The notes under the pieces: model-generated
Told to the model about the DNA's origin: nothing
Databases searched by the model: none
The model's input: the letters and a program-made list of their open reading frames with translations, nothing else
Source: a virus
Lineage: Duplodnaviria > Caudoviricetes
Length of the DNA stretch: 55,495 bases
IMG/VR virus record: IMGVR_UViG_3300021474_000001
Coordinates: 1-55,495 of that record
Direction: 5' to 3' (one strand)
Shown here: piece by piece, positions 1 through 55,495 of the stretch
Numbering within the stretch: position 1 is the stretch's first letter
Layout: each line of letters starts with the position of its first letter
Program-made: the position numbers and the translations under genes

Positions 1-127
1 GCGTGCGAGCCGGTCTTTCTCCGTGGTCGCATCCTCGAGGTCGCGCCGGAGCTTGCGGTTCTCATCTTCGAGGCGCTGAACGTCGCGGCGGTAGTCGTGC
101 GAGTCCGGCTCGACGGTCGGCCTAAGC
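1..127. repeat. Terminal direct repeat, copy 1 (circular assembly overlap)
   Basis: Identical to 55369-55495; 127 bp is a common assembler k-mer length. Confidence 0.95.
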
Positions 128-147
128 AGCGATAGTTCATTCGCCAT
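1..147 (-). CDS. 5' part of a junction-spanning coiled-coil/HTH protein (continues at 55368->55030, ~161 aa total)
   Basis: ATG at 147 with GGAG upstream; MANELSLLRPTVEPDSHDYRRDVQRLEDENRKLRRDLEDAT...; in frame with ORF 55030..55365. Confidence 0.8.
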   Translation of the reverse strand, partial: MANELSLLRPTVEPDSHDYRRDVQRLEDENRKLRRDLEDATTEKDRLAR

Positions 148-309
148 GTTTCGGCTCCTTGACCTTCATCAACTGCCCGTGACTGCGATTGCCGAGGTAA
201 GTCTCTACATGGAAGAGCGCAACGCCGTCATCATCAATGCTGTCGATCCCGATCTGCTGATCGTCTTCGATGCCCAACTCTTCGCAGCGCGCCTTAAATT
301 CCTTCCACG

Positions 310-936
310 TCATTGTCGGATTACCTCGTCGGCTTTGCCGTTGCTCTTATCCTCAATCGCGGTACGGAATCCTTGTAGCGACGCTTCCAGCATCCCCGGC
401 AGCCCCAACTCTTCGAGCTTACGCAGCGCGGCGATGGCGAGTTTGATCGCGTTCATGTTCCAGCGCGGCTCAGTGTAGAGGTCCAACGCCACCACGAACT
501 GATGGTTCCCGCTGACGTTCTTGACCCACGCTTTCGCGCGGTCGCGATGCTGGCCCATGAGGAGGTACTGATTCACGTCGCCGCCTTCGCGGTCGGGATG
601 ATACTGCATCGCCTTGCGTCGGTAGGCTTCGTCGATCTCCGCGAGTGTAGGGGCGGGATTATCGATCCCCAGCGCGGTCTGCCAGCTATAGTCCTCTTCG
701 CGCGACTTCGAGAAGTAGACGGCGACGCCGGGGTCGATGCGAGCCTGATCCCCTTCGTTGTAGGTCAGCAGGATTTCGGTCGCGCCGAGCTTGCGCAACT
801 GATCGACTAGGCCAGCGCGATACTCTGCGAGTTGCTTTTTCCAGACCCGCTTCGGCTCACGGTCTGCGATGAGCGTGCGGCGCGCCTTCTTGTCCCATTG
901 GACCGGATGCTTCTCTTCGACTCGGATGTTCTTCAT
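310..936 (-). CDS. J-domain (DnaJ-like) protein
   Basis: EIDEAYRRKAMQYHPDREGGD carries the HPD motif. Confidence 0.85.
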   Translation of the reverse strand: MKNIRVEEKHPVQWDKKARRTLIADREPKRVWKKQLAEYRAGLVDQLRKLGATEILLTYNEGDQARIDPGVAVYFSKSREEDYSWQTALGIDNPAPTLAEIDEAYRRKAMQYHPDREGGDVNQYLLMGQHRDRAKAWVKNVSGNHQFVVALDLYTEPRWNMNAIKLAIAALRKLEELGLPGMLEASLQGFRTAIEDKSNGKADEVIRQ

Positions 937-1112
937 GCGTCAATCTCCACGGGCCAGTAGCGGCAGACGACGTTCAATTCGGTCGATAACTGCTGCGTGT
1001 GATCGACGCACAGGTTGAGTTGGACGTGATCCAGCAGGATGCAGAGGTGGGCGGGCGCTCCGCATTCGTCGCAGGTGATGTTGTGCTTGGGGTTCGCGCT
1101 ATCGAGTTTCAT
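933..1112 (-). CDS. Small Zn-binding hypothetical protein
   Basis: MKLDSANPKH...CDEC...LCVDH; ATGA overlap with upstream gene. Confidence 0.5.
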   Translation of the reverse strand: MKLDSANPKHNITCDECGAPAHLCILLDHVQLNLCVDHTQQLSTELNVVCRYWPVEIDA

Positions 1113-1522
1113 TGATCCAGATACTCCTTCAGTGCTGTCTTTGCTTCCTGGAATCCTCTCGCGACGACGACCTTGTATCCGAGCGCGCGCAGATTGTCGT
1201 GCCAGTCCTCTTGCTCCTGAGATACGACGCCGCCTTTCTCGCGTTTGAGCTCGATGCGCAGACCGTGGTAAAGCGGGCATCCGCAGTTCTTCCGACCACC
1301 ACCGGGCATATCGACCAGGATGTCGGGCACGCCCTGCTTGTTGCCGGCGCGCTTCGCCTTCTTCGCGAGGCCGATCGAGAGACGGATTCCGTTCAGCGTC
1401 GAGAAGGCCATTCCGGCGCCGTCGAGCTGGCAGGTCGCGAGCCAGTTGAACACCTCGACTTGCTCGTCGTACTCCTTCGGGATAAAGGGCTTGGGCGCTG
1501 TCAAGCGGAACGCTTTAGCCAC
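1109..1522 (-). CDS. VRR-NUC family nuclease
   Basis: GVPDI...IELK...SQEQEDW...GYKVVV motifs. Confidence 0.85.
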   Translation of the reverse strand: MAKAFRLTAPKPFIPKEYDEQVEVFNWLATCQLDGAGMAFSTLNGIRLSIGLAKKAKRAGNKQGVPDILVDMPGGGRKNCGCPLYHGLRIELKREKGGVVSQEQEDWHDNLRALGYKVVVARGFQEAKTALKEYLDQ

Positions 1523-2510
1523 GATTGCGCGTCTCCGGTTCTTTGGTAAACGTGGCGGGGAAGTCCCACAACCCTTTCGCGGAGGTCATGCGGCGCTTCA
1601 GTTCCCCTGGCTTGGGGTCGAAGAGGGCAAGAATATCTTCGGGATGCTTCGCGAGCCAAGCGACCACTAGCTCGGGCGAATGGAGTTCGCGAAATTTGTA
1701 CACAAAGGTAACGGTGACGCCCTGAACCTTACCGGCTGGTTCCTTCTCGTCAGGGAGCGCGACCGGGATGGGCGGGGCCTCTAGCACGGCATGGGCTTCT
1801 TCAATGTGCCCCTGCGCCTCCAGATGCGCGGCCTCTGCGAGACGCTGATCCTCCTGCGCCTTCCGAGCCTCTTCCTCGCGCTTGCGACGTTCCTCATCTG
1901 CGACGCGCCGGCGTTCCTGCTCCCACTTCGCCATCAGGCCCGAGCAGTAGCGACGCACTTCCTGGGCTGGGTCTGTGGCGGTCTTAAACATCCGCGACAA
2001 GAACCGATGCACGCCGTAGGCGTTCTCTACCGCCTTGCGAGCGTCGGATGCCTCGGCCGCGGCGAGAAACTTTTTCGCGTCGTCGTCGAGTTCCTTTGCC
2101 GTTTCGACGACCATTCGGGTCAGCGGCTTGCCTACGAGTTCCTTCTGACGGGCGAGCAAACCGCCAAGCGTCGTCTCAAGCGGCGCGAACATCGGGCGTG
2201 CGGTGACTTCGGTCGTGGGTAGCTGAGTCTCGGGCATCGGGGCATCTCCATGATTGTTAGCGGGGTGAGTGCGGACAGGTGGGGGGAGAGACCCATCCGC
2301 ACTCCTTGGACCGCCAGAGCCATCGAGCGGCACCCCTGTTTCACCCTTTCGTAAAGCACACACGCATCGGGTCAGCCAATCGTACCGAGGGTCTGAGCCG
2401 ATGTAGCCGCCACAAGTCGCGCACTTGTCGGTTTCAGGGACAGGCGGGAGTTGACGGCGTTCTTCGCGCAGATCCAACGCTGCCTGTCGGGATTTGCTGA
2501 GAGGACTCAT
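1515..2510 (-). CDS. Coiled-coil hypothetical protein of the recombination module (start uncertain; internal RBS before MPETQ near 2237)
   Basis: E/R/K-rich helical core; position downstream of RecT and nuclease. Confidence 0.6.
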   Translation of the reverse strand: MSPLSKSRQAALDLREERRQLPPVPETDKCATCGGYIGSDPRYDWLTRCVCALRKGETGVPLDGSGGPRSADGSLPPPVRTHPANNHGDAPMPETQLPTTEVTARPMFAPLETTLGGLLARQKELVGKPLTRMVVETAKELDDDAKKFLAAAEASDARKAVENAYGVHRFLSRMFKTATDPAQEVRRYCSGLMAKWEQERRRVADEERRKREEEARKAQEDQRLAEAAHLEAQGHIEEAHAVLEAPPIPVALPDEKEPAGKVQGVTVTFVYKFRELHSPELVVAWLAKHPEDILALFDPKPGELKRRMTSAKGLWDFPATFTKEPETRNRG

Positions 2511-3106
2511 GCTCCTAATCCTTGGAACTTCGCGCGTATCCAATGAGCGCGCACGAGAATCGTCCACTCATCGAAGTCGCGCGGATCGTTGAAGTAGTGG
2601 AGTTTGAAATCTCCGCGAGTTAGCTGCAGCCCGACGCGGATCGATCGCGGCATTCCCATTGAGCGCTGGGCCGATTCGTAACTCGCGAGCTGTAGCGGGG
2701 TGACAGGAGGAAAGCCGCCGCTCTTTACATCGAGCGTGGCGCGCACCTCGCTGCCGTGACCATCGCAGAGCATCACGGTCTGATCGGGATGCCCGACGTA
2801 GCGCTCTGCCTTGTTCACAACTTCGTAGGCGCACTGAATGAGCTTGACCTTGTGGCGCAGCAGGAATTCTCGGTAGCCTTCGAGGAACGGCATGCAGCAG
2901 GCTTCGTGAGACTTCCAACCGTCGCCCAGGGTCTTGCCCATCGCCAGCAGATTGCAGCCGCCATCGACGAACCGGCCGCGCTGCGCTGAGTTCTTGCACT
3001 CGTACTCTGCGGGCTGGGTGGCGTCGGCGTGGTGATACCAACGCTCGGCGTCGCCGTAGAGACCGGCATCCTTGAGCACAGTCGTGGTCGAGGGCCAGTT
3101 GTTCAT
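2507..3106 (-). CDS. PD-(D/E)XK exonuclease, probable RecT partner
   Basis: PSTTTVL, YVGHPD, LDVKSG, LQLASY motifs. Confidence 0.75.
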   Translation of the reverse strand: MNNWPSTTTVLKDAGLYGDAERWYHHADATQPAEYECKNSAQRGRFVDGGCNLLAMGKTLGDGWKSHEACCMPFLEGYREFLLRHKVKLIQCAYEVVNKAERYVGHPDQTVMLCDGHGSEVRATLDVKSGGFPPVTPLQLASYESAQRSMGMPRSIRVGLQLTRGDFKLHYFNDPRDFDEWTILVRAHWIRAKFQGLGA

Positions 3107-3372
3107 AGTTTCGCCTCTGCCCACAGCCATTCGAGTTCTTTCAAAGACTGATAATGAGGTTCGATGCCGTCCCTGACCAACTTCTCGCGAACGGCTTGCT
3201 CTACGTACTTGAGGTCATCGCCAGCGGTTCTGAACCCTTCGGGATACCGTGACGCTGGGCATTTCTCGCAAAAGCCGTCGCAGCAACGGGACGCTTCGGG
3301 GTCGCGAGAATGCCATGCGAGCGAGATAATCGCGCAAGCAATCTCCATCGCTTTGAGCCTGTTGCGGATCAT
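3103..3372 (-). CDS. Hypothetical protein (CDGFCEKC)
   Basis: ATGA-coupled within the operon. Confidence 0.6.
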   Translation of the reverse strand: MIRNRLKAMEIACAIISLAWHSRDPEASRCCDGFCEKCPASRYPEGFRTAGDDLKYVEQAVREKLVRDGIEPHYQSLKELEWLWAEAKL

Positions 3373-4322
3373 CCCGCCAACTCCGACTGCATCGCGCTGG
3401 TCAGCGGCTCGATCTGACTGAGCCTCAACTTGACCAAATCGTCAACGCTGAAATTCTTTTCGAGGAAGGGAGCGAGAGCGCTGCGCTTGCCGCCGAGACT
3501 GATCCATTGGTCGAAGAGGTCGTCAACCTCGCCCGTCGAGAGCGGACGATCTTCTTTGGGTGGTATCTCGGGCTGGACGCGGCGGGGCGTAGGGGCCTTG
3601 GTCCCGTCCGATGCGTCGGGGATTTCGGGCTGTACCTCAACTTCGCCGGCATCTCGCGCGGTTGTGGCGAACGTCAGGTCGAGGCGAGCCGCCTCATCGT
3701 CTTTCATCAAGCCGCGACGGTCGCCCTGCAGGCGCTTGGCATGCCGCCGGATGACGGATTTGCGGATCATCTCGCCCTCGAAGTACTGCCACGCGGGGGA
3801 GGGCTTGTTGCCAGAGATTCGGAGCGCGGCTTTCTTGATGGCGTCGATGTCGTCGAGGTCCATAATCTCGAAATCTTTGTAGCCCCCAGGCATCACGGCG
3901 ACTGAGTAGACGTGCGTGATCTTGCCTCGCTTCTCTTTCGCGGGGTAGTGGGTGATCTTCGGGTCGGTGCCGAGTTCGGCCTCGAAGCGATCGTCTTCGC
4001 GGACGAGATTGGCAGTCATCTGAACGACGCAACCAGCTTGGACGAGCCGGAATACCATCCCTCGCCAGCCGATCTGCAACTGCGCTTCGTTCTTGTAGGG
4101 GATGATGTAGCAGTGCTGATCGACGGTGCCGAGTTCGAGACCGCACTGTGCGGCTTTGAGCACGCAGTCGAAAAGGGATTGTGGCGTGCAGGAGCGGAGT
4201 TGAGGGTTGCGCTCGACTTCGCGAGCGAGAATGAAGAATCGCTCGGGCGTGAGGTACTTGGGGAGCAGGGCGCGGATTTCGTCGGCGCGCGTGTCGATTA
4301 GGGTCAGGAATGTGTCAGCCAT
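3369..4322 (-). CDS. recT: RecT family single-strand annealing recombinase
   Basis: CTPQSL, GLEL...CYIIPY, QLQIGWRG, VREDD.F, MIRKSVIRR; AGGAG RBS before MADTF at 4322. Confidence 0.92.
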   Translation of the reverse strand: MADTFLTLIDTRADEIRALLPKYLTPERFFILAREVERNPQLRSCTPQSLFDCVLKAAQCGLELGTVDQHCYIIPYKNEAQLQIGWRGMVFRLVQAGCVVQMTANLVREDDRFEAELGTDPKITHYPAKEKRGKITHVYSVAVMPGGYKDFEIMDLDDIDAIKKAALRISGNKPSPAWQYFEGEMIRKSVIRRHAKRLQGDRRGLMKDDEAARLDLTFATTARDAGEVEVQPEIPDASDGTKAPTPRRVQPEIPPKEDRPLSTGEVDDLFDQWISLGGKRSALAPFLEKNFSVDDLVKLRLSQIEPLTSAMQSELAG

Positions 4323-4611
4323 TGGCAAACTCCTTATCCATCGTGAAGCGAACGCAGTAAGCGATCTGGCCTTCGAGGGTGCGAAACTGATCATCGGCCT
4401 GCGACTTCGCCCATTTCGCGACTTCGCCCATTTCGCGACTTCGCCACTCAGGGTGACAGATACGGTGACGGAGCGGCCGCGGCGCTTCACGCCGGTCTTG
4501 CGCTCGCGCTTCTGCTTCGCCGGTCTTGCGCTCGCGCTTCTGCTTCGCCGGTTTCTGCAACCCGTCGTCGTTCTGCCTCTGCGCCGTGTTCTCTGAGGGT
4601 AGCTGACTCAT
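4315..4611 (-). CDS. Ribbon-helix-helix protein scrambled by two compensating tandem duplications
   Basis: Removing one 28-bp and one 17-bp copy gives ...KRRGRSVTVSVTLSGEVAKWAKSQADDQFRTLEGQIAYCV (Arc/CopG-like). Confidence 0.7.
   Translation of the reverse strand: MSQLPSENTAQRQNDDGLQKPAKQKRERKTGEAEARAQDRREAPRPLRHRICHPEWRSREMGEVAKWAKSQADDQFRTLEGQIAYCVRFTMDKEFANG
4401..4445. repeat. Tandem 17-bp repeat gcgacttcgcccatttc x2 plus 11-bp partial
   Basis: 4401-4417, 4418-4434, partial 4435-4445. Confidence 0.95.
4490..4552. repeat. Tandem 28-bp repeat cgccggtcttgcgctcgcgcttctgctt x2 plus 7-bp partial
   Basis: 4490-4517, 4518-4545, partial 4546-4552. Confidence 0.95.
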
Positions 4612-4787
4612 CGTTTCTCCTTGCCGTTGGTTAGCGAGCGCAGATTGGATGCGAGGCCGCGATCCTTGAGCAGCGCCGACGCCACGAGCACGCTTGCGGT
4701 GACGTTGCGCCGGATCGCTTCCATGCGGATCGCCTGAATCCAGTCACGCTCAAGATAGACTGTAAATCGAACCGTTGATTTCGCCAT
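4608..4787 (-). CDS. RHH (CopG-like) regulator, probably leaderless
   Basis: MAKSTVRFTVYLERDWIQAIRMEAIRRNVTASVLV: strand-helix-helix pattern. Confidence 0.75.
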   Translation of the reverse strand: MAKSTVRFTVYLERDWIQAIRMEAIRRNVTASVLVASALLKDRGLASNLRSLTNGKEKR

Positions 4788-4792
4788 GACGC

Positions 4793-4823
4793 GCAATATT
4801 GCAAATCGCGCGCACCATGTCAA
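4793..4823 (-). promoter_or_regulatory. Leftward sigma70-type promoter overlapped by palindrome GCAATATTGC
   Basis: TTGACA-17-AATATT-7-ATG on the minus strand. Confidence 0.65.
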
Positions 4824-4857
4824 CAGGTCACCTAATCACGTCTATCCACAGACGCGC

Positions 4858-4886
4858 TTGCAATCGTAAATCAGAAAGCGTACAAC
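4858..4886 (+). promoter_or_regulatory. Rightward sigma70-type promoter for the replication operon
   Basis: TTGCAA-17-TACAAC, followed by a stem-loop leader (~4900-4952). Confidence 0.6.
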
Positions 4887-4983
4887 ACACTTCGCTGAGG
4901 CCGGGTGTTCGAGGTGGAAAGGCCCCACCACCCCTGACCACTCGACCCCGGTGCTCGGCAAATCTCGGTGGTGGAGCGGTGCA

Positions 4984-6735
4984 TTGGACTTAGATGAACG
5001 CGCAGAGAAGCTCAAATCAGTAAAATGGAGAACAGACCGCACAGCGTTCACGGCGGATTGCCCCCTCTCTAACGGGACGGTTCATCGGATTGCGGTCAGT
5101 AGCCTCAAGACGAAATGTCTTGGGGGTTGCGCTGACGATGCAGTCGGGAAGTTCTTTCTGAACGGCAGTGCAGTTTCTTCGACCTCAATTGAGGAGCCAA
5201 AACGCGCACCGGCCACGAAACCCCGCCAGTTGCCAGCTCCGCAGCAATCCCGAATTGACGACATCCTGCGCAGAGTCCCGCCGCAGAACCTCGAGGCCGA
5301 GCAATCGGTGCTGGGCGCCGTGCTGCTCGACAACGACGCGATCGAGGAGGCGAATCGGATACTCAAGCCGGAGGATTTTTACAGGGAGTCGCACCGCGAG
5401 ATTTTCAAGGCGATGCGGACGCTCTGGCGGGATAAGGTGCCGATCGATGCGGTGACGCTTTCAACCGAACTCAAGGGGAAGCTAGAACACATCGGGGGAC
5501 CAGCGTACCTCGCGGAATTGGCGGTCGTCGTACCGACTGCACAGAACGTGGCCCACTACTCGAACATCGTCAAGAGCAAGGCGATCACACGGCAGATCGC
5601 GACGCACGCTACGCAGCTAGCCTCTGCGGCTTACGAGGGAGTCAGCGCGTCGGCGCTGATCGGCGAGACGGAACGACTACTAGCCCCCTTCCAAGCGCTC
5701 GAACTCACCCCGTCCGACCTTCCGCAACTGACAAAATCATCGGTCGAGATATTCGATTGGGGTCAGATGCGCGTGCGGCGCGCAGAGCATATTCGCGATT
5801 GGGCGGTCGAGGGAATGCTGGCGCGGCGGGAAACATCATCATGGAGCGGCAAGGTCGAGGCCGGCAAGACGACCCTGATGCGCGAGTTGACGATGGCGGT
5901 TATCCGCGGCGAACCGTTCCTCGGGCGCCAGACCGTCAAGGGGCGGGTATTTTACGCGATGCTCGACGCGGACGGCGAGGACGTCACCTACGACGAGTTT
6001 GCGAAGCTCGGGTTTACCGACGCGGACGCGGCGTGGTGTAAATTCATGTTCGAGCCGAATATGGCCCAGATCGAGAACGGGCTTGAGCAATTTGTTAAGG
6101 TGCTCAAGGATTTCGAGCCAACGCTGGTAATCATCGACCCATACCCACGGCTGAAGGCGATCGAGGATTTCCACAGCTACACGAACACATACCTGATGGG
6201 GATGCTGTCGGAGATTGCCAAGACCATCAACGCGCACCTGGCGCTCCCGGGTCACATACCACGCGGCCGCAGCGACGATGACGACGTGGCGACTGCCGGC
6301 TTTGGTAGCATCTCCTTCAGCGGCGGCGTCAACGCGCGGTTCGTCGTGACGAATCGGAACGGCATCCATACGGTGAGATCGTCGAAGGGCAAGGCGGCGG
6401 GTTTCGTGCCGTTCGACGCCGAATATGTGCTGAGCCTCGACGCCGATACGAGCCGCGTTGTATTAGGAGAACCGTTCTCATGGAAGGATAAGGGACGCGC
6501 GGCCGCGGACCCTGTGGCGGCGTTCCTGGCGGCGAATAACGATCGGCCTTTTGACCTCGCCAGCCTCGCCCGGGAGATCCATCTTCAGAAGTCGGTCGTG
6601 CGGACGGCGCTCGGCAATCTCTTCAACGAGGGACGCATCCGGCGCGAGGGCGAGGGGCTGAAGCGGTCGCCGTTCATCTACGCGAGCAAGACCTACGACG
6701 GCGTTCTGACGCTGGCCGAAGTGAAGCGGGAATAG
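4984..6735 (+). CDS. Replicative helicase: primase-type Zn finger + DnaB N-terminal domain + RecA/AAA_25-type ATPase + C-terminal winged helix
   Basis: CPL..H..CLGGC; PPQNLEAEQSVLGAVLLD; GKVEAGKT Walker A; LVIID Walker B; TTG start after GGAG assumed (ORF track starts at 4951). Confidence 0.85.
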   Translation: MDLDERAEKLKSVKWRTDRTAFTADCPLSNGTVHRIAVSSLKTKCLGGCADDAVGKFFLNGSAVSSTSIEEPKRAPATKPRQLPAPQQSRIDDILRRVPPQNLEAEQSVLGAVLLDNDAIEEANRILKPEDFYRESHREIFKAMRTLWRDKVPIDAVTLSTELKGKLEHIGGPAYLAELAVVVPTAQNVAHYSNIVKSKAITRQIATHATQLASAAYEGVSASALIGETERLLAPFQALELTPSDLPQLTKSSVEIFDWGQMRVRRAEHIRDWAVEGMLARRETSSWSGKVEAGKTTLMRELTMAVIRGEPFLGRQTVKGRVFYAMLDADGEDVTYDEFAKLGFTDADAAWCKFMFEPNMAQIENGLEQFVKVLKDFEPTLVIIDPYPRLKAIEDFHSYTNTYLMGMLSEIAKTINAHLALPGHIPRGRSDDDDVATAGFGSISFSGGVNARFVVTNRNGIHTVRSSKGKAAGFVPFDAEYVLSLDADTSRVVLGEPFSWKDKGRAAADPVAAFLAANNDRPFDLASLAREIHLQKSVVRTALGNLFNEGRIRREGEGLKRSPFIYASKTYDGVLTLAEVKRE

Positions 6736-6738
6736 GCG

Positions 6739-6897
6739 GTTTTGCTAGGTTTCAAACCTACCACGAAAAAAAGGTAGGTTTCAGAATCACCTAAACCTAG
6801 CATTTTGAGAAAAAAGAATTGAAATAGCGAGATGTTTTTGGAGCGGAAATGATAGGTTTAGCAAATCAAAACCATAGGTTAAACCTAGCAATTGTTT
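6739..6897. other. Putative replication origin: AT-rich with repeated TAGGTT(T)/AAACCTA motifs in both orientations
   Basis: About seven motif copies plus A/T tracts directly after the helicase gene. Confidence 0.6.
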
Positions 6898-7196
6898 ACG
6901 CCGATACGACGGTCGAATGCGAGTCGTGCGGCTACGAAATCCCCGTCTTAAAAGACGAAGTCGACGACCTGCCTGAGTTCGTTGAATGCTCGACGTGCGC
7001 GGCCGACCGGCGCCTCGAATACCGCCTAAAGAAGATGAGGGAAAACCATACTCCTAAGATTCTGGATGAGATGGGCCTGCCCATCCAGATCCCTCCGATG
7101 ATTCAAATAGACACTCGAGACTTGCCTGGATTCATCCGCGACGACACGGCAAAGCGAATCGGCGAAACCCTATCGCTATTTAAGGAAAAGTTATGA
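6849..7196 (+). CDS. Zn-ribbon hypothetical protein (start uncertain)
   Basis: CESC...CSTC. Confidence 0.45.
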   Translation: MIGLANQNHRLNLAIVYADTTVECESCGYEIPVLKDEVDDLPEFVECSTCAADRRLEYRLKKMRENHTPKILDEMGLPIQIPPMIQIDTRDLPGFIRDDTAKRIGETLSLFKEKL

Positions 7197-7535
7197 ACAG
7201 AGTCACCCAAGGCCGCCCCGCGGCAGAACCCCCGGGCAAACCTCCCCTGCGAGCGATGGGCTTTCCGGGGTCGGGGCGGTCCCTTGGGGTTTCACACCGC
7301 GAGGCGTACCGAATCTACCACCGCCGCTGGCAGGCGGAGCACCGGCTGATGCTTACCTACCTGCCGCGGGCGCTCAGGACGATCGAGGAGCTGTGCCGGC
7401 CGTGAACCAAGGCGAACTCTTCGAGACTCTACCGCCGGACGAGACGCAGCCCTGTACGCGATGCGGCGCGACGATTACGACCCAGCACTTCACGCTGGGG
7501 CACGTCTCGAGTGAGTTCGTAGGCGAGGACGGCGA

Positions 7536-8681
7536 ATGCTGGAAGTGCTCACGGCGGGCGCGGCTCACGACGACGACCTTGCGATGATACTCCGCGCCGA
7601 CGCCCGCCATATCCCGCTGCGCGACGGGTGCGTGCAGACAGTGGTAACGAGTCCGCCGTATTGGGGTTTGAGGGATTACGGGACGGCGCGATGGGAAGGC
7701 GGGGATGCTGATTGCGACCATCTGGAACCACCGAGGGGCGGGCGCGACCCGATTACGGCAGCGAAGCAGCTAACGAGCGCAGGGACGCTTACCTACCAAT
7801 TTGCGAATGAATGCCGGAAATGTGGCTCACGCTGGCGAGATGCACAGATAGGCTTGGAACCGACGCCAGAAGCCTACGTGGCGACGATGGTAAGCGTGTT
7901 CAGGGAAGTGCGGCGGGTGCTGCGCGATGACGGGACTGTGTGGCTGAATCTGGGGGATTCCTACGCCGGATCCGGCCGAGGGCCATCGGGCAACTTCCAG
8001 CCTGACGCATCGTGCCTCGACAATCGAATCCCGGTCCCCGGCCTCAAGCCGAAAGACCTCTGCGGCATCCCGTGGCGGGTCGCATTCGCGTTGCAGGCGG
8101 ATGGCTGGTATCTGCGCTCTGACATCATCTGGGCGAAGCCCAACCCGATGCCGGAATCAGTGACGGACAGGCCGACGCGCAGCCATGAGTATATTTTCCT
8201 GCTGAGTAAGAGCGAGCGATATTTCTACGATCAAGACGCCATTAGAGAGCCAAATCTTGAATCGTCTATTCAGCGAATGATGAAACCGTGGAATGGTGAG
8301 ACGGTACGCGGGCATCCATCGGGACGGGCCCAGATGATTAGCGGCGGACGAGCTGGCGGCAATGCTCCAATGGCAAACGTGGATCCGAACGGTCGCAACA
8401 AGCGCAGCGTGTGGACGGTGAACAGCGAGCCGACACCGGAGGCGCATTTCGCGACGTTCCCGCAGAAGCTAATCGAGCCGTGCATCCTGGCGGGCAGCAG
8501 GACCGGCGACCTCGTACTCGATCCGTTCATCGGCAGCGGCACTGTCGGCAAGGTAGCGGAGCGATTCGGGCGCCGCTGGGTCGGGCTGGAGCTGTCGGAG
8601 AATTACATCGGCATCGCGAAGAATCGGACGGCGCAACGTGGGATGCAATTTGGCACGACGCCGACCTTGGGAACGAAGTGA
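7536..8681 (+). CDS. N4-cytosine/N6-adenine DNA methyltransferase (beta class), orphan
   Basis: TSPPY catalytic motif precedes DPFIGSGT; IIWAKPNPMPESV.DRPT.SHEY; HFATFP. Confidence 0.93.
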   Translation: MLEVLTAGAAHDDDLAMILRADARHIPLRDGCVQTVVTSPPYWGLRDYGTARWEGGDADCDHLEPPRGGRDPITAAKQLTSAGTLTYQFANECRKCGSRWRDAQIGLEPTPEAYVATMVSVFREVRRVLRDDGTVWLNLGDSYAGSGRGPSGNFQPDASCLDNRIPVPGLKPKDLCGIPWRVAFALQADGWYLRSDIIWAKPNPMPESVTDRPTRSHEYIFLLSKSERYFYDQDAIREPNLESSIQRMMKPWNGETVRGHPSGRAQMISGGRAGGNAPMANVDPNGRNKRSVWTVNSEPTPEAHFATFPQKLIEPCILAGSRTGDLVLDPFIGSGTVGKVAERFGRRWVGLELSENYIGIAKNRTAQRGMQFGTTPTLGTK

Positions 8682-8770
8682 GGGATTGGCTGAGACTCGC
8701 GTAGGCGGCGGCGCGATCTGCGGACGAATGCGCTAGATGCGGTGACCGTCGTGCTCAGCCAAACTTGATT

Positions 8771-11500
8771 TTACTTGCTAATCACCCCGAAGGCCAGAAA
8801 CCATAACAGACCGGCGAGCGCGGCGCAGCCCAGGACGATGCGGAGCGGGAAGCGGCGGCGCTGGCGGTCGAGGCGCCAAGCATTGGGAGTGGGGCGCGCG
8901 ATTCGATGGTTGATGCACATAGACAGCCTCCGACGACGTGGCGGGTTGAGTCTGCGAATTTCAGCGTGGAGAAGGGCGCGGTGGTTCATGGCTGCTCCTT
9001 GTTGGCTGCTGCTAGGTCGTCGGCTTCAATTACCGCGCGAGCTTCTAAACGGTGCATGATCGGACCCGCACCCCTATCGCGCACCTTGATGGCAAACTCC
9101 CGCAGCCGCGCGACCCGCTCCCTTGTTTCGTCCAACTCGGCGAGGAGGTCTTGAGCCACGATGCGAGCGAATCCGATTAAGACTATTGGCTGTTCGTTAT
9201 CGCCTAGAGCGGCGGCGCGAATCTCAGCTTCCCTAACTTTGGTGAGCATGGGGTGTTATTCTCCTTTGGCGAGGGCTTCGCGGGCGGCCAGCGCCATACA
9301 ACCCGCCTTGTGCGATACAGTCGCCGCATACTCGTCCGAGATTGTTGCGCCGCATTCACCAGCGCCGAATCCCCGACAGGTACACCACCGTTGGTAATTC
9401 TCCAGCGCCGCGCGCAGCCTTTGGATCTCGCGGGCCTGAGCGTCGATAGCATCGGCGGCCTTCGGGCAACCGACATATCCGTGAGAACCTTCACGAAGCC
9501 ATTGGGCCAATTCTCGGTAGTCGGTATCGCTCACTTCGGAATCTCCTTGGGCGCGTCCCTGTGCGTCAGCGGGTTTTGAAAGTTGTGCGCGCTCCTTCAA
9601 CGGTGATCCCTTTATGAAAATGTGCGTTGTGACGTTGGCCGATATCGACGGCTTCCGATTCTGTATCGTAATCAAAGCCTTTCCAATCGCACGCGCGGCA
9701 GACGATTGAGTACTGGTCTTCGGTTTTTACGATGCGAGCAAAAAGATGTTTCTTCATGGACAGTTCTCCTTGGGCGCGTCCCTGTGCATGGCGCGGGCGT
9801 TAGACGGTCTGAATTCGTGTCCCCAAGGCGCGGAGCCTACCGATCCGCCGTAGAGAGGCCCATGAATCGCGGTGTGCTTGTGAAAGCCGCAGACATCGCA
9901 AGAACCGCATCTACACTTCCACGCCTTGCGCGCGAGATAGTAAGGACATTCTTTGAAATCGACAGCGCCTTTACTTTTCGCCATGTTGCGCCTCTCGGTG
10001 CATGGCGAGGATGAATGCTTCGAGCCTGAGCCTGCGCTTGTCGAATGGCGTCATGTGAGGCGCATCGACGAGCACCGACGTTCGCAGCCGCCCGCAGTCC
10101 TCGCAGATAATCTCGATAGGTTCACAGGTCATCAGTCGATCTCCGTGAGTAGCTGCTTAGCCTCGCATCGAAGGCACTGATAGTTGATGCTGCAAACGCA
10201 CGATTGTTTCGCTAGAGCCATAACAGCAGGCAGCATCTTGTCGATTGTGTGGATGGCGAGCGCGAGCGCGGACCAGACCCGATTAGATGCGTATTCGTCG
10301 CCGTTGTCGTCGTGGAGTTCGCGGACTTCGGCCATCGACGCGACATCACCTTTGCCGTCTCGTTTGCTCATTCGCTTTCCTCGTCGCTTGGGGCGTATTT
10401 ATGCGCGGTGTGGGCGAGCCAATCCGTACCGTCGCCGCATTCGGGGCAACAATTAGCGTCGAAACATCCAATCCAAAACACGGCACAGGCATCGCACGAT
10501 AATTCAATCGAGTATGCGGGATCGACAGCGGACAGATTGCCGACATAGCGAAAGCCGCGCGAGTCCTTTTCTCCGATACGCATAACTCACTCCTCCCTCT
10601 CGCAGATAATCTCTATTGGCTGGCAGGTCATGGGGCGGTCGAGAAGGCATCGACGCCATCCTCAACAGGCACGATGCGTAGGCCGGTATCGTAGTCTCTG
10701 CATACGCGATTGACGAGTTCAGGCTTCAAGCCGACCGCGACGAACGCATAGAATGTCCGAAAGAATCCGACCAAATAGACAGCTTTGCATACTTCGTTCA
10801 TCGTCATTTCTCCCATTAGCGCATCAAGTTACAGAGCGTTTCGAGTCTCGCGGTAATGGCGTCGGCGAGCCAGGAGCCGGCCACAAGCGCACCGGCCGCC
10901 AGCATCGCCGTTACCGCCAGATATTCCAGCGTCATTAGTGGGAAGCGGACGCGGTTCATCGCGACTCCTCGACACTCGCGCACACGCGACGAAACGTAGC
11001 AGTCTGGCCGACAGGAAAAGCCGCCGCCAGCATTCCGTAGCTCTTGTCCGCAAAGTCGAAAAAGTAATCGACGGTGACCTTCCCATCAGGCTTCACGGTG
11101 ATCGTCTCGCGCACTTCGGTCAGATTAAGATTCAACATTTTCAAGCCCTCCCAAACAGATCGTTTTGTACCCTCGTGACCTCAGTCTCTAGCTATCTGCT
11201 ATCTCTGCGGACAGTCCCGCCATGCACGATTGGCAGCCTTTTAATTCGATGTCGTATTCGTAGGCGCTTAACTGCAAAGCTTTCTGACGAGAAATCAGCG
11301 CGTCGGCGGCATAAGCAGCGCTAGGCATTCCGCAATATGTATTATTCCGATTGCGACGGCGGATATGGTGCAACGCGATTTGCGGATTATTGTTGCTATA
11401 AGTACTCATCGCGCTAACTCTTGACCCAGCGTGGCGATTGCGAACGAGAAGATCGCGAGTCCAAAAATCCCTAGTGCGATTGTGTCAGCTTTCATTCCCC
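8771..11500 (-). other. Leftward cluster of ~11 small early genes (e.g. 8771-8989, 8986-9249, 9566-9757, 9754-9984, 9971-10132, 10132-10371, 10368-10583, 10628-10816, 10956-11144, 11188-11409), many with CxxC
   Basis: Tightly packed, overlapping start/stop codons and GGAG RBSs on the minus strand. Confidence 0.7.
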
Positions 11501-11557
11501 ATTCCTCCGTTATATTCAGTTTGTACCCTCGTAACCTTCAGACTGGCGAACGCTCTT

Positions 11558-11586
11558 AATCTGACAGAATACGAAATGTATGTCAA
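11558..11586 (-). promoter_or_regulatory. Leftward sigma70 promoter of the early cluster
   Basis: TTGACA-17-CAGATT; -35 lies in inverted repeat TGTCA-N8-TGACA (11581-11598). Confidence 0.65.
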
Positions 11587-11600
11587 GAGCGAATGACAGG

Positions 11601-11634
11601 TTGCAAACATATTTATTTCGTGCCAGTATGGCAC
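11601..11634 (+). promoter_or_regulatory. Rightward promoter with palindrome GTGCCA-gta-TGGCAC over the -10
   Basis: TTGCAA-17-CAGTAT-6-ATG. Confidence 0.55.
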
Positions 11635-11635
11635 T

Positions 11636-11803
11636 ATGAAAATAAAACTGCCCGCCAAGGAAACCGCCACGCGCATCGTCTCGGTTCGCTTCACTCCTGC
11701 CGAGTATCAAGTGATCCTCGCCAAGGCGCACGGCGTCAAACCCGCGACTCTCATCCGCGCCGTCGTTATCCAAGTGCTCAAGGCCGGAATCGAAGTCAAC
11801 TGA
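11636..11803 (+). CDS. RHH regulator, 55 aa, leaderless (not in ORF track)
   Basis: MKIKLPAKETATRIVSVRFTPAEYQVILAKAHGVKPATLIRAVV. Confidence 0.75.
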   Translation: MKIKLPAKETATRIVSVRFTPAEYQVILAKAHGVKPATLIRAVVIQVLKAGIEVN

Positions 11804-11816
11804 GGTAACATTACAA

Positions 11817-12071
11817 ATGAACGAACGATTGAGCGCGGCGCTTCTATTCGCGAGAGACCGGAGTTGGCAGCGTCGTTATTGCGGCATTTGCGGCGTGGGC
11901 GTATGGTTGGGCAAGCGTCGGCTGGCACGCGACCATGATCACAAAACCGGCAAGTTTCGCGGCTATCTGTGCACCAATTGCAATCTCGGCCTTGGTAACT
12001 TCAAAGACGATGTTCGTATCCTCCGCTCCGCTATCGACTATCTCTCGGAGACGCAAACCCTCGCATTCTGA
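11817..12071 (+). CDS. Endonuclease VII-like (His-Me finger) nuclease
   Basis: CGICG...DHDHKTGKFRGYLCTNCNLGLG.FKDD...L..AIDYL. Confidence 0.9.
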   Translation: MNERLSAALLFARDRSWQRRYCGICGVGVWLGKRRLARDHDHKTGKFRGYLCTNCNLGLGNFKDDVRILRSAIDYLSETQTLAF

Positions 12072-12717
12072 AATCCTTTACCCCATACGGGCTTTCGCCA
12101 GTGCGCTTTGACTCACAGACGGGCACGCGAGCGCGACAGCGACTTGCAGGGCTCGGTCGCGCAAAGTATTGGCGGTCACGTGACTGGGCCAATCTGAAGG
12201 CGGCGTGGATAGCGCGCGACGCGTGGACGGCACGATACCGCGAACTACGCGCACAGGGCGTGAGCATCAAGCAAGCGCGCGAATTAGCCAAGCTTCACTG
12301 ACCGCGCGGACAGTCCAATGGCCGGCGTCCTTGGGGCATGGTGCCCGGTCAAAGCAACCCCTTGATTCAATCCAGCTCGCGACCTCGATCGCGGGCGCTC
12401 TTCGATCGGGAATCCGCGGCGCCCGCTCTCGTCCTGGCAGTCAGCGCCGGCGGGCAAAGTCCGAGCCTGCTCCGACCGGTGGCGTCCCCCTTGGCTTGAC
12501 AGCAACAAACCCCGACACCCGCCTTGGGGTTGACAAGGTGTCACGTTACTTGATAAGGGGTGTGGATGGCTGACGAAGAAGAAGGGACGTGTTCATGCAT
12601 TCCTCCCGAAATTGATGCGCGGTGGGCGACGATGACGCCAGACGAACGCTACCCCTACGTCGTGCGCCATATGGATCACGTGATGAAAGAGGTTCTCGCG
12701 CCGAGTGCGTTTTCCAA

Positions 12718-12990
12718 ATGGCTTACCAGAGAAAAAGTGTAAGGCTCTTCGCCCTGCTCGCGCTGCTCCTCGTGTCCGCCCCGCTGTACGCGCAGACGAC
12801 GATCTGTCAGGGGTGCTGCTGCATGGGGTTGGCGCCGGACGGGAGCAGTTGGGGGATGTACAAGAACGTGGGCGGGAAGGCGGGGTGTTACCAGGGGCAG
12901 GTGTGGCCGGTGAAGGGGGCGACGAGTACGGCGACCAAGACTTCCACGCCGAGTCCGAAGGCGACGCCGACCGCGACGAGGACGCCGTGA
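12718..12990 (+). CDS. Small exported Cys-rich protein with Thr/Pro tail
   Basis: RLFALLALLLVSAPLYA signal peptide; CQGCCC; TSTATKTSTPSPKATPT. Confidence 0.6.
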   Translation: MAYQRKSVRLFALLALLLVSAPLYAQTTICQGCCCMGLAPDGSSWGMYKNVGGKAGCYQGQVWPVKGATSTATKTSTPSPKATPTATRTP

Positions 12991-13163
12991 GCGACCTCCC
13001 CCCGATCCTGACTACGCCGGAAGTAGCCGCATGGCTGAAGATGCACTACACGACGGTATATCGGTTAGTGAGAGCGGGGAGGATACCGGCATTTAGAATC
13101 GGGAGTGATTGGCGCTTCGATTCATCGAAATTGAAAGCGTGGAGCGAGGACTGGGGCAAGTAG
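12987..13163 (+). CDS. Excisionase-like (HTH_17) DNA-binding protein
   Basis: ILTTPEVAAWLKMHYTTVYRLVRAGRIPAFRIGSDWRF. Confidence 0.88.
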   Translation: MSDLPPILTTPEVAAWLKMHYTTVYRLVRAGRIPAFRIGSDWRFDSSKLKAWSEDWGK

Positions 13164-13466
13164 ATGGTGTTCCGCCCGGCCAACCCCGTCACGATTACCT
13201 GCGAGTGGTGCGGTCTGGAAAAGACGCTGAAGGCGGCGCGGTCGAAGAGGGACGGGACGTTCTGCGGGCGGAAGTGCTCGGTGGCGTGGCACCGGCAGAA
13301 GGACGCGGAGACGACCTGGCGGCTGATGGAATTAACGCGGCTATTGTGGGAGAGTCGGCCGAAGGAGTTCAAGTTCCAGCCGAAGGAGTTTCCGGGGCTA
13401 GCGCAGTTTCGGGTGGAGATGAACGCGACCGGCAAGTGGGTAAGGGAGATCAGCGATGCAGGATGA
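13164..13466 (+). CDS. Zn-finger hypothetical protein
   Basis: CEWCG...FCGRKC. Confidence 0.6.
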   Translation: MVFRPANPVTITCEWCGLEKTLKAARSKRDGTFCGRKCSVAWHRQKDAETTWRLMELTRLLWESRPKEFKFQPKEFPGLAQFRVEMNATGKWVREISDAG

Positions 13467-13654
13467 TATCGAAACAGGCCAAGAACTGTGGGACGCTCTT
13501 ACTGGATTGCCTGATCGCCTAGAGCGTTGGAAGCGAGCGATGGAAAATCGCGACCGCAAACGACAGCGAGCGCAACGGCTATTCTTCGCAGAAGCCCGAT
13601 ACTTAGGTACAGTTCGATATATTCTTGCCCGTCTCAGTCAACGGATAAATCGAA

Positions 13655-14338
13655 ATGCCCCAGTGGGTTGATGCGCCGCCGGTGACGCCGGACATAGTAG
13701 CGAGAGGAGTACCGACGATGAGCGCAGGCGGCGGCAAAGAGATTCACTTCGATTCGAGCGCGTTGCGGGCGCAGTACGATGGTGGCGGAACGGCGCAGGT
13801 GCCAGTCACGGACCCCGCTTACGTGCCGGAGATCGTGACGGGGCCGACGCCGACGCCGCAGCAACTCGCCGAGAACATTCCGCCCGATGTGTTGAAGGCG
13901 ATGGCGAACGGGGGCACGCCGAGTCCCGAGTCGCTTCGGCTGATGATGTCGCAGAATCTTCAGCCCGTGAATAACCGCGGAGTGGATGGCGGACCCGCAC
14001 CGTTTCAACCGCCCTTCATGCGCCCGCCGCAAAACATGATGGAACGCAGCGCCGTCGAACTCACCATCCCGGTCGGCAACGGCGTGACGGCGCGCGTCAC
14101 CTTCACGTCGCAGCCGGCGCGCATCCACTGGCGCAAATTAATCAGGCATCTCGAAATCGAAGCGGAGGACGCCGATGAAAGCGTACCCAGTCAGCAACCG
14201 GACCTCGTTGCGCTCGCGGATGCAGCATTACGACGAGCCGGGCCTAACGCCGGGCATCAAGAAACTCCACAGCCTAAGAGACGAAGCCGCCGCCCGAAAG
14301 CCGCGGTGGAGGCGAATCCTGAAAAGGCTGGCGAGTAG
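13655..14338 (+). CDS. Pro-rich hypothetical protein
   Basis: 227-aa ORF with GC3-biased codons. Confidence 0.65.
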   Translation: MPQWVDAPPVTPDIVARGVPTMSAGGGKEIHFDSSALRAQYDGGGTAQVPVTDPAYVPEIVTGPTPTPQQLAENIPPDVLKAMANGGTPSPESLRLMMSQNLQPVNNRGVDGGPAPFQPPFMRPPQNMMERSAVELTIPVGNGVTARVTFTSQPARIHWRKLIRHLEIEAEDADESVPSQQPDLVALADAALRRAGPNAGHQETPQPKRRSRRPKAAVEANPEKAGE

Positions 14339-15030
14339 CATCGGTATCTCGACCTTCTCCGCGCTCCTCATGCCGGTGCCGAACATGCAACTACAAACCT
14401 GCCTCGCGCGCTTCGACGGCTCGGTGATGGAAGTGCGCTGCGACTCGAGTCGCGTCTGTCCGCCGGGGTATCATCTCGACACGCATCTGAATCGCTTCGG
14501 CGGCGGCGCTGACCTCTCGACGCTCTTCGGCTACGGCGACGTGAAGAATACCTGCCTGCTCGGTGCCGTCGTGCATCAGCCCAATCAGGTGATGGAGGTG
14601 CTGCCGTGAAAGCGAAGCGCAAGTGCCCGGAATGTGGTGGCCGATTGGGACCGATGAAACCTGCTGGTGAAGCTTGCATAATTAGGCGACCATCAGCAAA
14701 TGGTCTTTATGCGACCTGCGAGAAGTGCCATCGCATGTGGAGCGACGAGGGACTGCGCGAATCGGCGCAGGAGGCGGCATAATGGATCTGCCCCTCTGCG
14801 AAAACTTCGAGCGCGGCCAGTGCCCGAAATCCGACGTGAAGCACTACGGCGATCACGGCACTCCGCAGGCCCGTTGGTATTCGACCTTCGGCTGCAAGAC
14901 CTGCAAGTTGCTCTTCATCAAGTGGGAGCCGAAGATGTTGGAAGCCGCGAAGAAACAGCAACTCGACAAAGAGTTAGGAAATCTCGTCAATCCTGATCGC
15001 TTTAAGGGTTACGGCAACTAGGAGTCGGTA

Positions 15031-15408
15031 ATGGCAAAACACGCGCACACAGAAATCCCCGAAATCGATCCCCACTCCCCCGAAGGCGTCATCGAGATGC
15101 TCCGCAACTGGGAGCAGTCCCATCTCGCTACAATTGACGCCAAGCAGCAGAACGTCGAGTACGGCATAGTCTCCGGCGAGATGCAGAAAATCGGCGAGCG
15201 CTGCAACCGCCGTCTCGTTCAGGCTACGTCCGGCACCTGCGGCGGCTGTCACAAGCCGCTCGCCAACGTCCGCATCTTCAACCAGGTATCGGTGTTCAAC
15301 CGGAATACCGGCAAGTTCGACGAGATGTACGCCTGTAGCTCGCGCTGCTCGGACAAACTGATCGACCTCCAGCACAAGAACGCGGTCGCGCAGCAGCAGG
15401 AAAGCTAG
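15031..15408 (+). CDS. Zn-binding hypothetical protein upstream of terminase
   Basis: AGGAG RBS; CGGC...CSSRC. Confidence 0.65.
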   Translation: MAKHAHTEIPEIDPHSPEGVIEMLRNWEQSHLATIDAKQQNVEYGIVSGEMQKIGERCNRRLVQATSGTCGGCHKPLANVRIFNQVSVFNRNTGKFDEMYACSSRCSDKLIDLQHKNAVAQQQES

Positions 15409-15413
15409 ACCGA

Positions 15414-17246
15414 TTGTCCCTTATAGATTTCAGGAAGTTACCCCACTGGTTCTCGACAGTGTACCGACTGGAAGATCGTTTCCAGCCGCACATCTTCGTT
15501 CCCTTCGCGCCCAATCAGGCGCAAAAAGACTTCCTCGAACTCTGCGCTCAGGTTCAGGATCAGAAGCAACTCGTCTGGATCATCGCCATCAAACCCCGCC
15601 GTGTCGGTCTGTCGCGCGTCATCACTGGAGTTGGCACGTCGATGGCGTTCTTCCAGAAGGGCTTGCAGGGCATCGTCATGGCTCAACTCGGTTCGACGCT
15701 CGGCAAGATCATGAAGTCGTATTCGATCATGGCGCACGGACTGCCGGGGAAGGTGCGCACCGAGTACACGGCATCGGGTAAGGGCGGCCGCGAAGTGTCG
15801 GCGCTGAATATCGGCGCCGGACGCAGACCGTCAATTATCGCGGGATCGAAAGCTCTAGCGACCGGCGAGGGCCGCGGTGACGCCGCCCAGTTTATGCAAC
15901 TCACCGAAGCCGCTCACTATCCGCCGCAGTCGCCGTTCACCGCAATGCTGCCGATTGTTCCTCGATCGCTCGACACGTTCGTCGGCATCGAGAGTACGCC
16001 GTCGCCCGACCGCCGCGGCGTCGCGTTCAAGGAAATGTGGGAGCAGGCCCGCTGGGTCAAGGACAAGCGTCGCGACGCGCTCTTCGTCCGCTACTTCTGC
16101 CCGTGGATGAAAGACCCATACGCCTACGCCGATCCGAGCATCGTGAAGATGGGCGACCTCGACAACGACGAGAAGGCGCTGATGGCGGACGGCGTGGAAC
16201 GCGCGCAAATCGCGTGGCGCCGCATGGAGATACGCGGGCGCTATCGCGGCAAGAAGGAACTCTTCGAGCAGGAGAATCCGTCCGACCCGATGAGTTGCTT
16301 CCTGCAAACCGAAATGCCCGCGTTCTCCGCCGAGGAACGCGCCTTCGCGAAACTCCACCTTCAGGTGCCGCCGAAAATCGGCATCGGCTCGTTCGTGCCG
16401 TCCAACACGCAGAGTCAGTTTCCGATCACGATCAGGATTTCCGACAACGGCCTGTGGAGAATTTATGAAGAGCCGCAAAAGCAGTGCGAGTACTATATCG
16501 GGGTGGACGCCGCTCGTGGCTATGACGGGTTCCGAGGTGGTGACGAGAATCGTGTCACGGACTTCGCGGCGATCGTCGTCGTCAACGGGTCCACCTGTGC
16601 TACTGCGGCAGTTTTGGAAGGTCGTATTCCCCCTGATCGAGTCGCACGAGAGGTTGCCTTGGCAGGTAAATTCTATCGCACGCTCGAAATCAGCGAGTAC
16701 CAGTACGCGCTGCTCAACATCGCGATCACGGACGGCTTCGGCAACGAAGTCCTCCGAAGGGTGAAAAACGATTTTGATTATCCTATCCATCGTTTCCTTC
16801 GTTGGCGCGGCCGTGATGACCGCATACACAATCGCCCTGGCCAGAATATTGGGTGGATCGATACTGCTTCCACCAACGACATCCGAATCTCGACGTTCCG
16901 CATCGCGCTCGAAAACCAAATCTTCATCTGCCGCGACGAGCGGCTGATCGAGCAGATTCAGATCGCGTCTATGGAAGGCACAGACGCCGAAGTCGCTCGG
17001 GGCCACGACGACGTGCTCGACGCGACGATGTACGCATGGATCGCGAGAGACATGGAGCGCCCGCGCGCCAACATCGAGCCCGAGCAGAGCGAGACAGTCG
17101 CGCAGCGCATGATGATCAAGATGGCGAACGACCCGACCGCGATCTTCGCGCAGTTCAACCGGCAGTTAGAAGCGATGAAGCGGCCTACTAAATCCAGTGC
17201 CGCCGATCAGATCGTCCGGCATATTAATGGAGATACATTCGTCTAA
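15414..17246 (+). CDS. terL: Terminase large subunit
   Basis: PNQAQ, KPRRVGLS (Walker A), QLTEAAHY (Walker B), IESTP, IGVDAA and HDDVLDA nuclease motifs. Confidence 0.92.
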   Translation: MSLIDFRKLPHWFSTVYRLEDRFQPHIFVPFAPNQAQKDFLELCAQVQDQKQLVWIIAIKPRRVGLSRVITGVGTSMAFFQKGLQGIVMAQLGSTLGKIMKSYSIMAHGLPGKVRTEYTASGKGGREVSALNIGAGRRPSIIAGSKALATGEGRGDAAQFMQLTEAAHYPPQSPFTAMLPIVPRSLDTFVGIESTPSPDRRGVAFKEMWEQARWVKDKRRDALFVRYFCPWMKDPYAYADPSIVKMGDLDNDEKALMADGVERAQIAWRRMEIRGRYRGKKELFEQENPSDPMSCFLQTEMPAFSAEERAFAKLHLQVPPKIGIGSFVPSNTQSQFPITIRISDNGLWRIYEEPQKQCEYYIGVDAARGYDGFRGGDENRVTDFAAIVVVNGSTCATAAVLEGRIPPDRVAREVALAGKFYRTLEISEYQYALLNIAITDGFGNEVLRRVKNDFDYPIHRFLRWRGRDDRIHNRPGQNIGWIDTASTNDIRISTFRIALENQIFICRDERLIEQIQIASMEGTDAEVARGHDDVLDATMYAWIARDMERPRANIEPEQSETVAQRMMIKMANDPTAIFAQFNRQLEAMKRPTKSSAADQIVRHINGDTFV

Positions 17247-17833
17247 TGGCTGATGCACCACCAACTCTAGGAACCGGCGCACTTCAACGCAGTGTCGCCG
17301 CCGCTCGTGCCGGAGCCGGAGCAGCATCGCGCATCGCTCCCGCACCGCCGCCCGACCAGACAGAATCGCCGTGGGCCGGACATCGAGAGCCGCGACCGCA
17401 AACTCTTGATGATGAACGCAAGCAGGCAGCGGTTGCCGCCGTCACCGCACCGCCGCGCAAACACAAGAACGCCAAGGCCGGCAAGAAAGCCGACGACGGC
17501 TTCGAGTTGGTGGACGCCTTCCTCGACGAGTGGACGAAGAACGTCACCAAGCACAACATCGGATACGCCAACGGCAGACTCGCGCGTCGCCTCGTCCGTA
17601 ACGGTGCTCTGCTCATCAAGCAGGAATACAAAATCGACCAGCTTGCCGCGCTCATCCGGCTCGGCAACGAACTGGTGAAGAACACAATCGACGAAGGCGA
17701 CGAGGACAAGCGCATCGAACAGATCAGGGTAGCGGCATTGTCGCGAACTGATATGACAAGTACGGTGCCGGAGAACGCAAACGCAGGCGAAGAAGAGCCG
17801 CCAGATGAGGGAGAGGACGACAGTGCCGACTAG
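17246..17833 (+). CDS. Hypothetical protein between terminase and portal
   Basis: TAATG-coupled to terL. Confidence 0.65.
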   Translation: MADAPPTLGTGALQRSVAAARAGAGAASRIAPAPPPDQTESPWAGHREPRPQTLDDERKQAAVAAVTAPPRKHKNAKAGKKADDGFELVDAFLDEWTKNVTKHNIGYANGRLARRLVRNGALLIKQEYKIDQLAALIRLGNELVKNTIDEGDEDKRIEQIRVAALSRTDMTSTVPENANAGEEEPPDEGEDDSAD

Positions 17834-18161
17834 AAAAGAAATCGTGGACGAACTCGACGACGACCTCAAGGAAATTCTCACCGACGTTGACGCGGCGAAA
17901 GCGTGGACGCGCACCGCCATGCGGATCGCCGACGCACTCGAACATCAGACCATCTCGCAAGTGCTCACGCAGTTGGGAATGATGGGGTTCAAGGTGAAGA
18001 ACCTCCCCGCCGCGAAACATCTCGGCACCTGTCCGACGTGCCTCATCGTGAAGAGCGCGGAACCGCCGAGCGACATCGCGTCACCGAATGGCGGTATCCC
18101 GATCATCGGTCGCAAGGGCAACTAACTTGCCGAAACATCGAGCGTAGCGTACAAGTTCGAC

Positions 18162-19904
18162 ATGGCATCTACGCCAATGGTCCGAGGCTCGCGCGACGAG
18201 CAAGCTACTTTCACGATTGAAGAAGAGCGCGATGCCAGTTTCATCGACGATCTAATTCAGATCAGCGAGGACCATCGCACCGAGGCGCAAGGGCCGAACT
18301 ACAATGAATGGGTAAAAGAATTCTTTTTGTTTCGTCCGGCCTTCTGGCAGCCCCAGCTCGAATATCAGATCAAACTCCGAATGCCCGACCTGCAAACTCT
18401 CGTCATGCAGGAAGCCTCCGACCTCACCGACGTATCGCCGATCTTTTTCGTCACGCGCGACGGCAAGCGGCAGAAGGCCCGCGAGAAAGCGTTTCAGGCG
18501 AATTGGGACAAGAACAACTTTCAGCTTGAATGGTTCAAGGCGGAACTCAACGCGCTGCTCTGCCACACCGGATTCATCGAGATAGTTACCGACTCGACTG
18601 CCCCTCGTTCCGTCCGCATCCGTTCGCGCTCGCCGCAGAATATCTTTCCCGACCCCTTCGCGACCGACTGGTGCGACTGGGAGTACATCGTCATTCGCGT
18701 GCCGATGGCGCCGGACGAGATAGTTAGGATGTTTCCGCACGCTGCGGATCGGTTGCCCGGACTGCTCGCCGAGCATCAACGCGATATGTACTTGGAATCG
18801 CGACTCGGCGGCGTACTTGGCTCAGGACCGATGGCGATAGAACTTCCGCCAGGTGCGATGCAGTCGGTGGCGATTGGTCGTCCGCCCGGTGCGAACGACT
18901 ACCTCTCGGTCGATTACGTTTACATCAAGGACGACTCGCGCGAGAACGTCGTGCGAGAGATTCAAGGATCGAAGAATGCAGGCGGCGTGCTACCACCGCC
19001 CGATACCTTGATGAAGTATCCGACCGGGCGACTCATCGTTCGTACCGGTAAACTCAAATTGTGGGACGGCCCGAATCAGTATCGCGAATTCCCCATCGTG
19101 CCGGTCTTTGCGCTGCCGCCGATTTACGGCGTGTGGGGAACGCCGCCGGTTCAGTATTTGATCCAGATGCAGCACCTCGCCGAGTCGATGGCATCGCAGG
19201 TTGCCGAGAATCAGATTCGCACGAACTATCAGTACCGCGTGTACCAGGACGGCGCGATTCTGAATCCCGACAACCTCGATAAATTGGGCGGCTCGATTCG
19301 CGTCAAGTCGGCGGACGACGTGTCGAAGGTGTTGAAGTTCGTCGGCCCCGGTCAGATGGGTAGCGAGCAGTATAAATTCTCGAACGACATTCTTTCGCAC
19401 ATGGCACGGTTATTCGGCTACACGCCGGAGCGTCAAGGCAGTTCGGGCGCAGGTAACATTTCGCCGGGATTGATGGATGCGCAGGTTGTCAACGCGCAGG
19501 CGATCACGCGAATGCGCGCGAGGCTTCTAGCCGACTCCGTACAGCATGCAGGGCGCCGCGTATTCGAGACGATGGTCGATTGGCTCGACGACAGCATCTT
19601 CCATCAGAGTTTCAACGGCGATTTCCGCACGGCGGCGTGGGAAGGCGTGCCGCTCGAACAGTTACAAAACTGGGAAGTAACCCTCGACGCTGACAGTCTC
19701 AAGCCGATGTCCGCATCGTCGGCGAAACAACTCGTACCGACGTTGCTCAACCTCGACGCGATCACGAAGCGCATGGCGCTCAAGATGTTGGGCGTGCCGG
19801 GCGCGGACGACATTGCCGACGCAAAGGAATCTCAGGAACAGATGGCGCAACTAGCCGCGATCGCTCAGGGCGCGAAGGGCGGGAAAGGTGGAGGTAAGAA
19901 GTGA
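18162..19904 (+). CDS. Portal protein (P22/podovirus-like)
   Basis: 580 aa; SPQNIFPDPFA, FPIVP...WG; position after terL. Confidence 0.85.
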   Translation: MASTPMVRGSRDEQATFTIEEERDASFIDDLIQISEDHRTEAQGPNYNEWVKEFFLFRPAFWQPQLEYQIKLRMPDLQTLVMQEASDLTDVSPIFFVTRDGKRQKAREKAFQANWDKNNFQLEWFKAELNALLCHTGFIEIVTDSTAPRSVRIRSRSPQNIFPDPFATDWCDWEYIVIRVPMAPDEIVRMFPHAADRLPGLLAEHQRDMYLESRLGGVLGSGPMAIELPPGAMQSVAIGRPPGANDYLSVDYVYIKDDSRENVVREIQGSKNAGGVLPPPDTLMKYPTGRLIVRTGKLKLWDGPNQYREFPIVPVFALPPIYGVWGTPPVQYLIQMQHLAESMASQVAENQIRTNYQYRVYQDGAILNPDNLDKLGGSIRVKSADDVSKVLKFVGPGQMGSEQYKFSNDILSHMARLFGYTPERQGSSGAGNISPGLMDAQVVNAQAITRMRARLLADSVQHAGRRVFETMVDWLDDSIFHQSFNGDFRTAAWEGVPLEQLQNWEVTLDADSLKPMSASSAKQLVPTLLNLDAITKRMALKMLGVPGADDIADAKESQEQMAQLAAIAQGAKGGKGGGKK

Positions 19905-20039
19905 CGAATCGAGAAGCAGCGCAGACCGACGCTAACTTCCGACGCGCGTGCGAGGTCGCCGGTGTCTATCCGAGTCGTAATCAGTACCGAAAATGGAAGT
20001 ACGGTCGCGGTGCCGCGCGATTAGCACAGCAGGCGGTAG

Positions 20040-20069
20040 TTGACAATCACCGCAATAACGGAATACAAA
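20040..20069 (+). promoter_or_regulatory. Possible sigma70 promoter
   Basis: TTGACA-18-TACAAA. Confidence 0.45.
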
Positions 20070-20105
20070 CTCAAGCTAAGTAAACTCCTCGCAAGGGATG
20101 TTCCT

Positions 20106-20143
20106 AACGGCCCCGCCAGAAATGGTGCGGGCCGTTTTCTTTT
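20106..20143 (+). terminator. Intrinsic terminator
   Basis: aacggccc...gggccgtt stem followed by ttctttt. Confidence 0.8.
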
Positions 20144-20149
20144 GCAGAG

Positions 20150-20458
20150 ATGGAATTACAGACGCAGAGTCCTTTCCCCGGCGAACCAAGCCACATCGTT
20201 GTAGCTCGGCAGTGCGGCATTCGCCGCTGCCGCACCACTACACCATGCGTCAATCACGATCAGGTGATCGTACGACTCATTGTGGACGGGCGCGAACTCC
20301 CCGAAATCAAATTATCGAAAGCGTCGTGGAAGGAAATGTCGAGTACGTTTCCCGAACCGCGCGAACTTTTCCACCTGCTTGCCGATATGGTGGTCAACGC
20401 GAGTCAGCCGCAAGGGGATCTCCCCAAGATGGCGGATGTCGCAGCAGCACTCTCATAA
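20150..20458 (+). CDS. Hypothetical protein
   Basis: ORF ends at the RBS of the next mini-gene. Confidence 0.5.
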   Translation: MELQTQSPFPGEPSHIVVARQCGIRRCRTTTPCVNHDQVIVRLIVDGRELPEIKLSKASWKEMSSTFPEPRELFHLLADMVVNASQPQGDLPKMADVAAALS

Positions 20459-20472
20459 GGAGGTATCTGGTA

Positions 20473-20532
20473 ATGAACGAAACACGTGGCCGAAAGATGG
20501 GCCGTAAGCACAAGCGCGGACACAAGCGCTGA
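20473..20532 (+). CDS. 19-aa highly basic peptide MNETRGRKMGRKHKRGHKR
   Basis: Perfect TAAGGAGGT RBS ~8 nt upstream; hairpins downstream. Confidence 0.65.
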   Translation: MNETRGRKMGRKHKRGHKR

Positions 20533-20626
20533 GGTGGAGCTGGGGAGCAACCCGGCTTCTAACGCCGGGGATCGCGGCGACGGTCCCCGGCTTCAAACTG
20601 AATCAACACCGAAGAGGTGATTTGTC

Positions 20627-20851
20627 ATGGCAAAAGGAAGTAACCGCTGGAATCAGGGCAAACCGAGTCTCGGCGATTCGTTCGACGACGGCTTTGTCAG
20701 TCCGTGGAACGCCGGTGCCCGTCGCGGACACGGCGACTACGAGGACATCTCGACCATTCCATTCGCCACTCCGCCAGACACGATGGCTGGGCAGATGGAT
20801 GGCGACCAGAATATGACCGCAGGCACGAAGGGCAAGCGCGGCAGAAAGTAA
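20627..20851 (+). CDS. Small head-module protein with basic tail (KGKRGRK)
   Basis: GAGGTG RBS. Confidence 0.65.
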   Translation: MAKGSNRWNQGKPSLGDSFDDGFVSPWNAGARRGHGDYEDISTIPFATPPDTMAGQMDGDQNMTAGTKGKRGRK

Positions 20852-21364
20852 ATGCCCTCGTCTCTTTCATCTAACCCGATGGCCTTCCTGCGCGGCGCGG
20901 GCGGCGCACCTTCTGCGCCTGGTCCGACCGCAATGGGCGGCGATCCGTCAGGCCCGAGTGCTGACGGCATCGGCGACCTCGCTTCGATTTTAGGCGGGGG
21001 CGGTGGGGATGACGGTGGAGGAGGCGGTCAGCAACCGCTCCCGCCTGAACTCATGAAGATGATGGCTGCGAAGGCGATGATGCCGCAGGTGCTCGCCCAG
21101 CAGCAGGCCGACTACTACAAAAAGTTCATGAACGTGTTGATCCAGCTTCTTGGCGAACTGCGGCGTGAGAAAGCGATTGGGCCTCACACATCGACGGATA
21201 TAGCACGGGCGCAAACATCCCTCAGCGCCGCAATCGCCAAGATCGATAAGGAAAAGCCCGAGGAGGCCGGCCCCGTCAATTCTCTGCTCTCGCAGGGATT
21301 GATGAACAAGCCGCAAATGGCATCAGGCGGAGCGCCGGGCGGCGTTCTGCCGGTACAGAGGTAA
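20852..21364 (+). CDS. Gly/Pro-rich head-module protein
   Basis: Contiguous in the head operon. Confidence 0.65.
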   Translation: MPSSLSSNPMAFLRGAGGAPSAPGPTAMGGDPSGPSADGIGDLASILGGGGGDDGGGGGQQPLPPELMKMMAAKAMMPQVLAQQQADYYKKFMNVLIQLLGELRREKAIGPHTSTDIARAQTSLSAAIAKIDKEKPEEAGPVNSLLSQGLMNKPQMASGGAPGGVLPVQR

Positions 21365-21370
21365 AGGACG

Positions 21371-22261
21371 ATGGCTATAGATTGGGACAAGATTGCAGAA
21401 AAACTCGCGGACGATTCGGCTTTCGACTTGGGGCTCGACGGCGAAGAACAGCCGGTGAAACTGACTGGCGCCGACCTCAAGGCATTCGTCAATCAGAACA
21501 AATCAGCGCTTCAAGCGCGACAGGCGGAAATCGCCGCGCGCGACGCCGAGCTTGGGCCGCTGCGCAAATATCAGCAGGACACAAGCGCGCTCTTCGGACA
21601 GGCGGCGCGGATTGCCTCGCAGCCCGATGAGCCTCGACAGCCGCAGCGCGCGACCGGCGCCGCCGGCAATCTCGCGCCCGCGGATCGCTTCGAGGAAGAG
21701 TACAGCAACGACCCTCTCTTTTCGCCGTTCGCCAAACGATACGACGAGCACACCGAGCGCCGCGTCCGCGACAATATCCTGAAGCCCTTCGTCGAACAGG
21801 AACTCGCACCCGAATTTCAGCAACTCAAGCAGACCAACAACGTCCTGACTCGGCTCCTGCTCGACGAGCGCCAGCGCCGGGAATTTCGCGAAGCGGGCGA
21901 GTGGCCGGAAGGGACCGATCTCGAAAAAGCGCGGCAGTACGGCACCGAGCGCCGCTATCTCGTCCCTGGCGCCGAGCAATTCGGACTGATCGATTTCAAG
22001 CGGGTGAACGACGACATGATGACGCCGATTCGCCACCAGAAAGCACTTGAAGCGGCACGGGCCGAAGGCGCGGAAGAAGCGGCGACGCGACTCCGTCAGA
22101 ACACGAACATCATCCAGATGCCGAATCGCGGCGGTGGCGGCGGAGCGAAAGGACCGTCGCGTCGCGTTGCGGGTTCGGCGGACTCAGTGATCGACGCGGC
22201 GCTCGGAGAAGCAGCACAGGATCGGGAGACGCTGAAATTGCTCAGCGCGCTCCCGAAGTAG
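21371..22261 (+). CDS. Probable capsid scaffolding protein
   Basis: Helical, charged; LDGEEQPVKL motif; lies before the capsid gene. Confidence 0.7.
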   Translation: MAIDWDKIAEKLADDSAFDLGLDGEEQPVKLTGADLKAFVNQNKSALQARQAEIAARDAELGPLRKYQQDTSALFGQAARIASQPDEPRQPQRATGAAGNLAPADRFEEEYSNDPLFSPFAKRYDEHTERRVRDNILKPFVEQELAPEFQQLKQTNNVLTRLLLDERQRREFREAGEWPEGTDLEKARQYGTERRYLVPGAEQFGLIDFKRVNDDMMTPIRHQKALEAARAEGAEEAATRLRQNTNIIQMPNRGGGGGAKGPSRRVAGSADSVIDAALGEAAQDRETLKLLSALPK

Positions 22262-22985
22262 GAGGCTTCCGGGAAATTCCGTGTATCGCAATCAACTCAT
22301 CGGCAAGACGCTTCAGTTCTTCGGCGCGTTGTGGAAGTCGCGAACGCCAGTCGCGCTCCGCCTGATACGAGGCGTTGATAAAAGCTCCGCGCAGAACGAG
22401 TTGAGCCTGATAACTCTTCTCCATAAGAAAGGGCAGCAAGAGTTGAAGGGCAGCGACAGCGTCGGCATTTCGACATCTCCAACACCAGTGCTCTTTCCCA
22501 TTCTTGATTTCTTTCAGGAAGACCTTCCCGACTTGGGTAATGTCGTGCGCTCTCCGGCAAGCAAATTCACTGTTCATTGCGACGACGAGGGTCGGCGTAT
22601 AACCGATCCAAGTTTTGCCGGTGGTGCTTCGCATCAGTTTTTGAGTCAGCCCAAGATAGCCTTCTCCATCGATAATTCCACCGAGCCAAGCCAGATCAAT
22701 AGCGCGGATGATGTCATAGGATTCGGCCAAAGCGGGCACAAATCTCTGCGGACGCTTCGCTTCCAAGTGCGCGATCCGGGCCTCTCGGAATCGAATCAGT
22801 TCAGCTTCGTCGATGACGTTCAGCCATTTCTTGAATGGCCCCATCCCGCCCCAACGGGTGCGCCGGGTGCCAAGGATTCGCAGTTCTTTTCGGGCGACGA
22901 GTTCGCCTTGAAAGATCAGGTCATTTATTCGCTGGCGGCTAAGCCCAAGCAGAGCCGCTACTTCATCAACGGTGTAACCATTCAT
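22242..22985 (-). CDS. Free-standing LAGLIDADG homing endonuclease with N-terminal excisionase-type HTH
   Basis: YTVDEVAALLGLSRQRI (HTH); LAWLGGIIDGEGYL; LLPFLMEK..QA; start at MNGY assumed. Confidence 0.85.
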   Translation of the reverse strand: MNGYTVDEVAALLGLSRQRINDLIFQGELVARKELRILGTRRTRWGGMGPFKKWLNVIDEAELIRFREARIAHLEAKRPQRFVPALAESYDIIRAIDLAWLGGIIDGEGYLGLTQKLMRSTTGKTWIGYTPTLVVAMNSEFACRRAHDITQVGKVFLKEIKNGKEHWCWRCRNADAVAALQLLLPFLMEKSYQAQLVLRGAFINASYQAERDWRSRLPQRAEELKRLADELIAIHGISRKPPTSGAR

Positions 22986-22992
22986 ACTGCGT

Positions 22993-23021
22993 ATCCTATA
23001 GTAGCGCAGGCTGAAAATCAA
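22993..23021 (-). promoter_or_regulatory. Antisense promoter for the LAGLIDADG gene (leaderless)
   Basis: TTGATT-17-TAGGAT-7-ATG. Confidence 0.55.
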
Positions 23022-23041
23022 GTGTCTAAGGAGATAATCTA

Positions 23042-24052
23042 ATGGGCGGGTTTGTCGGGTCGGGACTTTACCAACCGCCGGTCGTGGCTCAAGCGACCAT
23101 GGACAGCATCACGCAGCGATGGTTGCAGCCCGTTATCGGCGACGCCATCTTCATTCCATCGACCGCGCTTGGCGAAATGACGAGTATCGGCCGGCGGGTG
23201 GATGCGGCCGATCTGCCGTTCGCGGTAGCGGCGCGCACCATTCCCGGCGGCGGCGCTTTTTGGGGCACGCAGCCCATCTCGCTCGAAGTCCCCGATCCGG
23301 TTCAGCCGGCGGTGCAGAGTTGGAAGTACTACCGCCAGCCCCTCGCCGTGTCGCTGACCGACCTCTGGACCAACCAGGCGTCGAGTCCGACCGGAGTCCT
23401 CAACCTCATCCGCGCATACATGATCATGCTGTCGGGAACCTTCCTGACGATTCTGAGTAACGCGCTGTGGGGCGATACGACGCAGCCCTCCGGCCTCGCT
23501 ATCGACGACATCAATGCGTGGTTGAACAACACGACGAATACGATCGCTGGCATCAACCGCACCACGTCATCGAATGCGTTCTGGAAGCCGAACGCAGCGA
23601 TCGCAATGCCCGGCGGCGGAATGACGATGGCTGCGATGGTATCGGCGTACTGGTCGTATGCCGGAAACCTCGGCTTCGACTATCCGCAGGTGATGTTCAT
23701 GTCGCCGACCGGCTACGCGAACTTCATGAATCTGTTCGTGCAGCAAATCCGGTATCTGAACGAATTCCCCGACGACGACATGGTGCAGAGCACGTTCAAA
23801 CAGGGCGTGCGGTTCTTCACCACGAAGGTCGTTCCCGACCCGTACCTCGCGGCGGAGCAGGCGCAGACGGCGTTCATTATCAACTACAAGTATATCTATC
23901 CGGTGTTCTTCAGCAGGGTCTATTTTAGGTTTACGCCTTGGGTCCAGCCTAGCAATCAGTTATTGCTCTCTACGTTCCTTTTATTGGGCTGGAATGTTCA
24001 ATGCGTCTCTCCTTCCAAAGCGGGTCAAGTATTGACTGGTACGGGGCTTTAA
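23042..24052 (+). CDS. Major capsid protein
   Basis: 336 aa, TAAGGAG RBS, follows scaffold; ITQRWLQPVIGDAIF, WKYY, TIAGINRT...FWKP. Confidence 0.85.
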   Translation: MGGFVGSGLYQPPVVAQATMDSITQRWLQPVIGDAIFIPSTALGEMTSIGRRVDAADLPFAVAARTIPGGGAFWGTQPISLEVPDPVQPAVQSWKYYRQPLAVSLTDLWTNQASSPTGVLNLIRAYMIMLSGTFLTILSNALWGDTTQPSGLAIDDINAWLNNTTNTIAGINRTTSSNAFWKPNAAIAMPGGGMTMAAMVSAYWSYAGNLGFDYPQVMFMSPTGYANFMNLFVQQIRYLNEFPDDDMVQSTFKQGVRFFTTKVVPDPYLAAEQAQTAFIINYKYIYPVFFSRVYFRFTPWVQPSNQLLLSTFLLLGWNVQCVSPSKAGQVLTGTGL

Positions 24053-24088
24053 TTGACGCTATGAGAGCGTGCTAATCGGTTGTAACGG

Positions 24089-24616
24089 ATGGCGATTCCA
24101 GCTAAAATAACGCGCATGACAAAAATATGCGCAAAATGTGGGGTTGAAAAACCGATTACCGAATTCCGCGCCATTGAGGGCGGTCGCTATCGAGTGGGCG
24201 ATTGCGCGGACTGCGCGCGAGCGTACCAACGAAATTGGGCCAAAACTGAGAAAGGTCGAGCATCTATTAACAAGAAAGACCGAAATCGCTACGCGAAGAA
24301 CCCCGAGCGCGGGAAAAAGCACGCGAAGGATTACCGCGCTCGCAGATGGGAACGCATTCTGGATATTTATGGCAGGGCGTGCGCCTGCTGTGGCGAGACG
24401 GAGCAGGCGTTCCTCACAATCGACCATCTCAATAATGACGGCACGCAAGATCGGAAATTTCATGGCGGTAATGAAAACTTTCGGAATTGGCTTCAGCATC
24501 AGCCGAAGCTCGAACAGTACCAGACTCTCTGTTGGAACTGTCAGTGGGGACGAAGAATTAAGGGCATCTGCCCGCACCAAATCGGTAAACGAAGTTTCTC
24601 CATAGTGGGAACGTAA
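24089..24616 (+). CDS. HNH homing endonuclease
   Basis: KICAKCGVEKP..EF; YG..CACCGET...LTIDH.NNDG; YQTLCWNC...CPH. Confidence 0.88.
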   Translation: MAIPAKITRMTKICAKCGVEKPITEFRAIEGGRYRVGDCADCARAYQRNWAKTEKGRASINKKDRNRYAKNPERGKKHAKDYRARRWERILDIYGRACACCGETEQAFLTIDHLNNDGTQDRKFHGGNENFRNWLQHQPKLEQYQTLCWNCQWGRRIKGICPHQIGKRSFSIVGT

Positions 24617-24629
24617 GGAGAGAATTATC

Positions 24630-25157
24630 ATGGCGAACGCGCCTCTCAATCCGCCTTTGGGCACGAACAACCTGCTTGCGCTCGCGCTGGCTCAAATCCC
24701 CGATGTCACATACACGGACTCCGGCGAGCCGGTCGTCAGTACGCTCGCTACGAATAACAACTACATCGTCGCTACCGGCAACGCGACGGCGCTTTGCACG
24801 TTCCCTGTGAACGGCGCGGGTACGCAGCCGACCGTCACGCGAGGGGCGTATGCGCTGGAATTCACCGGACTCACGGGAACCAGCATCCAGCTTGGCCCCA
24901 TCGTGATCGAAGCGTGCGACTCGACGGCGACGAACGCGGGCAACCTCGAAGTCGTGGACGTGATCGGCACTTGGCCGGCCATTGTCCCCGGCACCATCGC
25001 GCGTCGGTGGGCTTCGTCATTGGCCGCGGGCAGCGACATTGTGACTTCGACTACCGCGACGCTGAAACTGGCGAACGTCGTTACGCTGCGCGCGGTCTGC
25101 ACGGTGGCCGGCACGATCAACGGCGTCATCAAGTTCGTCGCCGTAGGCGAGATGTAA
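24630..25157 (+). CDS. Probable capsid decoration/virion protein
   Basis: Beta-rich, strong RBS, follows capsid. Confidence 0.6.
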   Translation: MANAPLNPPLGTNNLLALALAQIPDVTYTDSGEPVVSTLATNNNYIVATGNATALCTFPVNGAGTQPTVTRGAYALEFTGLTGTSIQLGPIVIEACDSTATNAGNLEVVDVIGTWPAIVPGTIARRWASSLAAGSDIVTSTTATLKLANVVTLRAVCTVAGTINGVIKFVAVGEM

Positions 25158-25184
25158 CAGTTTGAGATGGAGGGATGAACGTCA

Positions 25185-26441
25185 GTGGCGATCAGGGTTG
25201 GCGACCCCATTGTCCGCATGAGAGCGGGTGGCCCCGATCCGTCTGGCGTTCTGCCGCCTCCGATTATCGCGACACTTAGCACCGCTGCGGGCGGCTCTCT
25301 CACCGGCACCGTTTACATCGTCACGACCTGGTTCACGCCGTGGGGCGAGACCGCGACCTCTCCTGAGCAGTTTCAGGTGATGGGCACGAACGGCACTCTT
25401 GTCATTCAGAACGTCGCGCCGGCCGGCGCCGTCAAGATGCGCGTCTATTTCGGCGTGTCGAGCGGCAACGAAGCGCAGTACCAGGAGAACGATTTCACGA
25501 TCACGAACGTTCTGCCGGGGCAGACCGCGACAGTGACGATTACAAGCCCCCTGACTTCGGGTGCGAGCCTCCCGCCGCGAAAGTCGAGTGCGTATCTCCC
25601 CGACAGCGACGGCGGTTTCGTCTCTTCAAGCATCGCGTTCTCATGGCTTAATCAGGCGCTCCGCAAGATGGTCGTGCAGCTTGGCGGCATCAGAGACATC
25701 TCGGGCGTGGCGTGGCCGTCGCAAGCGGCGTGGCAGGTTCTTCAAAACCGCTGGACCGAGATCGAAAACCTGTGGTGGAACGGCTGGTGGCAAGTTGTCG
25801 GGACTCAGGCGGGTGTCTGGCTGAACAGCCCGATCCAGTCGATTCCCGGCTACATGGCCGAATGGTCGAATGCCGGACAGGACATCATCGGACTGTGGCC
25901 GCAGCCGGGGCAGGGACCGGCGACTACCACGGTATCGAGCACAGTCGGATTGGCCGACACGACCATCAATGTCGTCAACGCGCAGACATTCACGATGCCG
26001 GGGCTGATTCAGATCGATCAGGAGATGATCCTGATTTCAGCGCCGAGCTCGAACAACCTGCAGTTCGTCGGTTGTCTCCGCGGCATTGGTGGGACGACGC
26101 CTGCGGTTCATGCGGCGGCCGCGCCCGTCGTTCAGTTGATCGCGATGTTCACCGGCTCGCGCCTCGCACCGGACTTCGCGCCGGGGATGAGTTACGCGCT
26201 GCTGCAACTTCCCGCAGGCTGGGACACGCCGCTCGACACATACATGCTCGCGCGGTTTCGCGAGAAGGAACAGGACGGCAAGTCGGCAACCAGTCTCGAT
26301 CAGAGTTTCGTCGCACAAGTGGAGAGTCTGCGGACGAGCAAGGATGCCGTGCCGAAGAACCGGCAGATCGGGGATGCGCGTGTTCAGGAAGCGTTCGCGG
26401 GCTATCGGTTGCAGTATCCGTTCGGAATCTTAATTCCGTAA
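25185..26441 (+). CDS. Probable head-tail adaptor (tail tubular protein A-like) with inserted beta domains
   Basis: WLNQA, IGLWPQP, LPAGWDTPL..YMLARFREKEQD pattern. Confidence 0.6.
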   Translation: MAIRVGDPIVRMRAGGPDPSGVLPPPIIATLSTAAGGSLTGTVYIVTTWFTPWGETATSPEQFQVMGTNGTLVIQNVAPAGAVKMRVYFGVSSGNEAQYQENDFTITNVLPGQTATVTITSPLTSGASLPPRKSSAYLPDSDGGFVSSSIAFSWLNQALRKMVVQLGGIRDISGVAWPSQAAWQVLQNRWTEIENLWWNGWWQVVGTQAGVWLNSPIQSIPGYMAEWSNAGQDIIGLWPQPGQGPATTTVSSTVGLADTTINVVNAQTFTMPGLIQIDQEMILISAPSSNNLQFVGCLRGIGGTTPAVHAAAAPVVQLIAMFTGSRLAPDFAPGMSYALLQLPAGWDTPLDTYMLARFREKEQDGKSATSLDQSFVAQVESLRTSKDAVPKNRQIGDARVQEAFAGYRLQYPFGILIP

Positions 26442-26460
26442 CTAAGGAAGGAGTTCTTTC

Positions 26461-26784
26461 ATGGCCGTAGCAACATTGGGAATCACGTCAACCTTTACGG
26501 TCACGACCAACGCTGTCGGCGTTGCCGTCTGCGCGACCAATACGCTCCGCCGCGGCGTGAGAATCGAGAACACCAGCGCCACGGCGACGATGTATTTCGC
26601 GTTCGGCACGAACAACACGCCGGGAACGATCGCGCACGTCTTGGCGACTTCATCGGCGGTTACGTTTGGCCCGAATAACCCGATCGTGTCGGGACAGGTA
26701 TCGCTTGCGGCGAACGTGCCTCCGGGCGACATATCGCTGACCGCGCTCACGACCACAGGAATCGCCGTTGTCACCGAGTGGTAA
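26461..26784 (+). CDS. Small virion protein
   Basis: RRGVRIENTS; beta-rich. Confidence 0.6.
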   Translation: MAVATLGITSTFTVTTNAVGVAVCATNTLRRGVRIENTSATATMYFAFGTNNTPGTIAHVLATSSAVTFGPNNPIVSGQVSLAANVPPGDISLTALTTTGIAVVTEW

Positions 26785-27732
26785 ATGGCGTTTTGGGGCA
26801 CATCAGATCCCACAGGACTCAGCGGAGATGCGGAACCGGATAACGGGACGGGATCAAACACGCTGCAAATTCCGCAGGCATCACCGGCCTATCCGGTCGC
26901 GGGAGCACCTGACCTAAGCAGCATACCCGGCCTCGGTGATATTCTTGGCTCCGTCAGTCCCGGTGCCTTCGATCCGAGTACGCTTGGCGCGGGCGGCGGA
27001 AGCTCTAGCGATCTCCTCTCACTGCTGTCGTTGCTCGGTGGCAGTACAGGCGGCGGGACGGGGAACATCGGCTCGCTACTCGGCGGCGGGAGCACGGCGG
27101 GCAACCTCATCGCACAACTGCTCGGGCCTCTATTCGGCATCAATCAGGGTGGCTCATCGGCGGAAGGGGGCGCGATCGGTGGCGCGGCGGGTGGCGCGCT
27201 CGGATCGTTGCTGGGACCGGGCGGCACGCTGGCGGGAAGCGCCATTGGCGATTTGCTCGGGAACCTACTCGGCGGCGCGATTGGCGGTGGCGTTCCGTCG
27301 TCGGCGAAGCCGGAAGCGCTTGCAGGCTCATTGAAAGCGTCGGGCAACCCCCTTGAAGAACTGCTCGGCAAGTACATTCAGACGCAGGGCGTCAACAAGG
27401 GCTATGACCTGTCGGGCGGCCCGAATACGCCGTTCAACCCACGCCGCTTCGGTGACGTGATTGAACTTCTATCAGGGCAATCTCTGCCCAACCAGGTCGG
27501 CGGGAATGTCGGCTTTCAAAACCCTGTCAGGTTAAGCGGGTGGAAGCAGGGCGGTGCGATCAACAGTATGCTGCCGAACGCGAACATCCTGAATATGAAT
27601 CAGTTGAGTCAGATCTTCCCCGAAATCTCGAAACTCGTGAATGAGGATAAGAGCAAGAAGGGCGGCTTGATGGGGTTGCTCCAGCAGGAGAACTCGCTGG
27701 CGGGAAAATTGAAAGCGGCCGAGAGTTATTAA
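26785..27732 (+). CDS. Probable ejection (internal virion) protein
   Basis: Glycine-zipper-like hydrophobic segments. Confidence 0.55.
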   Translation: MAFWGTSDPTGLSGDAEPDNGTGSNTLQIPQASPAYPVAGAPDLSSIPGLGDILGSVSPGAFDPSTLGAGGGSSSDLLSLLSLLGGSTGGGTGNIGSLLGGGSTAGNLIAQLLGPLFGINQGGSSAEGGAIGGAAGGALGSLLGPGGTLAGSAIGDLLGNLLGGAIGGGVPSSAKPEALAGSLKASGNPLEELLGKYIQTQGVNKGYDLSGGPNTPFNPRRFGDVIELLSGQSLPNQVGGNVGFQNPVRLSGWKQGGAINSMLPNANILNMNQLSQIFPEISKLVNEDKSKKGGLMGLLQQENSLAGKLKAAESY

Positions 27733-28278
27733 ATGAATCCGCAGACGCTCTACATTTTTCAGATTCTCGTCAACTCCGGCGTGCCGCCACAGCAGGCGTG
27801 GACGCAGGCGCAACAGATGGCGCAGCAAGCCGCGGGGCCAGCGGGCGGCGCGCCGGGCGGTTCGGGACTCATCGGCCAACTCATGACGCTGCTTGGCGCG
27901 GGCGCGGCGACGGGAATCGAAGGCAACGTATTCGGCCAACAAGAGCAAGCGGCTCAAACCGGACTCAATCCAAGCGCGATCGGCAAGGGCATCAACCAAC
28001 TCACGAAGAAACTCAGCCCGACTCTCATCAACGCCATCACGCGCGACACGGCGCCGAGCATTGTTGGCCGCGGCTTGGCGACCTCGCCCGGCATGTCGCA
28101 GGAAATCACGGCGGAAGCGCTCGCGCCGTACCAACTTCAGGAACAGCAGCTTGGACAGCAGGCGTTCGTTGAAGGGCAGAATATGCCGTTCAAGGTCGGC
28201 AGCGGTGCGGCGGGAGGTTATCCATCAGACGTAGCCGGTTTGGGCTATCTCATGAGCATCATCGGGAGCCAAGCGTAA
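27733..28278 (+). CDS. Probable ejection protein
   Basis: Gln/Gly/Ala-rich; RGL..S.G motif. Confidence 0.55.
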   Translation: MNPQTLYIFQILVNSGVPPQQAWTQAQQMAQQAAGPAGGAPGGSGLIGQLMTLLGAGAATGIEGNVFGQQEQAAQTGLNPSAIGKGINQLTKKLSPTLINAITRDTAPSIVGRGLATSPGMSQEITAEALAPYQLQEQQLGQQAFVEGQNMPFKVGSGAAGGYPSDVAGLGYLMSIIGSQA

Positions 28279-28279
28279 A

Positions 28280-29032
28280 ATGCCGGGTGCTCTCGACGGA
28301 ATAATCGCTGACATTCGCAATCAGCGGGCGATGCAACAGCGGCAAGCGAACATTCAACAGTCGCAGAATCAGCGGATGCTAGACGAACTGATGCGGAATA
28401 CCGCCACGCAGAACGCGATGAAGCAGCGGCAGGACGCACAGCAGCAGGCGGAGCAAGCGCGCCAGAAAGCATCGCAGGACACACGCAACCAGCAGGCATT
28501 CTTTCGCCCTGAAGTAGCGCGCGCCCTCGCGAAGCATTCAGGTGCGACCATTGACGATCTGCGCAAGAACCCGACGTGGCTCGTGGATGCCGCCAAGGAG
28601 GTCGAAGCCGAGAAAACTACTGACGCGATTCACAGGGCGGGCGGTGAAACCAGCGCCAGAAAGTCAGCCGAAGGCGTGACGCCGATCCCCGCTGGCGACG
28701 TGACCGACGTTGGGGGCAAAAAGGGTTACTGGGCGCGGGACAAGACCGGGACGCCGCGATTTATCGAGATGCCCGGTGCTACCCCGAAGGCTGCGAAGCG
28801 ATCCCTGACGGGCGGGCTTGTGGAAGTTGCTCGCGCTCGAACTCTCGCGGCGAAGGAAGCCGCGGACCTCTGGACGAAAGAACCGTATAGCATCCACAAC
28901 ATGCTGCCGGGAGCAAAAGAGAAATTCATCGCGGACCATACCACGATCATCATGCGCGCGAATCTGCTCAAACAGGGACTCGACATGAACGGCCATCCGC
29001 TTAAACCGGGAGCGACGATCACGGTTCCCTGA
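28280..29032 (+). CDS. Probable ejection protein
   Basis: Gln-rich coiled coil. Confidence 0.55.
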   Translation: MPGALDGIIADIRNQRAMQQRQANIQQSQNQRMLDELMRNTATQNAMKQRQDAQQQAEQARQKASQDTRNQQAFFRPEVARALAKHSGATIDDLRKNPTWLVDAAKEVEAEKTTDAIHRAGGETSARKSAEGVTPIPAGDVTDVGGKKGYWARDKTGTPRFIEMPGATPKAAKRSLTGGLVEVARARTLAAKEAADLWTKEPYSIHNMLPGAKEKFIADHTTIIMRANLLKQGLDMNGHPLKPGATITVP

Positions 29033-31014
29033 TGCCGAAAACGCTCACATGGAATGGCACTGGGTGGTTCGATGGCGCGACGCCTGCGACCGATGAGGAT
29101 GTCGCATCTGCCGCGACGATGGGCGTGATGAAAACCGATCCTAAGACGGGCGGCGCGGTGCGCGCGAAGTCGTGGCCGGAGACCATTGCGGACGTTGTGT
29201 CGATGGCCCCCTTTCTTTATGGCGGTCCAGAGGCGGAAGCAGGGGCGGGGTTACTCAAACGCGGATTGTATGCGGGCGGGCGTGCTGCGCTGACAGGTAT
29301 GGAGACGGTTGGTAGCGACATCATATCCGCTGGCGGTCGCAAGATTGCTGGGCAACCCGCGAATCTAAGTGTCGGCGGTGAGGCGGGAAGATTTGCGCAA
29401 GGCACAGCGGGGGGTGCGCTATTCGAGGGCGCGCGTCCGCTCGCGAAGAAACTCAGCGGTGAGACAAAGGCAACCGCCGCAGGAACCGAAGCAGTCAAGA
29501 GCGCGACCGAAGGCGCAGCAGGTGCGGCGACTGGCGTCACCGAAGCGGGCGTTCGCGGCACCCAAGAGCAAAAAGGACTTCAGCAAGTCAAAACAGAACT
29601 TGGTGCATCGGCTCCGAAGTTGGCTCCTAATGTCGTCAATCAAGAAACGCGGGCAACTCAGAACGCTGCCGCTCATTCGGTCAACGCGATCCACGCTGAT
29701 ATCAACGAGGGGTACAAAAAGCTATTCGCGCCGTATAACAAAAATCCCGTTAAGACCGAAACGGTGACGGGCGCGCTTCACGATGTGAAGCAGATGCTCG
29801 AAGATACGGGGCGGATGGCTCAAGTCAGCCCGAAAGCGCGAACGCTGCTGAACGATGGATTGGCGGTCGGGAACACAGATCCACTTCAGCAGTATCTGCC
29901 GGGACAGGATTTGACGAAACTGACGCCTGCGCAGCGGAAGAATCTCACCGCCTCATTCTCAAAGTTCAGCAGCAAGAAGTTGGAAGCGGTCCCGGCTAGC
30001 GTTGAGCAAGTGCTCGCGCTCCAGAATCGCGCGAACGATATTCTTCGCAGTGGGACTGAAAACGCGACGAGCAAATCGGTCGCCGCGCAGACGATGAAGG
30101 CGACAACTGCCGCGCTCGACGAAATGGGCGAGAGCCAATTCCTCACGCCCGCCGAAAAAGAACTCCACGCAGCCCTGAAAGGCCGGACGCGCTCGTTCTA
30201 CACCGATTTCGGACCTCTGATGAAGGGACTGTGGAAGACCAAGACACCGGAACAGGTCGGAAAGCTGCTTTTCGAGAAAGAACCGACGCACGTCATCGAG
30301 CAGGCTATTACCTCGGCGGCTCAGAAAGGTGAATTGCCGGGATTGCAGCGCGCATTCGCCGACTATGCGGCTCCCGAAGGAACACTACTACTTGGCGATA
30401 AGGGCGTCGTCGCCAAATTACGTGAGTTAGACCGAAAAGGTCTCCTTCAAAAGCTTTACCCCGGTCGCTACGGTAAATTGAGTACTTGGCTGGACACGGC
30501 AGCGCAGCAGAAGCGCCTCGAAGCGCTCGCGCGGTCGCCCGCTGTTCAAGCTCAAGTCATCGCGGGCATTCGCGCGGCTGCGGATTCGCCAGTCGGCAAG
30601 ATATTTATGAATGCGGCGCAGCAATCGTTGAAGCCGGGAACGAGCGGCAACATCTTTCCGCCGTTCATGGCGCGATGGATCGGTCTCTATCAGCCCATCG
30701 AAGCGATGATCGGAATGGGAATGATGAAACACAATGCGCCCGCAGCCGCCGCTGCGTTCGCTGCGTTTGTCGGACACACGGCGTTTCGTCGCGCGCTCGC
30801 CGATGACGCCTTTCGAGAGGCGTACTATAAGGCGATCACCAATCCAAACGTGCAGCAGGCAGTCTATTCACTTACGCGGCTGTCAATGGGACTCGCAATC
30901 AAGGAAATGCAGGACAATTCAGATGTTGGCGGTGCCTCCTCGACATTGCCACCGGGGGCGGTGGGTGGAGTTCGTCCCTCCGCGCCTGCCGCCCCCACTT
31001 CAGGAGCGCCGTAA
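29032..31014 (+). CDS. Large probable ejection protein
   Basis: 660 aa Ala/Gly-rich helical protein with hydrophobic C-terminal helices. Confidence 0.6.
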   Translation: MPKTLTWNGTGWFDGATPATDEDVASAATMGVMKTDPKTGGAVRAKSWPETIADVVSMAPFLYGGPEAEAGAGLLKRGLYAGGRAALTGMETVGSDIISAGGRKIAGQPANLSVGGEAGRFAQGTAGGALFEGARPLAKKLSGETKATAAGTEAVKSATEGAAGAATGVTEAGVRGTQEQKGLQQVKTELGASAPKLAPNVVNQETRATQNAAAHSVNAIHADINEGYKKLFAPYNKNPVKTETVTGALHDVKQMLEDTGRMAQVSPKARTLLNDGLAVGNTDPLQQYLPGQDLTKLTPAQRKNLTASFSKFSSKKLEAVPASVEQVLALQNRANDILRSGTENATSKSVAAQTMKATTAALDEMGESQFLTPAEKELHAALKGRTRSFYTDFGPLMKGLWKTKTPEQVGKLLFEKEPTHVIEQAITSAAQKGELPGLQRAFADYAAPEGTLLLGDKGVVAKLRELDRKGLLQKLYPGRYGKLSTWLDTAAQQKRLEALARSPAVQAQVIAGIRAAADSPVGKIFMNAAQQSLKPGTSGNIFPPFMARWIGLYQPIEAMIGMGMMKHNAPAAAAAFAAFVGHTAFRRALADDAFREAYYKAITNPNVQQAVYSLTRLSMGLAIKEMQDNSDVGGASSTLPPGAVGGVRPSAPAAPTSGAP

Positions 31015-31127
31015 TGAAACGTGGCGGTACTCGTAAAAGTAAGCGTCGGGTGAAACGCGCTCCGAAGCGTGGTAGTTTCAACAAGAATTCAATGCGCCGA
31101 CAGGTCGCGGTCGGCCTCGGTTATTAG
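31014..31127 (+). CDS. 37-aa basic peptide MKRGGTRKSKRRVKRAPKRG...
   Basis: TAATG coupling to the upstream gene. Confidence 0.6.
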   Translation: MKRGGTRKSKRRVKRAPKRGSFNKNSMRRQVAVGLGY

Positions 31128-31136
31128 GAGGAGTCC

Positions 31137-31271
31137 ATGAGCAAGAAGACGCGAGAAGAAGCGATCGCCGACAAAGAGAATGTCGCGAGTAAGCGCGGGA
31201 GTGCGGGCATTGCTCACGTCCGGCACAATAAGCGCAAGGGCCGCAAGCATCACCGCAAGTCTCGGAGATAG
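31137..31271 (+). CDS. 44-aa protein ending HNKRKGRKHHRKSRR
   Basis: AGGAGG RBS. Confidence 0.7.
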   Translation: MSKKTREEAIADKENVASKRGSAGIAHVRHNKRKGRKHHRKSRR

Positions 31272-31273
31272 TC

Positions 31274-31444
31274 ATGGACGACCGTCCCGAAAAGGCCGAG
31301 GAGAAGATCGATCAGCCGAAGTACCGCATCTCGTTCGAGACATCGGCGGACTCTCCCGAAGAATTGGATCGAAAGGTCCACAAGGGAATGAAGCGTCACA
31401 TGAAACGCGGCAAGCGAAAGCTCAAGCGCGCGGCGAGAAGGTAA
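31274..31444 (+). CDS. 56-aa protein ending HKGMKRHMKRGKRKLKRAARR
   Basis: GGAG RBS; TAATG-coupled to the next gene. Confidence 0.7.
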   Translation: MDDRPEKAEEKIDQPKYRISFETSADSPEELDRKVHKGMKRHMKRGKRKLKRAARR

Positions 31445-31797
31445 TGGCTGACAATGACGGATACTCTGGCGGACCAAGCAGCGCCGGGATCGAACGGTCT
31501 TATCGTAAGGCCGGTCGCAGAGGCACAGCCACACCCGCGGACGAAAGGTCGGGCGGCGTCATCGACGGCGACGTGTACTCTAGTGCCGATGAATATAGAA
31601 AGTCTCGTGCCGCAAATCGAGGAATGAAACAGGGATTGCATGAACGTGCGCAGGCTCGCAAAGACCGCGATTCGGAAGATGAGAGTCGTCATGCTGGTGC
31701 TTTGGAAGCGCGCGATACTGGACTGATTCGAGAACTGACCAAACGTGGGTCAAGGCGACTGACTGTTCGTGGTCGTCGTCGCACAGATCGTCGATAG
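31444..31797 (+). CDS. 117-aa protein with Arg-rich C-terminus
   Basis: MADNDGYSGG...RGSRRLTVRGRRRTDRR. Confidence 0.65.
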   Translation: MADNDGYSGGPSSAGIERSYRKAGRRGTATPADERSGGVIDGDVYSSADEYRKSRAANRGMKQGLHERAQARKDRDSEDESRHAGALEARDTGLIRELTKRGSRRLTVRGRRRTDRR

Positions 31798-31806
31798 GGA
31801 ATCCAT

Positions 31807-33648
31807 GTGCCTCCGTTCAAGACGTTCAGATTTTCCGGCTGGTCTGGTGGCCTGTACGCCAGCTCGAACGTCTTCGATCAACCTCAAGGCACAGTCCCGC
31901 GCATCTCGAATCTTCTCTTCGCCGAGCGCGGCGGTCTCAATACCGTCGATGGCTCTCATGTCGTAGTTCGTCCCGGTCCACCGCCCGCGCCGCTCGGGTG
32001 GGTGTCGAGCGGCCCTGTCACTTCCGTCAGCCCTCCCGCGCCGGTAGTCGTTAGTTCCAGCGTCGGCTTTACCTTCACCGGCAATTCCGGGCTGGGCGGC
32101 GTTCCTTCGTTGCCGATGACACTCACGATGAATCTGCCTGCTGGGATCGTCGCAGGCGATATTCTCGTCGCATTCATCACGGTCAAGGGAGTGGCGCCAG
32201 GTGTCGGCGCGGCGATGACGCCAATCACGACTCCGAGCGGCTGGACGCTCTACACGCATCAGACCGGTGTGTCGTTTGACGTGGTGAATGTGCTCTATCA
32301 CGTCGTCACCGGCACTGAAGGGGCGACACAGACCTTCACGTATCCGGCGCCCGTCTCCAACTTCAACGGCTACCAAATGAACGGCGCGATGATCGCGGTG
32401 CGCGGCGCGAACACGCTGTCGCCAGTCGACACGTTCTCATTTCGCGCTGGCACGTCGAGCGGTGGCTCGGCCGCAACGAACAGTGCGACAACTACCTTTG
32501 CGAACGATCTCCTGCTCATCCTGATGCAACCCGTCAACGACGGCGTGAACAACGGCGGCGCTGGGCAGATCGTCCCCGGAAATATCCCCGGCACGACCGT
32601 CCAGATCAATCAGCAGAGCCCAAGCGGTGCGCTTACGGATACCGTCGCCGTGTGGAGTACGCCATTCGCAGGACCGGGGGCGACAGGCACCTTCACGTCG
32701 CCGTCAGGATGGCCGGCAGAGCAATTTGACGCCTTTGTGCTGGCGCTCGGCTCGGGTGTGCCGGTCGCGGGACAACTCATGGCGTTCCCGATCACGGCGA
32801 GTGGTGTCATCACGCCGACTCCGATCATTCAGGGCATGGCGACCAAGCTCACGACGCCGCAGGGCGTCTATAAGGACTTGAACAGCAAGTTGTGGGTCGC
32901 AGACTCGCAGAGCGGGAATACCGGCGCGATCATCGGCTATGCGAACCCGCAGAACGATGGAGGCAACACCGCGCCGGACACCCTTATCCAAGGACCGAAC
33001 AATAGTCTCCTCTCAGGACCGTATGACGTGTGCGTCGGCACGAGCGGGAAGATTTACGTCGCGAATTATGGGCAGATGGGAACGGGCCAAATTCTCATCT
33101 ATGCGGCGGGCGCAACCGGCGACGTGGCGCCGATCGCGCAGATAGGCGGCAACAATACCGGCCTCGCCCATCCGCGCGCCGTGGCGATTGATGGTGCCGA
33201 GAACGTGTATGTCCTCGACGACACGGTGAACTCAATCAAGGTCTGGCATGCGGGCAATACCGGCAACGTGGCACCAGACCAGACCATCGTCGGCGCGCTG
33301 ACTCAAATCATCAATCCGCTGGCGATTCGCGTCGATCCGAACTCGAAGGTCTGGATTACGCTCGGGGCGACGAATACGCCGACCGTGGCGGCGCTGCTTC
33401 AGTTCAACACGACAGACAACGGCAACGTGGGGCCGACGACTCGTATTGATAGCACGGCACTACAGCCGCAACTCGGCTTTGCGGGACCGACTGGCATCGC
33501 CTTCGACGTGTCGGCGAATATCTACGTCTCGGTGCTGGGCAACAAGAACGTGCTCGTATTCCCCGTCAACTCAAGTGGCTCTGTATCACCAAGCGCGACG
33601 ATTTCAGGCTTCCCGAACGGGCCGTGGGGCATCGGAGTGACGCAGTAA
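31807..33648 (+). CDS. Virion protein: nozzle-like N-terminal segment + beta-sandwich + NHL-type beta-propeller
   Basis: WSGGL...PQG...SNL...GGL; repeats LWVAD/IYVAN/VYVLD and GNVAP..TI.G. Confidence 0.7.
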   Translation: MPPFKTFRFSGWSGGLYASSNVFDQPQGTVPRISNLLFAERGGLNTVDGSHVVVRPGPPPAPLGWVSSGPVTSVSPPAPVVVSSSVGFTFTGNSGLGGVPSLPMTLTMNLPAGIVAGDILVAFITVKGVAPGVGAAMTPITTPSGWTLYTHQTGVSFDVVNVLYHVVTGTEGATQTFTYPAPVSNFNGYQMNGAMIAVRGANTLSPVDTFSFRAGTSSGGSAATNSATTTFANDLLLILMQPVNDGVNNGGAGQIVPGNIPGTTVQINQQSPSGALTDTVAVWSTPFAGPGATGTFTSPSGWPAEQFDAFVLALGSGVPVAGQLMAFPITASGVITPTPIIQGMATKLTTPQGVYKDLNSKLWVADSQSGNTGAIIGYANPQNDGGNTAPDTLIQGPNNSLLSGPYDVCVGTSGKIYVANYGQMGTGQILIYAAGATGDVAPIAQIGGNNTGLAHPRAVAIDGAENVYVLDDTVNSIKVWHAGNTGNVAPDQTIVGALTQIINPLAIRVDPNSKVWITLGATNTPTVAALLQFNTTDNGNVGPTTRIDSTALQPQLGFAGPTGIAFDVSANIYVSVLGNKNVLVFPVNSSGSVSPSATISGFPNGPWGIGVTQ

Positions 33649-35264
33649 TGCCGACTTACGATCCCATCACCTTCGTGATCGCGTACAACCCTTCGGGGCC
33701 GACCGCGCCTGTACCATCGCGCTTCGGCATTCAACTCGACTTCGCGGGCAATGCGCATATTATTGACCTAAGCGGCGCAACCTGGTCGGGCTTCATCGCA
33801 GCATACACGGGCGCAGGGCCAGTCGTCGGCGCGGTCCAGTTCAGTAACTCAATGATCTTCGCGCTCGGGCTGGACGTACCGCCGCAAATTTTCAAGCAGG
33901 ACGGCTCGCTCGCACAACTCGTCAACACGTTTCAGAGTTCGACCAATTTCCCGCCGTGGTTGCCGAGCACGCAGTACCCGCGCGGCGCACACATCATCGC
34001 GCCGTCTGGCGGCGTCGAGTACATCTTCAAGGCGATCAACGGCGGCACGAGCGGAACGACTGCACCAACGTTTCCCGCGGCTCTGCGCGCAACCGTCGTT
34101 GATAACGGCGTGACGTGGAAGAACAAGGGCACGGCCGCGAACGGCGCGGCGGGCAATATCACTGGCGCGGGCTTCGTATTCAACCACGAGAACTCGCTGT
34201 GGATTTGGGGCACCGCGCCGAATTACAACGGCAGCGCGATCGACGGTCCCGACTCGCTCAGGCAGTCCGACAACGGCGATCCGACTTCGTTCGACCCGAC
34301 CTTTCAGGATTTCGTCGGCGAAGGCGACGGGCAGATGCCGATGGGCGGAGGTCCGTGGACGCAACTCGAAGTAGGCATTCCCGCCAGCCCGCAACTCGTG
34401 CTGTTCAAAACCAAGAGCACGTATTCAGTGCTCGGGTCATTTCCTGACGTGTCGATTCAGCAGATTCCTGATGGCGTTGGTTGCTGCGCGGCAAATACGG
34501 TCCAGTTTGTTCCCGGCATCGGCATGATGCGGTTGTCGCCGCAGGGCGTCGCCGTGTTCTCAGGCACGCGGGACGTGGTGGATCAGTACACCGACCCTAT
34601 CCGGCACTATTTGTGGCCGGCGAGCGGAGATGCCGACATCAACGGTGTCGATTGGAATAATATTCAGCGCGCGTCCAGTGCGCAGACCGTTAGCCCGCCG
34701 GGGTATCTGCTGCTCGTGCCCCTCATCGGTAGCGGCGGCGCGCTCGTTCGCGGCTTTCACTTCGACCGGCTTCTCAAAGCGTGGACGATAATCGACTTCC
34801 CGCCGTCGATGCAGCTCGCGGCCGGCTACTACGAGCAGGCGACGCAGCGCCAGACCTCGACGTTCGTCGCCGGTTTCTCAGACGGCATCCTGCGGCAAAT
34901 CTTCGCGGGCGACGAGTTTTGGGACACAGAGCCGACCGATCCCATCGACGTGTCTTTCAGAATGGCGGGCGTCGGCGCTCCTGGTACGCCGATTTATCTG
35001 CGGCGAACGATCTTCCGGGCGGCGCTCCGCGGCACGACGGCGCAACTGCTCGGAGCAAACATTCTCTATCAGAACCAACAGGGCGACCAGCGCTTTACAG
35101 GGAAACTTCTCGAGACGGATGCGGGAGCGCTGACGCAAGCGATCGACATCGACATGACGACTCTCGGCGGCGCGGAACTTGAGTACTTCGGCGCGGGGCG
35201 TATGGTGATTCAGGGCATCGAAGTGGATTATCTGCCGAAACCGGCTACTAGGATTCCGGGATGA
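33648..35264 (+). CDS. Tail nozzle/stabilisation protein (P22 gp10/T7 gp12-like), lacking the usual N-terminus
   Basis: SD.GDPTSF, LVLFK, GVGCCAANTV, LSPQGVAVFSG; inserted W.PSTQY...SGTTAPTF...DNGVTW carbohydrate-binding-like repeat; TAATG start. Confidence 0.7.
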   Translation: MPTYDPITFVIAYNPSGPTAPVPSRFGIQLDFAGNAHIIDLSGATWSGFIAAYTGAGPVVGAVQFSNSMIFALGLDVPPQIFKQDGSLAQLVNTFQSSTNFPPWLPSTQYPRGAHIIAPSGGVEYIFKAINGGTSGTTAPTFPAALRATVVDNGVTWKNKGTAANGAAGNITGAGFVFNHENSLWIWGTAPNYNGSAIDGPDSLRQSDNGDPTSFDPTFQDFVGEGDGQMPMGGGPWTQLEVGIPASPQLVLFKTKSTYSVLGSFPDVSIQQIPDGVGCCAANTVQFVPGIGMMRLSPQGVAVFSGTRDVVDQYTDPIRHYLWPASGDADINGVDWNNIQRASSAQTVSPPGYLLLVPLIGSGGALVRGFHFDRLLKAWTIIDFPPSMQLAAGYYEQATQRQTSTFVAGFSDGILRQIFAGDEFWDTEPTDPIDVSFRMAGVGAPGTPIYLRRTIFRAALRGTTAQLLGANILYQNQQGDQRFTGKLLETDAGALTQAIDIDMTTLGGAELEYFGAGRMVIQGIEVDYLPKPATRIPG

Positions 35265-35683
35265 CGATCGAGAAATATCAACCGACAGGAGACTCGTTGG
35301 CCGGAACAGTCAACTACGGATCGTATCCTGCTCGCATTCTGTTGCCACCCGGTACGTTCAACCCGACACAGGAAACCGTGAATCCAGTCGGCGTGGTGTC
35401 GAGCGTCGGTGGCGCTGGCGGCGGCAATGCTCAAGTGACGACGAACGGAACGGCGGTGAATGCGGGGACGGCGCAGGCTCAGACGCCAGTGACTGTGGCC
35501 GGCGTGACGACCAGTTCAGTCGCGAGCTGGTCGCTGCCGAACGCGCCGGATGCGACATGGCAGACGGGGATCGCCGTGATGCTGGTCTGCACGGCCAACA
35601 CGGTGACGGTCTATCTCGTGAATCCAACGGCGGGACCGATTACGCCGATCGCGCAGGCAATAAATATCGCGGTGCAATTATAG
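35261..35683 (+). CDS. Small tail/virion protein
   Basis: VTVAGV...TANTVTV.L.NPT.G.ITP. Confidence 0.65.
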   Translation: MTIEKYQPTGDSLAGTVNYGSYPARILLPPGTFNPTQETVNPVGVVSSVGGAGGGNAQVTTNGTAVNAGTAQAQTPVTVAGVTTSSVASWSLPNAPDATWQTGIAVMLVCTANTVTVYLVNPTAGPITPIAQAINIAVQL

Positions 35684-35694
35684 GAGGGACGATT

Positions 35695-36264
35695 GTGGGT
35701 GCAGCAAGAGCGGTGGATGTTGGGAAGCGCAGGGAGTTGTTGATCGGGTGCGGGTCGAACCGCCTCAAGAAAGTCGCTAGAGGCGGCAATCACGAGTGGA
35801 GTTCTCTGACGACGCTCGATAATAACCCGTACCATAACCCTGACGTGAGATGGGACTTGGAGAATCTGCCGTTGCCGTTCGACGACGACAGCTTCGACGA
35901 GATTCACGCCTACTGCGTACTGGAGCACTTACGATCGCAAGGCGATTGGAAAGGTTTCTTCGCGGACTTCTCCGAATACTGGCGGCTGCTGCGCCCCGGC
36001 GGTTTCTTGATCGGTCTGACCCCGATGTGGAATTCCGAGTGGGCGTGGGGCGACCCATCGCATCGGAGAATCATCGGAGTGGCACAGTTCACCTTTCTCG
36101 ATCAAGCGGAATACACAAAGCAGGTCGGTGATACGCCCCTAAGCGATTTCCGATTCTGCTATAAGGCTGATTTCCAACTCGTCTGGCATCGAGTCGAAGA
36201 GAGTCAGCAGTTGGCGTTTATACTACAGGCGGTTAAGCCGTCGCGCATCGAGGAGGGACGATGA
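35695..36264 (+). CDS. Class I SAM-dependent methyltransferase (non-DNA type)
   Basis: LLIGCG; DLENLPLPFDDDSFDEI.A..VLEHL; WRLLRPGG; DPSH; GGAGG RBS before GTG 35695. Confidence 0.85.
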   Translation: MGAARAVDVGKRRELLIGCGSNRLKKVARGGNHEWSSLTTLDNNPYHNPDVRWDLENLPLPFDDDSFDEIHAYCVLEHLRSQGDWKGFFADFSEYWRLLRPGGFLIGLTPMWNSEWAWGDPSHRRIIGVAQFTFLDQAEYTKQVGDTPLSDFRFCYKADFQLVWHRVEESQQLAFILQAVKPSRIEEGR

Positions 36265-37121
36265 TTCACAAGGGACGAGTCGTAGTAGCTTACGCGCACG
36301 CGGGCAACGGAAAGATCGGATGGATGGAGTCTCTCCTGAAACTCCAAAAGTTCGATATGTACCACGAGCAGATCATCGAGGGCTTCGTCGGCTGCGGCGG
36401 GCACTTCACGACCGTAAACCGCAACGCCTGCGTGCAAGCCTTCATGGAACGCGAGAGCAAGCCTGAGTGGTTACTGTTCTTCGACACCGACATCGTGTTC
36501 CCGCAGTCGGAAGTGATTTACGGGCTGTACGAGGATGCCGACCCTATCGAGCGGCCCATCGTGTCGGGACTTTACTTCACGTACATCGACACCGGATTCA
36601 CGGCGACGTGGCTCAAGCGCAAAGACGATCCCGCGCTCGGCGAGTACCAATCGCTCAACCAGGTCGAGCCGGGGCTGCAGGAAGTGGACGGCATCGGCAT
36701 GGGCTGCGTCATCATTCACCGCAGCGTGTTGGAAAAAGTCGCCGAGGCGCATCCGCGCTCGCAAGATCCGTGGGTCTGGTTCGGGCACGACCTCGTGATG
36801 ACCTCGAAGGGACCGGATCGGCTCGGTGAGGATTTGACGTTTTGCCGACGCGCTCGCGAGTTGGGCTTCAAGATTTGGGGCGACGGGCGACTCGGCTTCA
36901 CGCATCTCAAGGAGCGCGAGGAGAACGTCGAGACGGTGATCGAGCGGTACAACGCGAAGCAGTTTGTCGATGGCGAGCAGGCGAAGGAGAACGCGGAACA
37001 CCAGAAGGCGATTGATGCGTTTTGGAACTATGCGCGCACGCCTGAATGGTTGGCGAGCGAATATTTCCCCTACAAAGGACCGCCGGACGAAACAGTTAAG
37101 AACGGAGCAATCATCCCATGA
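36261..37121 (+). CDS. GT-A fold (GT2-like) glycosyltransferase
   Basis: RN..V..F; WLLFFDTD (DxD); GMGCVIIHRSV; GEDLTFC; H.K. Confidence 0.88.
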   Translation: MIHKGRVVVAYAHAGNGKIGWMESLLKLQKFDMYHEQIIEGFVGCGGHFTTVNRNACVQAFMERESKPEWLLFFDTDIVFPQSEVIYGLYEDADPIERPIVSGLYFTYIDTGFTATWLKRKDDPALGEYQSLNQVEPGLQEVDGIGMGCVIIHRSVLEKVAEAHPRSQDPWVWFGHDLVMTSKGPDRLGEDLTFCRRARELGFKIWGDGRLGFTHLKEREENVETVIERYNAKQFVDGEQAKENAEHQKAIDAFWNYARTPEWLASEYFPYKGPPDETVKNGAIIP

Positions 37122-40100
37122 TGAAACGAGTCGCGGCGATAGCATTGCTCCTGCTGTTCGTGGTGGTGAGCTACGTCGTCACCATCCAGAATCCAGTGAA
37201 CGGGCCTCGATCAGCTTTTGCCGTGACTCCAACTCCTACAGCCCAAGTAACGTCGTCGCCTACAGCTTTGATTGGTGGCTCGAATCGCATGGGGTTCAAC
37301 CTTGGTGGCGATGACTATCAAGGCTGCTGCGGCGGCAACTACATGCAGAACATGTTTCAGAATCCCGGCCTCGAACCGTCAACGGACGGGCATCTGATCG
37401 ACGTGGGTCCGGGGGCAACCGGTAGTTCATTTACTGATACGACTGACAACGGTGCTGCGACAAACTACTGGGTGGGCGCGATAGCGTCGGTCAGAAGTGG
37501 CGCGGCGGCGGGCGACCAATTTACCATTACCGGCTACACGGCGGGCGGTTCCTATACCTTCGGCAGTTGTGAGAATGCTACGGGCGCCCCGATCAGTTGC
37601 CCCACCTTGGCAACCGGCGTGGCCGTGGGCGAAGTGCTCACCTCAGTCGATGTCGCGGGCAACATGGATACCAACGTCATCGGTGGCTGGGGCGGTGTTC
37701 ATGACGGACACTGCGTACTCTCCATCGCGGATAAGTACGAGGGCCAAGGTTCCATTGCTTGCAATGTCGCTGATGGTTCCGCCCACACCTTCAACTACGG
37801 GTGGGATTTGTCCACGACTACCGGCGGCGTGTGCTCGAATGACAGCGTAACTCCCTGTACCGTGGCGAATCAGACAGCGGATTGTGGAGGAGGGAATACC
37901 TGTCTTACGGCTCCGCAGGCTGGCCCGTGGCATCCCGTCGTCGGGGCGTTCGAGACTTCGTTTTGGGCCAAGGGTGCGAATACATCCACCGGCACGCCTC
38001 AAGTGTCGTTTCAACTCTACCGCACCGCTGGCGGTGGTGTGAACGTCAGTCACACATGGACGCTGACCAACGATGGCGCTTGGCATCAGTACACTTATTC
38101 CTTTACCGGCACGGATGTTGGCCCAAATCAAAATTCCTTGCTTTATCAATTTTCCACGACCAACAACTCGGCAGAGACTAGTGCGACCATCTACATCGAC
38201 GACGCCTATCTCGGCAAAGCAGCATCCTCAGCGACCGGTTTCCGCAACGAGATGCTAACTACCGTCAATGCGCTGAATCCCGGCTCGATGCGGTACGCGG
38301 CCTATGCGCAGTTGGGGACGAATGATCGGGGCTACGAGGGCGCGCAAGGCTGTAATCCGACACCTTCGTCGCCAACTACGACCGGCACTTGCGATATGTT
38401 GCACGGGGCTGCCTTTGATACCTACGGCGGCGCTCCGAATGGCAGCTGGACGTTCGCGGGGTCGGATGTCTACGCATTGGCGAATCAGACCAACTCGGTG
38501 CCATTTATGACGCTCGGAAACGTGATGAGCGACGCTGACCTCAAGAGCTTCATCGACAATCTGTGTACGGCAGTAAACACCTACAGCTTCCCATCAGCGT
38601 GGGTCGAAGGCGGCAACGAGAACTGGAATAACGGCGCGGGGCGTATCTCATTTGGCAACAATCCGGGTGCTTTGGGCTACGGCGGCACTTGGGGCCGCAA
38701 CTTCTCGGTTATGAACGCCGAAGCTACTGCCCACTGCGGCAGCGCGGTCGCGGCCAAGGTTCACTACATAATGAACAACCAAGCCTGCAACGGCGGCGTC
38801 ATCCAAACCGAGATAGCTGGCGCTGCCACGGCGGGTTTCGCCATTCCCAATACCAGTCAGTACGGAGGCGACGACGCGCCCTACTATCCGAACACGACCG
38901 CCATGCCGTTTGCGACGGGCAGCCTCGCGGCACAGGCGGCAACCTTCGCGGCCGATTTCTTCGGGTACATTCCTCAGTACGTCAATAACGGGAATGGTTG
39001 CACGGGTGGCGCGTCTAATGGCGACTACAGCTACGTTCAATCGAACAACGTGATCCCGTTCTACGAGGAAGGGCCGAACGCCTATTCGTCCAGTGGCGGC
39101 AGCACGACCGAACAGGGCTATCTCGCGCAAGCGGGCTACCCGAGCGCGGCGTGGATGGCGCAAAGCTGGCTATGGGGTCAGCAGCAAGGGCGAACGCCGC
39201 TGCAGAATGAGTATCAGCTCGCGCAGCCGGAGTTCGGCGGGTCAATCAGTGTGCCCATTTGGGGTTTCACGCACGACATGGATGCGGACTTCGGGCCGAC
39301 ATTCCCGCATCTGAGGTCCATCGGCATCGGTATGGAAATCGTCAACGGGGCGATCCAAGCCAACTATTATCCGATCACAGGGCTGCCGAGCGGTGTCGTA
39401 GGGAACGCCTATGGATCGAACGGGCTGGGCACGGGCAACATGAGCGCTGTGCTGGTCAACGGCAATGGCACTGCGCAATCCTTCGCGGTGGTGTTTCCGG
39501 CTGGCAGCACAGTTCCGCAGAGCTGTGTCGCATCCGTCTATACCAACGGTCTCGCCGACAACAATGAAAACTCCGACGATGTAACGGCGGGTGCTTGCAC
39601 CGGTGTCACGACTGTTGGACAGGCGGTCGGCATCACGTTGCGACCCTACCAAGTGGCGGCGATGGACGCCGGCACGCCAGGACCGACAGCAACAGCGACG
39701 GCGACCGCGACAAGCACAGCCACCGCAACGGCCACCGCTACTGCCACTGGAGGTGCGACGGCCACCGCAACTGCAACTGCGACCTCAACGGCCACAGCGA
39801 CAGCCACGAGCACGGCGACGGCCACTGCTACGACAAGCCCAACGCCAACTGCAGCTCCCACCGCAACTGCTTGCGCCGGCCTTCCTCCAACCACCGTCAC
39901 GATCACCGGCAACCTCTACGACAACTACGGAAATCCTTCGGTCGGTACGACGGTCGCGGTGACGCCGCTTAATCCGACCGCGCAGGGCTGTAGTCTGATC
40001 ATGGCGAATCCCGTGCCGACCAGCACGGACAAGTTCGGCCATTTCATCCTGAATGCAGTCGGCGGCATCTATTCCGCGGTGTCGTTTGCGGGCGGCGTCG

Positions 40101-40843
40101 ATCTACCGACGACGCTGATTCTGACGACGCTGCCGCAAACCGGCGTGGTGACGCTCTCTCAGCTTCTCGCCCAGCAATCGAATATCGTGACGAGTTTTCC
40201 GCCGAACGGAAATCTCAACATGAACGGATTTACGTTTCTGAACCTGGCAGGCGCGACCATCGCGGGGAATCCGGTGGTCGAGGGCTTGGGGTTGAGTGGC
40301 GGCGCCGTGTTCACGTCGAGTGGCACATTCACGGTCCCGCTGAACTCGACCTATATCGTCGCGACGCTCTTCGCTGGCGGGGGCGGTGGTGGTGGTGGAC
40401 ACGCAGGAACAAACGGTGGAGGCGGCGGAGGAGGTGGACAAATCCTACAATGCCTGATGCTTCCGGTGAACGGGACCATCACCGTGACGATTGGTGCGGG
40501 CGGCACCGCGGGTACGGCATCACCGAGCGCGGGCGGCAATGCGGCCGACACGACCGCGAGCCAGTCCTCATCCACGACGATCTGCGATGCTGGCGGCGGC
40601 TCAGGTGGCGCGGCGGGCTCGGGCGGTAGTCCTGGTGCGGGCGGTGCGGGCGGTGCTGCGAGTACGACGATTACCGGCGCCGCGATTCAGATGTTCGTGA
40701 CGACCGGCACCGCAGGCGCCAATGGCACGAGCAGCGCTGGTGGCACTGGCGCGGGGCTCGGGCTGTTCGGTGGCACGGGCGGAGCGCCGGCGGGCGCGGG
40801 CGTGGCGGGCGCGAAGGGAGTGGCATTGCTCAGGGCGTTCTAG
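37118..40843 (+). CDS. Exported clan-A-like glycoside hydrolase + Thr-Ala linker + tail-fibre-like/Gly-rich C-terminal module
   Basis: MMKR + hydrophobic N-terminus; GFR...LNPGSMRY; EGGNENWN; FYEEG; (TA)n ~39682-39870. Confidence 0.7.
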   Translation: MMKRVAAIALLLLFVVVSYVVTIQNPVNGPRSAFAVTPTPTAQVTSSPTALIGGSNRMGFNLGGDDYQGCCGGNYMQNMFQNPGLEPSTDGHLIDVGPGATGSSFTDTTDNGAATNYWVGAIASVRSGAAAGDQFTITGYTAGGSYTFGSCENATGAPISCPTLATGVAVGEVLTSVDVAGNMDTNVIGGWGGVHDGHCVLSIADKYEGQGSIACNVADGSAHTFNYGWDLSTTTGGVCSNDSVTPCTVANQTADCGGGNTCLTAPQAGPWHPVVGAFETSFWAKGANTSTGTPQVSFQLYRTAGGGVNVSHTWTLTNDGAWHQYTYSFTGTDVGPNQNSLLYQFSTTNNSAETSATIYIDDAYLGKAASSATGFRNEMLTTVNALNPGSMRYAAYAQLGTNDRGYEGAQGCNPTPSSPTTTGTCDMLHGAAFDTYGGAPNGSWTFAGSDVYALANQTNSVPFMTLGNVMSDADLKSFIDNLCTAVNTYSFPSAWVEGGNENWNNGAGRISFGNNPGALGYGGTWGRNFSVMNAEATAHCGSAVAAKVHYIMNNQACNGGVIQTEIAGAATAGFAIPNTSQYGGDDAPYYPNTTAMPFATGSLAAQAATFAADFFGYIPQYVNNGNGCTGGASNGDYSYVQSNNVIPFYEEGPNAYSSSGGSTTEQGYLAQAGYPSAAWMAQSWLWGQQQGRTPLQNEYQLAQPEFGGSISVPIWGFTHDMDADFGPTFPHLRSIGIGMEIVNGAIQANYYPITGLPSGVVGNAYGSNGLGTGNMSAVLVNGNGTAQSFAVVFPAGSTVPQSCVASVYTNGLADNNENSDDVTAGACTGVTTVGQAVGITLRPYQVAAMDAGTPGPTATATATATSTATATATATATGGATATATATATSTATATATSTATATATTSPTPTAAPTATACAGLPPTTVTITGNLYDNYGNPSVGTTVAVTPLNPTAQGCSLIMANPVPTSTDKFGHFILNAVGGIYSAVSFAGGVDLPTTLILTTLPQTGVVTLSQLLAQQSNIVTSFPPNGNLNMNGFTFLNLAGATIAGNPVVEGLGLSGGAVFTSSGTFTVPLNSTYIVATLFAGGGGGGGGHAGTNGGGGGGGGQILQCLMLPVNGTITVTIGAGGTAGTASPSAGGNAADTTASQSSSTTICDAGGGSGGAAGSGGSPGAGGAGGAASTTITGAAIQMFVTTGTAGANGTSSAGGTGAGLGLFGGTGGAPAGAGVAGAKGVALLRAF

Positions 40844-42780
40844 TGGGGAAGTCTTTCTCATGGACGGTCCTATTCCTGCTCGTAGCGACCACGGCGAGCG
40901 CGGGGATCGGCCTCGTGGGTAGTCCGCCGACTCCGCAGGTCACGACGAGTTGTTCATCGGGAACGATGGTATTTCCTTCAGTCAACGTGACGGCGGGCGA
41001 TGCTCTCGTCATTCAGTGGATCGGAACTTCGAGCGGCACAAATCCGCAGAACGCGACGAGCATGACCGACAATAACGGTCAGACTGATGGGACTGGCGCG
41101 AGCTGGATTCAACTCAACCAGACTCAAGTGACAAGCCCAGGACGGCAGACGGGGCACTGGTGGGCACCGAACCACAATTCGGGACCGACAATCGTGACGG
41201 TGCATTTCTCAGGCGGAAGCGCAGGAACGTGCGGCGGCATCGCGTACCTTGAAGAATGGTCGGGAATCAAGCGGACTGGGAATCCCGAGTTTCAGCCCAC
41301 GAATAGCGGGACGGGTACGTCGGTGACGGCAGGCACGGCGACGTGGAGCGCGGGCGATCTTTTACTCTCCGCGGGCGGACAGGTGGACACGGCCGCGGCG
41401 ATAGCGGGTGGGCCGACTAACTCGTTCACCGAATTTATGGACCCGACGAATCCGGCTGATACGGTGCCGATGGCGGCGTATCGTATCTTCGCGGCGGGCG
41501 GGACGCTCGGAACGACGTGGACGACGACGAACTCGGCGGCGTGGCAGGCGAGTCTAATCGGAATGCTTGCGGCCCCAGCGACAGCAACTCCTACCGCCAC
41601 AGCCACCGCGACGGCAACTGCGACCGCTACCGCCTCGGCCACAATCACGGCTACTCCAACCGCGACGGCGACGGCGACCGCAACGGCGACGGCCACCGCT
41701 ACTGCCACGAATGTTGCTACGGCGACTGCGACGCTCACGGCGACGGCTACGGCGACCATCAGCGCTACTCCGACAATCTCCGCGACCCCAACGGCGACGG
41801 CCACCGCAACGGCTACTCCTGTCGGAATTCCCACCGTTACGGTCACGGGCTGCGTGTACGACTTCTTCGCCAACCCAGTCGTCGGCACTGTCGTCGGCAT
41901 TTTCCCGCTCAAAGCAACGCCGGAGAACGGAAACGCCGTCGTCGCGAATCCGGTAGCGACCAACACGAATCTGCAGGGCTGCTTCTCGCTTCAGGTGGTC
42001 GGCGGGATCTACGACGCCTTCTACGTTCAGGGCAGCACGACGATGCCGATGGCGCTGCTCAAGGCGACACTGCCGCTGTCGGGGACGATCTCGTTCTCAA
42101 GCCTGCTTCCGCCGTCGAGCTCGGTCACGGCTTCTTTCCCGCCTGCTGGGAATCTTAGCTTGGCGGGGTTCACCTTCACGGGAGTCGGGTCTGCGTCGAT
42201 TGCGGGACAGATGGTGGTCGAGGGCGCAGGGTTGGACGGCGGGCAAATCTTCATCGTGAACGGCGTCTATACGCCACCGATGAATGCAACGTGGGTAGTG
42301 GCGACGTTGCTCGGAGGTGGAGGCGGCGGCGGCGGCGGAGCTACAGGTTCTACGCATGGCGGAGGCGGAGGGGGCGCGGGTGATTTGCTCCAATGTCTCA
42401 TGCTACCTTCTGACGGGACCGTAAGTGTCACGGTGGGCGCAGGAGGCAGCGGTGGTGCGGCGACAGTCAGCGGATCAGCGGGGACCGATTCGACGGTCAG
42501 TCAGCAGGGCGCGACGACGATTTGCGATGCGGGAGCGGGTAGTGGTGGGACTGGAGGGTCTGGCGGTGGAAACGGCACGGGTGGCGCAGGTGGCGGGGGA
42601 ACCATAACTGGCGTGGCGATGCAGATGTTCAACACGGCGGGAGCAAACGGTGCGAATGGCACGGGGGCGCTCGGCGGGGCGGGTGGAGGGATTGGATATT
42701 TCGGCGGGACGGGCGGCGCGCCGAATGGGCAGTCGGGCGTTGCGGGAAGGAGCGGGATTGTCCTCATGAGGTCGTTCTGA
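40843..42780 (+). CDS. Exported protein + Thr-Ala linker + paralogous tail-fibre-like/Gly-rich C-terminal module
   Basis: Signal peptide ending ASA; EEWSG domain; (TA)n ~41575-41820; C-terminal ~315 aa colinear with upstream gene. Confidence 0.75.
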   Translation: MGKSFSWTVLFLLVATTASAGIGLVGSPPTPQVTTSCSSGTMVFPSVNVTAGDALVIQWIGTSSGTNPQNATSMTDNNGQTDGTGASWIQLNQTQVTSPGRQTGHWWAPNHNSGPTIVTVHFSGGSAGTCGGIAYLEEWSGIKRTGNPEFQPTNSGTGTSVTAGTATWSAGDLLLSAGGQVDTAAAIAGGPTNSFTEFMDPTNPADTVPMAAYRIFAAGGTLGTTWTTTNSAAWQASLIGMLAAPATATPTATATATATATATASATITATPTATATATATATATATATNVATATATLTATATATISATPTISATPTATATATATPVGIPTVTVTGCVYDFFANPVVGTVVGIFPLKATPENGNAVVANPVATNTNLQGCFSLQVVGGIYDAFYVQGSTTMPMALLKATLPLSGTISFSSLLPPSSSVTASFPPAGNLSLAGFTFTGVGSASIAGQMVVEGAGLDGGQIFIVNGVYTPPMNATWVVATLLGGGGGGGGGATGSTHGGGGGGAGDLLQCLMLPSDGTVSVTVGAGGSGGAATVSGSAGTDSTVSQQGATTICDAGAGSGGTGGSGGGNGTGGAGGGGTITGVAMQMFNTAGANGANGTGALGGAGGGIGYFGGTGGAPNGQSGVAGRSGIVLMRSF

Positions 42781-43163
42781 TGAGACCCGCTATAGCCGAC
42801 CGCAATATGGCATCACTCATATCGCTCATAACCATTCTGCTGACCGTGGAAGTTCTCGCTTATCGGAAAGTTTACTTGGACGCTTACGACCTCAAGATGC
42901 AACCCATTTATTTAGAGCAGGGTCGGACGCCGCTAAACTATTATGCTTGGCAGGACGAGGACCATCGTTACGTCATCTCGGTATTACAGAACGGCGGAAC
43001 GCTAACCTTCGAGAACGTCACGGGCGGGCTTCCGCCTTTCAAGACAGCAATCGTCGGGTCGATAACCGGCGTGGGGACAATTCGCGTGCCAGCACCACAG
43101 CAGGACCAAGATATGTACGTTGATTCGACGGGGACAGCGGAGGTGCAGGTGCAAGCGCGATGA
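42780..43163 (+). CDS. Membrane-anchored/exported hypothetical protein
   Basis: N-terminal hydrophobic helix; coupled on both sides. Confidence 0.6.
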   Translation: MRPAIADRNMASLISLITILLTVEVLAYRKVYLDAYDLKMQPIYLEQGRTPLNYYAWQDEDHRYVISVLQNGGTLTFENVTGGLPPFKTAIVGSITGVGTIRVPAPQQDQDMYVDSTGTAEVQVQAR

Positions 43164-45259
43164 GACGACTACTGCCATTTCTGGTTCTGTTCTCACTACC
43201 GTGGAGCACTGTGGTATGGGCGCAGGTACTCTGTCCCCTATGCGATTGCTCCTTCGATGCGATCTCCGGTTCTACTACTGCCTCGACCGGCGGTAATCTC
43301 AATACGAGCATCGCGATTGCGGACCCAGGTGTTCACGTCGGGGATTCGGTGCTGTGCCTGGTCGGCTACGACTCGTACCTGCACGGAATTAATGCGATCG
43401 ATAATACATGGACGAATCTCGGGAATCTCCAACTGCCTGATGGCTCAGGCGAATCGTTGCTCTTGCAGAACTACCCCGGATCGTACCCGACCGCCAGTTT
43501 TCAAAACCTGAGCACTCTGATTGCCGAGAACTGGTCCGCTATCTGCGTCGCGAGTTCGTATCGCGCGTCTCTCGATGGCCTTGTGACGAGTCTGGCGAAT
43601 GCCGCCTCGACCACCGCCACGGCTCCCAAAGTCGTGATAGACCAGACCCTCACGTCCCTGTTCAACTTCTGCTCCACGCCGGGAACGATCACATTCTCGT
43701 CGCCTACTCTCGGATCGCTGGTCACGCAGCAGCACGCTTTCGGGCCGAGTGTGGCTGTAGCCAATAGCCGCGATGCGATTGTCTCTCCTACGTCCGCGAA
43801 CCAGATCACGCTCAGCACTTCGGCGGTGTCGGGCTGCATATCGGCGGCGTTCAAGTGCGGCCCGAATCCGACCGCGACTGCGACCGCCACAGCTACACCA
43901 ACGGCGACGGCTACGGGCGCGACTGCTACCGCCACTGCGACCGCTACACCAACGGCCACCGCATCACCCACCGGCTCGATCACGAATATCGTGGTGATCG
44001 AGAAAGAGAATCGCAGCTACGATAATTATTTCGGGACGTTCCCGTGTTCGGGCGGACCTTGCGGAGTCTCGACGGCGACCCTGAGTACGGGGGCCACCTA
44101 CGCGCTGACACGCGGAATGGATACGACCTCGACGGACTTCGACCACGACTACATTCCATTCATCACCGACATCGACGGCGGCTTGATGGACGGTTTCGAT
44201 AAGGCTCCGTGGTGTACCTCGACCAGCACGCCGCCCTATGGGTGCCTGATCCAGCAGGTGCAGGCGGACATCCCGAACTACTGGACGCTGGCGACGAATT
44301 ACGCGCTCGGCGACAATATGTTCCCGGACATCATCGGTCCCAGCCAGCCGAATCACTTGGCCATGCTGTTCGCGAGTTCATTCTTTGACATCAGCAATAC
44401 GTGGAACAACGGCACGACACAGAGCTGGGGCTGCGATGCGCCGCTGAAAGCTAGCGACTGCACGGCGGCGAACGTGCCAGGGCCGCAATGCACTGGCGCG
44501 GGAACCTGCCCGACTTGTACGGCGACTACTTCCGCTTACGTTCAACTTCTAGGGCAGACACCGAATACGAAGTACCCATGCTTCACGCAGACTTCGCTTA
44601 TGGACGAGGCGGCAACCGCCAGCGTCAGTTTCAAATGGTACGGTGATATAACCTTCGGCGACACCGGCTACTACTGGACCGCGCCGGATGAGCTGATCCG
44701 CTTCACCAACGGGACCGCGAATTGGACGAGTCACGTCGTGGCATCGACCCAATTCACCACCGATGCCGACGCAGGCACGTTGCCTCAGATCGCGTGGGTC
44801 ACGCCGGACCTCGCGCACAGTGAGCATCCGCTGGAAGGTATTTGCACCGGCGAGAACTGGACGATGAATCTGCTCAATCATCTGTTCGCAGGGCCGCAGG
44901 GAGCGCATACCGCCGTGTTCATCGTGTGGGATGAGAGCGGCGGTCTCTACGATCATGTGAATCCGCCAGTCATTCAGAGTGTCGGCGCGAATCGACTGTC
45001 GGCTGGTCCGCGCGTGCCGGTGCTGGTCGTCTCGCCTTATGCCCGCGCGACTGGTGGCGTTGCTGCGAACGTAATCCATACGCAGGTGCTATTCTCTTCG
45101 ATTGTGAGGCAGATCGAAAACCAATTCGGACTGCCGCGACTCGGCGGGCACGACTCGACCGTGAACGACATGAGCAGTTTTCTCAACCTGAACCAGACGC
45201 CGATAACGTGGACGCCGCTGGTTCAGAGAACAGGTGGATCGTGCGTTACATCGCCGTAG
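43160..45259 (+). CDS. Exported phosphoesterase (AcpA/phospholipase C family) with N-terminal beta domain and Thr-Ala linker
   Basis: MRRLL signal peptide; IVVIEKENRSYDNYFG; GPSQPNH; SEHP; WDESGGLYDHV.PP; GPRVP.LVVSPYA. Confidence 0.9.
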   Translation: MRRLLPFLVLFSLPWSTVVWAQVLCPLCDCSFDAISGSTTASTGGNLNTSIAIADPGVHVGDSVLCLVGYDSYLHGINAIDNTWTNLGNLQLPDGSGESLLLQNYPGSYPTASFQNLSTLIAENWSAICVASSYRASLDGLVTSLANAASTTATAPKVVIDQTLTSLFNFCSTPGTITFSSPTLGSLVTQQHAFGPSVAVANSRDAIVSPTSANQITLSTSAVSGCISAAFKCGPNPTATATATATPTATATGATATATATATPTATASPTGSITNIVVIEKENRSYDNYFGTFPCSGGPCGVSTATLSTGATYALTRGMDTTSTDFDHDYIPFITDIDGGLMDGFDKAPWCTSTSTPPYGCLIQQVQADIPNYWTLATNYALGDNMFPDIIGPSQPNHLAMLFASSFFDISNTWNNGTTQSWGCDAPLKASDCTAANVPGPQCTGAGTCPTCTATTSAYVQLLGQTPNTKYPCFTQTSLMDEAATASVSFKWYGDITFGDTGYYWTAPDELIRFTNGTANWTSHVVASTQFTTDADAGTLPQIAWVTPDLAHSEHPLEGICTGENWTMNLLNHLFAGPQGAHTAVFIVWDESGGLYDHVNPPVIQSVGANRLSAGPRVPVLVVSPYARATGGVAANVIHTQVLFSSIVRQIENQFGLPRLGGHDSTVNDMSSFLNLNQTPITWTPLVQRTGGSCVTSP

Positions 45260-45516
45260 TACTCATTCTGGCCGGATGCAACCCGTATCGCGGGAACCCT
45301 GACGGCATCTCGCAGGAGTCGGTCTGGCAGGCGCGGCAGGCGATCTGCGATGCGGCGCGGACTGGACGCCAGCTCGACCCAGACGCGGCGATGGGGATGG
45401 CGATTTTCGATTACGAGAACGGAGAGTGGGACGACGATGACTGCGTGATCCGTCCGAAGGCAGGGCAGATAGGCAAGCTGCTGGACTTGGGTTCAGCGAG
45501 GCCGGATTGGTCGTGA
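45241..45516 (+). CDS. Small lipoprotein
   Basis: VRYIAVVLILAGC lipobox. Confidence 0.55.
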   Translation: MRYIAVVLILAGCNPYRGNPDGISQESVWQARQAICDAARTGRQLDPDAAMGMAIFDYENGEWDDDDCVIRPKAGQIGKLLDLGSARPDWS

Positions 45517-47174
45517 GACGAATAGCACTCATCGCCGTGTTGCTCGCGTTTCTCTTACCGACGAAGGGATGGGCGCAGAGCGCCGTCGATTCGACTAGCA
45601 TCGTTCAGCATAAATCCTGCCCCAACCTGACGCCGAGCGGGTCTGTGGCGACGTGCGCGTTTACGAGTGCCCCGGCAGTCGGCAACCTCATCATCGCCAT
45701 CGGAGCCACGGCGGGCACGACGATCACACAGACCTTCACGAGCAACAACGGCACCTGCACCTCGCGAGAGTTACAGACCGGCCAGAACTCAGGACAGCAA
45801 ATCTCGGAATGTACGGTCACCGCGAACGTGGCTACGACCATCACGGATACCCTCTCGTCGCTCAACGGCTTGACCGCCATCGAAATCATGGAAGTCCACG
45901 ACACGGGCGGCGTCGTTTCTTTCGACGTGGCGGGCGGCGTGAAGAACGGATCGGCGTCGGCGAACGTATCGAGCGGCGCGACGGGAGCGACTAACAACGT
46001 GGTGGACTTCTGCGTGGCAGCGCTCAGCTTCGCCAGCACGATTGGCAAGACGCCCACGGCGGGTCCGGGGCTGCTCGCGGCGGCTGTGCCGAGTGCGTGG
46101 AACGTGATCGACAACAACACGACCGCAGGGCCGGGAATGCTGACTGCGAGCACCGTGACGAGCGCATCGGCGTTAGCAGTAGCCTCAGCGTGGTCGTGGA
46201 GTGGCGCTACTTCAACCACAGGCGGCACGGTCTGCTACAAGGGGCAGGTGCAGCCGACGATTGCGCCAGCGGGGACGCCGACGACAACTGTGTACACGGC
46301 CGTTTCCTCTTCCGCGATTACTCTCGCTAGCAGTTCGGCGTCCGCGTGTAATCGGGTTCAGTTATGCGACAGTACTGGCCTATTAAGCTCGCCCTCATGT
46401 ACGTGCACTGGGGGAACCTGTACGCGAGTGCTTGGACCGACAACATGGAACACCATTCAGAGCAAGGCTGTGTTTTTCTGTAATGGTTGCACGGGTAGCT
46501 TATCCTGTTCTTTTGGAGTCACCGCCAATGGGGTTGCGGCAGTTGACGCTTTTACCGGATCGTCGTGCGCGACAGATTGTTCAGGCGCGGGCGATCAGAC
46601 AGGAAGCAGTGCGACCTCAACCTCAAATAGTTTGACGAGTTGCAATCAAGGCGATGCGCTCTTGTACGACGCTTGTAATAACGGCGGGGGGGCTTATTCA
46701 AATTCTACTCCGTTGGCCAGTACAGCGTCGCTCAATACCACTGCTACTCCCGCCAGTCTTCTCGCCTACTACTTCGACACCGCCCCCTCGACCAACACCA
46801 GCCCCGCGCAGAGTCGCACACAGGGCAACGTCGCATGGGTATCCGGTGCGGTAGGGCTGGGACCGGCGTCAGCGGCGACTGCGACGGCAACGGCGACTGC
46901 GACCGCCACGGCAACAGCAACTGCTACAGCGACAGCTACGGCCACCGCAACGGCGACAGCTACGGCCACTGCTACCGCGACCGCTACAGCCACAGCAACG
47001 GCTACCGCAACAGTGACAGCCACGCCCACGCCGATCGCTACTCCGACGGCGACGGCTACGGCTACGGGCGGTGCCACTAACCCAACGCCCATTCCGCAAT
47101 CTCTCGGACAACCCGGCTTCGGCCCATCACGACCATTAGGCTCTCGACCTGAAGGATTTGGAGGAGTTCTATGA
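45507..47174 (+). CDS. Exported Cys/Ser/Thr-rich protein with long C-terminal (Ala-Thr)n tract
   Basis: RRIALIAVLLAFLL...GWA signal; two beta domains; (AT)n ~46873-47070. Confidence 0.75.
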   Translation: MVVRRIALIAVLLAFLLPTKGWAQSAVDSTSIVQHKSCPNLTPSGSVATCAFTSAPAVGNLIIAIGATAGTTITQTFTSNNGTCTSRELQTGQNSGQQISECTVTANVATTITDTLSSLNGLTAIEIMEVHDTGGVVSFDVAGGVKNGSASANVSSGATGATNNVVDFCVAALSFASTIGKTPTAGPGLLAAAVPSAWNVIDNNTTAGPGMLTASTVTSASALAVASAWSWSGATSTTGGTVCYKGQVQPTIAPAGTPTTTVYTAVSSSAITLASSSASACNRVQLCDSTGLLSSPSCTCTGGTCTRVLGPTTWNTIQSKAVFFCNGCTGSLSCSFGVTANGVAAVDAFTGSSCATDCSGAGDQTGSSATSTSNSLTSCNQGDALLYDACNNGGGAYSNSTPLASTASLNTTATPASLLAYYFDTAPSTNTSPAQSRTQGNVAWVSGAVGLGPASAATATATATATATATATATATATATATATATATATATATATATATATVTATPTPIATPTATATATGGATNPTPIPQSLGQPGFGPSRPLGSRPEGFGGVL

Positions 47175-47617
47175 AACGGTTACTCGCATTCGTCCCCGCG
47201 CTCGTTCTGGTCCTCTGGGTCAGCCTCGCGCATAGCATCAGCTATGTTGGGGTCATACCGGGAGGCGCTGGTTCCGCGACGCCCAAAGCTGTCGGCACGG
47301 CAACGCCGGTCGCAGTTATCGCGTGTGGTTCCGGCGCGAACTACATCAAATTCAATGTGACAGGCGGCACCGCCGGCACAGACGGATGCTTCATCACCGT
47401 CTCAAGCACGCTTGCGTCGCCGTGCGCGGCCGCGAGTCCGGCACCGAGCGTCAGCCCGCAGGTGGGAGATTTCGCGCCGACTGGCGGCACCTACCCCAGC
47501 GCGAGCCCTCTGACATATAACTACGCGAACCAGGTCGGCTCCTACTGGATGAACGGCGAGTGGGATGCGGTCTGTACCGCGGCGAGCATGACGGTGACGC
47601 CTGTCACGCTGCCGTAG
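47171..47617 (+). CDS. Small exported protein
   Basis: MKRLLAF...SLAHS signal peptide; four Cys. Confidence 0.7.
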   Translation: MKRLLAFVPALVLVLWVSLAHSISYVGVIPGGAGSATPKAVGTATPVAVIACGSGANYIKFNVTGGTAGTDGCFITVSSTLASPCAAASPAPSVSPQVGDFAPTGGTYPSASPLTYNYANQVGSYWMNGEWDAVCTAASMTVTPVTLP

Positions 47618-48109
47618 ATGCAACCCATCACCGACATCACGTCGCTGCTGACCTTCGAGGAAGGGGATCGCTTATTCGTGTACGACGACCACACCGGCAA
47701 GCCGATTACGAAGGGAAGTCATTGCTTCGGCAATCCAACTATCGGTCGCGGACGCGCGTTAAATATCGAAGGCATTTCAGAAGTCGAAAGCACCTACCTG
47801 CTCAACAACGACGTGGCCCATTGGCGTGCGGAGTTGAGTCAGTTCTCTTGGTACACCAATCTCGATCAGGTGCGGCGTGACGCAATCGTCAACATGGCAC
47901 ACGCGCAGGGCGTCGCGGGCGTCGAGGGCTATCACGACATGATCGCGGCACTCGTGAAGGAGCATGCCGAGACGGTGGCGGCGCTACAGGCTCAGGACTG
48001 GAAGGCGGCGCGTGATGCCGTGCTGCTGTCACGCTGGGCAGGTGAAGACTCTGAGCGGGCGACTCGATGTGCCAACATGCTGTGGTCTGGGGTGTACCCG
48101 ATAGTATGA
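47618..48109 (+). CDS. Endolysin, T4-lysozyme-like muramidase (GH24)
   Basis: EEG.RL.VY.D.TG...TIG.G; L...R.DAIVNM; S.WA...RA.R. Confidence 0.88.
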   Translation: MQPITDITSLLTFEEGDRLFVYDDHTGKPITKGSHCFGNPTIGRGRALNIEGISEVESTYLLNNDVAHWRAELSQFSWYTNLDQVRRDAIVNMAHAQGVAGVEGYHDMIAALVKEHAETVAALQAQDWKAARDAVLLSRWAGEDSERATRCANMLWSGVYPIV

Positions 48110-48192
48110 ACATCGACGCGGGAATCGTGGTCGTGATAGCTATCGTGTTGGTGATCGTATTTCTGTTTACTCAGGAAAGAGAGGGATGAGAC

Positions 48193-48582
48193 GTGGTACC
48201 TTCAGGCAATCTGTACGGCCTCCTCACGGCAGCGCTCTTGATTCTCAACACGATAATGGTGTGGTGGTCAGGCCGGGCAACGCGCGGAACCGTCAAGGAC
48301 GAAGGGAGCGCCACCCGCGACGACGTGAAAGAAGTTCACACACTGGTCAATAGCGGACTGACCAAATTGATCCAATCGAAGGACGAGACCATCGCGAGCA
48401 CCGAGCGCGCCGCCAGCGCGGAAGGGAAGGCCGAGGGGATAGCACAGGAACGCGAACGGCACGAAGCCTCGTCGATGACGGCGGCACTGAGAGTAATTGA
48501 CGAGCCAGTCCAACCGGCGAAATCGGGTGACTCCATCACGTTGGAAGCGCCTGTGAAAATTGAGGTCACGGAAAAGAAATAG
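48193..48582 (+). CDS. Single-TM lysis-module protein
   Basis: N-terminal TM; EVHTLVNS. Confidence 0.6.
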   Translation: MVPSGNLYGLLTAALLILNTIMVWWSGRATRGTVKDEGSATRDDVKEVHTLVNSGLTKLIQSKDETIASTERAASAEGKAEGIAQERERHEASSMTAALRVIDEPVQPAKSGDSITLEAPVKIEVTEKK

Positions 48583-48592
48583 GAGAACGCAA

Positions 48593-48814
48593 ATGATTTT
48601 AGGGTGTTTAATTAATCTGATTATCTTGGTCATCATCGCCGTCATCATTCTCTACATTCTGGAAGTGGCGTTGCAGCCGTTCATGGCGCTGCCCGCTCCG
48701 GTCTACACGCTGATTCGCCTGCTCATCGGGCTGCTGATCCTCTTGCAATTCCTGAACTGCATCGGATTCCTTGGCACGTATGGCGGGTATCATTCGGAAC
48801 CGTTCATACGCTGA
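48593..48814 (+). CDS. Two-TM membrane protein (holin candidate)
   Basis: AGGAG RBS before MILGCL; two hydrophobic helices. Confidence 0.65.
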   Translation: MILGCLINLIILVIIAVIILYILEVALQPFMALPAPVYTLIRLLIGLLILLQFLNCIGFLGTYGGYHSEPFIR

Positions 48815-49134
48815 TGGCAGACACGACGCCGATAGTCGAAACCACTGTCACCGAAAAGAAAGTGGGAGATGCCGCGACGCAGCAACCGCCGCCGCCGCAG
48901 ATTATAGCCGATGACAACGCCCGTAAATGGCTCGCTGTTGGGGTCATCGTTCAATTCCTACTGGTCATCGGCTACATCGTGTACACAGGCAAAGGTCAGG
49001 TTCAGGCGAGCAATACCGAACTGATGATTCTCGGTGCAGAAGTCACCTTCATGACGACCGTGCTGAACTACTATTTCGGTAGCAGCAGCGGCTCGACCGC
49101 AAAATCGCAGATTCTCGACACCAAGACCAAATGA
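48814..49134 (+). CDS. Holin-like two-TM protein
   Basis: TVLNYYFGSSSGS..K motif. Confidence 0.7.
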   Translation: MADTTPIVETTVTEKKVGDAATQQPPPPQIIADDNARKWLAVGVIVQFLLVIGYIVYTGKGQVQASNTELMILGAEVTFMTTVLNYYFGSSSGSTAKSQILDTKTK

Positions 49135-49335
49135 AGCGTCGCATCTACGTGCCGGAGGAAAAAGCGTTCCTCATCCGAGAGGATGCGATGGACGACCTCG
49201 AAGCGCACGCGGATTGGCCGCGACGCGGCTGCGACCAGACCGAGCAGTTGCGAATATCGGCGGACATCAAAAGGATGATGGCGAAGGTTCGCGAGCACCC
49301 AGTACCGCAGAGAACGCGATTAATCGACCCTTAAT

Positions 49336-49364
49336 TTGATATTGGCGGCGAGTCGGCGTAGTGT
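49336..49364 (+). promoter_or_regulatory. Sigma70 promoter, leaderless
   Basis: TTGATA-17-TAGTGT-6-ATG. Confidence 0.6.
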
Positions 49365-49370
49365 GGCGAA

Positions 49371-49544
49371 ATGGACCGCGACGAGGAAAATACGAGGCTA
49401 CTGAATAACGTCGTTACCGAGTTGCAGCACATCAAGGAATTACTCAGAGACAAACTCGATCAGATCATCGCGAACACGGCTCCGAAGCCGAGCACCGATA
49501 TAGCAAGTCTAGGGGTGACGGTCGATCCACCAATCAAACAGTGA
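49371..49544 (+). CDS. 57-aa coiled-coil protein ending DIASLGVTVDPPIKQ (not in ORF track)
   Basis: Translated by hand; heptad L/I pattern, then a tail matching the next gene's tail. Confidence 0.8.
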   Translation: MDRDEENTRLLNNVVTELQHIKELLRDKLDQIIANTAPKPSTDIASLGVTVDPPIKQ

Positions 49545-49554
49545 GGAGAGAACG

Positions 49555-49941
49555 ATGCCAGGAAAAGTAGGTTCATTCAAAGCGACCGCCACGCAGACGA
49601 TGCTTGACGATCAGAAGGCTCTCGTGCATTTTCAGCCGCTTGATTCGACCGGCGCTCCGACCTCGCTGCCGACTGGCGGCGCGCTCGTATTCGCGCTGTC
49701 CGATGCGACCGCGACTCTCGTACCGCCGCCCGCAGACCCGACGACAGGGATTGTCGATCCGTTGGCAATCTACGTCGTGGGCGTGAAAAAGACGGCGGGC
49801 ACTCCGACGCTCACCGGCACCTTCACGAACGCAGACGGCACCACGGCGACCGGCGGCGTAGCGTTCACCATCACAATTGACCCCGCAGAACTCGACGTGT
49901 CGAGCCTCGGCGTCACTGTCGATCCGCCCGTTTCCCAGTAG
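49555..49941 (+). CDS. Ig-like beta-sandwich protein ending DVSSLGVTVDPPVSQ
   Basis: GAGGAG RBS; alternating beta pattern. Confidence 0.8.
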   Translation: MPGKVGSFKATATQTMLDDQKALVHFQPLDSTGAPTSLPTGGALVFALSDATATLVPPPADPTTGIVDPLAIYVVGVKKTAGTPTLTGTFTNADGTTATGGVAFTITIDPAELDVSSLGVTVDPPVSQ

Positions 49942-49953
49942 CTTCCTCGCGCT

Positions 49954-50003
49954 CGCCGCGCCTGCATTTCCCCCCGAGACGCAGGTTGCGGCGGGCGTTC
50001 TTT
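49954..50003 (+). terminator. Stem-loop/terminator after the two-gene unit
   Basis: cgccgcgcctgc...gcaggttgcggcg followed by ttcttt. Confidence 0.55.
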
Positions 50004-50014
50004 CCCCTTCCAAG

Positions 50015-50044
50015 TTGACATCAGCCAACCGCTTGGCTCATAAT
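50015..50044 (+). promoter_or_regulatory. Sigma70 promoter, leaderless
   Basis: TTGACA-18-CATAAT-7-ATG. Confidence 0.7.
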
Positions 50045-50051
50045 GGCGCGC

Positions 50052-50213
50052 ATGGCAGGCGACAGAAAATATGGGCGCAACGAAGTTAAGTGCAAACGGT
50101 ACGCAGCGCAGGGCCGACAGAACTTCAACGCTCGCAAGCGATTAAAACGGCACCTAGACCAGCAGCCGCGAGATGGCATCGCGCGCGCGGCTCTTGATCG
50201 TCTCGGTCGATAA
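50052..50213 (+). CDS. 53-aa basic protein
   Basis: MAGDRKYGRNEVKCKRY...; TAATG-coupled to the next gene. Confidence 0.6.
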   Translation: MAGDRKYGRNEVKCKRYAAQGRQNFNARKRLKRHLDQQPRDGIARAALDRLGR

Positions 50214-50329
50214 TGAAGAAAAATCCTCACGCGGTCGCGCTCGGACGCAAGGGCGGCAAGGCCAAGACTCCCGCCAAGGCGAAAGCGGCGCGCGAGAACG
50301 CCAAGAAAAAGGTGAAGCATGACTCGTAA
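50213..50329 (+). CDS. 38-aa Lys-rich peptide (KNPHAVALGRKGG type)
   Basis: MKKNPHAVALGRKGGKAKTPAKAKAARENAKK. Confidence 0.7.
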   Translation: MKKNPHAVALGRKGGKAKTPAKAKAARENAKKKVKHDS

Positions 50330-50546
50330 ACTGATTGCTCTCGCGGCGCTCTCGATGCTGATTTATGGTTGCTCAACGTTGTGCTCGATACCGGGCATCT
50401 CGTCGCTGAACGTCTGCACACAGCCTACAGCCTCGGCTAGCGCCACTGACACGCCGACTGCTACGCCATCGCCAACCGCCGTAGCGAATGCGCCGTGGCC
50501 CGTAGCTCCAACCGGACTGCCGACACCTCGACCGGGGATTAACTGA
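50319..50546 (+). CDS. Lipoprotein with Thr/Pro tail
   Basis: LIYGC lipobox; TPTATPSPT. Confidence 0.65.
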   Translation: MTRKLIALAALSMLIYGCSTLCSIPGISSLNVCTQPTASASATDTPTATPSPTAVANAPWPVAPTGLPTPRPGIN

Positions 50547-51334
50547 TGAAACTAGGATTGAAGCCGTTCCGCCACACGCTCAAGACGATGCGTCAAGCTG
50601 TCGCCACGTCGAATATTCTGGACCAACTCGGAGCACCGCCGCCGTTCTCGCCCGGCTACTCCGGTAACATGGACATTCAGAGCGGCGGCGACATCGGGAT
50701 CGACGGCAACGATCAGTACGGCGATTGCGTGTTCGCGGATGTAGCGCATCGCATCATGGTGCGCACCGCGCAGATGGGCGCGGGCAAGATGATCGTCGCC
50801 ACCACCGCAGAAACGCTGCAACTCTACTCGGAAGTGACCGGCTTCAACGCGAGCGACCCGAATACCGATCAGGGCGGCGATCTCGTTACAACCGCTCAGT
50901 ACATGCAGAAAACCGGAATGCTGATCGGCGGCGTCCGGCACATGGAAGCGGCGAATGGGGTCATCGACCCTGTGAACATCGATCATCTCAAGTGGTCGAT
51001 TTGTTTGTTCGGATGCGCCCCGATGGGCTGGAATCTGCCGCAGTCTGCGCTCGACCAATTCGATGCGGGCCAGCCATTCGATTACGTCAAGGGAAGTCCG
51101 ATAGTCGGCGGACACGACATGCTCGGCTTGGAGTATCGACCTGAGAGTCCGACGAATCCGGGCTGGCTCGTCGGGACGTGGGCGAAGCGATGGCCCGCGA
51201 CGGATGCGTTCGTCGCCAACTATTTGAGCGAGGTGGTGCCGGTCGGAGCCAAGGATTTCATTACGGCCAACGGCCTCGCGCCCAGCGGCGTGAACCTGCC
51301 GCAGATACTTCAGCTATTGGGCGAAATTAACTAA
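50546..51334 (+). CDS. Papain-like cysteine peptidase-related phage protein
   Basis: GNDQYGDCV.A; DP.TDQG; GGH; TW. Confidence 0.65.
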   Translation: MKLGLKPFRHTLKTMRQAVATSNILDQLGAPPPFSPGYSGNMDIQSGGDIGIDGNDQYGDCVFADVAHRIMVRTAQMGAGKMIVATTAETLQLYSEVTGFNASDPNTDQGGDLVTTAQYMQKTGMLIGGVRHMEAANGVIDPVNIDHLKWSICLFGCAPMGWNLPQSALDQFDAGQPFDYVKGSPIVGGHDMLGLEYRPESPTNPGWLVGTWAKRWPATDAFVANYLSEVVPVGAKDFITANGLAPSGVNLPQILQLLGEIN

Positions 51335-51352
51335 CCGAAAAGGAGAACTCAA

Positions 51353-51532
51353 ATGGGCAACTGGCTTCCGTACATACTCGCATTCCTTCAGGCGCTTCCG
51401 ACGCTGATTCCTGAAATCACGACGATCATCGACGCGATCATTGCGATCTTCAATCAGAACCCGACTCCCGCAAATCAGGCTCGCATCGCGAATCTGCAGC
51501 AGATCAAGGCTGGCCTGCCCGCCAAGCCGTAG
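51353..51532 (+). CDS. 59-aa amphipathic protein
   Basis: AAGGAG RBS; MGNWLPYILAFLQALPTLIPEI. Confidence 0.65.
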   Translation: MGNWLPYILAFLQALPTLIPEITTIIDAIIAIFNQNPTPANQARIANLQQIKAGLPAKP

Positions 51533-51544
51533 TCCTCTGCGCCC

Positions 51545-52741
51545 ATGCCGTACATCGATCCGGTAATCGCCAGCCGAATCAAGGCGGCATGGAGCGCACT
51601 GCCCGCTGACCAGCGCGCCCGCATCACTGCCCGCCTGAACGCCAAGCGCGTCTCCAAGGGCTTCCAGCAGCCCGTGCCGCTACAGGAACTCGTCACGCTC
51701 GACGCTGCGGTCGGTGCCGTCGCGGTGCCGAAGGTGGCGCTGACCTCTCAGGTCGATTCGAGCGGCGAGATTTGGGGCACGGGCAGGTACGAGCATCTTG
51801 ACCCAGGATGGGCGGAATCCATCGCGTGCTGGCTGGAGACGATGCACGACCACCACCCGTTCAACCACGACGCTCCGGTCATTCAGATACCGGACACGGT
51901 GAGAATAGCGATTGCGGGCGACTGGGGCACCGGAGACTGGCGGGACGCGGGGAATCCGGCACCGAGTACGCGGGTGGCGGCGCAGATGGCGGCGCTCAAG
52001 CCTGATTTGACCGTCCATCTTGGCGACGAGTATTACGCGGGCACGGCGGACGAGGAAAAGCATCTATTCGCGGCGCTCTGGCCCCAAGGAAGGCTCGGCT
52101 CGTTCGCGATGGCGTCCAATCACGGCATGTACAGCGGCGGGTACGGCTATTATGACGTGACGTTGGATCATCCCGCATTCAGGCTTCAACGCGGTTGCTC
52201 GTTCTTCGCGCTCGAAAATTCCTCGTGGGTTATCATGGGATTGGATTCCGCCTACTACGCCGACCCAGAGGCTCTCTACATGGATGGAAGTCTGCGCGGC
52301 AACGGGTATCCCGACTTCCAGAGCGAGTTCCTGCGGGAGCAGGTGGCGAAGGGGAAGAAGGTAATCGTGCTGACGCATCACAACGGATTGAGTGACGATG
52401 GCGGCACGGCGACGCCCCTAGCCACCGAGATATTTCGACTGAACCCATCCAACTCGCCATTTTATTGGTATTGGGGGCACGAGCATTTCGCTGCGGTTTA
52501 CAAAATGCCGAAGGCGCTAATACCTACGTTTTGCCGCTGCGTCGGGCACGGCGGCGTCCCCTACGGCATGGCGACGGTGCTGGAGAGTCCCAACGTCGAA
52601 TGGTACGAGACGCGACTGGCGAACGACCCTGAGATTCCGCAGCGCGTGCTCTGCGGGTTTGCTACGATAGACCTCGACGGTCCAAATATCACCGAACGGA
52701 TGATCGACGAGAACGGCGGCATCGCATGGGAGAGCAAATGA
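51545..52741 (+). CDS. Calcineurin-like metallophosphoesterase
   Basis: GDWG, HLGDEYY, SNHGMY (variant of GNH), THH, WGHEH, GHGG. Confidence 0.88.
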   Translation: MPYIDPVIASRIKAAWSALPADQRARITARLNAKRVSKGFQQPVPLQELVTLDAAVGAVAVPKVALTSQVDSSGEIWGTGRYEHLDPGWAESIACWLETMHDHHPFNHDAPVIQIPDTVRIAIAGDWGTGDWRDAGNPAPSTRVAAQMAALKPDLTVHLGDEYYAGTADEEKHLFAALWPQGRLGSFAMASNHGMYSGGYGYYDVTLDHPAFRLQRGCSFFALENSSWVIMGLDSAYYADPEALYMDGSLRGNGYPDFQSEFLREQVAKGKKVIVLTHHNGLSDDGGTATPLATEIFRLNPSNSPFYWYWGHEHFAAVYKMPKALIPTFCRCVGHGGVPYGMATVLESPNVEWYETRLANDPEIPQRVLCGFATIDLDGPNITERMIDENGGIAWESK

Positions 52742-52998
52742 AATTCAGAAAGAAGCCTGTGGTGATCGAAGCGTTCCAATGGTCCGAAGATGTACAGAGT
52801 GAAGATTGGCCCGACTGGTTTTTGGGTGGGATCGGGCGTGGTGACGTTCAGCCTCAAGATGAATGTTGCCTGATCAAGACACTTGAGGGGACGATGCGCG
52901 CCGACTACAAGGATTGGATCATTCGCGGTGTTAAGGGCGAAATCTATCCATGCAAGCCCGATATCTTCGCGGCGACCTATGAGCCCGTCACAGAATAA
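52738..52998 (+). CDS. Conserved phage protein (KKPVVIEA...YPCKPDIF family)
   Basis: MKFRKKPVVIEAFQW...IKTLEG...DWIIRGVKGE.YPCKPDIF..TYE. Confidence 0.85.
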   Translation: MKFRKKPVVIEAFQWSEDVQSEDWPDWFLGGIGRGDVQPQDECCLIKTLEGTMRADYKDWIIRGVKGEIYPCKPDIFAATYEPVTE

Positions 52999-53367
52999 AC
53001 TCCGCTGGGTCTGGCAGTGCAAAGGCCCGTGCATGGTCGTCACCTCGACGCCGAAGGGGAAGCTGCCCCCGTACCCTTGCTCATGCGGCGGCGACGAATG
53101 GCTGTTGATTACCGAGAGGCCGGAGACCGAAGAGGAAGCCAAGGTGAACGCTCTGTGGCGTCGGGTGGTCGCGGCGCATCCAGAATGGCGGATTCCCTAT
53201 GCCGGACCCACTCACTAGAAAGTGTGCGCTGTGCCATGGAGTGATCATGGACGGCGACGGAATCAACGATCTCCAAGTGCCACTGGTTGACGAGCGCGGA
53301 GAGATGCGGCACCTGCATCTGGAGGCGTGCATCGTGGAGTTGCTGGGGCGGATCGACAGGATGAGCT

Positions 53368-53739
53368 ATGCCGGAATCACGCACTAGGGGCGACATCTCG
53401 ATTCTGTACGTCGTGCTGGTGATCTTCGTGGGCGGCTGGCTACTCGCGTCGTGCCCGCCGAATGGAACTACCTACGGCGCTGAGAATCCCTGCTCCTACT
53501 CAGACATAGCAGCGTACCAGCAGACGGAGAAGCTGCGGGAAGTGTCGAGCAACTTTGCCGACATCTCCACCAAGGCGCAGGAGACGTGTAGCCCCGCCAA
53601 GGACGGCGACGCCTTCTGCCAGCAGGTGGTCATCAACGCCGCGGCCAACGCGGAGACAGCGGAGCAGCAGGCGTATCAGGCGTGGGGGACCATCTCGAAG
53701 GGCTGTCGGGAGTACATACGAAACGCCCGATCAAGATAG
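53368..53739 (+). CDS. Membrane-anchored or lipoprotein hypothetical
   Basis: Hydrophobic helix then LLASC; several Cys. Confidence 0.55.
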   Translation: MPESRTRGDISILYVVLVIFVGGWLLASCPPNGTTYGAENPCSYSDIAAYQQTEKLREVSSNFADISTKAQETCSPAKDGDAFCQQVVINAAANAETAEQQAYQAWGTISKGCREYIRNARSR

Positions 53740-53942
53740 ACGACGATGTGCCGGTTCCCCCTCGCTATACGTATCCCTTGCGAGAACTTAAAGTAGGACA
53801 GTCGTGCTTCGTGCCGGGAATAAACATCACTTCTTTGGCGGGCTACGCTTGGAATATCACGCGCAAGAGCGGCCAGAAGTTCACGATGGAGACACGAGTT
53901 GAGAAGCGCAAAAAGGGTGTCCGGTGCTGGCGGATAGCATGA
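53682..53942 (+). CDS. Small phage DNA-binding-like protein (start uncertain)
   Basis: I.IDDDVPVP...YP...LKVGQS.FVP...GVRCWR. Confidence 0.6.
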   Translation: MGDHLEGLSGVHTKRPIKIDDDVPVPPRYTYPLRELKVGQSCFVPGINITSLAGYAWNITRKSGQKFTMETRVEKRKKGVRCWRIA

Positions 53943-54123
53943 TCTGGTTGATTCTACTGCTAGCTATGCTGGAGCCGATGTCACCGGGGATTCACACTCC
54001 GCATGTCCCGCCAGCGAACGTCGCACTGACCAAGGCTCCACTCTGCACGGTAGCCAAGGTGCGGTCGGCGAACGGGCTGCTCGTCGTGAAGATTAAGGAA
54101 GCCTGTCGGTGACAGCGCACGCG

Positions 54124-54139
54124 CCCGTCTGCGGACGGG
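54124..54139. terminator. Hairpin at the convergence of the two arms
   Basis: cccgtc-tgcg-gacggg between convergent stops; no U tract. Confidence 0.4.
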
Positions 54140-54140
54140 A

Positions 54141-54416
54141 TTAGCAGTAGCCAGAGCTAATCTGCGTCGGTTCTTTGACGCCTTCGAGCAGCTTGCGCCA
54201 CGTTGTCCGAATCTTCTCACCGTCGAGGTCGTACTCGAATTCTTCGTCCATCTTGGAGTCGGGCACTTCCTCGAAGTACTCTTCCAAATCTTCGTGGGCC
54301 TCGGCCTCGCCAATTAGCGAAATGTAGTAGGCGCGCATCTCTTCTTCCGAGCGTGCGCAGTAGTATTCCGTTCCATCGGGACCGATACACCAGACTCTCA
54401 TTTCATCGCTCATCAC
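54141..54416 (-). CDS. Acidic hypothetical protein
   Basis: AAGGAGGT RBS. Confidence 0.7.
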   Translation of the reverse strand: MMSDEMRVWCIGPDGTEYYCARSEEEMRAYYISLIGEAEAHEDLEEYFEEVPDSKMDEEFEYDLDGEKIRTTWRKLLEGVKEPTQISSGYC

Positions 54417-54449
54417 ACACCTCCTTGCAGCGCACGCGCCGATTTGCGA

Positions 54450-54650
54450 TTAGCGGGCGTTAGAGAACGGGTCGGCTATCACCAACGCTTCGACGACGCT
54501 GACGCACTTCTCGCATCCACCAACGCGACCGCCTGAGTGTTTATCGACAAAGACTAGACAGTTTGCAGATCGCACTTCCGCGACAATGTGGATAGGCGAA
54601 CCGCCAGAGTCAAACGCTTCAAATCGAAATATACCATCGGCTCTACTCAT
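54450..54650 (-). CDS. Hypothetical protein
   Basis: GAGGAG RBS. Confidence 0.55.
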   Translation of the reverse strand: MSRADGIFRFEAFDSGGSPIHIVAEVRSANCLVFVDKHSGGRVGGCEKCVSVVEALVIADPFSNAR

Positions 54651-54800
54651 GTTTCTCCTCTCAGATTAAAGGCCATCCCGTCACTTGCCTATCATCAGCC
54701 GCATCAAGAGCGTGCCAGCCGCAAGGCCTACGGCGAAACCAACGATAAAATCCATGCTCACCTGACTATCCCCTTAAGGCCATCCCGAATATGCGTGGCG

Positions 54801-54965
54801 CTACCTTTGGGGGATTCGCGTCGCCCGGGACATCGGGGTGGGACTCGGTGTTGAAGTTCCTACAAACCGATAGGTCGAGCCAAGATATTCGCCATAGCCG
54901 TTCTGTGCCATTTGAATGAGGGTGGCCGCCAACGCCATTGCGAGTATTAATGAGATTACTTTCAT
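54801..54965 (-). CDS. 54-aa exported peptide with TSTPSPTP segment
   Basis: AAGGAG RBS; MKVISLILAMALAA signal. Confidence 0.55.
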   Translation of the reverse strand: MKVISLILAMALAATLIQMAQNGYGEYLGSTYRFVGTSTPSPTPMSRATRIPQR

Positions 54966-55029
54966 GCTGTGTCTCCTTGCATCATCCTGCTTAAACCTCG
55001 TTCTATGCTTCGGCGCTGGGCGCGGTGCG

Positions 55030-55495
55030 TCATCGCTTCAGGCTCAGCAGCCCGCCGTTGAGTGTCGTCGCTCCGGCCTTGCGCAGTTTGTCCTCGGATC
55101 GGTAGATGGTTCGCACGTCGCGCTTTAAAAGTCCCGCGAGGTTCGTAATTCGCATCTCGCCGTGAATCAGAAGCGCGTCGATGATCTCTGATGGGACGCC
55201 GGGAAACTGATTCTTGTAGTTCTGCCAGCGCGGATCGCCGTTCGCTGGGGCACCCGCAACATTCGTCGGGCCGTTCGCCGCTTCCCCGACAACTAGGTCC
55301 ATCTCGCCGAACAGAATGTTGAGCGCGCGATGGAACGGGGCGAGCGTCCCTTGTAGATTCTTCACCGTGCGTGCGAGCCGGTCTTTCTCCGTGGTCGCAT
55401 CCTCGAGGTCGCGCCGGAGCTTGCGGTTCTCATCTTCGAGGCGCTGAACGTCGCGGCGGTAGTCGTGCGAGTCCGGCTCGACGGTCGGCCTAAGC
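55030..55495 (-). CDS. 3' part of the junction-spanning coiled-coil + winged-HTH protein
   Basis: IIDALL.HGEM...LA.LL.RD.RTIYR; continues in frame from 147->1. Confidence 0.75.
   Translation of the reverse strand, partial: LRPTVEPDSHDYRRDVQRLEDENRKLRRDLEDATTEKDRLARTVKNLQGTLAPFHRALNILFGEMDLVVGEAANGPTNVAGAPANGDPRWQNYKNQFPGVPSEIIDALLIHGEMRITNLAGLLKRDVRTIYRSEDKLRKAGATTLNGGLLSLKR
55369..55495. repeat. Terminal direct repeat, copy 2
   Basis: Identical to 1-127. Confidence 0.95.

Follow-up and report, generated by a model that had tools for sequence, protein, structure and literature searches.

What are genes for cysteine-rich proteins with export signals doing at the very place in a phage late operon that tail fibres normally occupy? 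The window, by which we mean the whole stretch of 55,495 nucleotides that was analysed, is a complete phage genome (55.5 kb) of soil origin, whose host is probably Gram-negative and Binatia-like, and its + strand carries every gene. Between the tail genes and the endolysin lies a block of 11,923 bases (21.5% of the genome), in which a methyltransferase and a glycosyltransferase precede seven coupled genes. At a probability of roughly one half, we read these seven as encoding enzymes and binders that are made late, fold in the periplasm and work on the polysaccharide of the host surface without belonging to the particle.

Gene order, export signals and cysteine content

Directly upstream of the block lie the leaderless virion-module genes gp613 (an NHL-like propeller), gp546 and gp140 (31807..35683, + strand). 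There follow the methyltransferase (MTase), the glycosyltransferase (GT) and 10.5 kb of exported-type genes in the order gp1241, gp645, gp127, gp699, gp102, gp555 and gp148 (37118-47617), which run with a gap of 0 nt into a leaderless endolysin (47618..48109, + strand; phrog_7 endolysin, 3.2e-8) with a 66% identical counterpart in the relative G2. Successive junctions from MTase to gp148 overlap by 4, 4, 1, 1, 4, 19-52, 10 and 4 nt. These coordinates and junctions agree with an earlier note on this DNA, which had placed the block between tail genes and endolysin, linked by overlapping starts and stops, and had put its share at about a fifth of the genome. Promoter- and terminator-like sites in the block showed no excess over shuffled sequences. 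Searches that included Pfam and PHROG found no integrase in the window, which points to expression in the lytic cycle and not to lysogenic conversion.

Leaders were called with a crude heuristic of our own and by reading the sequences, not with a dedicated predictor. By this heuristic a Sec, lipoprotein or anchor leader begins all seven exported-block genes (7/7), including a lipobox (L-A-G-C) in gp102, versus 0/18 of the virion-module genes from terminase to gp140, in line with the seven or so consecutive genes with signal, transmembrane or lipobox sequences that the earlier note had described. Cysteine makes up 2.08% of the block (73 in 3506 aa) against 0.48% of the virion module (29 in 6030 aa), a roughly four-fold excess, and every mature protein has an even number: 22 in gp1241, 6 in gp645, 0 in gp127, 20 in gp699, 2 plus the lipobox Cys in gp102, 18 in gp555 and 4 in gp148. 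The leaders are kept in homologs from G2, L006 and L094, as well as in 7/7 close homologs of the C-terminal module described below and, as leader or anchor, in 39/53 N-complete homologs of the gp1241 enzyme domain, and they persist where protein identity is down to 38-78%; the expectation that the predicted signals would be conserved thus held for G2 and L094 and more widely. This conservation, together with a cysteine content consistent with extracytoplasmic folding, argues for export. The long Thr-Ala tracts announced for four genes are likewise present (gp1241 aa 851-918, gp645 243-328, gp699 237-273 and gp555 452-524), and in DNA they are imperfect, with 64-81% matches.

Domain make-up of the seven proteins

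The largest protein, gp1241 (37118-40843, + strand), reads from N to C as signal/anchor, CBM-like β-sandwich, clan GH-A glycosidase with a C-terminal β-sandwich, Thr-Ala linker, a further β-sandwich and Gly_rich_2, and is probably membrane-anchored. Its glycosidase received no Pfam or CAZy family assignment. The model (pLDDT 77.5) matched GH51 and GH79 entries of the PDB in Foldseek at E 8e-14, and in VIA it matched GH30 (Z 13.5); VIA also returned CBM16/61/4/22 at Z about 10-11 for modelled-fragment aa 43-339 (about gp1241 aa 72-368). Homologs numbered 73, and the N-E and E residues are invariant across 62 sequences. We fetched 15 bacterial loci of these homologs and searched 32 neighbours in six of the loci against Pfam; 27/32 had matches, to ABC-2 exporters, GT1/GT2/GT4, Wzy_C, Poly_export, Bac_transf and RmlA-D, and no phage structural family was among the matches of the 32. 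The bacterial homologs therefore belong to polysaccharide synthesis and export loci, and gp1241 is a host-derived combination of what, judged by the modelled folds, are a CBM and a clan GH-A glycosidase.

The C-terminal module of gp1241 (β-sandwich plus Gly_rich_2, 39878..40840, + strand) is common to gp645, being 50% identical to its residues 328-522; PF21722 scores 38.4 bits in gp1241 and 40.7 bits in gp645. Within PHROG the module matches phrog_2295 (2.5e-16), phrog_863 (4.1e-15) and phrog_6202 'tail fiber protein' (1.8e-5), and its Cys192 and Cys236 are invariant in 10 sequences. Four homologs (P0097, P0099, P0100 and P0102) consist of leader and module with nothing more. In the cultured phage Optimus, annotated minor tail proteins likewise end in Gly_rich_2; canonical Gly_rich_2 tail proteins have no leader and 0-1 Cys.

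Apart from this module, gp645 (40843-42780, + strand) has a predicted cleavable leader (..ASA/G, the slash marking the cleavage site), kept in its homolog P0098, and an N-domain of about 215 aa, of unassigned family, ahead of the linker. The nearest ESM-Atlas clusters to that N-domain are unnamed and mostly viral, and are a lead only. The small protein gp127 (42780-43163, + strand) has a single predicted N-terminal membrane anchor; it matched nothing in Pfam, PHROG or NCBIfam and no local homolog in jackhmmer, and L006 shares its final 21 aa unchanged. In gp699 (43160-45259, + strand) a leader (..VWA/Q), an N-domain of about 210 aa and the linker precede a domain that covers PF04185 from 1 to 356 of 356 (E 1.6e-54) and matches the acid phosphatase PDB 2d1g (6e-19) with EN, GPS and D-E..DH motifs aligned, so that by sequence gp699 is a phosphoesterase of the AcpA/phospholipase-C type. 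The predicted lipoprotein gp102 (45241-45516, + strand; alternative start 45208), which overlaps the end of gp699, found no family in Pfam, PHROG or NCBIfam; it is 94% identical in L006 and 73% in G2, where it retains the lipobox and adjoins the phosphoesterase. The leader of gp555 (45507-47174, + strand; ..GWA/Q) is followed by two domains of ~210 aa each, a 73-residue Thr-Ala tract and a conserved tail of 31 aa; a search of 5.8 billion sequences gave one homolog, P0096 (38%), and G2 matches residues 1-455 at 76-78% with the leader unchanged. Finally, gp148 (47171-47617, + strand; leader ..AHS/I), of unassigned family, is 100% identical in L006 and 88% in L008, each time with the endolysin directly downstream.

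Inheritance of these genes is mosaic. The relative G1 has the head and tail module of the window but lacks the block, its fibre slot being held by a 470-aa protein without a leader, whereas G2 differs in its head module and carries the phosphoesterase-lipoprotein-gp555 cassette and the glycosidase at other places; leader-type genes also occur outside the fibre slot in both. Such inheritance is as expected of accessory cassettes. In G2 and L006 gp699 is 96.5-98% identical, among neighbour genes at 73-79% and differing head genes, and homology breaks fall at linkers in 4/4 comparisons. The extra domains of gp613 are found only in the two module-bearing phages (window and L094) and are missing in G1, and its middle domain is similar to each of the two repeats in an exported protein of G2 (E 4e-6 and 1e-3).

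Seven export signals in the fibre slot make it most likely that this sugar-cutting and surface-binding gear folds outside the cytoplasm, the compartment in which the particle is assembled. On the reading that we prefer, the seven proteins would leave the cytoplasm late in infection by the host Sec and lipoprotein routes, and would form disulfides as they fold in the periplasm, or would remain membrane-anchored. There gp1241 would be a glycosidase copied from host-lineage surface-polysaccharide synthesis loci and joined to a binding module that derives from the tips of tail fibres, with gp699 as phosphoesterase, gp645 and gp555 as putative binders and gp102 as lipoprotein partner. The surface polysaccharide of the infected cell, likely both receptor and matrix, might be trimmed or destroyed from within, and after lysis the free, stable enzymes could loosen the matrix and stop progeny from sticking to debris. 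The predicted identities of gp1241 and gp699 are consistent with the surface remodelling that the earlier note had entertained.

The cytoplasmic enzyme pair and competing explanations

The MTase (35695-36264, + strand; 189 aa, no leader) starts at a GTG with a Shine-Dalgarno AGGAGGG 6 nt upstream, and is a class I SAM-dependent methyltransferase (Methyltransf_11, E 3.1e-6, 28.2 bits against a cut-off of 21.2) whose homolog in L094 is 69% identical and adjoins the GT. The GT (36261-37121, + strand; 286 aa) is GT2-like (GT-A type), with neither leader nor TM segment. Although it had no Pfam match (PF13641 is present in some homologs), it matches PHROG glycosyltransferase families at 5e-20 to 2e-11 (best phrog_1574, 5.1e-20; phrog_34859 'glycosyltransferase', 3.2e-14), and D75 and D77 (DxD) and G189-E190-D191 (GED) are invariant in 16 sequences. 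Both enzymes are therefore as first noted. The window and L094 have both the GT and the PF21722 module, G1 and G2 have neither; the GT homologs P0077 and P0081 stand on contigs of 23,173 and 27,817 bp, exactly as do the module proteins P0097 and P0098, so that each pair (P0077/P0097 and P0081/P0098) presumably shares a contig. With two contigs read and two deduced in this way, the GT appears to track Gly_rich_2-module proteins and not linkers, and MTase and GT may form a separate two-gene unit inherited with the Gly-rich-module genes. The expectation that the pair would sit beside Thr-rich genes in relatives thus held for L094, where they are adjacent, but it is the module that the GT follows.

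That the pair decorates the proteins before export, on their Thr-Ala tracts or their Gly-rich module, we regard as unlikely. Autotransporter and serine-rich adhesins are glycosylated in the cytoplasm in an analogous manner, and the co-occurrence just described and a GT homolog fused to MTase domains speak for the idea; the co-occurrence comes, however, from related phages and is not independent. The linkers gained no support as GT targets: G2 (100% complete) encodes six or more proteins with both leader and linker, but a search with a positive control found no GT there; the GT family occurred in 0/5 host-like genomes whose proteins bear the same linkers; and P0097, although accompanied by a GT homolog, lacks a linker. 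Around 39 of 79 distant GT loci, 0/462 ORFs combined a leader with a T-rich linker, and in all 79 the module HMM matched 0 ORFs. When the 37 window proteins that begin with the terminase, and comprise the virion, block and lysis sets together with the MTase, were compared with these 79 loci, the GT alone matched any ORF; relatives of the MTase are thus missing from all 79. In Optimus the homologous GT neighbours the capsid gene, in the company of an MTase and further GTs, which suits glycosylation of virions or of something else.

The main rival, more plausible though still doubtful, takes the proteins for appendages that are exported, folded with disulfides in the periplasm and docked at lysis on cytoplasm-built virions as host-recognition and depolymerase gear, with gp613, gp546 or gp140 as possible sockets. 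The fibre-slot position and the coupling to tail and lysis genes favour such appendages and count against our preferred reading, as do the leaderless protein of G1, which can be read as a functional replacement, and the Gly_rich_2 ends shared with Optimus minor tail proteins; glycosidase activity is moreover typical of tailspikes. The same holds for the cultured Cellulophaga phage phi18:3 (NC_021794), where three consecutive leader-bearing proteins upstream of the endolysin, gp085-gp087, are annotated in the record as virion/tail proteins from MS/MS, so that leader-bearing proteins can reach particle preparations. The PHROG tail-fibre families and both observations on gp613 also speak for appendages. 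Against this, the phi18:3 proteins show no similarity in sequence to those of the window, and a protein that co-purifies with particles need not be assembled into them. No docking or virion-attachment domain was found in the block proteins, the glycosidase is N-terminal, and the enzyme domains are of ordinary host secreted type; this argues against fibres, as do the homologs made of leader and module alone and the predicted lipid anchor of gp102 and membrane anchors of gp127 and probably gp1241. Counterparts in G2 and G1 also lie outside the fibre slot. A further point against our preferred reading is that the closest host-lineage phosphoesterase found is just 38% identical to gp699.

It is improbable that the genes are unrelated cargo without a common task, collected in a recombination-prone slot, with gp699, for example, scavenging phosphate as the product of an auxiliary gene and gp102 acting in exclusion. 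Independently moving cassettes and breaks at linkers would suit this, but export and cysteine richness run through all seven, four share one linker style, two share the module and all lie in one tightly coupled operon. Least probable are ordinary cytoplasmic fibres or spikes with hydrophobic N-termini that are not export signals: slot and tail-fibre-type C-terminal domain agree with them, but they are at odds with the 7/7 to 0/18 split, the classic lipobox and AXA-type sites, the conservation of leaders, the even and excessive cysteines, and the leaderless, Cys-poor state of canonical Gly_rich_2 tail proteins.

Comparison with known systems

Host secretion is no novelty for phages: published cases are leader-bearing fOg44 Lys44 and SAR endolysins (PMC6116005), the exported T5 lipoprotein Llp (PMC9586334) and P. 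gingivalis phage proteins with leaders (PMC10367356). These use the general secretion route, as the window would, and Llp shares the trait of a small lipoprotein gene beside host-recognition genes; they are single lysis or exclusion genes, whereas the window has seven, mainly for large enzymes and binders. Che8 and Rita capsids bear glycans according to PMC11256854. Optimus (cluster J) has a GT of broadly the same family, 27% identical (E 2e-12; annotated GTs of cluster J mycobacteriophages are 27% identical to the window's GT), with an MTase inside its structural operon, but the relationship is distant and the pair in the window adjoins exported proteins, not a capsid gene.

Like the phi18:3 proteins, the block consists of consecutive leader-bearing genes just upstream of lysis genes; phi18:3 differs in host phylum and in having 0-3 Cys, and among gp085-087 no enzymes, lipoprotein, GT or MTase were seen. 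Tailspike and fibre depolymerases and Optimus gp37 and gp43 share locus position, glycosidase class and Gly_rich_2 at the extreme C-terminus, whereas gp645 and gp1241, unlike canonical tail proteins, have leaders and 6-22 Cys, with an N-terminal enzyme and no recognisable attachment domain. Francisella AcpA and Pseudomonas PlcH/PlcN (PF04185) match gp699 at full length with metal-binding and nucleophile motifs aligned; gp699 has in addition its N-terminal domain and Thr-Ala linker and is phage-borne, although PF04185 hardly occurs in cultured phage records (4 partial matches). The closest likeness in architecture is to secreted bacterial carbohydrate-active enzymes, in which leader or anchor, CBM-like or catalytic (clan GH-A) domain, Thr/Pro/Ala linker and second binding module follow one another as in the block. 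Glycosyl hydrolase genes are frequent in exopolysaccharide synthesis clusters, according to PMC9075953, and the bacterial homologs of gp1241 lie in such loci as do PslG-type periplasmic glycosidases; unlike all of these, gp1241 stands in the late operon of a lytic-type phage, fused to a tail-fibre-tip domain.

Predicted export signals and genomic setting of the block

All seven genes that follow the glycosyltransferase (GT) gene on the + strand (gp1241, gp645, gp127, gp699, gp102, gp555 and gp148; 37118-47617) encode a basic and then a hydrophobic stretch at the N-terminus. Leaders were called by a heuristic of our own together with a reading of the sequences; on this basis gp645, gp699, gp555 and gp148 display a clear Sec/signal peptidase I pattern with AXA-type sites, and the leaders of gp1241 and gp127 look like uncleaved anchors. 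Signal peptidase II recognizes leaders that end in the lipobox [LVI][ASTVI][GAS]C, and the gp102 leader ends in such a motif (..VVLILAG-C, the hyphen marking the cleavage point), as does that of its homolog in the related phage genome G2 (..LLAA-C). The heuristic found leaders in 7/7 block genes versus 0/18 genes from the terminase to gp140, the latter being one of three leaderless virion-module genes upstream (gp613, gp546 and gp140; 31807-35683). Cys makes up 2.08% of the block proteins versus 0.48% of the terminase-to-gp140 set, and the Cys counts of the mature block proteins are all even. Long Thr-Ala tracts, encoded by mixed codons and with a repeat identity of 64-81%, are present in four of the block proteins. 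The earlier note's description of an exported, Cys-rich block with Thr-Ala linkers was therefore accurate, and the loss of signals in homologs, which it had named as a refutation, was not seen, leaders being kept in the homologs from G2 and from the related contigs L006 and L094. We regard export of the block proteins as near-certain on sequence grounds: leaders are present and persist in homologs of 38-78% identity, and the Cys pattern stands apart both from the virion proteins, which are poor in Cys, and from canonical Gly_rich_2 tail proteins, which lack leaders and are likewise poor in Cys.

Export through the Tat pathway is a possible alternative for gp699 and gp555, both of which contain Arg-Arg and have short leaders and a high Cys content. 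By eye, predicted A-Q cleavage sites (Gln at +1) recur in gp699 and gp555 of the window, in G2, L094 and a second related genome, G1, and in the homologous proteins P0097, P0099, P0103 and P0041; Gln at +1 seems common in phage and host-like proteins alike. The pattern resembles the Gln rule described for Bacteroidota.

The window has direct terminal repeats and is rated 100% complete (the whole IMG/VR record, 55,495 bases). PHROG profiles identify the large terminase (15414-17246), the portal (18162-19904), the major head protein (23042-24052) and an endolysin that has no leader (47618-48109), and the left arm encodes RecT, a DnaB-type helicase, a DNA methylase and endonuclease VII. Cultured phages are remote relatives, with terminase identities of 21-25%. 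Since no integrase was found in the window, a lysogenic-conversion reading was dropped. From gp546 through the endolysin every gene lies on the + strand and stop and start codons overlap or abut, and promoter- or terminator-like sites in the block region were not above shuffled sequence. Within the virion module, the ORF at 24089-24616 encodes 10 Cys, far more than its neighbours; it may be mis-called, because a minus-strand ORF (24059-24670) competes with it. The lysis region (48193-49134) encodes a 129-aa protein (94% identical in G2) whose single TM segment is N-terminal, an 84-aa holin-like protein with three TM segments and a 106-aa protein with one. Two more small lipoprotein-like genes lie outside the block, one (50319-50546) that could encode an outer-membrane spanin component and one (53368-53739) that is conserved in G2 at 3266-3637.

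Related genomes differ in how much of the block they hold. G1 (51 kb, 92% complete) has a head protein of 82% identity, and its head and tail genes are retained up to and including the gp546 homolog; block, GT and methyltransferase (MTase) are all absent from it. The proteins encoded in its fibre slot (470, 147, 316 and 223 aa) are leaderless, and past the lysis genes G1 encodes a protein that bears a leader and the beta-sandwich alone. G2 (49.7 kb, complete) has head genes unrelated to those of the window, yet counterparts of the phosphoesterase (96.5%), of the lipoprotein (73%) and of gp555 (78%) are present, each with a leader, together with another exported protein of 543 aa. Elsewhere in G2, next to the endolysin, is a glycosidase (65%) with a different C-terminal domain; neither a GT nor Gly_rich_2 was detected in this genome, with the window as positive control. 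L006 and a further contig, L008, are fragments of closer relatives. L094, a 42-kb metagenome contig, encodes gp613 (64%), gp546 (77%), the MTase (69%) and the GT (68%), followed by two leader- and linker-bearing proteins with the same C-terminal module as gp1241 and gp645, and then by three more linker proteins. One G1 protein of 593 aa (43664-45445) joins gp613 residues 1-56 to a gp546-like part. In both the window (31807-35264) and L094 these parts are separated by about 550 aa, made up of an unknown domain and an NHL-like propeller, and by a stop/restart, as if a domain insertion had split a tail gene.

Predicted enzymes and the Gly-rich module

Residues 30-880 of gp1241, the first protein after the GT, have 73 homologs at 26-98% identity, many of them on contigs of 0.2-2.4 Mb and one of them named Candidatus Binatus sp. 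Scanning species genomes turned up 15 gp1241-like loci; the MAGs in question are labelled "uncultured delta proteobacterium" and often contain several copies each. The neighbours of the bacterial homologs include ABC-2 exporters, GT1/GT2/GT4, Wzy_C, Poly_export/SLBB, Bac_transf and RmlA-D, a gene content that marks these as surface-polysaccharide loci and not prophages; nascent polysaccharide in the periplasm is the presumed substrate of the host homologs. Leaders or anchors were called in 39 of the 53 glycosidase homologs with complete N-termini.

In glycosidases of clan GH-A an N-E motif supplies the acid/base Glu and the nucleophile Glu follows some 100-150 residues further on, the two lying on strands 4 and 7. 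A first structure model of gp1241 aa 30-880 from 13 sequences was poor (pLDDT 51), its matches being GH30 at Z 13.5 and, for the N-terminal sandwich, carbohydrate-binding modules at Z 10-11. Remodelled with 62 sequences, the catalytic part reached pLDDT 77.5 and pTM 0.82 and matched GH51 arabinofuranosidases and GH79 heparanase/glucuronidases (E 8e-14 to 1e-10, TM 0.5-0.6). The predicted structure fits the clan GH-A form of a (beta/alpha)8 barrel with a C-terminal beta-sandwich, and the candidate residues N141-E142 and E291 are invariant in the alignment of the 62 sequences. No named CAZy or Pfam GH family was returned for aa 30-880 by Pfam, NCBIfam, PHROG or a PDB sequence search. The Cys-rich C-terminal domain (~80 aa) of the G2 glycosidase also stands alone there, as a leader-bearing 111-aa protein encoded just upstream of the glycosidase (43834-44169 and 44124-47165; locus L014).

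gp1241 and gp645 end in a beta-sandwich and a Gly_rich_2 domain (PF21722; 38.4 and 40.7 bits against a cut-off of 24.3, and 43 bits for both in a six-frame search). This module is 50% identical between the two proteins, and its PHROG hits bear tail fibre or minor tail annotations. All 7 of the proteins matching the whole module carry leaders, and four of them consist of leader plus module alone. The minor tail proteins gp37 and gp43 of the cultured phage Optimus likewise end in Gly_rich_2, but have no leader and 0-1 Cys; more generally, canonical tail fibres and minor tail proteins have no export signal, whereas all seven block proteins do. No baseplate or tail attachment domain was recognised at the N-termini with Pfam, PHROGs or NCBIfam, and the N-domains of gp645 and gp555 match no family there. 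Relatives of the module were found neither in IMG/VR nor in cultured phages, and PF21722 as a search term brought up no paper in a limited literature collection.

The phosphoesterase gp699 (43160-45259) matches PF04185 over its full length (E 1.6e-54, 185.8 bits against a cut-off of 23, positions 1-356 of 356) and aligns to Francisella AcpA (2d1g) through the metal-binding E-N, the G-P-S that contains the Ser nucleophile, and an acidic pair with D-H, the catalytic motifs of AcpA. Its phosphoesterase part is preceded by an extra domain and a linker, and the AcpA/PLC-type family is nearly absent from cultured phages. Identity of the protein between phages is 96.5-98%, against 73-79% for the flanking genes; G2, with its unrelated head genes, is among these phages, and the distribution suggests recent lateral exchange of this gene alone.

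For gp127, gp102 and gp148 no family was found in Pfam, PHROGs or NCBIfam, and the large search gave a single homolog of gp555. Past its linker, gp555 ends in a 31-aa tail (47079-47174) that is 100% identical in L006 (3974-4066) and L008 (428-520), in one of which the protein before the linker is unrelated to gp555; the tail could be a docking peptide, or a mere part of a recently exchanged gp148-endolysin block. The N-domain of gp645 and gp555 both resemble the same unnamed, mostly viral ESM-Atlas clusters, which we treat as a lead only. A common "lectin-like" N-domain of gp645, gp699, gp555 and gp613 was unsupported by local jackhmmer.

Glycosyltransferase, methyltransferase and the Thr-Ala tracts

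The MTase gene (35695-36264) begins with GTG at 35695, with AGGAGGG 6 nt upstream, and encodes an enzyme of the class I SAM type (Methyltransf_11, 28.2 bits against a cut-off of 21.2). The GT (36261-37121) matches PHROG glycosyltransferase families, with DxD and GED invariant; it has no Pfam match at E 0.01, PF13641 appearing only in some homologs. The family is common in phages, with matches in at least 564 IMG/VR stretches and in 131 records of cultured phages, the latter for the most part cyanophages and mycobacteriophages of cluster J, and a single-protein query returned no close relatives in IMG/VR or metagenomes. P0094, distantly homologous to the GT, also contains fused methyltransferase domains, and its MTase part is weakly like the window MTase (E 0.009). 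In Optimus the GT adjoins the capsid gene, and an MTase, a kinase and four further GTs accompany it; with mycobacteriophage virion glycosylation the window shares only distant GT kinship and a similar GT/MTase neighbourhood.

The earlier note had proposed the Thr-Ala tracts as targets of the GT, which was not borne out: leader and linker occurred together in 0/462 ORFs near distant GTs (39 of 79 loci examined), and the GT family was present in 0/5 host-like MAGs. Because GT relatives occur without exported linker proteins, and host-like MAGs without the GT family, the tracts are best read as the host lineage's ordinary interdomain linkers, with no need of this GT; linkers of the same kind are abundant in the bacterial homologs. 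As to the expected co-occurrence of GT and MTase with Thr-rich genes in relatives, it holds in L094 and fails in G2, which has linker-bearing exported proteins but no GT. The close GT clade does track the Gly-rich module, both being present in the window and L094 and neither in G1 or G2, and this is weak evidence of a functional link because the phages are related. Two whole-module proteins and two GT homologs come from contigs equally long, and we infer that they share contigs; the module HMM matched no ORF in any of the 79 distant GT loci.

Homology with relatives breaks exactly at Thr-Ala linkers in 4/4 comparisons (window 39668-39871, 41569-41826, 43868-43978 and 46860-47078), the pairs being gp1241 with a 1013-aa protein of G2, gp555 with a 662-aa protein of G2, a 147-aa protein of L008 with the gp555 tail, and gp1241 with gp645. 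The linkers may serve as joints for domain shuffling.

Possible fates of the exported proteins and comparison with known systems

Once exported, the block proteins would act as free or envelope-bound enzymes, a reading to which we assign a probability of about 0.5. It is favoured because their architecture is that of secreted carbohydrate-active enzymes, because the gp1241 glycosidase retains the N-terminal anchor of its host homologs, because minimal homologs carry nothing for attachment, because a lipoprotein and an anchored protein lie inside the block, and because the cassettes move independently and are found outside the fibre slot too. That the exported proteins instead dock on virions at lysis we hold to be rather unlikely. 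Our estimate for docking was raised by Cellulophaga phage phi18:3, in which gp085-087, encoded upstream of the endolysin and all three starting with clear leaders, are annotated as virion/tail proteins "based on experimental MS/MS proteomics"; these proteins are not homologous to the window. Docking is also consistent with the extra domains of gp613 being confined to phages with the module, and with one gp613 domain recurring in the exported 543-aa protein of G2.

Also rather unlikely is a fuller scheme in which the host-recognition gear is built in two compartments. Here the cytoplasm would be the site of assembly for capsid and tail and for a socket that has no leader (gp613, gp546 or gp140). 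Glycosidase, phosphoesterase and Gly-rich binders would be exported and form their disulfides in the periplasm, perhaps also being tagged with sugars by the GT and MTase, which are inherited with them; they would attach to particles only once the envelope breaks at lysis. We know of no such assembly described for tailed phages.

This complete lytic-type phage devotes 19% of its genome to putatively exported, disulfide-type enzymes and binders where tail fibres normally sit, one of them the glycosidase/fibre-tip fusion. If free or envelope-bound enzymes are the correct reading, this points to a class of phage "exo-enzymes" that are matured in the periplasm and freed by lysis. If, alternatively, the block proteins join the particle, virion assembly would span two compartments. 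On either reading, annotation of the fibre-slot genes in uncultured phages would have to change. Stable enzymes that degrade polysaccharides might also be drawn from the block, and it would give first access to phages of Binatota, an uncultured phylum; a search of a limited literature collection found no paper on such phages.

In textbook tailed phages every part is built in the cytoplasm, and phage depolymerases are already known. To our knowledge, the exported phage proteins known so far are single lysis or exclusion factors. Examples of single exported proteins are leader-bearing and SAR endolysins (PMC6116005), T5 Llp (PMC9586334) and leader-bearing proteins in P. gingivalis phages (PMC10367356), and the glycosylation of phage virions is known as well (PMC11256854). 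gp102 is like the exclusion lipoproteins of Llp/Cor type in position and lipobox only, with no Pfam, PHROGs or NCBIfam match. As variations on the known exported proteins, depolymerases and virion glycosylation of phages, the window adds a fibre-slot block of seven genes for putatively exported proteins, a predicted glycosidase of host polysaccharide-locus type fused to a fibre-tip domain, and a phage-borne enzyme of putative AcpA/PLC type.

Follow-up and report, generated by a model that had tools for sequence, protein, structure and literature searches.

Chaperone-usher pili and TasA fibres are built from Ig-like or jelly-roll subunits, each of which lends a terminal strand to its neighbour. 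In these systems the donor strand is N-terminal and the subunits are secreted, and chaperone-usher pili additionally employ a chaperone and an usher; none of these features applies to the phage cassette described here, which consists of two adjacent genes with matching C-terminal tails. In type V pili, according to the consulted part of one account (PMC13655056), the C-terminal donor strand of one pilin displaces the N-terminal anchor strand of the next, and the fibre is terminated and tethered by an anchor subunit that retains its own strand. Compared with chaperone-usher pili and TasA, the type V pilus, as described there, is the better analogue of the cassette. In the type V pili of Bacteroidia (FimA/Mfa1 as stalk, FimB/Mfa2 as anchor) as well as in the cassette, an N-side strand and a C-terminal strand appear to fit one site. 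However, each type V pilin has two transthyretin-like domains and is exported as a lipoprotein, with its groove freed by gingipain cleavage, whereas the cassette encodes one small Ig-like domain with no signal peptide and makes its strand-less subunit from a separate gene or an internal start, with no protease step in evidence. The anchor and donor strands of the cassette also have nearly the same sequence, a similarity which is not known from type V pilins. The cassette proteins showed no relation to type V pilins by sequence or Pfam, no Pfam, PHROG or PDB-sequence match placed them in a pilin or TasA family, and export signals or assembly factors (chaperone/usher, lipoprotein signal with protease, Sec signal) are absent from the cassette. 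In a limited full-text search, judged by titles and the beginnings of abstracts, we found no description of a phage-encoded strand-exchange fibre.

The cassette lies in a whole-virus record, which is 55,495 bp long, has direct terminal repeats and a G+C content of 59.6%, and constitutes the entire window analysed here. Among its products are a terminase, portal and major head proteins, tail proteins, RecT and a DnaB-like helicase/primase. No integrase was found among the ORFs scanned in the window, and the reading of the gene pair as a moron expressed from a prophage is therefore unsupported. An endolysin-like gene (47618-48109; phrog_7, E 3e-8) is followed on its 3' side by genes for small membrane proteins, and the pair is located directly downstream of them, just after the lysis genes as had been described before. 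A 67-aa gene immediately 5' of the cassette (49131-49334) is 96% identical across three kin contigs with differing alleles. On either side of the cassette lie the members of a spanin-like pair, separated by 1.7 kb: an i-spanin-like candidate of 129 aa with an N-terminal membrane segment and a helical remainder (48193-48582), and an o-spanin-like candidate, a proline-rich 75-aa lipoprotein with the lipobox LIYGC (50319-50546). The genes for the 75-aa lipoprotein and phrog_19005 are also found together 3' of the cassette in L002 and L008. Neither cassette protein has the features of a spanin, namely an N-terminal membrane anchor with a periplasmic coiled coil or an outer-membrane lipoprotein signal.

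Both genes are on the plus strand, in different frames, and ORF reading of the window bore out the two ORFs of the earlier note. The small gene (49371-49544) encodes 57 aa with an amphipathic helix and a tail, X, as supported by the ORF, separate homologues and the helix model of fused relatives. The large gene (49555-49941) encodes 128 aa with an Ig-like beta-sandwich and a tail, X', for which the ORF, homologues, an AF2 model and generic fold matches are at hand. The stop codon of the small gene (TGA, 49542-49544) is followed by GGAG (49545-48) and then by the ATG of the large gene at 49555; the Shine-Dalgarno sequence of the large gene, GGAGAG (49545-49550, plus strand), lies 4 bases 5' of this ATG and persists as Gly-Glu/Asp codons in fused relatives. 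The last 15 residues of the two proteins are near-identical, with DIASLGVTVDPPIKQ in the 57-aa protein (X, proposed anchor strand; 49497-49541, plus strand) and DVSSLGVTVDPPVSQ in the 128-aa protein (X', proposed donor strand; 49894-49938, plus strand). When the six frames of the window were searched with the 9-residue motif SLGVTVDPP, allowing up to 3 substitutions, the two tails were the only matches, and it is this fuzzy search that defines them as the only two ORFs with the tail. The tail DNAs have 28 of 45 bases in common and 8 of 11 same-residue codons differ, as expected from the earlier claim that the match is kept at the protein level. Hydrophobic N-terminal segments are missing from both proteins (19-residue Kyte-Doolittle means peak at 0.46 and 1.31), in agreement with the reported absence of signal peptides.

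The pair is a member of a large undescribed metagenome family, without a cultured-phage match in the collections searched. The large protein has 38 relatives in a collection of 5.8 billion proteins, and a profile search of 1.84 billion representatives detected 142 clusters with an E-value of 1e-3 or better, of which 28 reached 1e-10; the neighbours in the Atlas are clusters of viral hypothetical proteins. Neither the pair nor 10 distant relatives matched Pfam or PHROGs, and the family matched nothing in a PDB sequence profile search. No relative was obtained when three family members were compared by tblastn with 50,697 deposited phage records, nor among GTDB genome contigs or in IMG/VR searched with the single large protein and with an alignment (A1).

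Two architectures are found in the family, the split pair and an in-frame fusion with the order helix-X-Ig-X'. Eight of the 38 relatives are longer forms, in which the counterpart of the small protein (helix and tail X) is fused in frame through a short linker to the Met of the large protein. Among six metagenome loci that were read, three are fused (L002, L005 and L006), one is split (L004), one is interrupted (L003), and in one the contig end is too close (L007). Stand-alone small proteins of 59 aa (98% identity) and 57 aa (74%) recur, and two other alleles are split as well, so the split state is not a sequencing error. Thus, the same gene pair with co-varying tails was found elsewhere, split or fused, and the upstream partner with a matching tail, whose lack in homologues would have spoken against the earlier reading, is present in them. 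In the interrupted locus, HNH_3 endonuclease genes lie on either side of the large gene (111-554 and 904-1344; Pfam E 1e-14 and 7.5e-13), and one of them separates the small and large parts, with a coding remnant of tail and linker on both its sides; homing endonucleases may take part in the movement of the cassette.

The fused genes carry a trace of the large-gene start. Among 93 proteins with an N-terminal extension of at least 30 residues, 62 have a Met in the junction window, although the placement of this window is rough for distant family members, and 47 of these 62 are preceded by residues typical of a translated Shine-Dalgarno sequence. In the close fused forms listed, the junction Met is kept in 15 of 15. 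Hence, a short Ig-X' product may also be made from fused genes, via an internal start. In P0112, P0143 and perhaps the small protein of L004, the helix is replaced by a hydrophobic segment followed by basic residues, which by the positive-inside rule would place the Ig part in the cytoplasm. In another sub-group (P0066, P0068, P0072, P0076 and P0080) there is no helix, and a short strand in the N-extension, such as (I/V)GP(V/I)xEQ, matches the C-terminal ...TP(G/P)TPxxQP; here the rule of matched strands holds without a coiled coil.

The two tails of one pair resemble each other more than those of other pairs. In 13 close pairs, tails of the same pair were identical at 9.6 of 15 residues and tails of different pairs at 6.9; in 100,000 shuffles, the own-pair value was never reached. 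In 75 wider relatives, the own N-extension and C-tail scored 26.3 versus 17.0 (reached by 0 of 20,000 shuffles), with the own tail ranking first in only 16 of the 75 and in the top three in 30. Distant relatives have very different motifs which are still matched within the protein, for example PTGFDVRE with PTGFVVAE. Recent gene conversion as the cause of the match can be rejected, since in each of six genomes X and X' use different codons for 4 to 9 of the 8 to 11 residues that they share. The match in 19 pairs was confined to tail positions 5, 7, 9 and 10, at which 0, 27, 0 and 1 of 10,000 shuffles reached the observed identity, compared with 2039, 8522, 8264 and 4894 at positions 6, 11, 13 and 14; the tails had been selected by a pattern that prescribes a residue class at positions 1, 2, 5 and 12 and leaves the choice between L and F at position 5 free. 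As read from the alignments, the matched positions have the periodicity of a strand with a single buried face.

In the large protein, the Ig-like domain comprises residues about 10-108 (49582-49878, plus strand), with an invariant MLDDQ (16-20) and the tail-tracking residues H25 and F104, and also A22, V102 and F26. AF2 with the family alignment predicted a 7-strand Ig-like sandwich (pLDDT 88.7), in which residues 21-26 are in the second strand and residue 104 is in the last, and the model leaves residues 108-128 of the monomer as coil (pLDDT 73-80). For a fused homologue, the N-part was predicted to form a helix (residues 2-26), and the tail was folded back as a strand in neither of the two models. 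With Foldseek, the large protein resembled a Rib domain (6s5w, E 2e-4), the lambda gpV C-terminal domain (2l04, E 4e-3) and Big_2 proteins in BFVD. The similarity to Big_2-type domains is generic (TM about 0.5); the Big_2 Pfam profile was not matched (E up to 0.1), and in the nearest Atlas cluster with a Pfam family, Big_2 is found in 17% of members. The large protein thus appears to share the fold of Ig-like phage domains such as those of lambda gpV and Hoc. These are appended to virion proteins, whereas the Ig domain of the cassette stands alone in the lysis region with matched tails. A 3-copy complex prediction of a fused form (L002:796-1299), which was run without controls, gave ipSAE values of 0.02 and 0.08 (mark 0.42) and counts neither way.

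Both tails are coupled to this domain. An alignment of 57 close relatives, corresponding to an effective number of 48, gave H25-D123 as the MI-APC pair with the highest value overall (0.551; sd of all pairs 0.058), D123 being tail position 10, followed by F104-V122, A22-V122, V102-V122 and F26-V120; these pairs give no single clean strand register. His25 and Asp at position 10 of X' occur together in 41 sequences and are both missing in 15, with one mismatch (56/57 agree), and position 10 of tail X obeys the same rule in 19/19 pairs. One lineage is charge-swapped, with Asp25 and Lys. Phe at tail position 9 is found in 7 sequences at 5 places in the tree, always with Val or Leu and not Phe or Tyr at residue 104, and residue 104 is aromatic in 43 of the 50 sequences lacking this Phe; at position 9, the residue of X equals that of X' in 19/19 pairs. 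Kinship confounds these couplings, as the independent pairs on supported branches number 1 for H25/D123 and 4 for F9/104, and sign tests were not significant. The co-variation supports the view that both tails track Ig strands 21-26 and 100-106, as expected of strand docking into the fold, whether in cis or in trans, which co-variation cannot separate.

These couplings also bear on a different explanation, in which the tails bind each other as a beta-zipper, in a shared beta-barrel or prism, or by in-register amyloid-like stacking, and no common groove is involved. Short like-with-like motifs in adjacent genes are a hallmark of bacterial amyloid signalling pairs, as described in the consulted part of 10.1101/2020.01.06.895854, and identity at the same positions would suit in-register pairing. 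As far as the part consulted goes, amyloid signalling pairs (HET-s/NWD2; BASS with Bell/NLR) resemble the cassette in having a short, co-varying motif common to adjacent genes. However, their motifs form cross-beta rungs which link an NLR sensor to a killing domain, whereas in the cassette it is a folded Ig domain that the motif co-varies with. Residues within this domain are tracked by both tails, and in P0042 tail X follows residue 25 while X' does not. The match is also restricted to one face of the strand, the motif is not G-, N- or Q-rich, and an Ig domain on a 5-residue linker would be expected to clash if it were repeated each 4.8 angstrom. No NLR-type sensor or Bell/HeLo-type effector is among the cassette carriers, which are the 57-aa helix and the Ig-like domain. 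We therefore regard tail-to-tail binding as distinctly unlikely.

Comparison with kin phages indicates that the pair is exchanged as a unit. As defined by BLASTN breakpoints and by reading of the kin alleles, the segment at 49361-49939 (plus strand) is unaligned with kin phages. The kin contig L008 aligns to the window with 91% identity up to 49360 and with 84% identity from 49940, with no alignment in between. The upstream flank ends with a conserved TTGATA and T-A-n-n-n-T, and the downstream flank begins at the stop codon and includes a hairpin and the next promoter, so that the pair, called a self-contained unit in the earlier note, is indeed exchanged between conserved regulatory flanks. 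The gap of this contig holds another split pair, with proteins of 71 aa ending in VVTGIEVEPGAPTTRP and 136 aa ending in PTGGIVVTPGTPTTRP, and L009 carries the same allele. BLASTP detected no relation between the large proteins of L008 and the window, and a profile comparison gave a weak relation (probability 46%, E 2e-4). L010 represents a third allele behind the same 67-aa gene (96% identical), with the tails DITKLGGSISPPIKK and DVKTLGGSISTPVAK and Thr at residue 25. The three alleles at this locus end in Q/Q, K/K and TTRP/TTRP, and the tails are matched within each of them. Since the neighbouring genes barely change while the two tails change together, the partner of the tails would most simply be located within the cassette.

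This exchange is difficult to reconcile with tails that act as addresses for a third component, which could be a virion or host protein, or as a site where a protease would release products with a terminal Q. Tail addresses have a precedent in the peptides that target T4 internal proteins to the capsid. In addition, the terminal residue is conserved and matched (Q/Q, K/K, P/P), and some relatives extend past the motif and end in [KR]RP, both of which would suit such a role. However, kin phages with 77-96% identical neighbour genes carry quite different tails, so an outside partner would have to change too, and the tails co-vary with the Ig domain of the cassette itself. The downstream gene has no detected protease family either, and we consider a third component very improbable. 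Among its specific versions, a capsid-targeting or cargo peptide as in T4 internal proteins or encapsulin cargo would be conserved among kin viruses, and three tail types were instead found behind near-identical flanks. There is likewise no support for the idea that the 262-aa gene downstream (phrog_19005) or the ORF following L006 encodes a papain-like protease which cuts behind the tail.

Based on these observations, we propose that X and X' fit one Ig groove as anchor strand and donor strand, respectively, and that a capped head-to-tail oligomer is formed, a model to which we give somewhat less than an even chance. X' would fit a groove lined by strands 21-26 and 100-106 of the large protein, and the small protein would be an anchor or oligomerisation helix bearing X, a copy of X'. 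If both tails fit the same groove, a single domain cannot hold both. The simplest arrangement would be a head-to-tail chain, as in the earlier note, in which each large subunit inserts its X' into the groove of its neighbour; the groove left empty at one end would receive X from the small protein, by which the chain is capped and tied to the helix. For the fused relatives, the self-capped anchor subunit would be the long form, helix-X-Ig-X', and the chain subunit the short Ig-X' from the conserved internal start. Trans docking, formation of a polymer and a cytoplasmic site of assembly are what we infer for this model. The earlier note had suggested that a donor strand completes the fold of the neighbouring subunit. 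Co-variation of the tails with Ig strands 21-26 and 100-106 speaks for the donor strand, but the AF2 monomer already looks complete, and, judging from the 7 strands of the predicted sandwich, completion of the fold may have to be replaced by augmentation of an edge or groove. Overall, the matched tails are a real and general observation, and co-variation with the Ig domain and cassette exchange specifically strengthen the donor-strand idea.

The same groove could also operate as a strand-swap switch without a polymer, in which X' docks in cis and X of the small protein competes for the groove, giving a 1:1 complex, or n:n via a helix bundle. The released X' could, for example, expose a binding surface, or the Ig domains could become tethered to an oligomeric or membrane anchor. 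Co-variation of tail with Ig domain and of X with X' suits a switch equally well, the 5-residue linker after the last strand could let the tail fold back, and the pLDDT of 73-80 indicates that the tail is not fully disordered in the monomer model. However, AF2 places no tail as a strand in cis, and the internal start in fused relatives would give an excess of Ig-X' over X, which is unneeded for a 1:1 complex. We consider the switch unlikely. For the capped oligomer, we can only suggest a role as a variable adhesive or protective fibre, which is made late in infection and released at lysis.

The promoter-like TTGATA-17-TAGTGT (49336-49365, plus strand) is the last conserved stretch of the upstream flank. 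It fails a consensus promoter scan, but L008 and L010 retain its -35 hexamer and, of the -10, the T-A-n-n-n-T, with divergence starting right after, and so the earlier promoter call is backed by kin conservation and missed by the scan. The 57-aa gene is probably leaderless, judging from the spacing. Downstream, the terminator-like hairpin (49949-49998, plus strand), already pointed out in the earlier note, is conserved with stem changes in a kin phage and has a folding energy of -36.4 kcal/mol (z -5.0), which none of 200 shuffles equalled. Directly 3' of the hairpin, a strong promoter-like sequence, TTGACA-18-CATAAT (11/12; 50015-50044), is conserved in L008, and the genes downstream of the cassette therefore seem to have their own start. 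The pair is covered at 100% identity by RNA-library contigs from three soil metatranscriptome runs; one contig (49393-49936) spans both genes and another begins at 49336. No RNA-library contig was found over 49004-49335, including the 67-aa gene, which is not evidence of silence. These contigs are a weak hint of expression of the pair, as they are blind to starts and levels, and DNA may be present in the libraries.

If the capped-oligomer model is true, it would have several implications. First, strand-exchange assembly would extend from the secreted fibres of bacteria and archaea to phage proteins without export signals. Second, gene splitting or internal initiation would be a new way of priming subunits, replacing the chaperone or protease. 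Third, the matched tails would be a rule, readable from sequence, for which subunits join; the Q-, K- and TTRP-type tail alleles would be a natural specificity panel, and such short orthogonal plug-and-socket pairs could serve protein engineering. The cassette is also a hypervariable late gene unit in many uncultured soil phages. As a more doubtful generalisation, which we put forward only tentatively, widespread tailed-phage cassettes may form donor-strand-exchange polymers without chaperone or secretion, in the infected cell or at the inner membrane. Their anchor and donor strands would be kept interchangeable by selection, the strand-free subunit would come from a split gene or nested start and not from proteolysis, and the Ig subunits would be swapped as hypervariable alleles with a role in host-phage or phage-phage conflict.

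Several other features were seen at the ends of the tails and in the region upstream of the lysis genes. In many relatives, a low-complexity extension past the tail ends in [KR]RP at the C-terminus (P0028, P0033, P0037, P0038, P0041, P0051, P0053, P0055, P0057 and P0062). In the allele at L008:3351-3994, TTRP ends both tails, akin to these recurrent ...RP ends. Two adjoining genes, 37118-40843 (1241 aa) and 40843-42780 (645 aa), both end with a Gly_rich_2 domain (PF21722, E about 1e-9). In the tail-fibre region, a 699-aa protein (43160-45259) has a full Phosphoesterase family domain (PF04185, E 1.6e-54), a family of phospholipase C and acid phosphatases which is unusual in a phage tail module. 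The 555-aa protein encoded at 45507-47174 has a signal-like N-terminus and a long Thr-Ala repeat run close to its C-terminus, and parts of L008 align to the DNA of this repeat and to 39683-41756.
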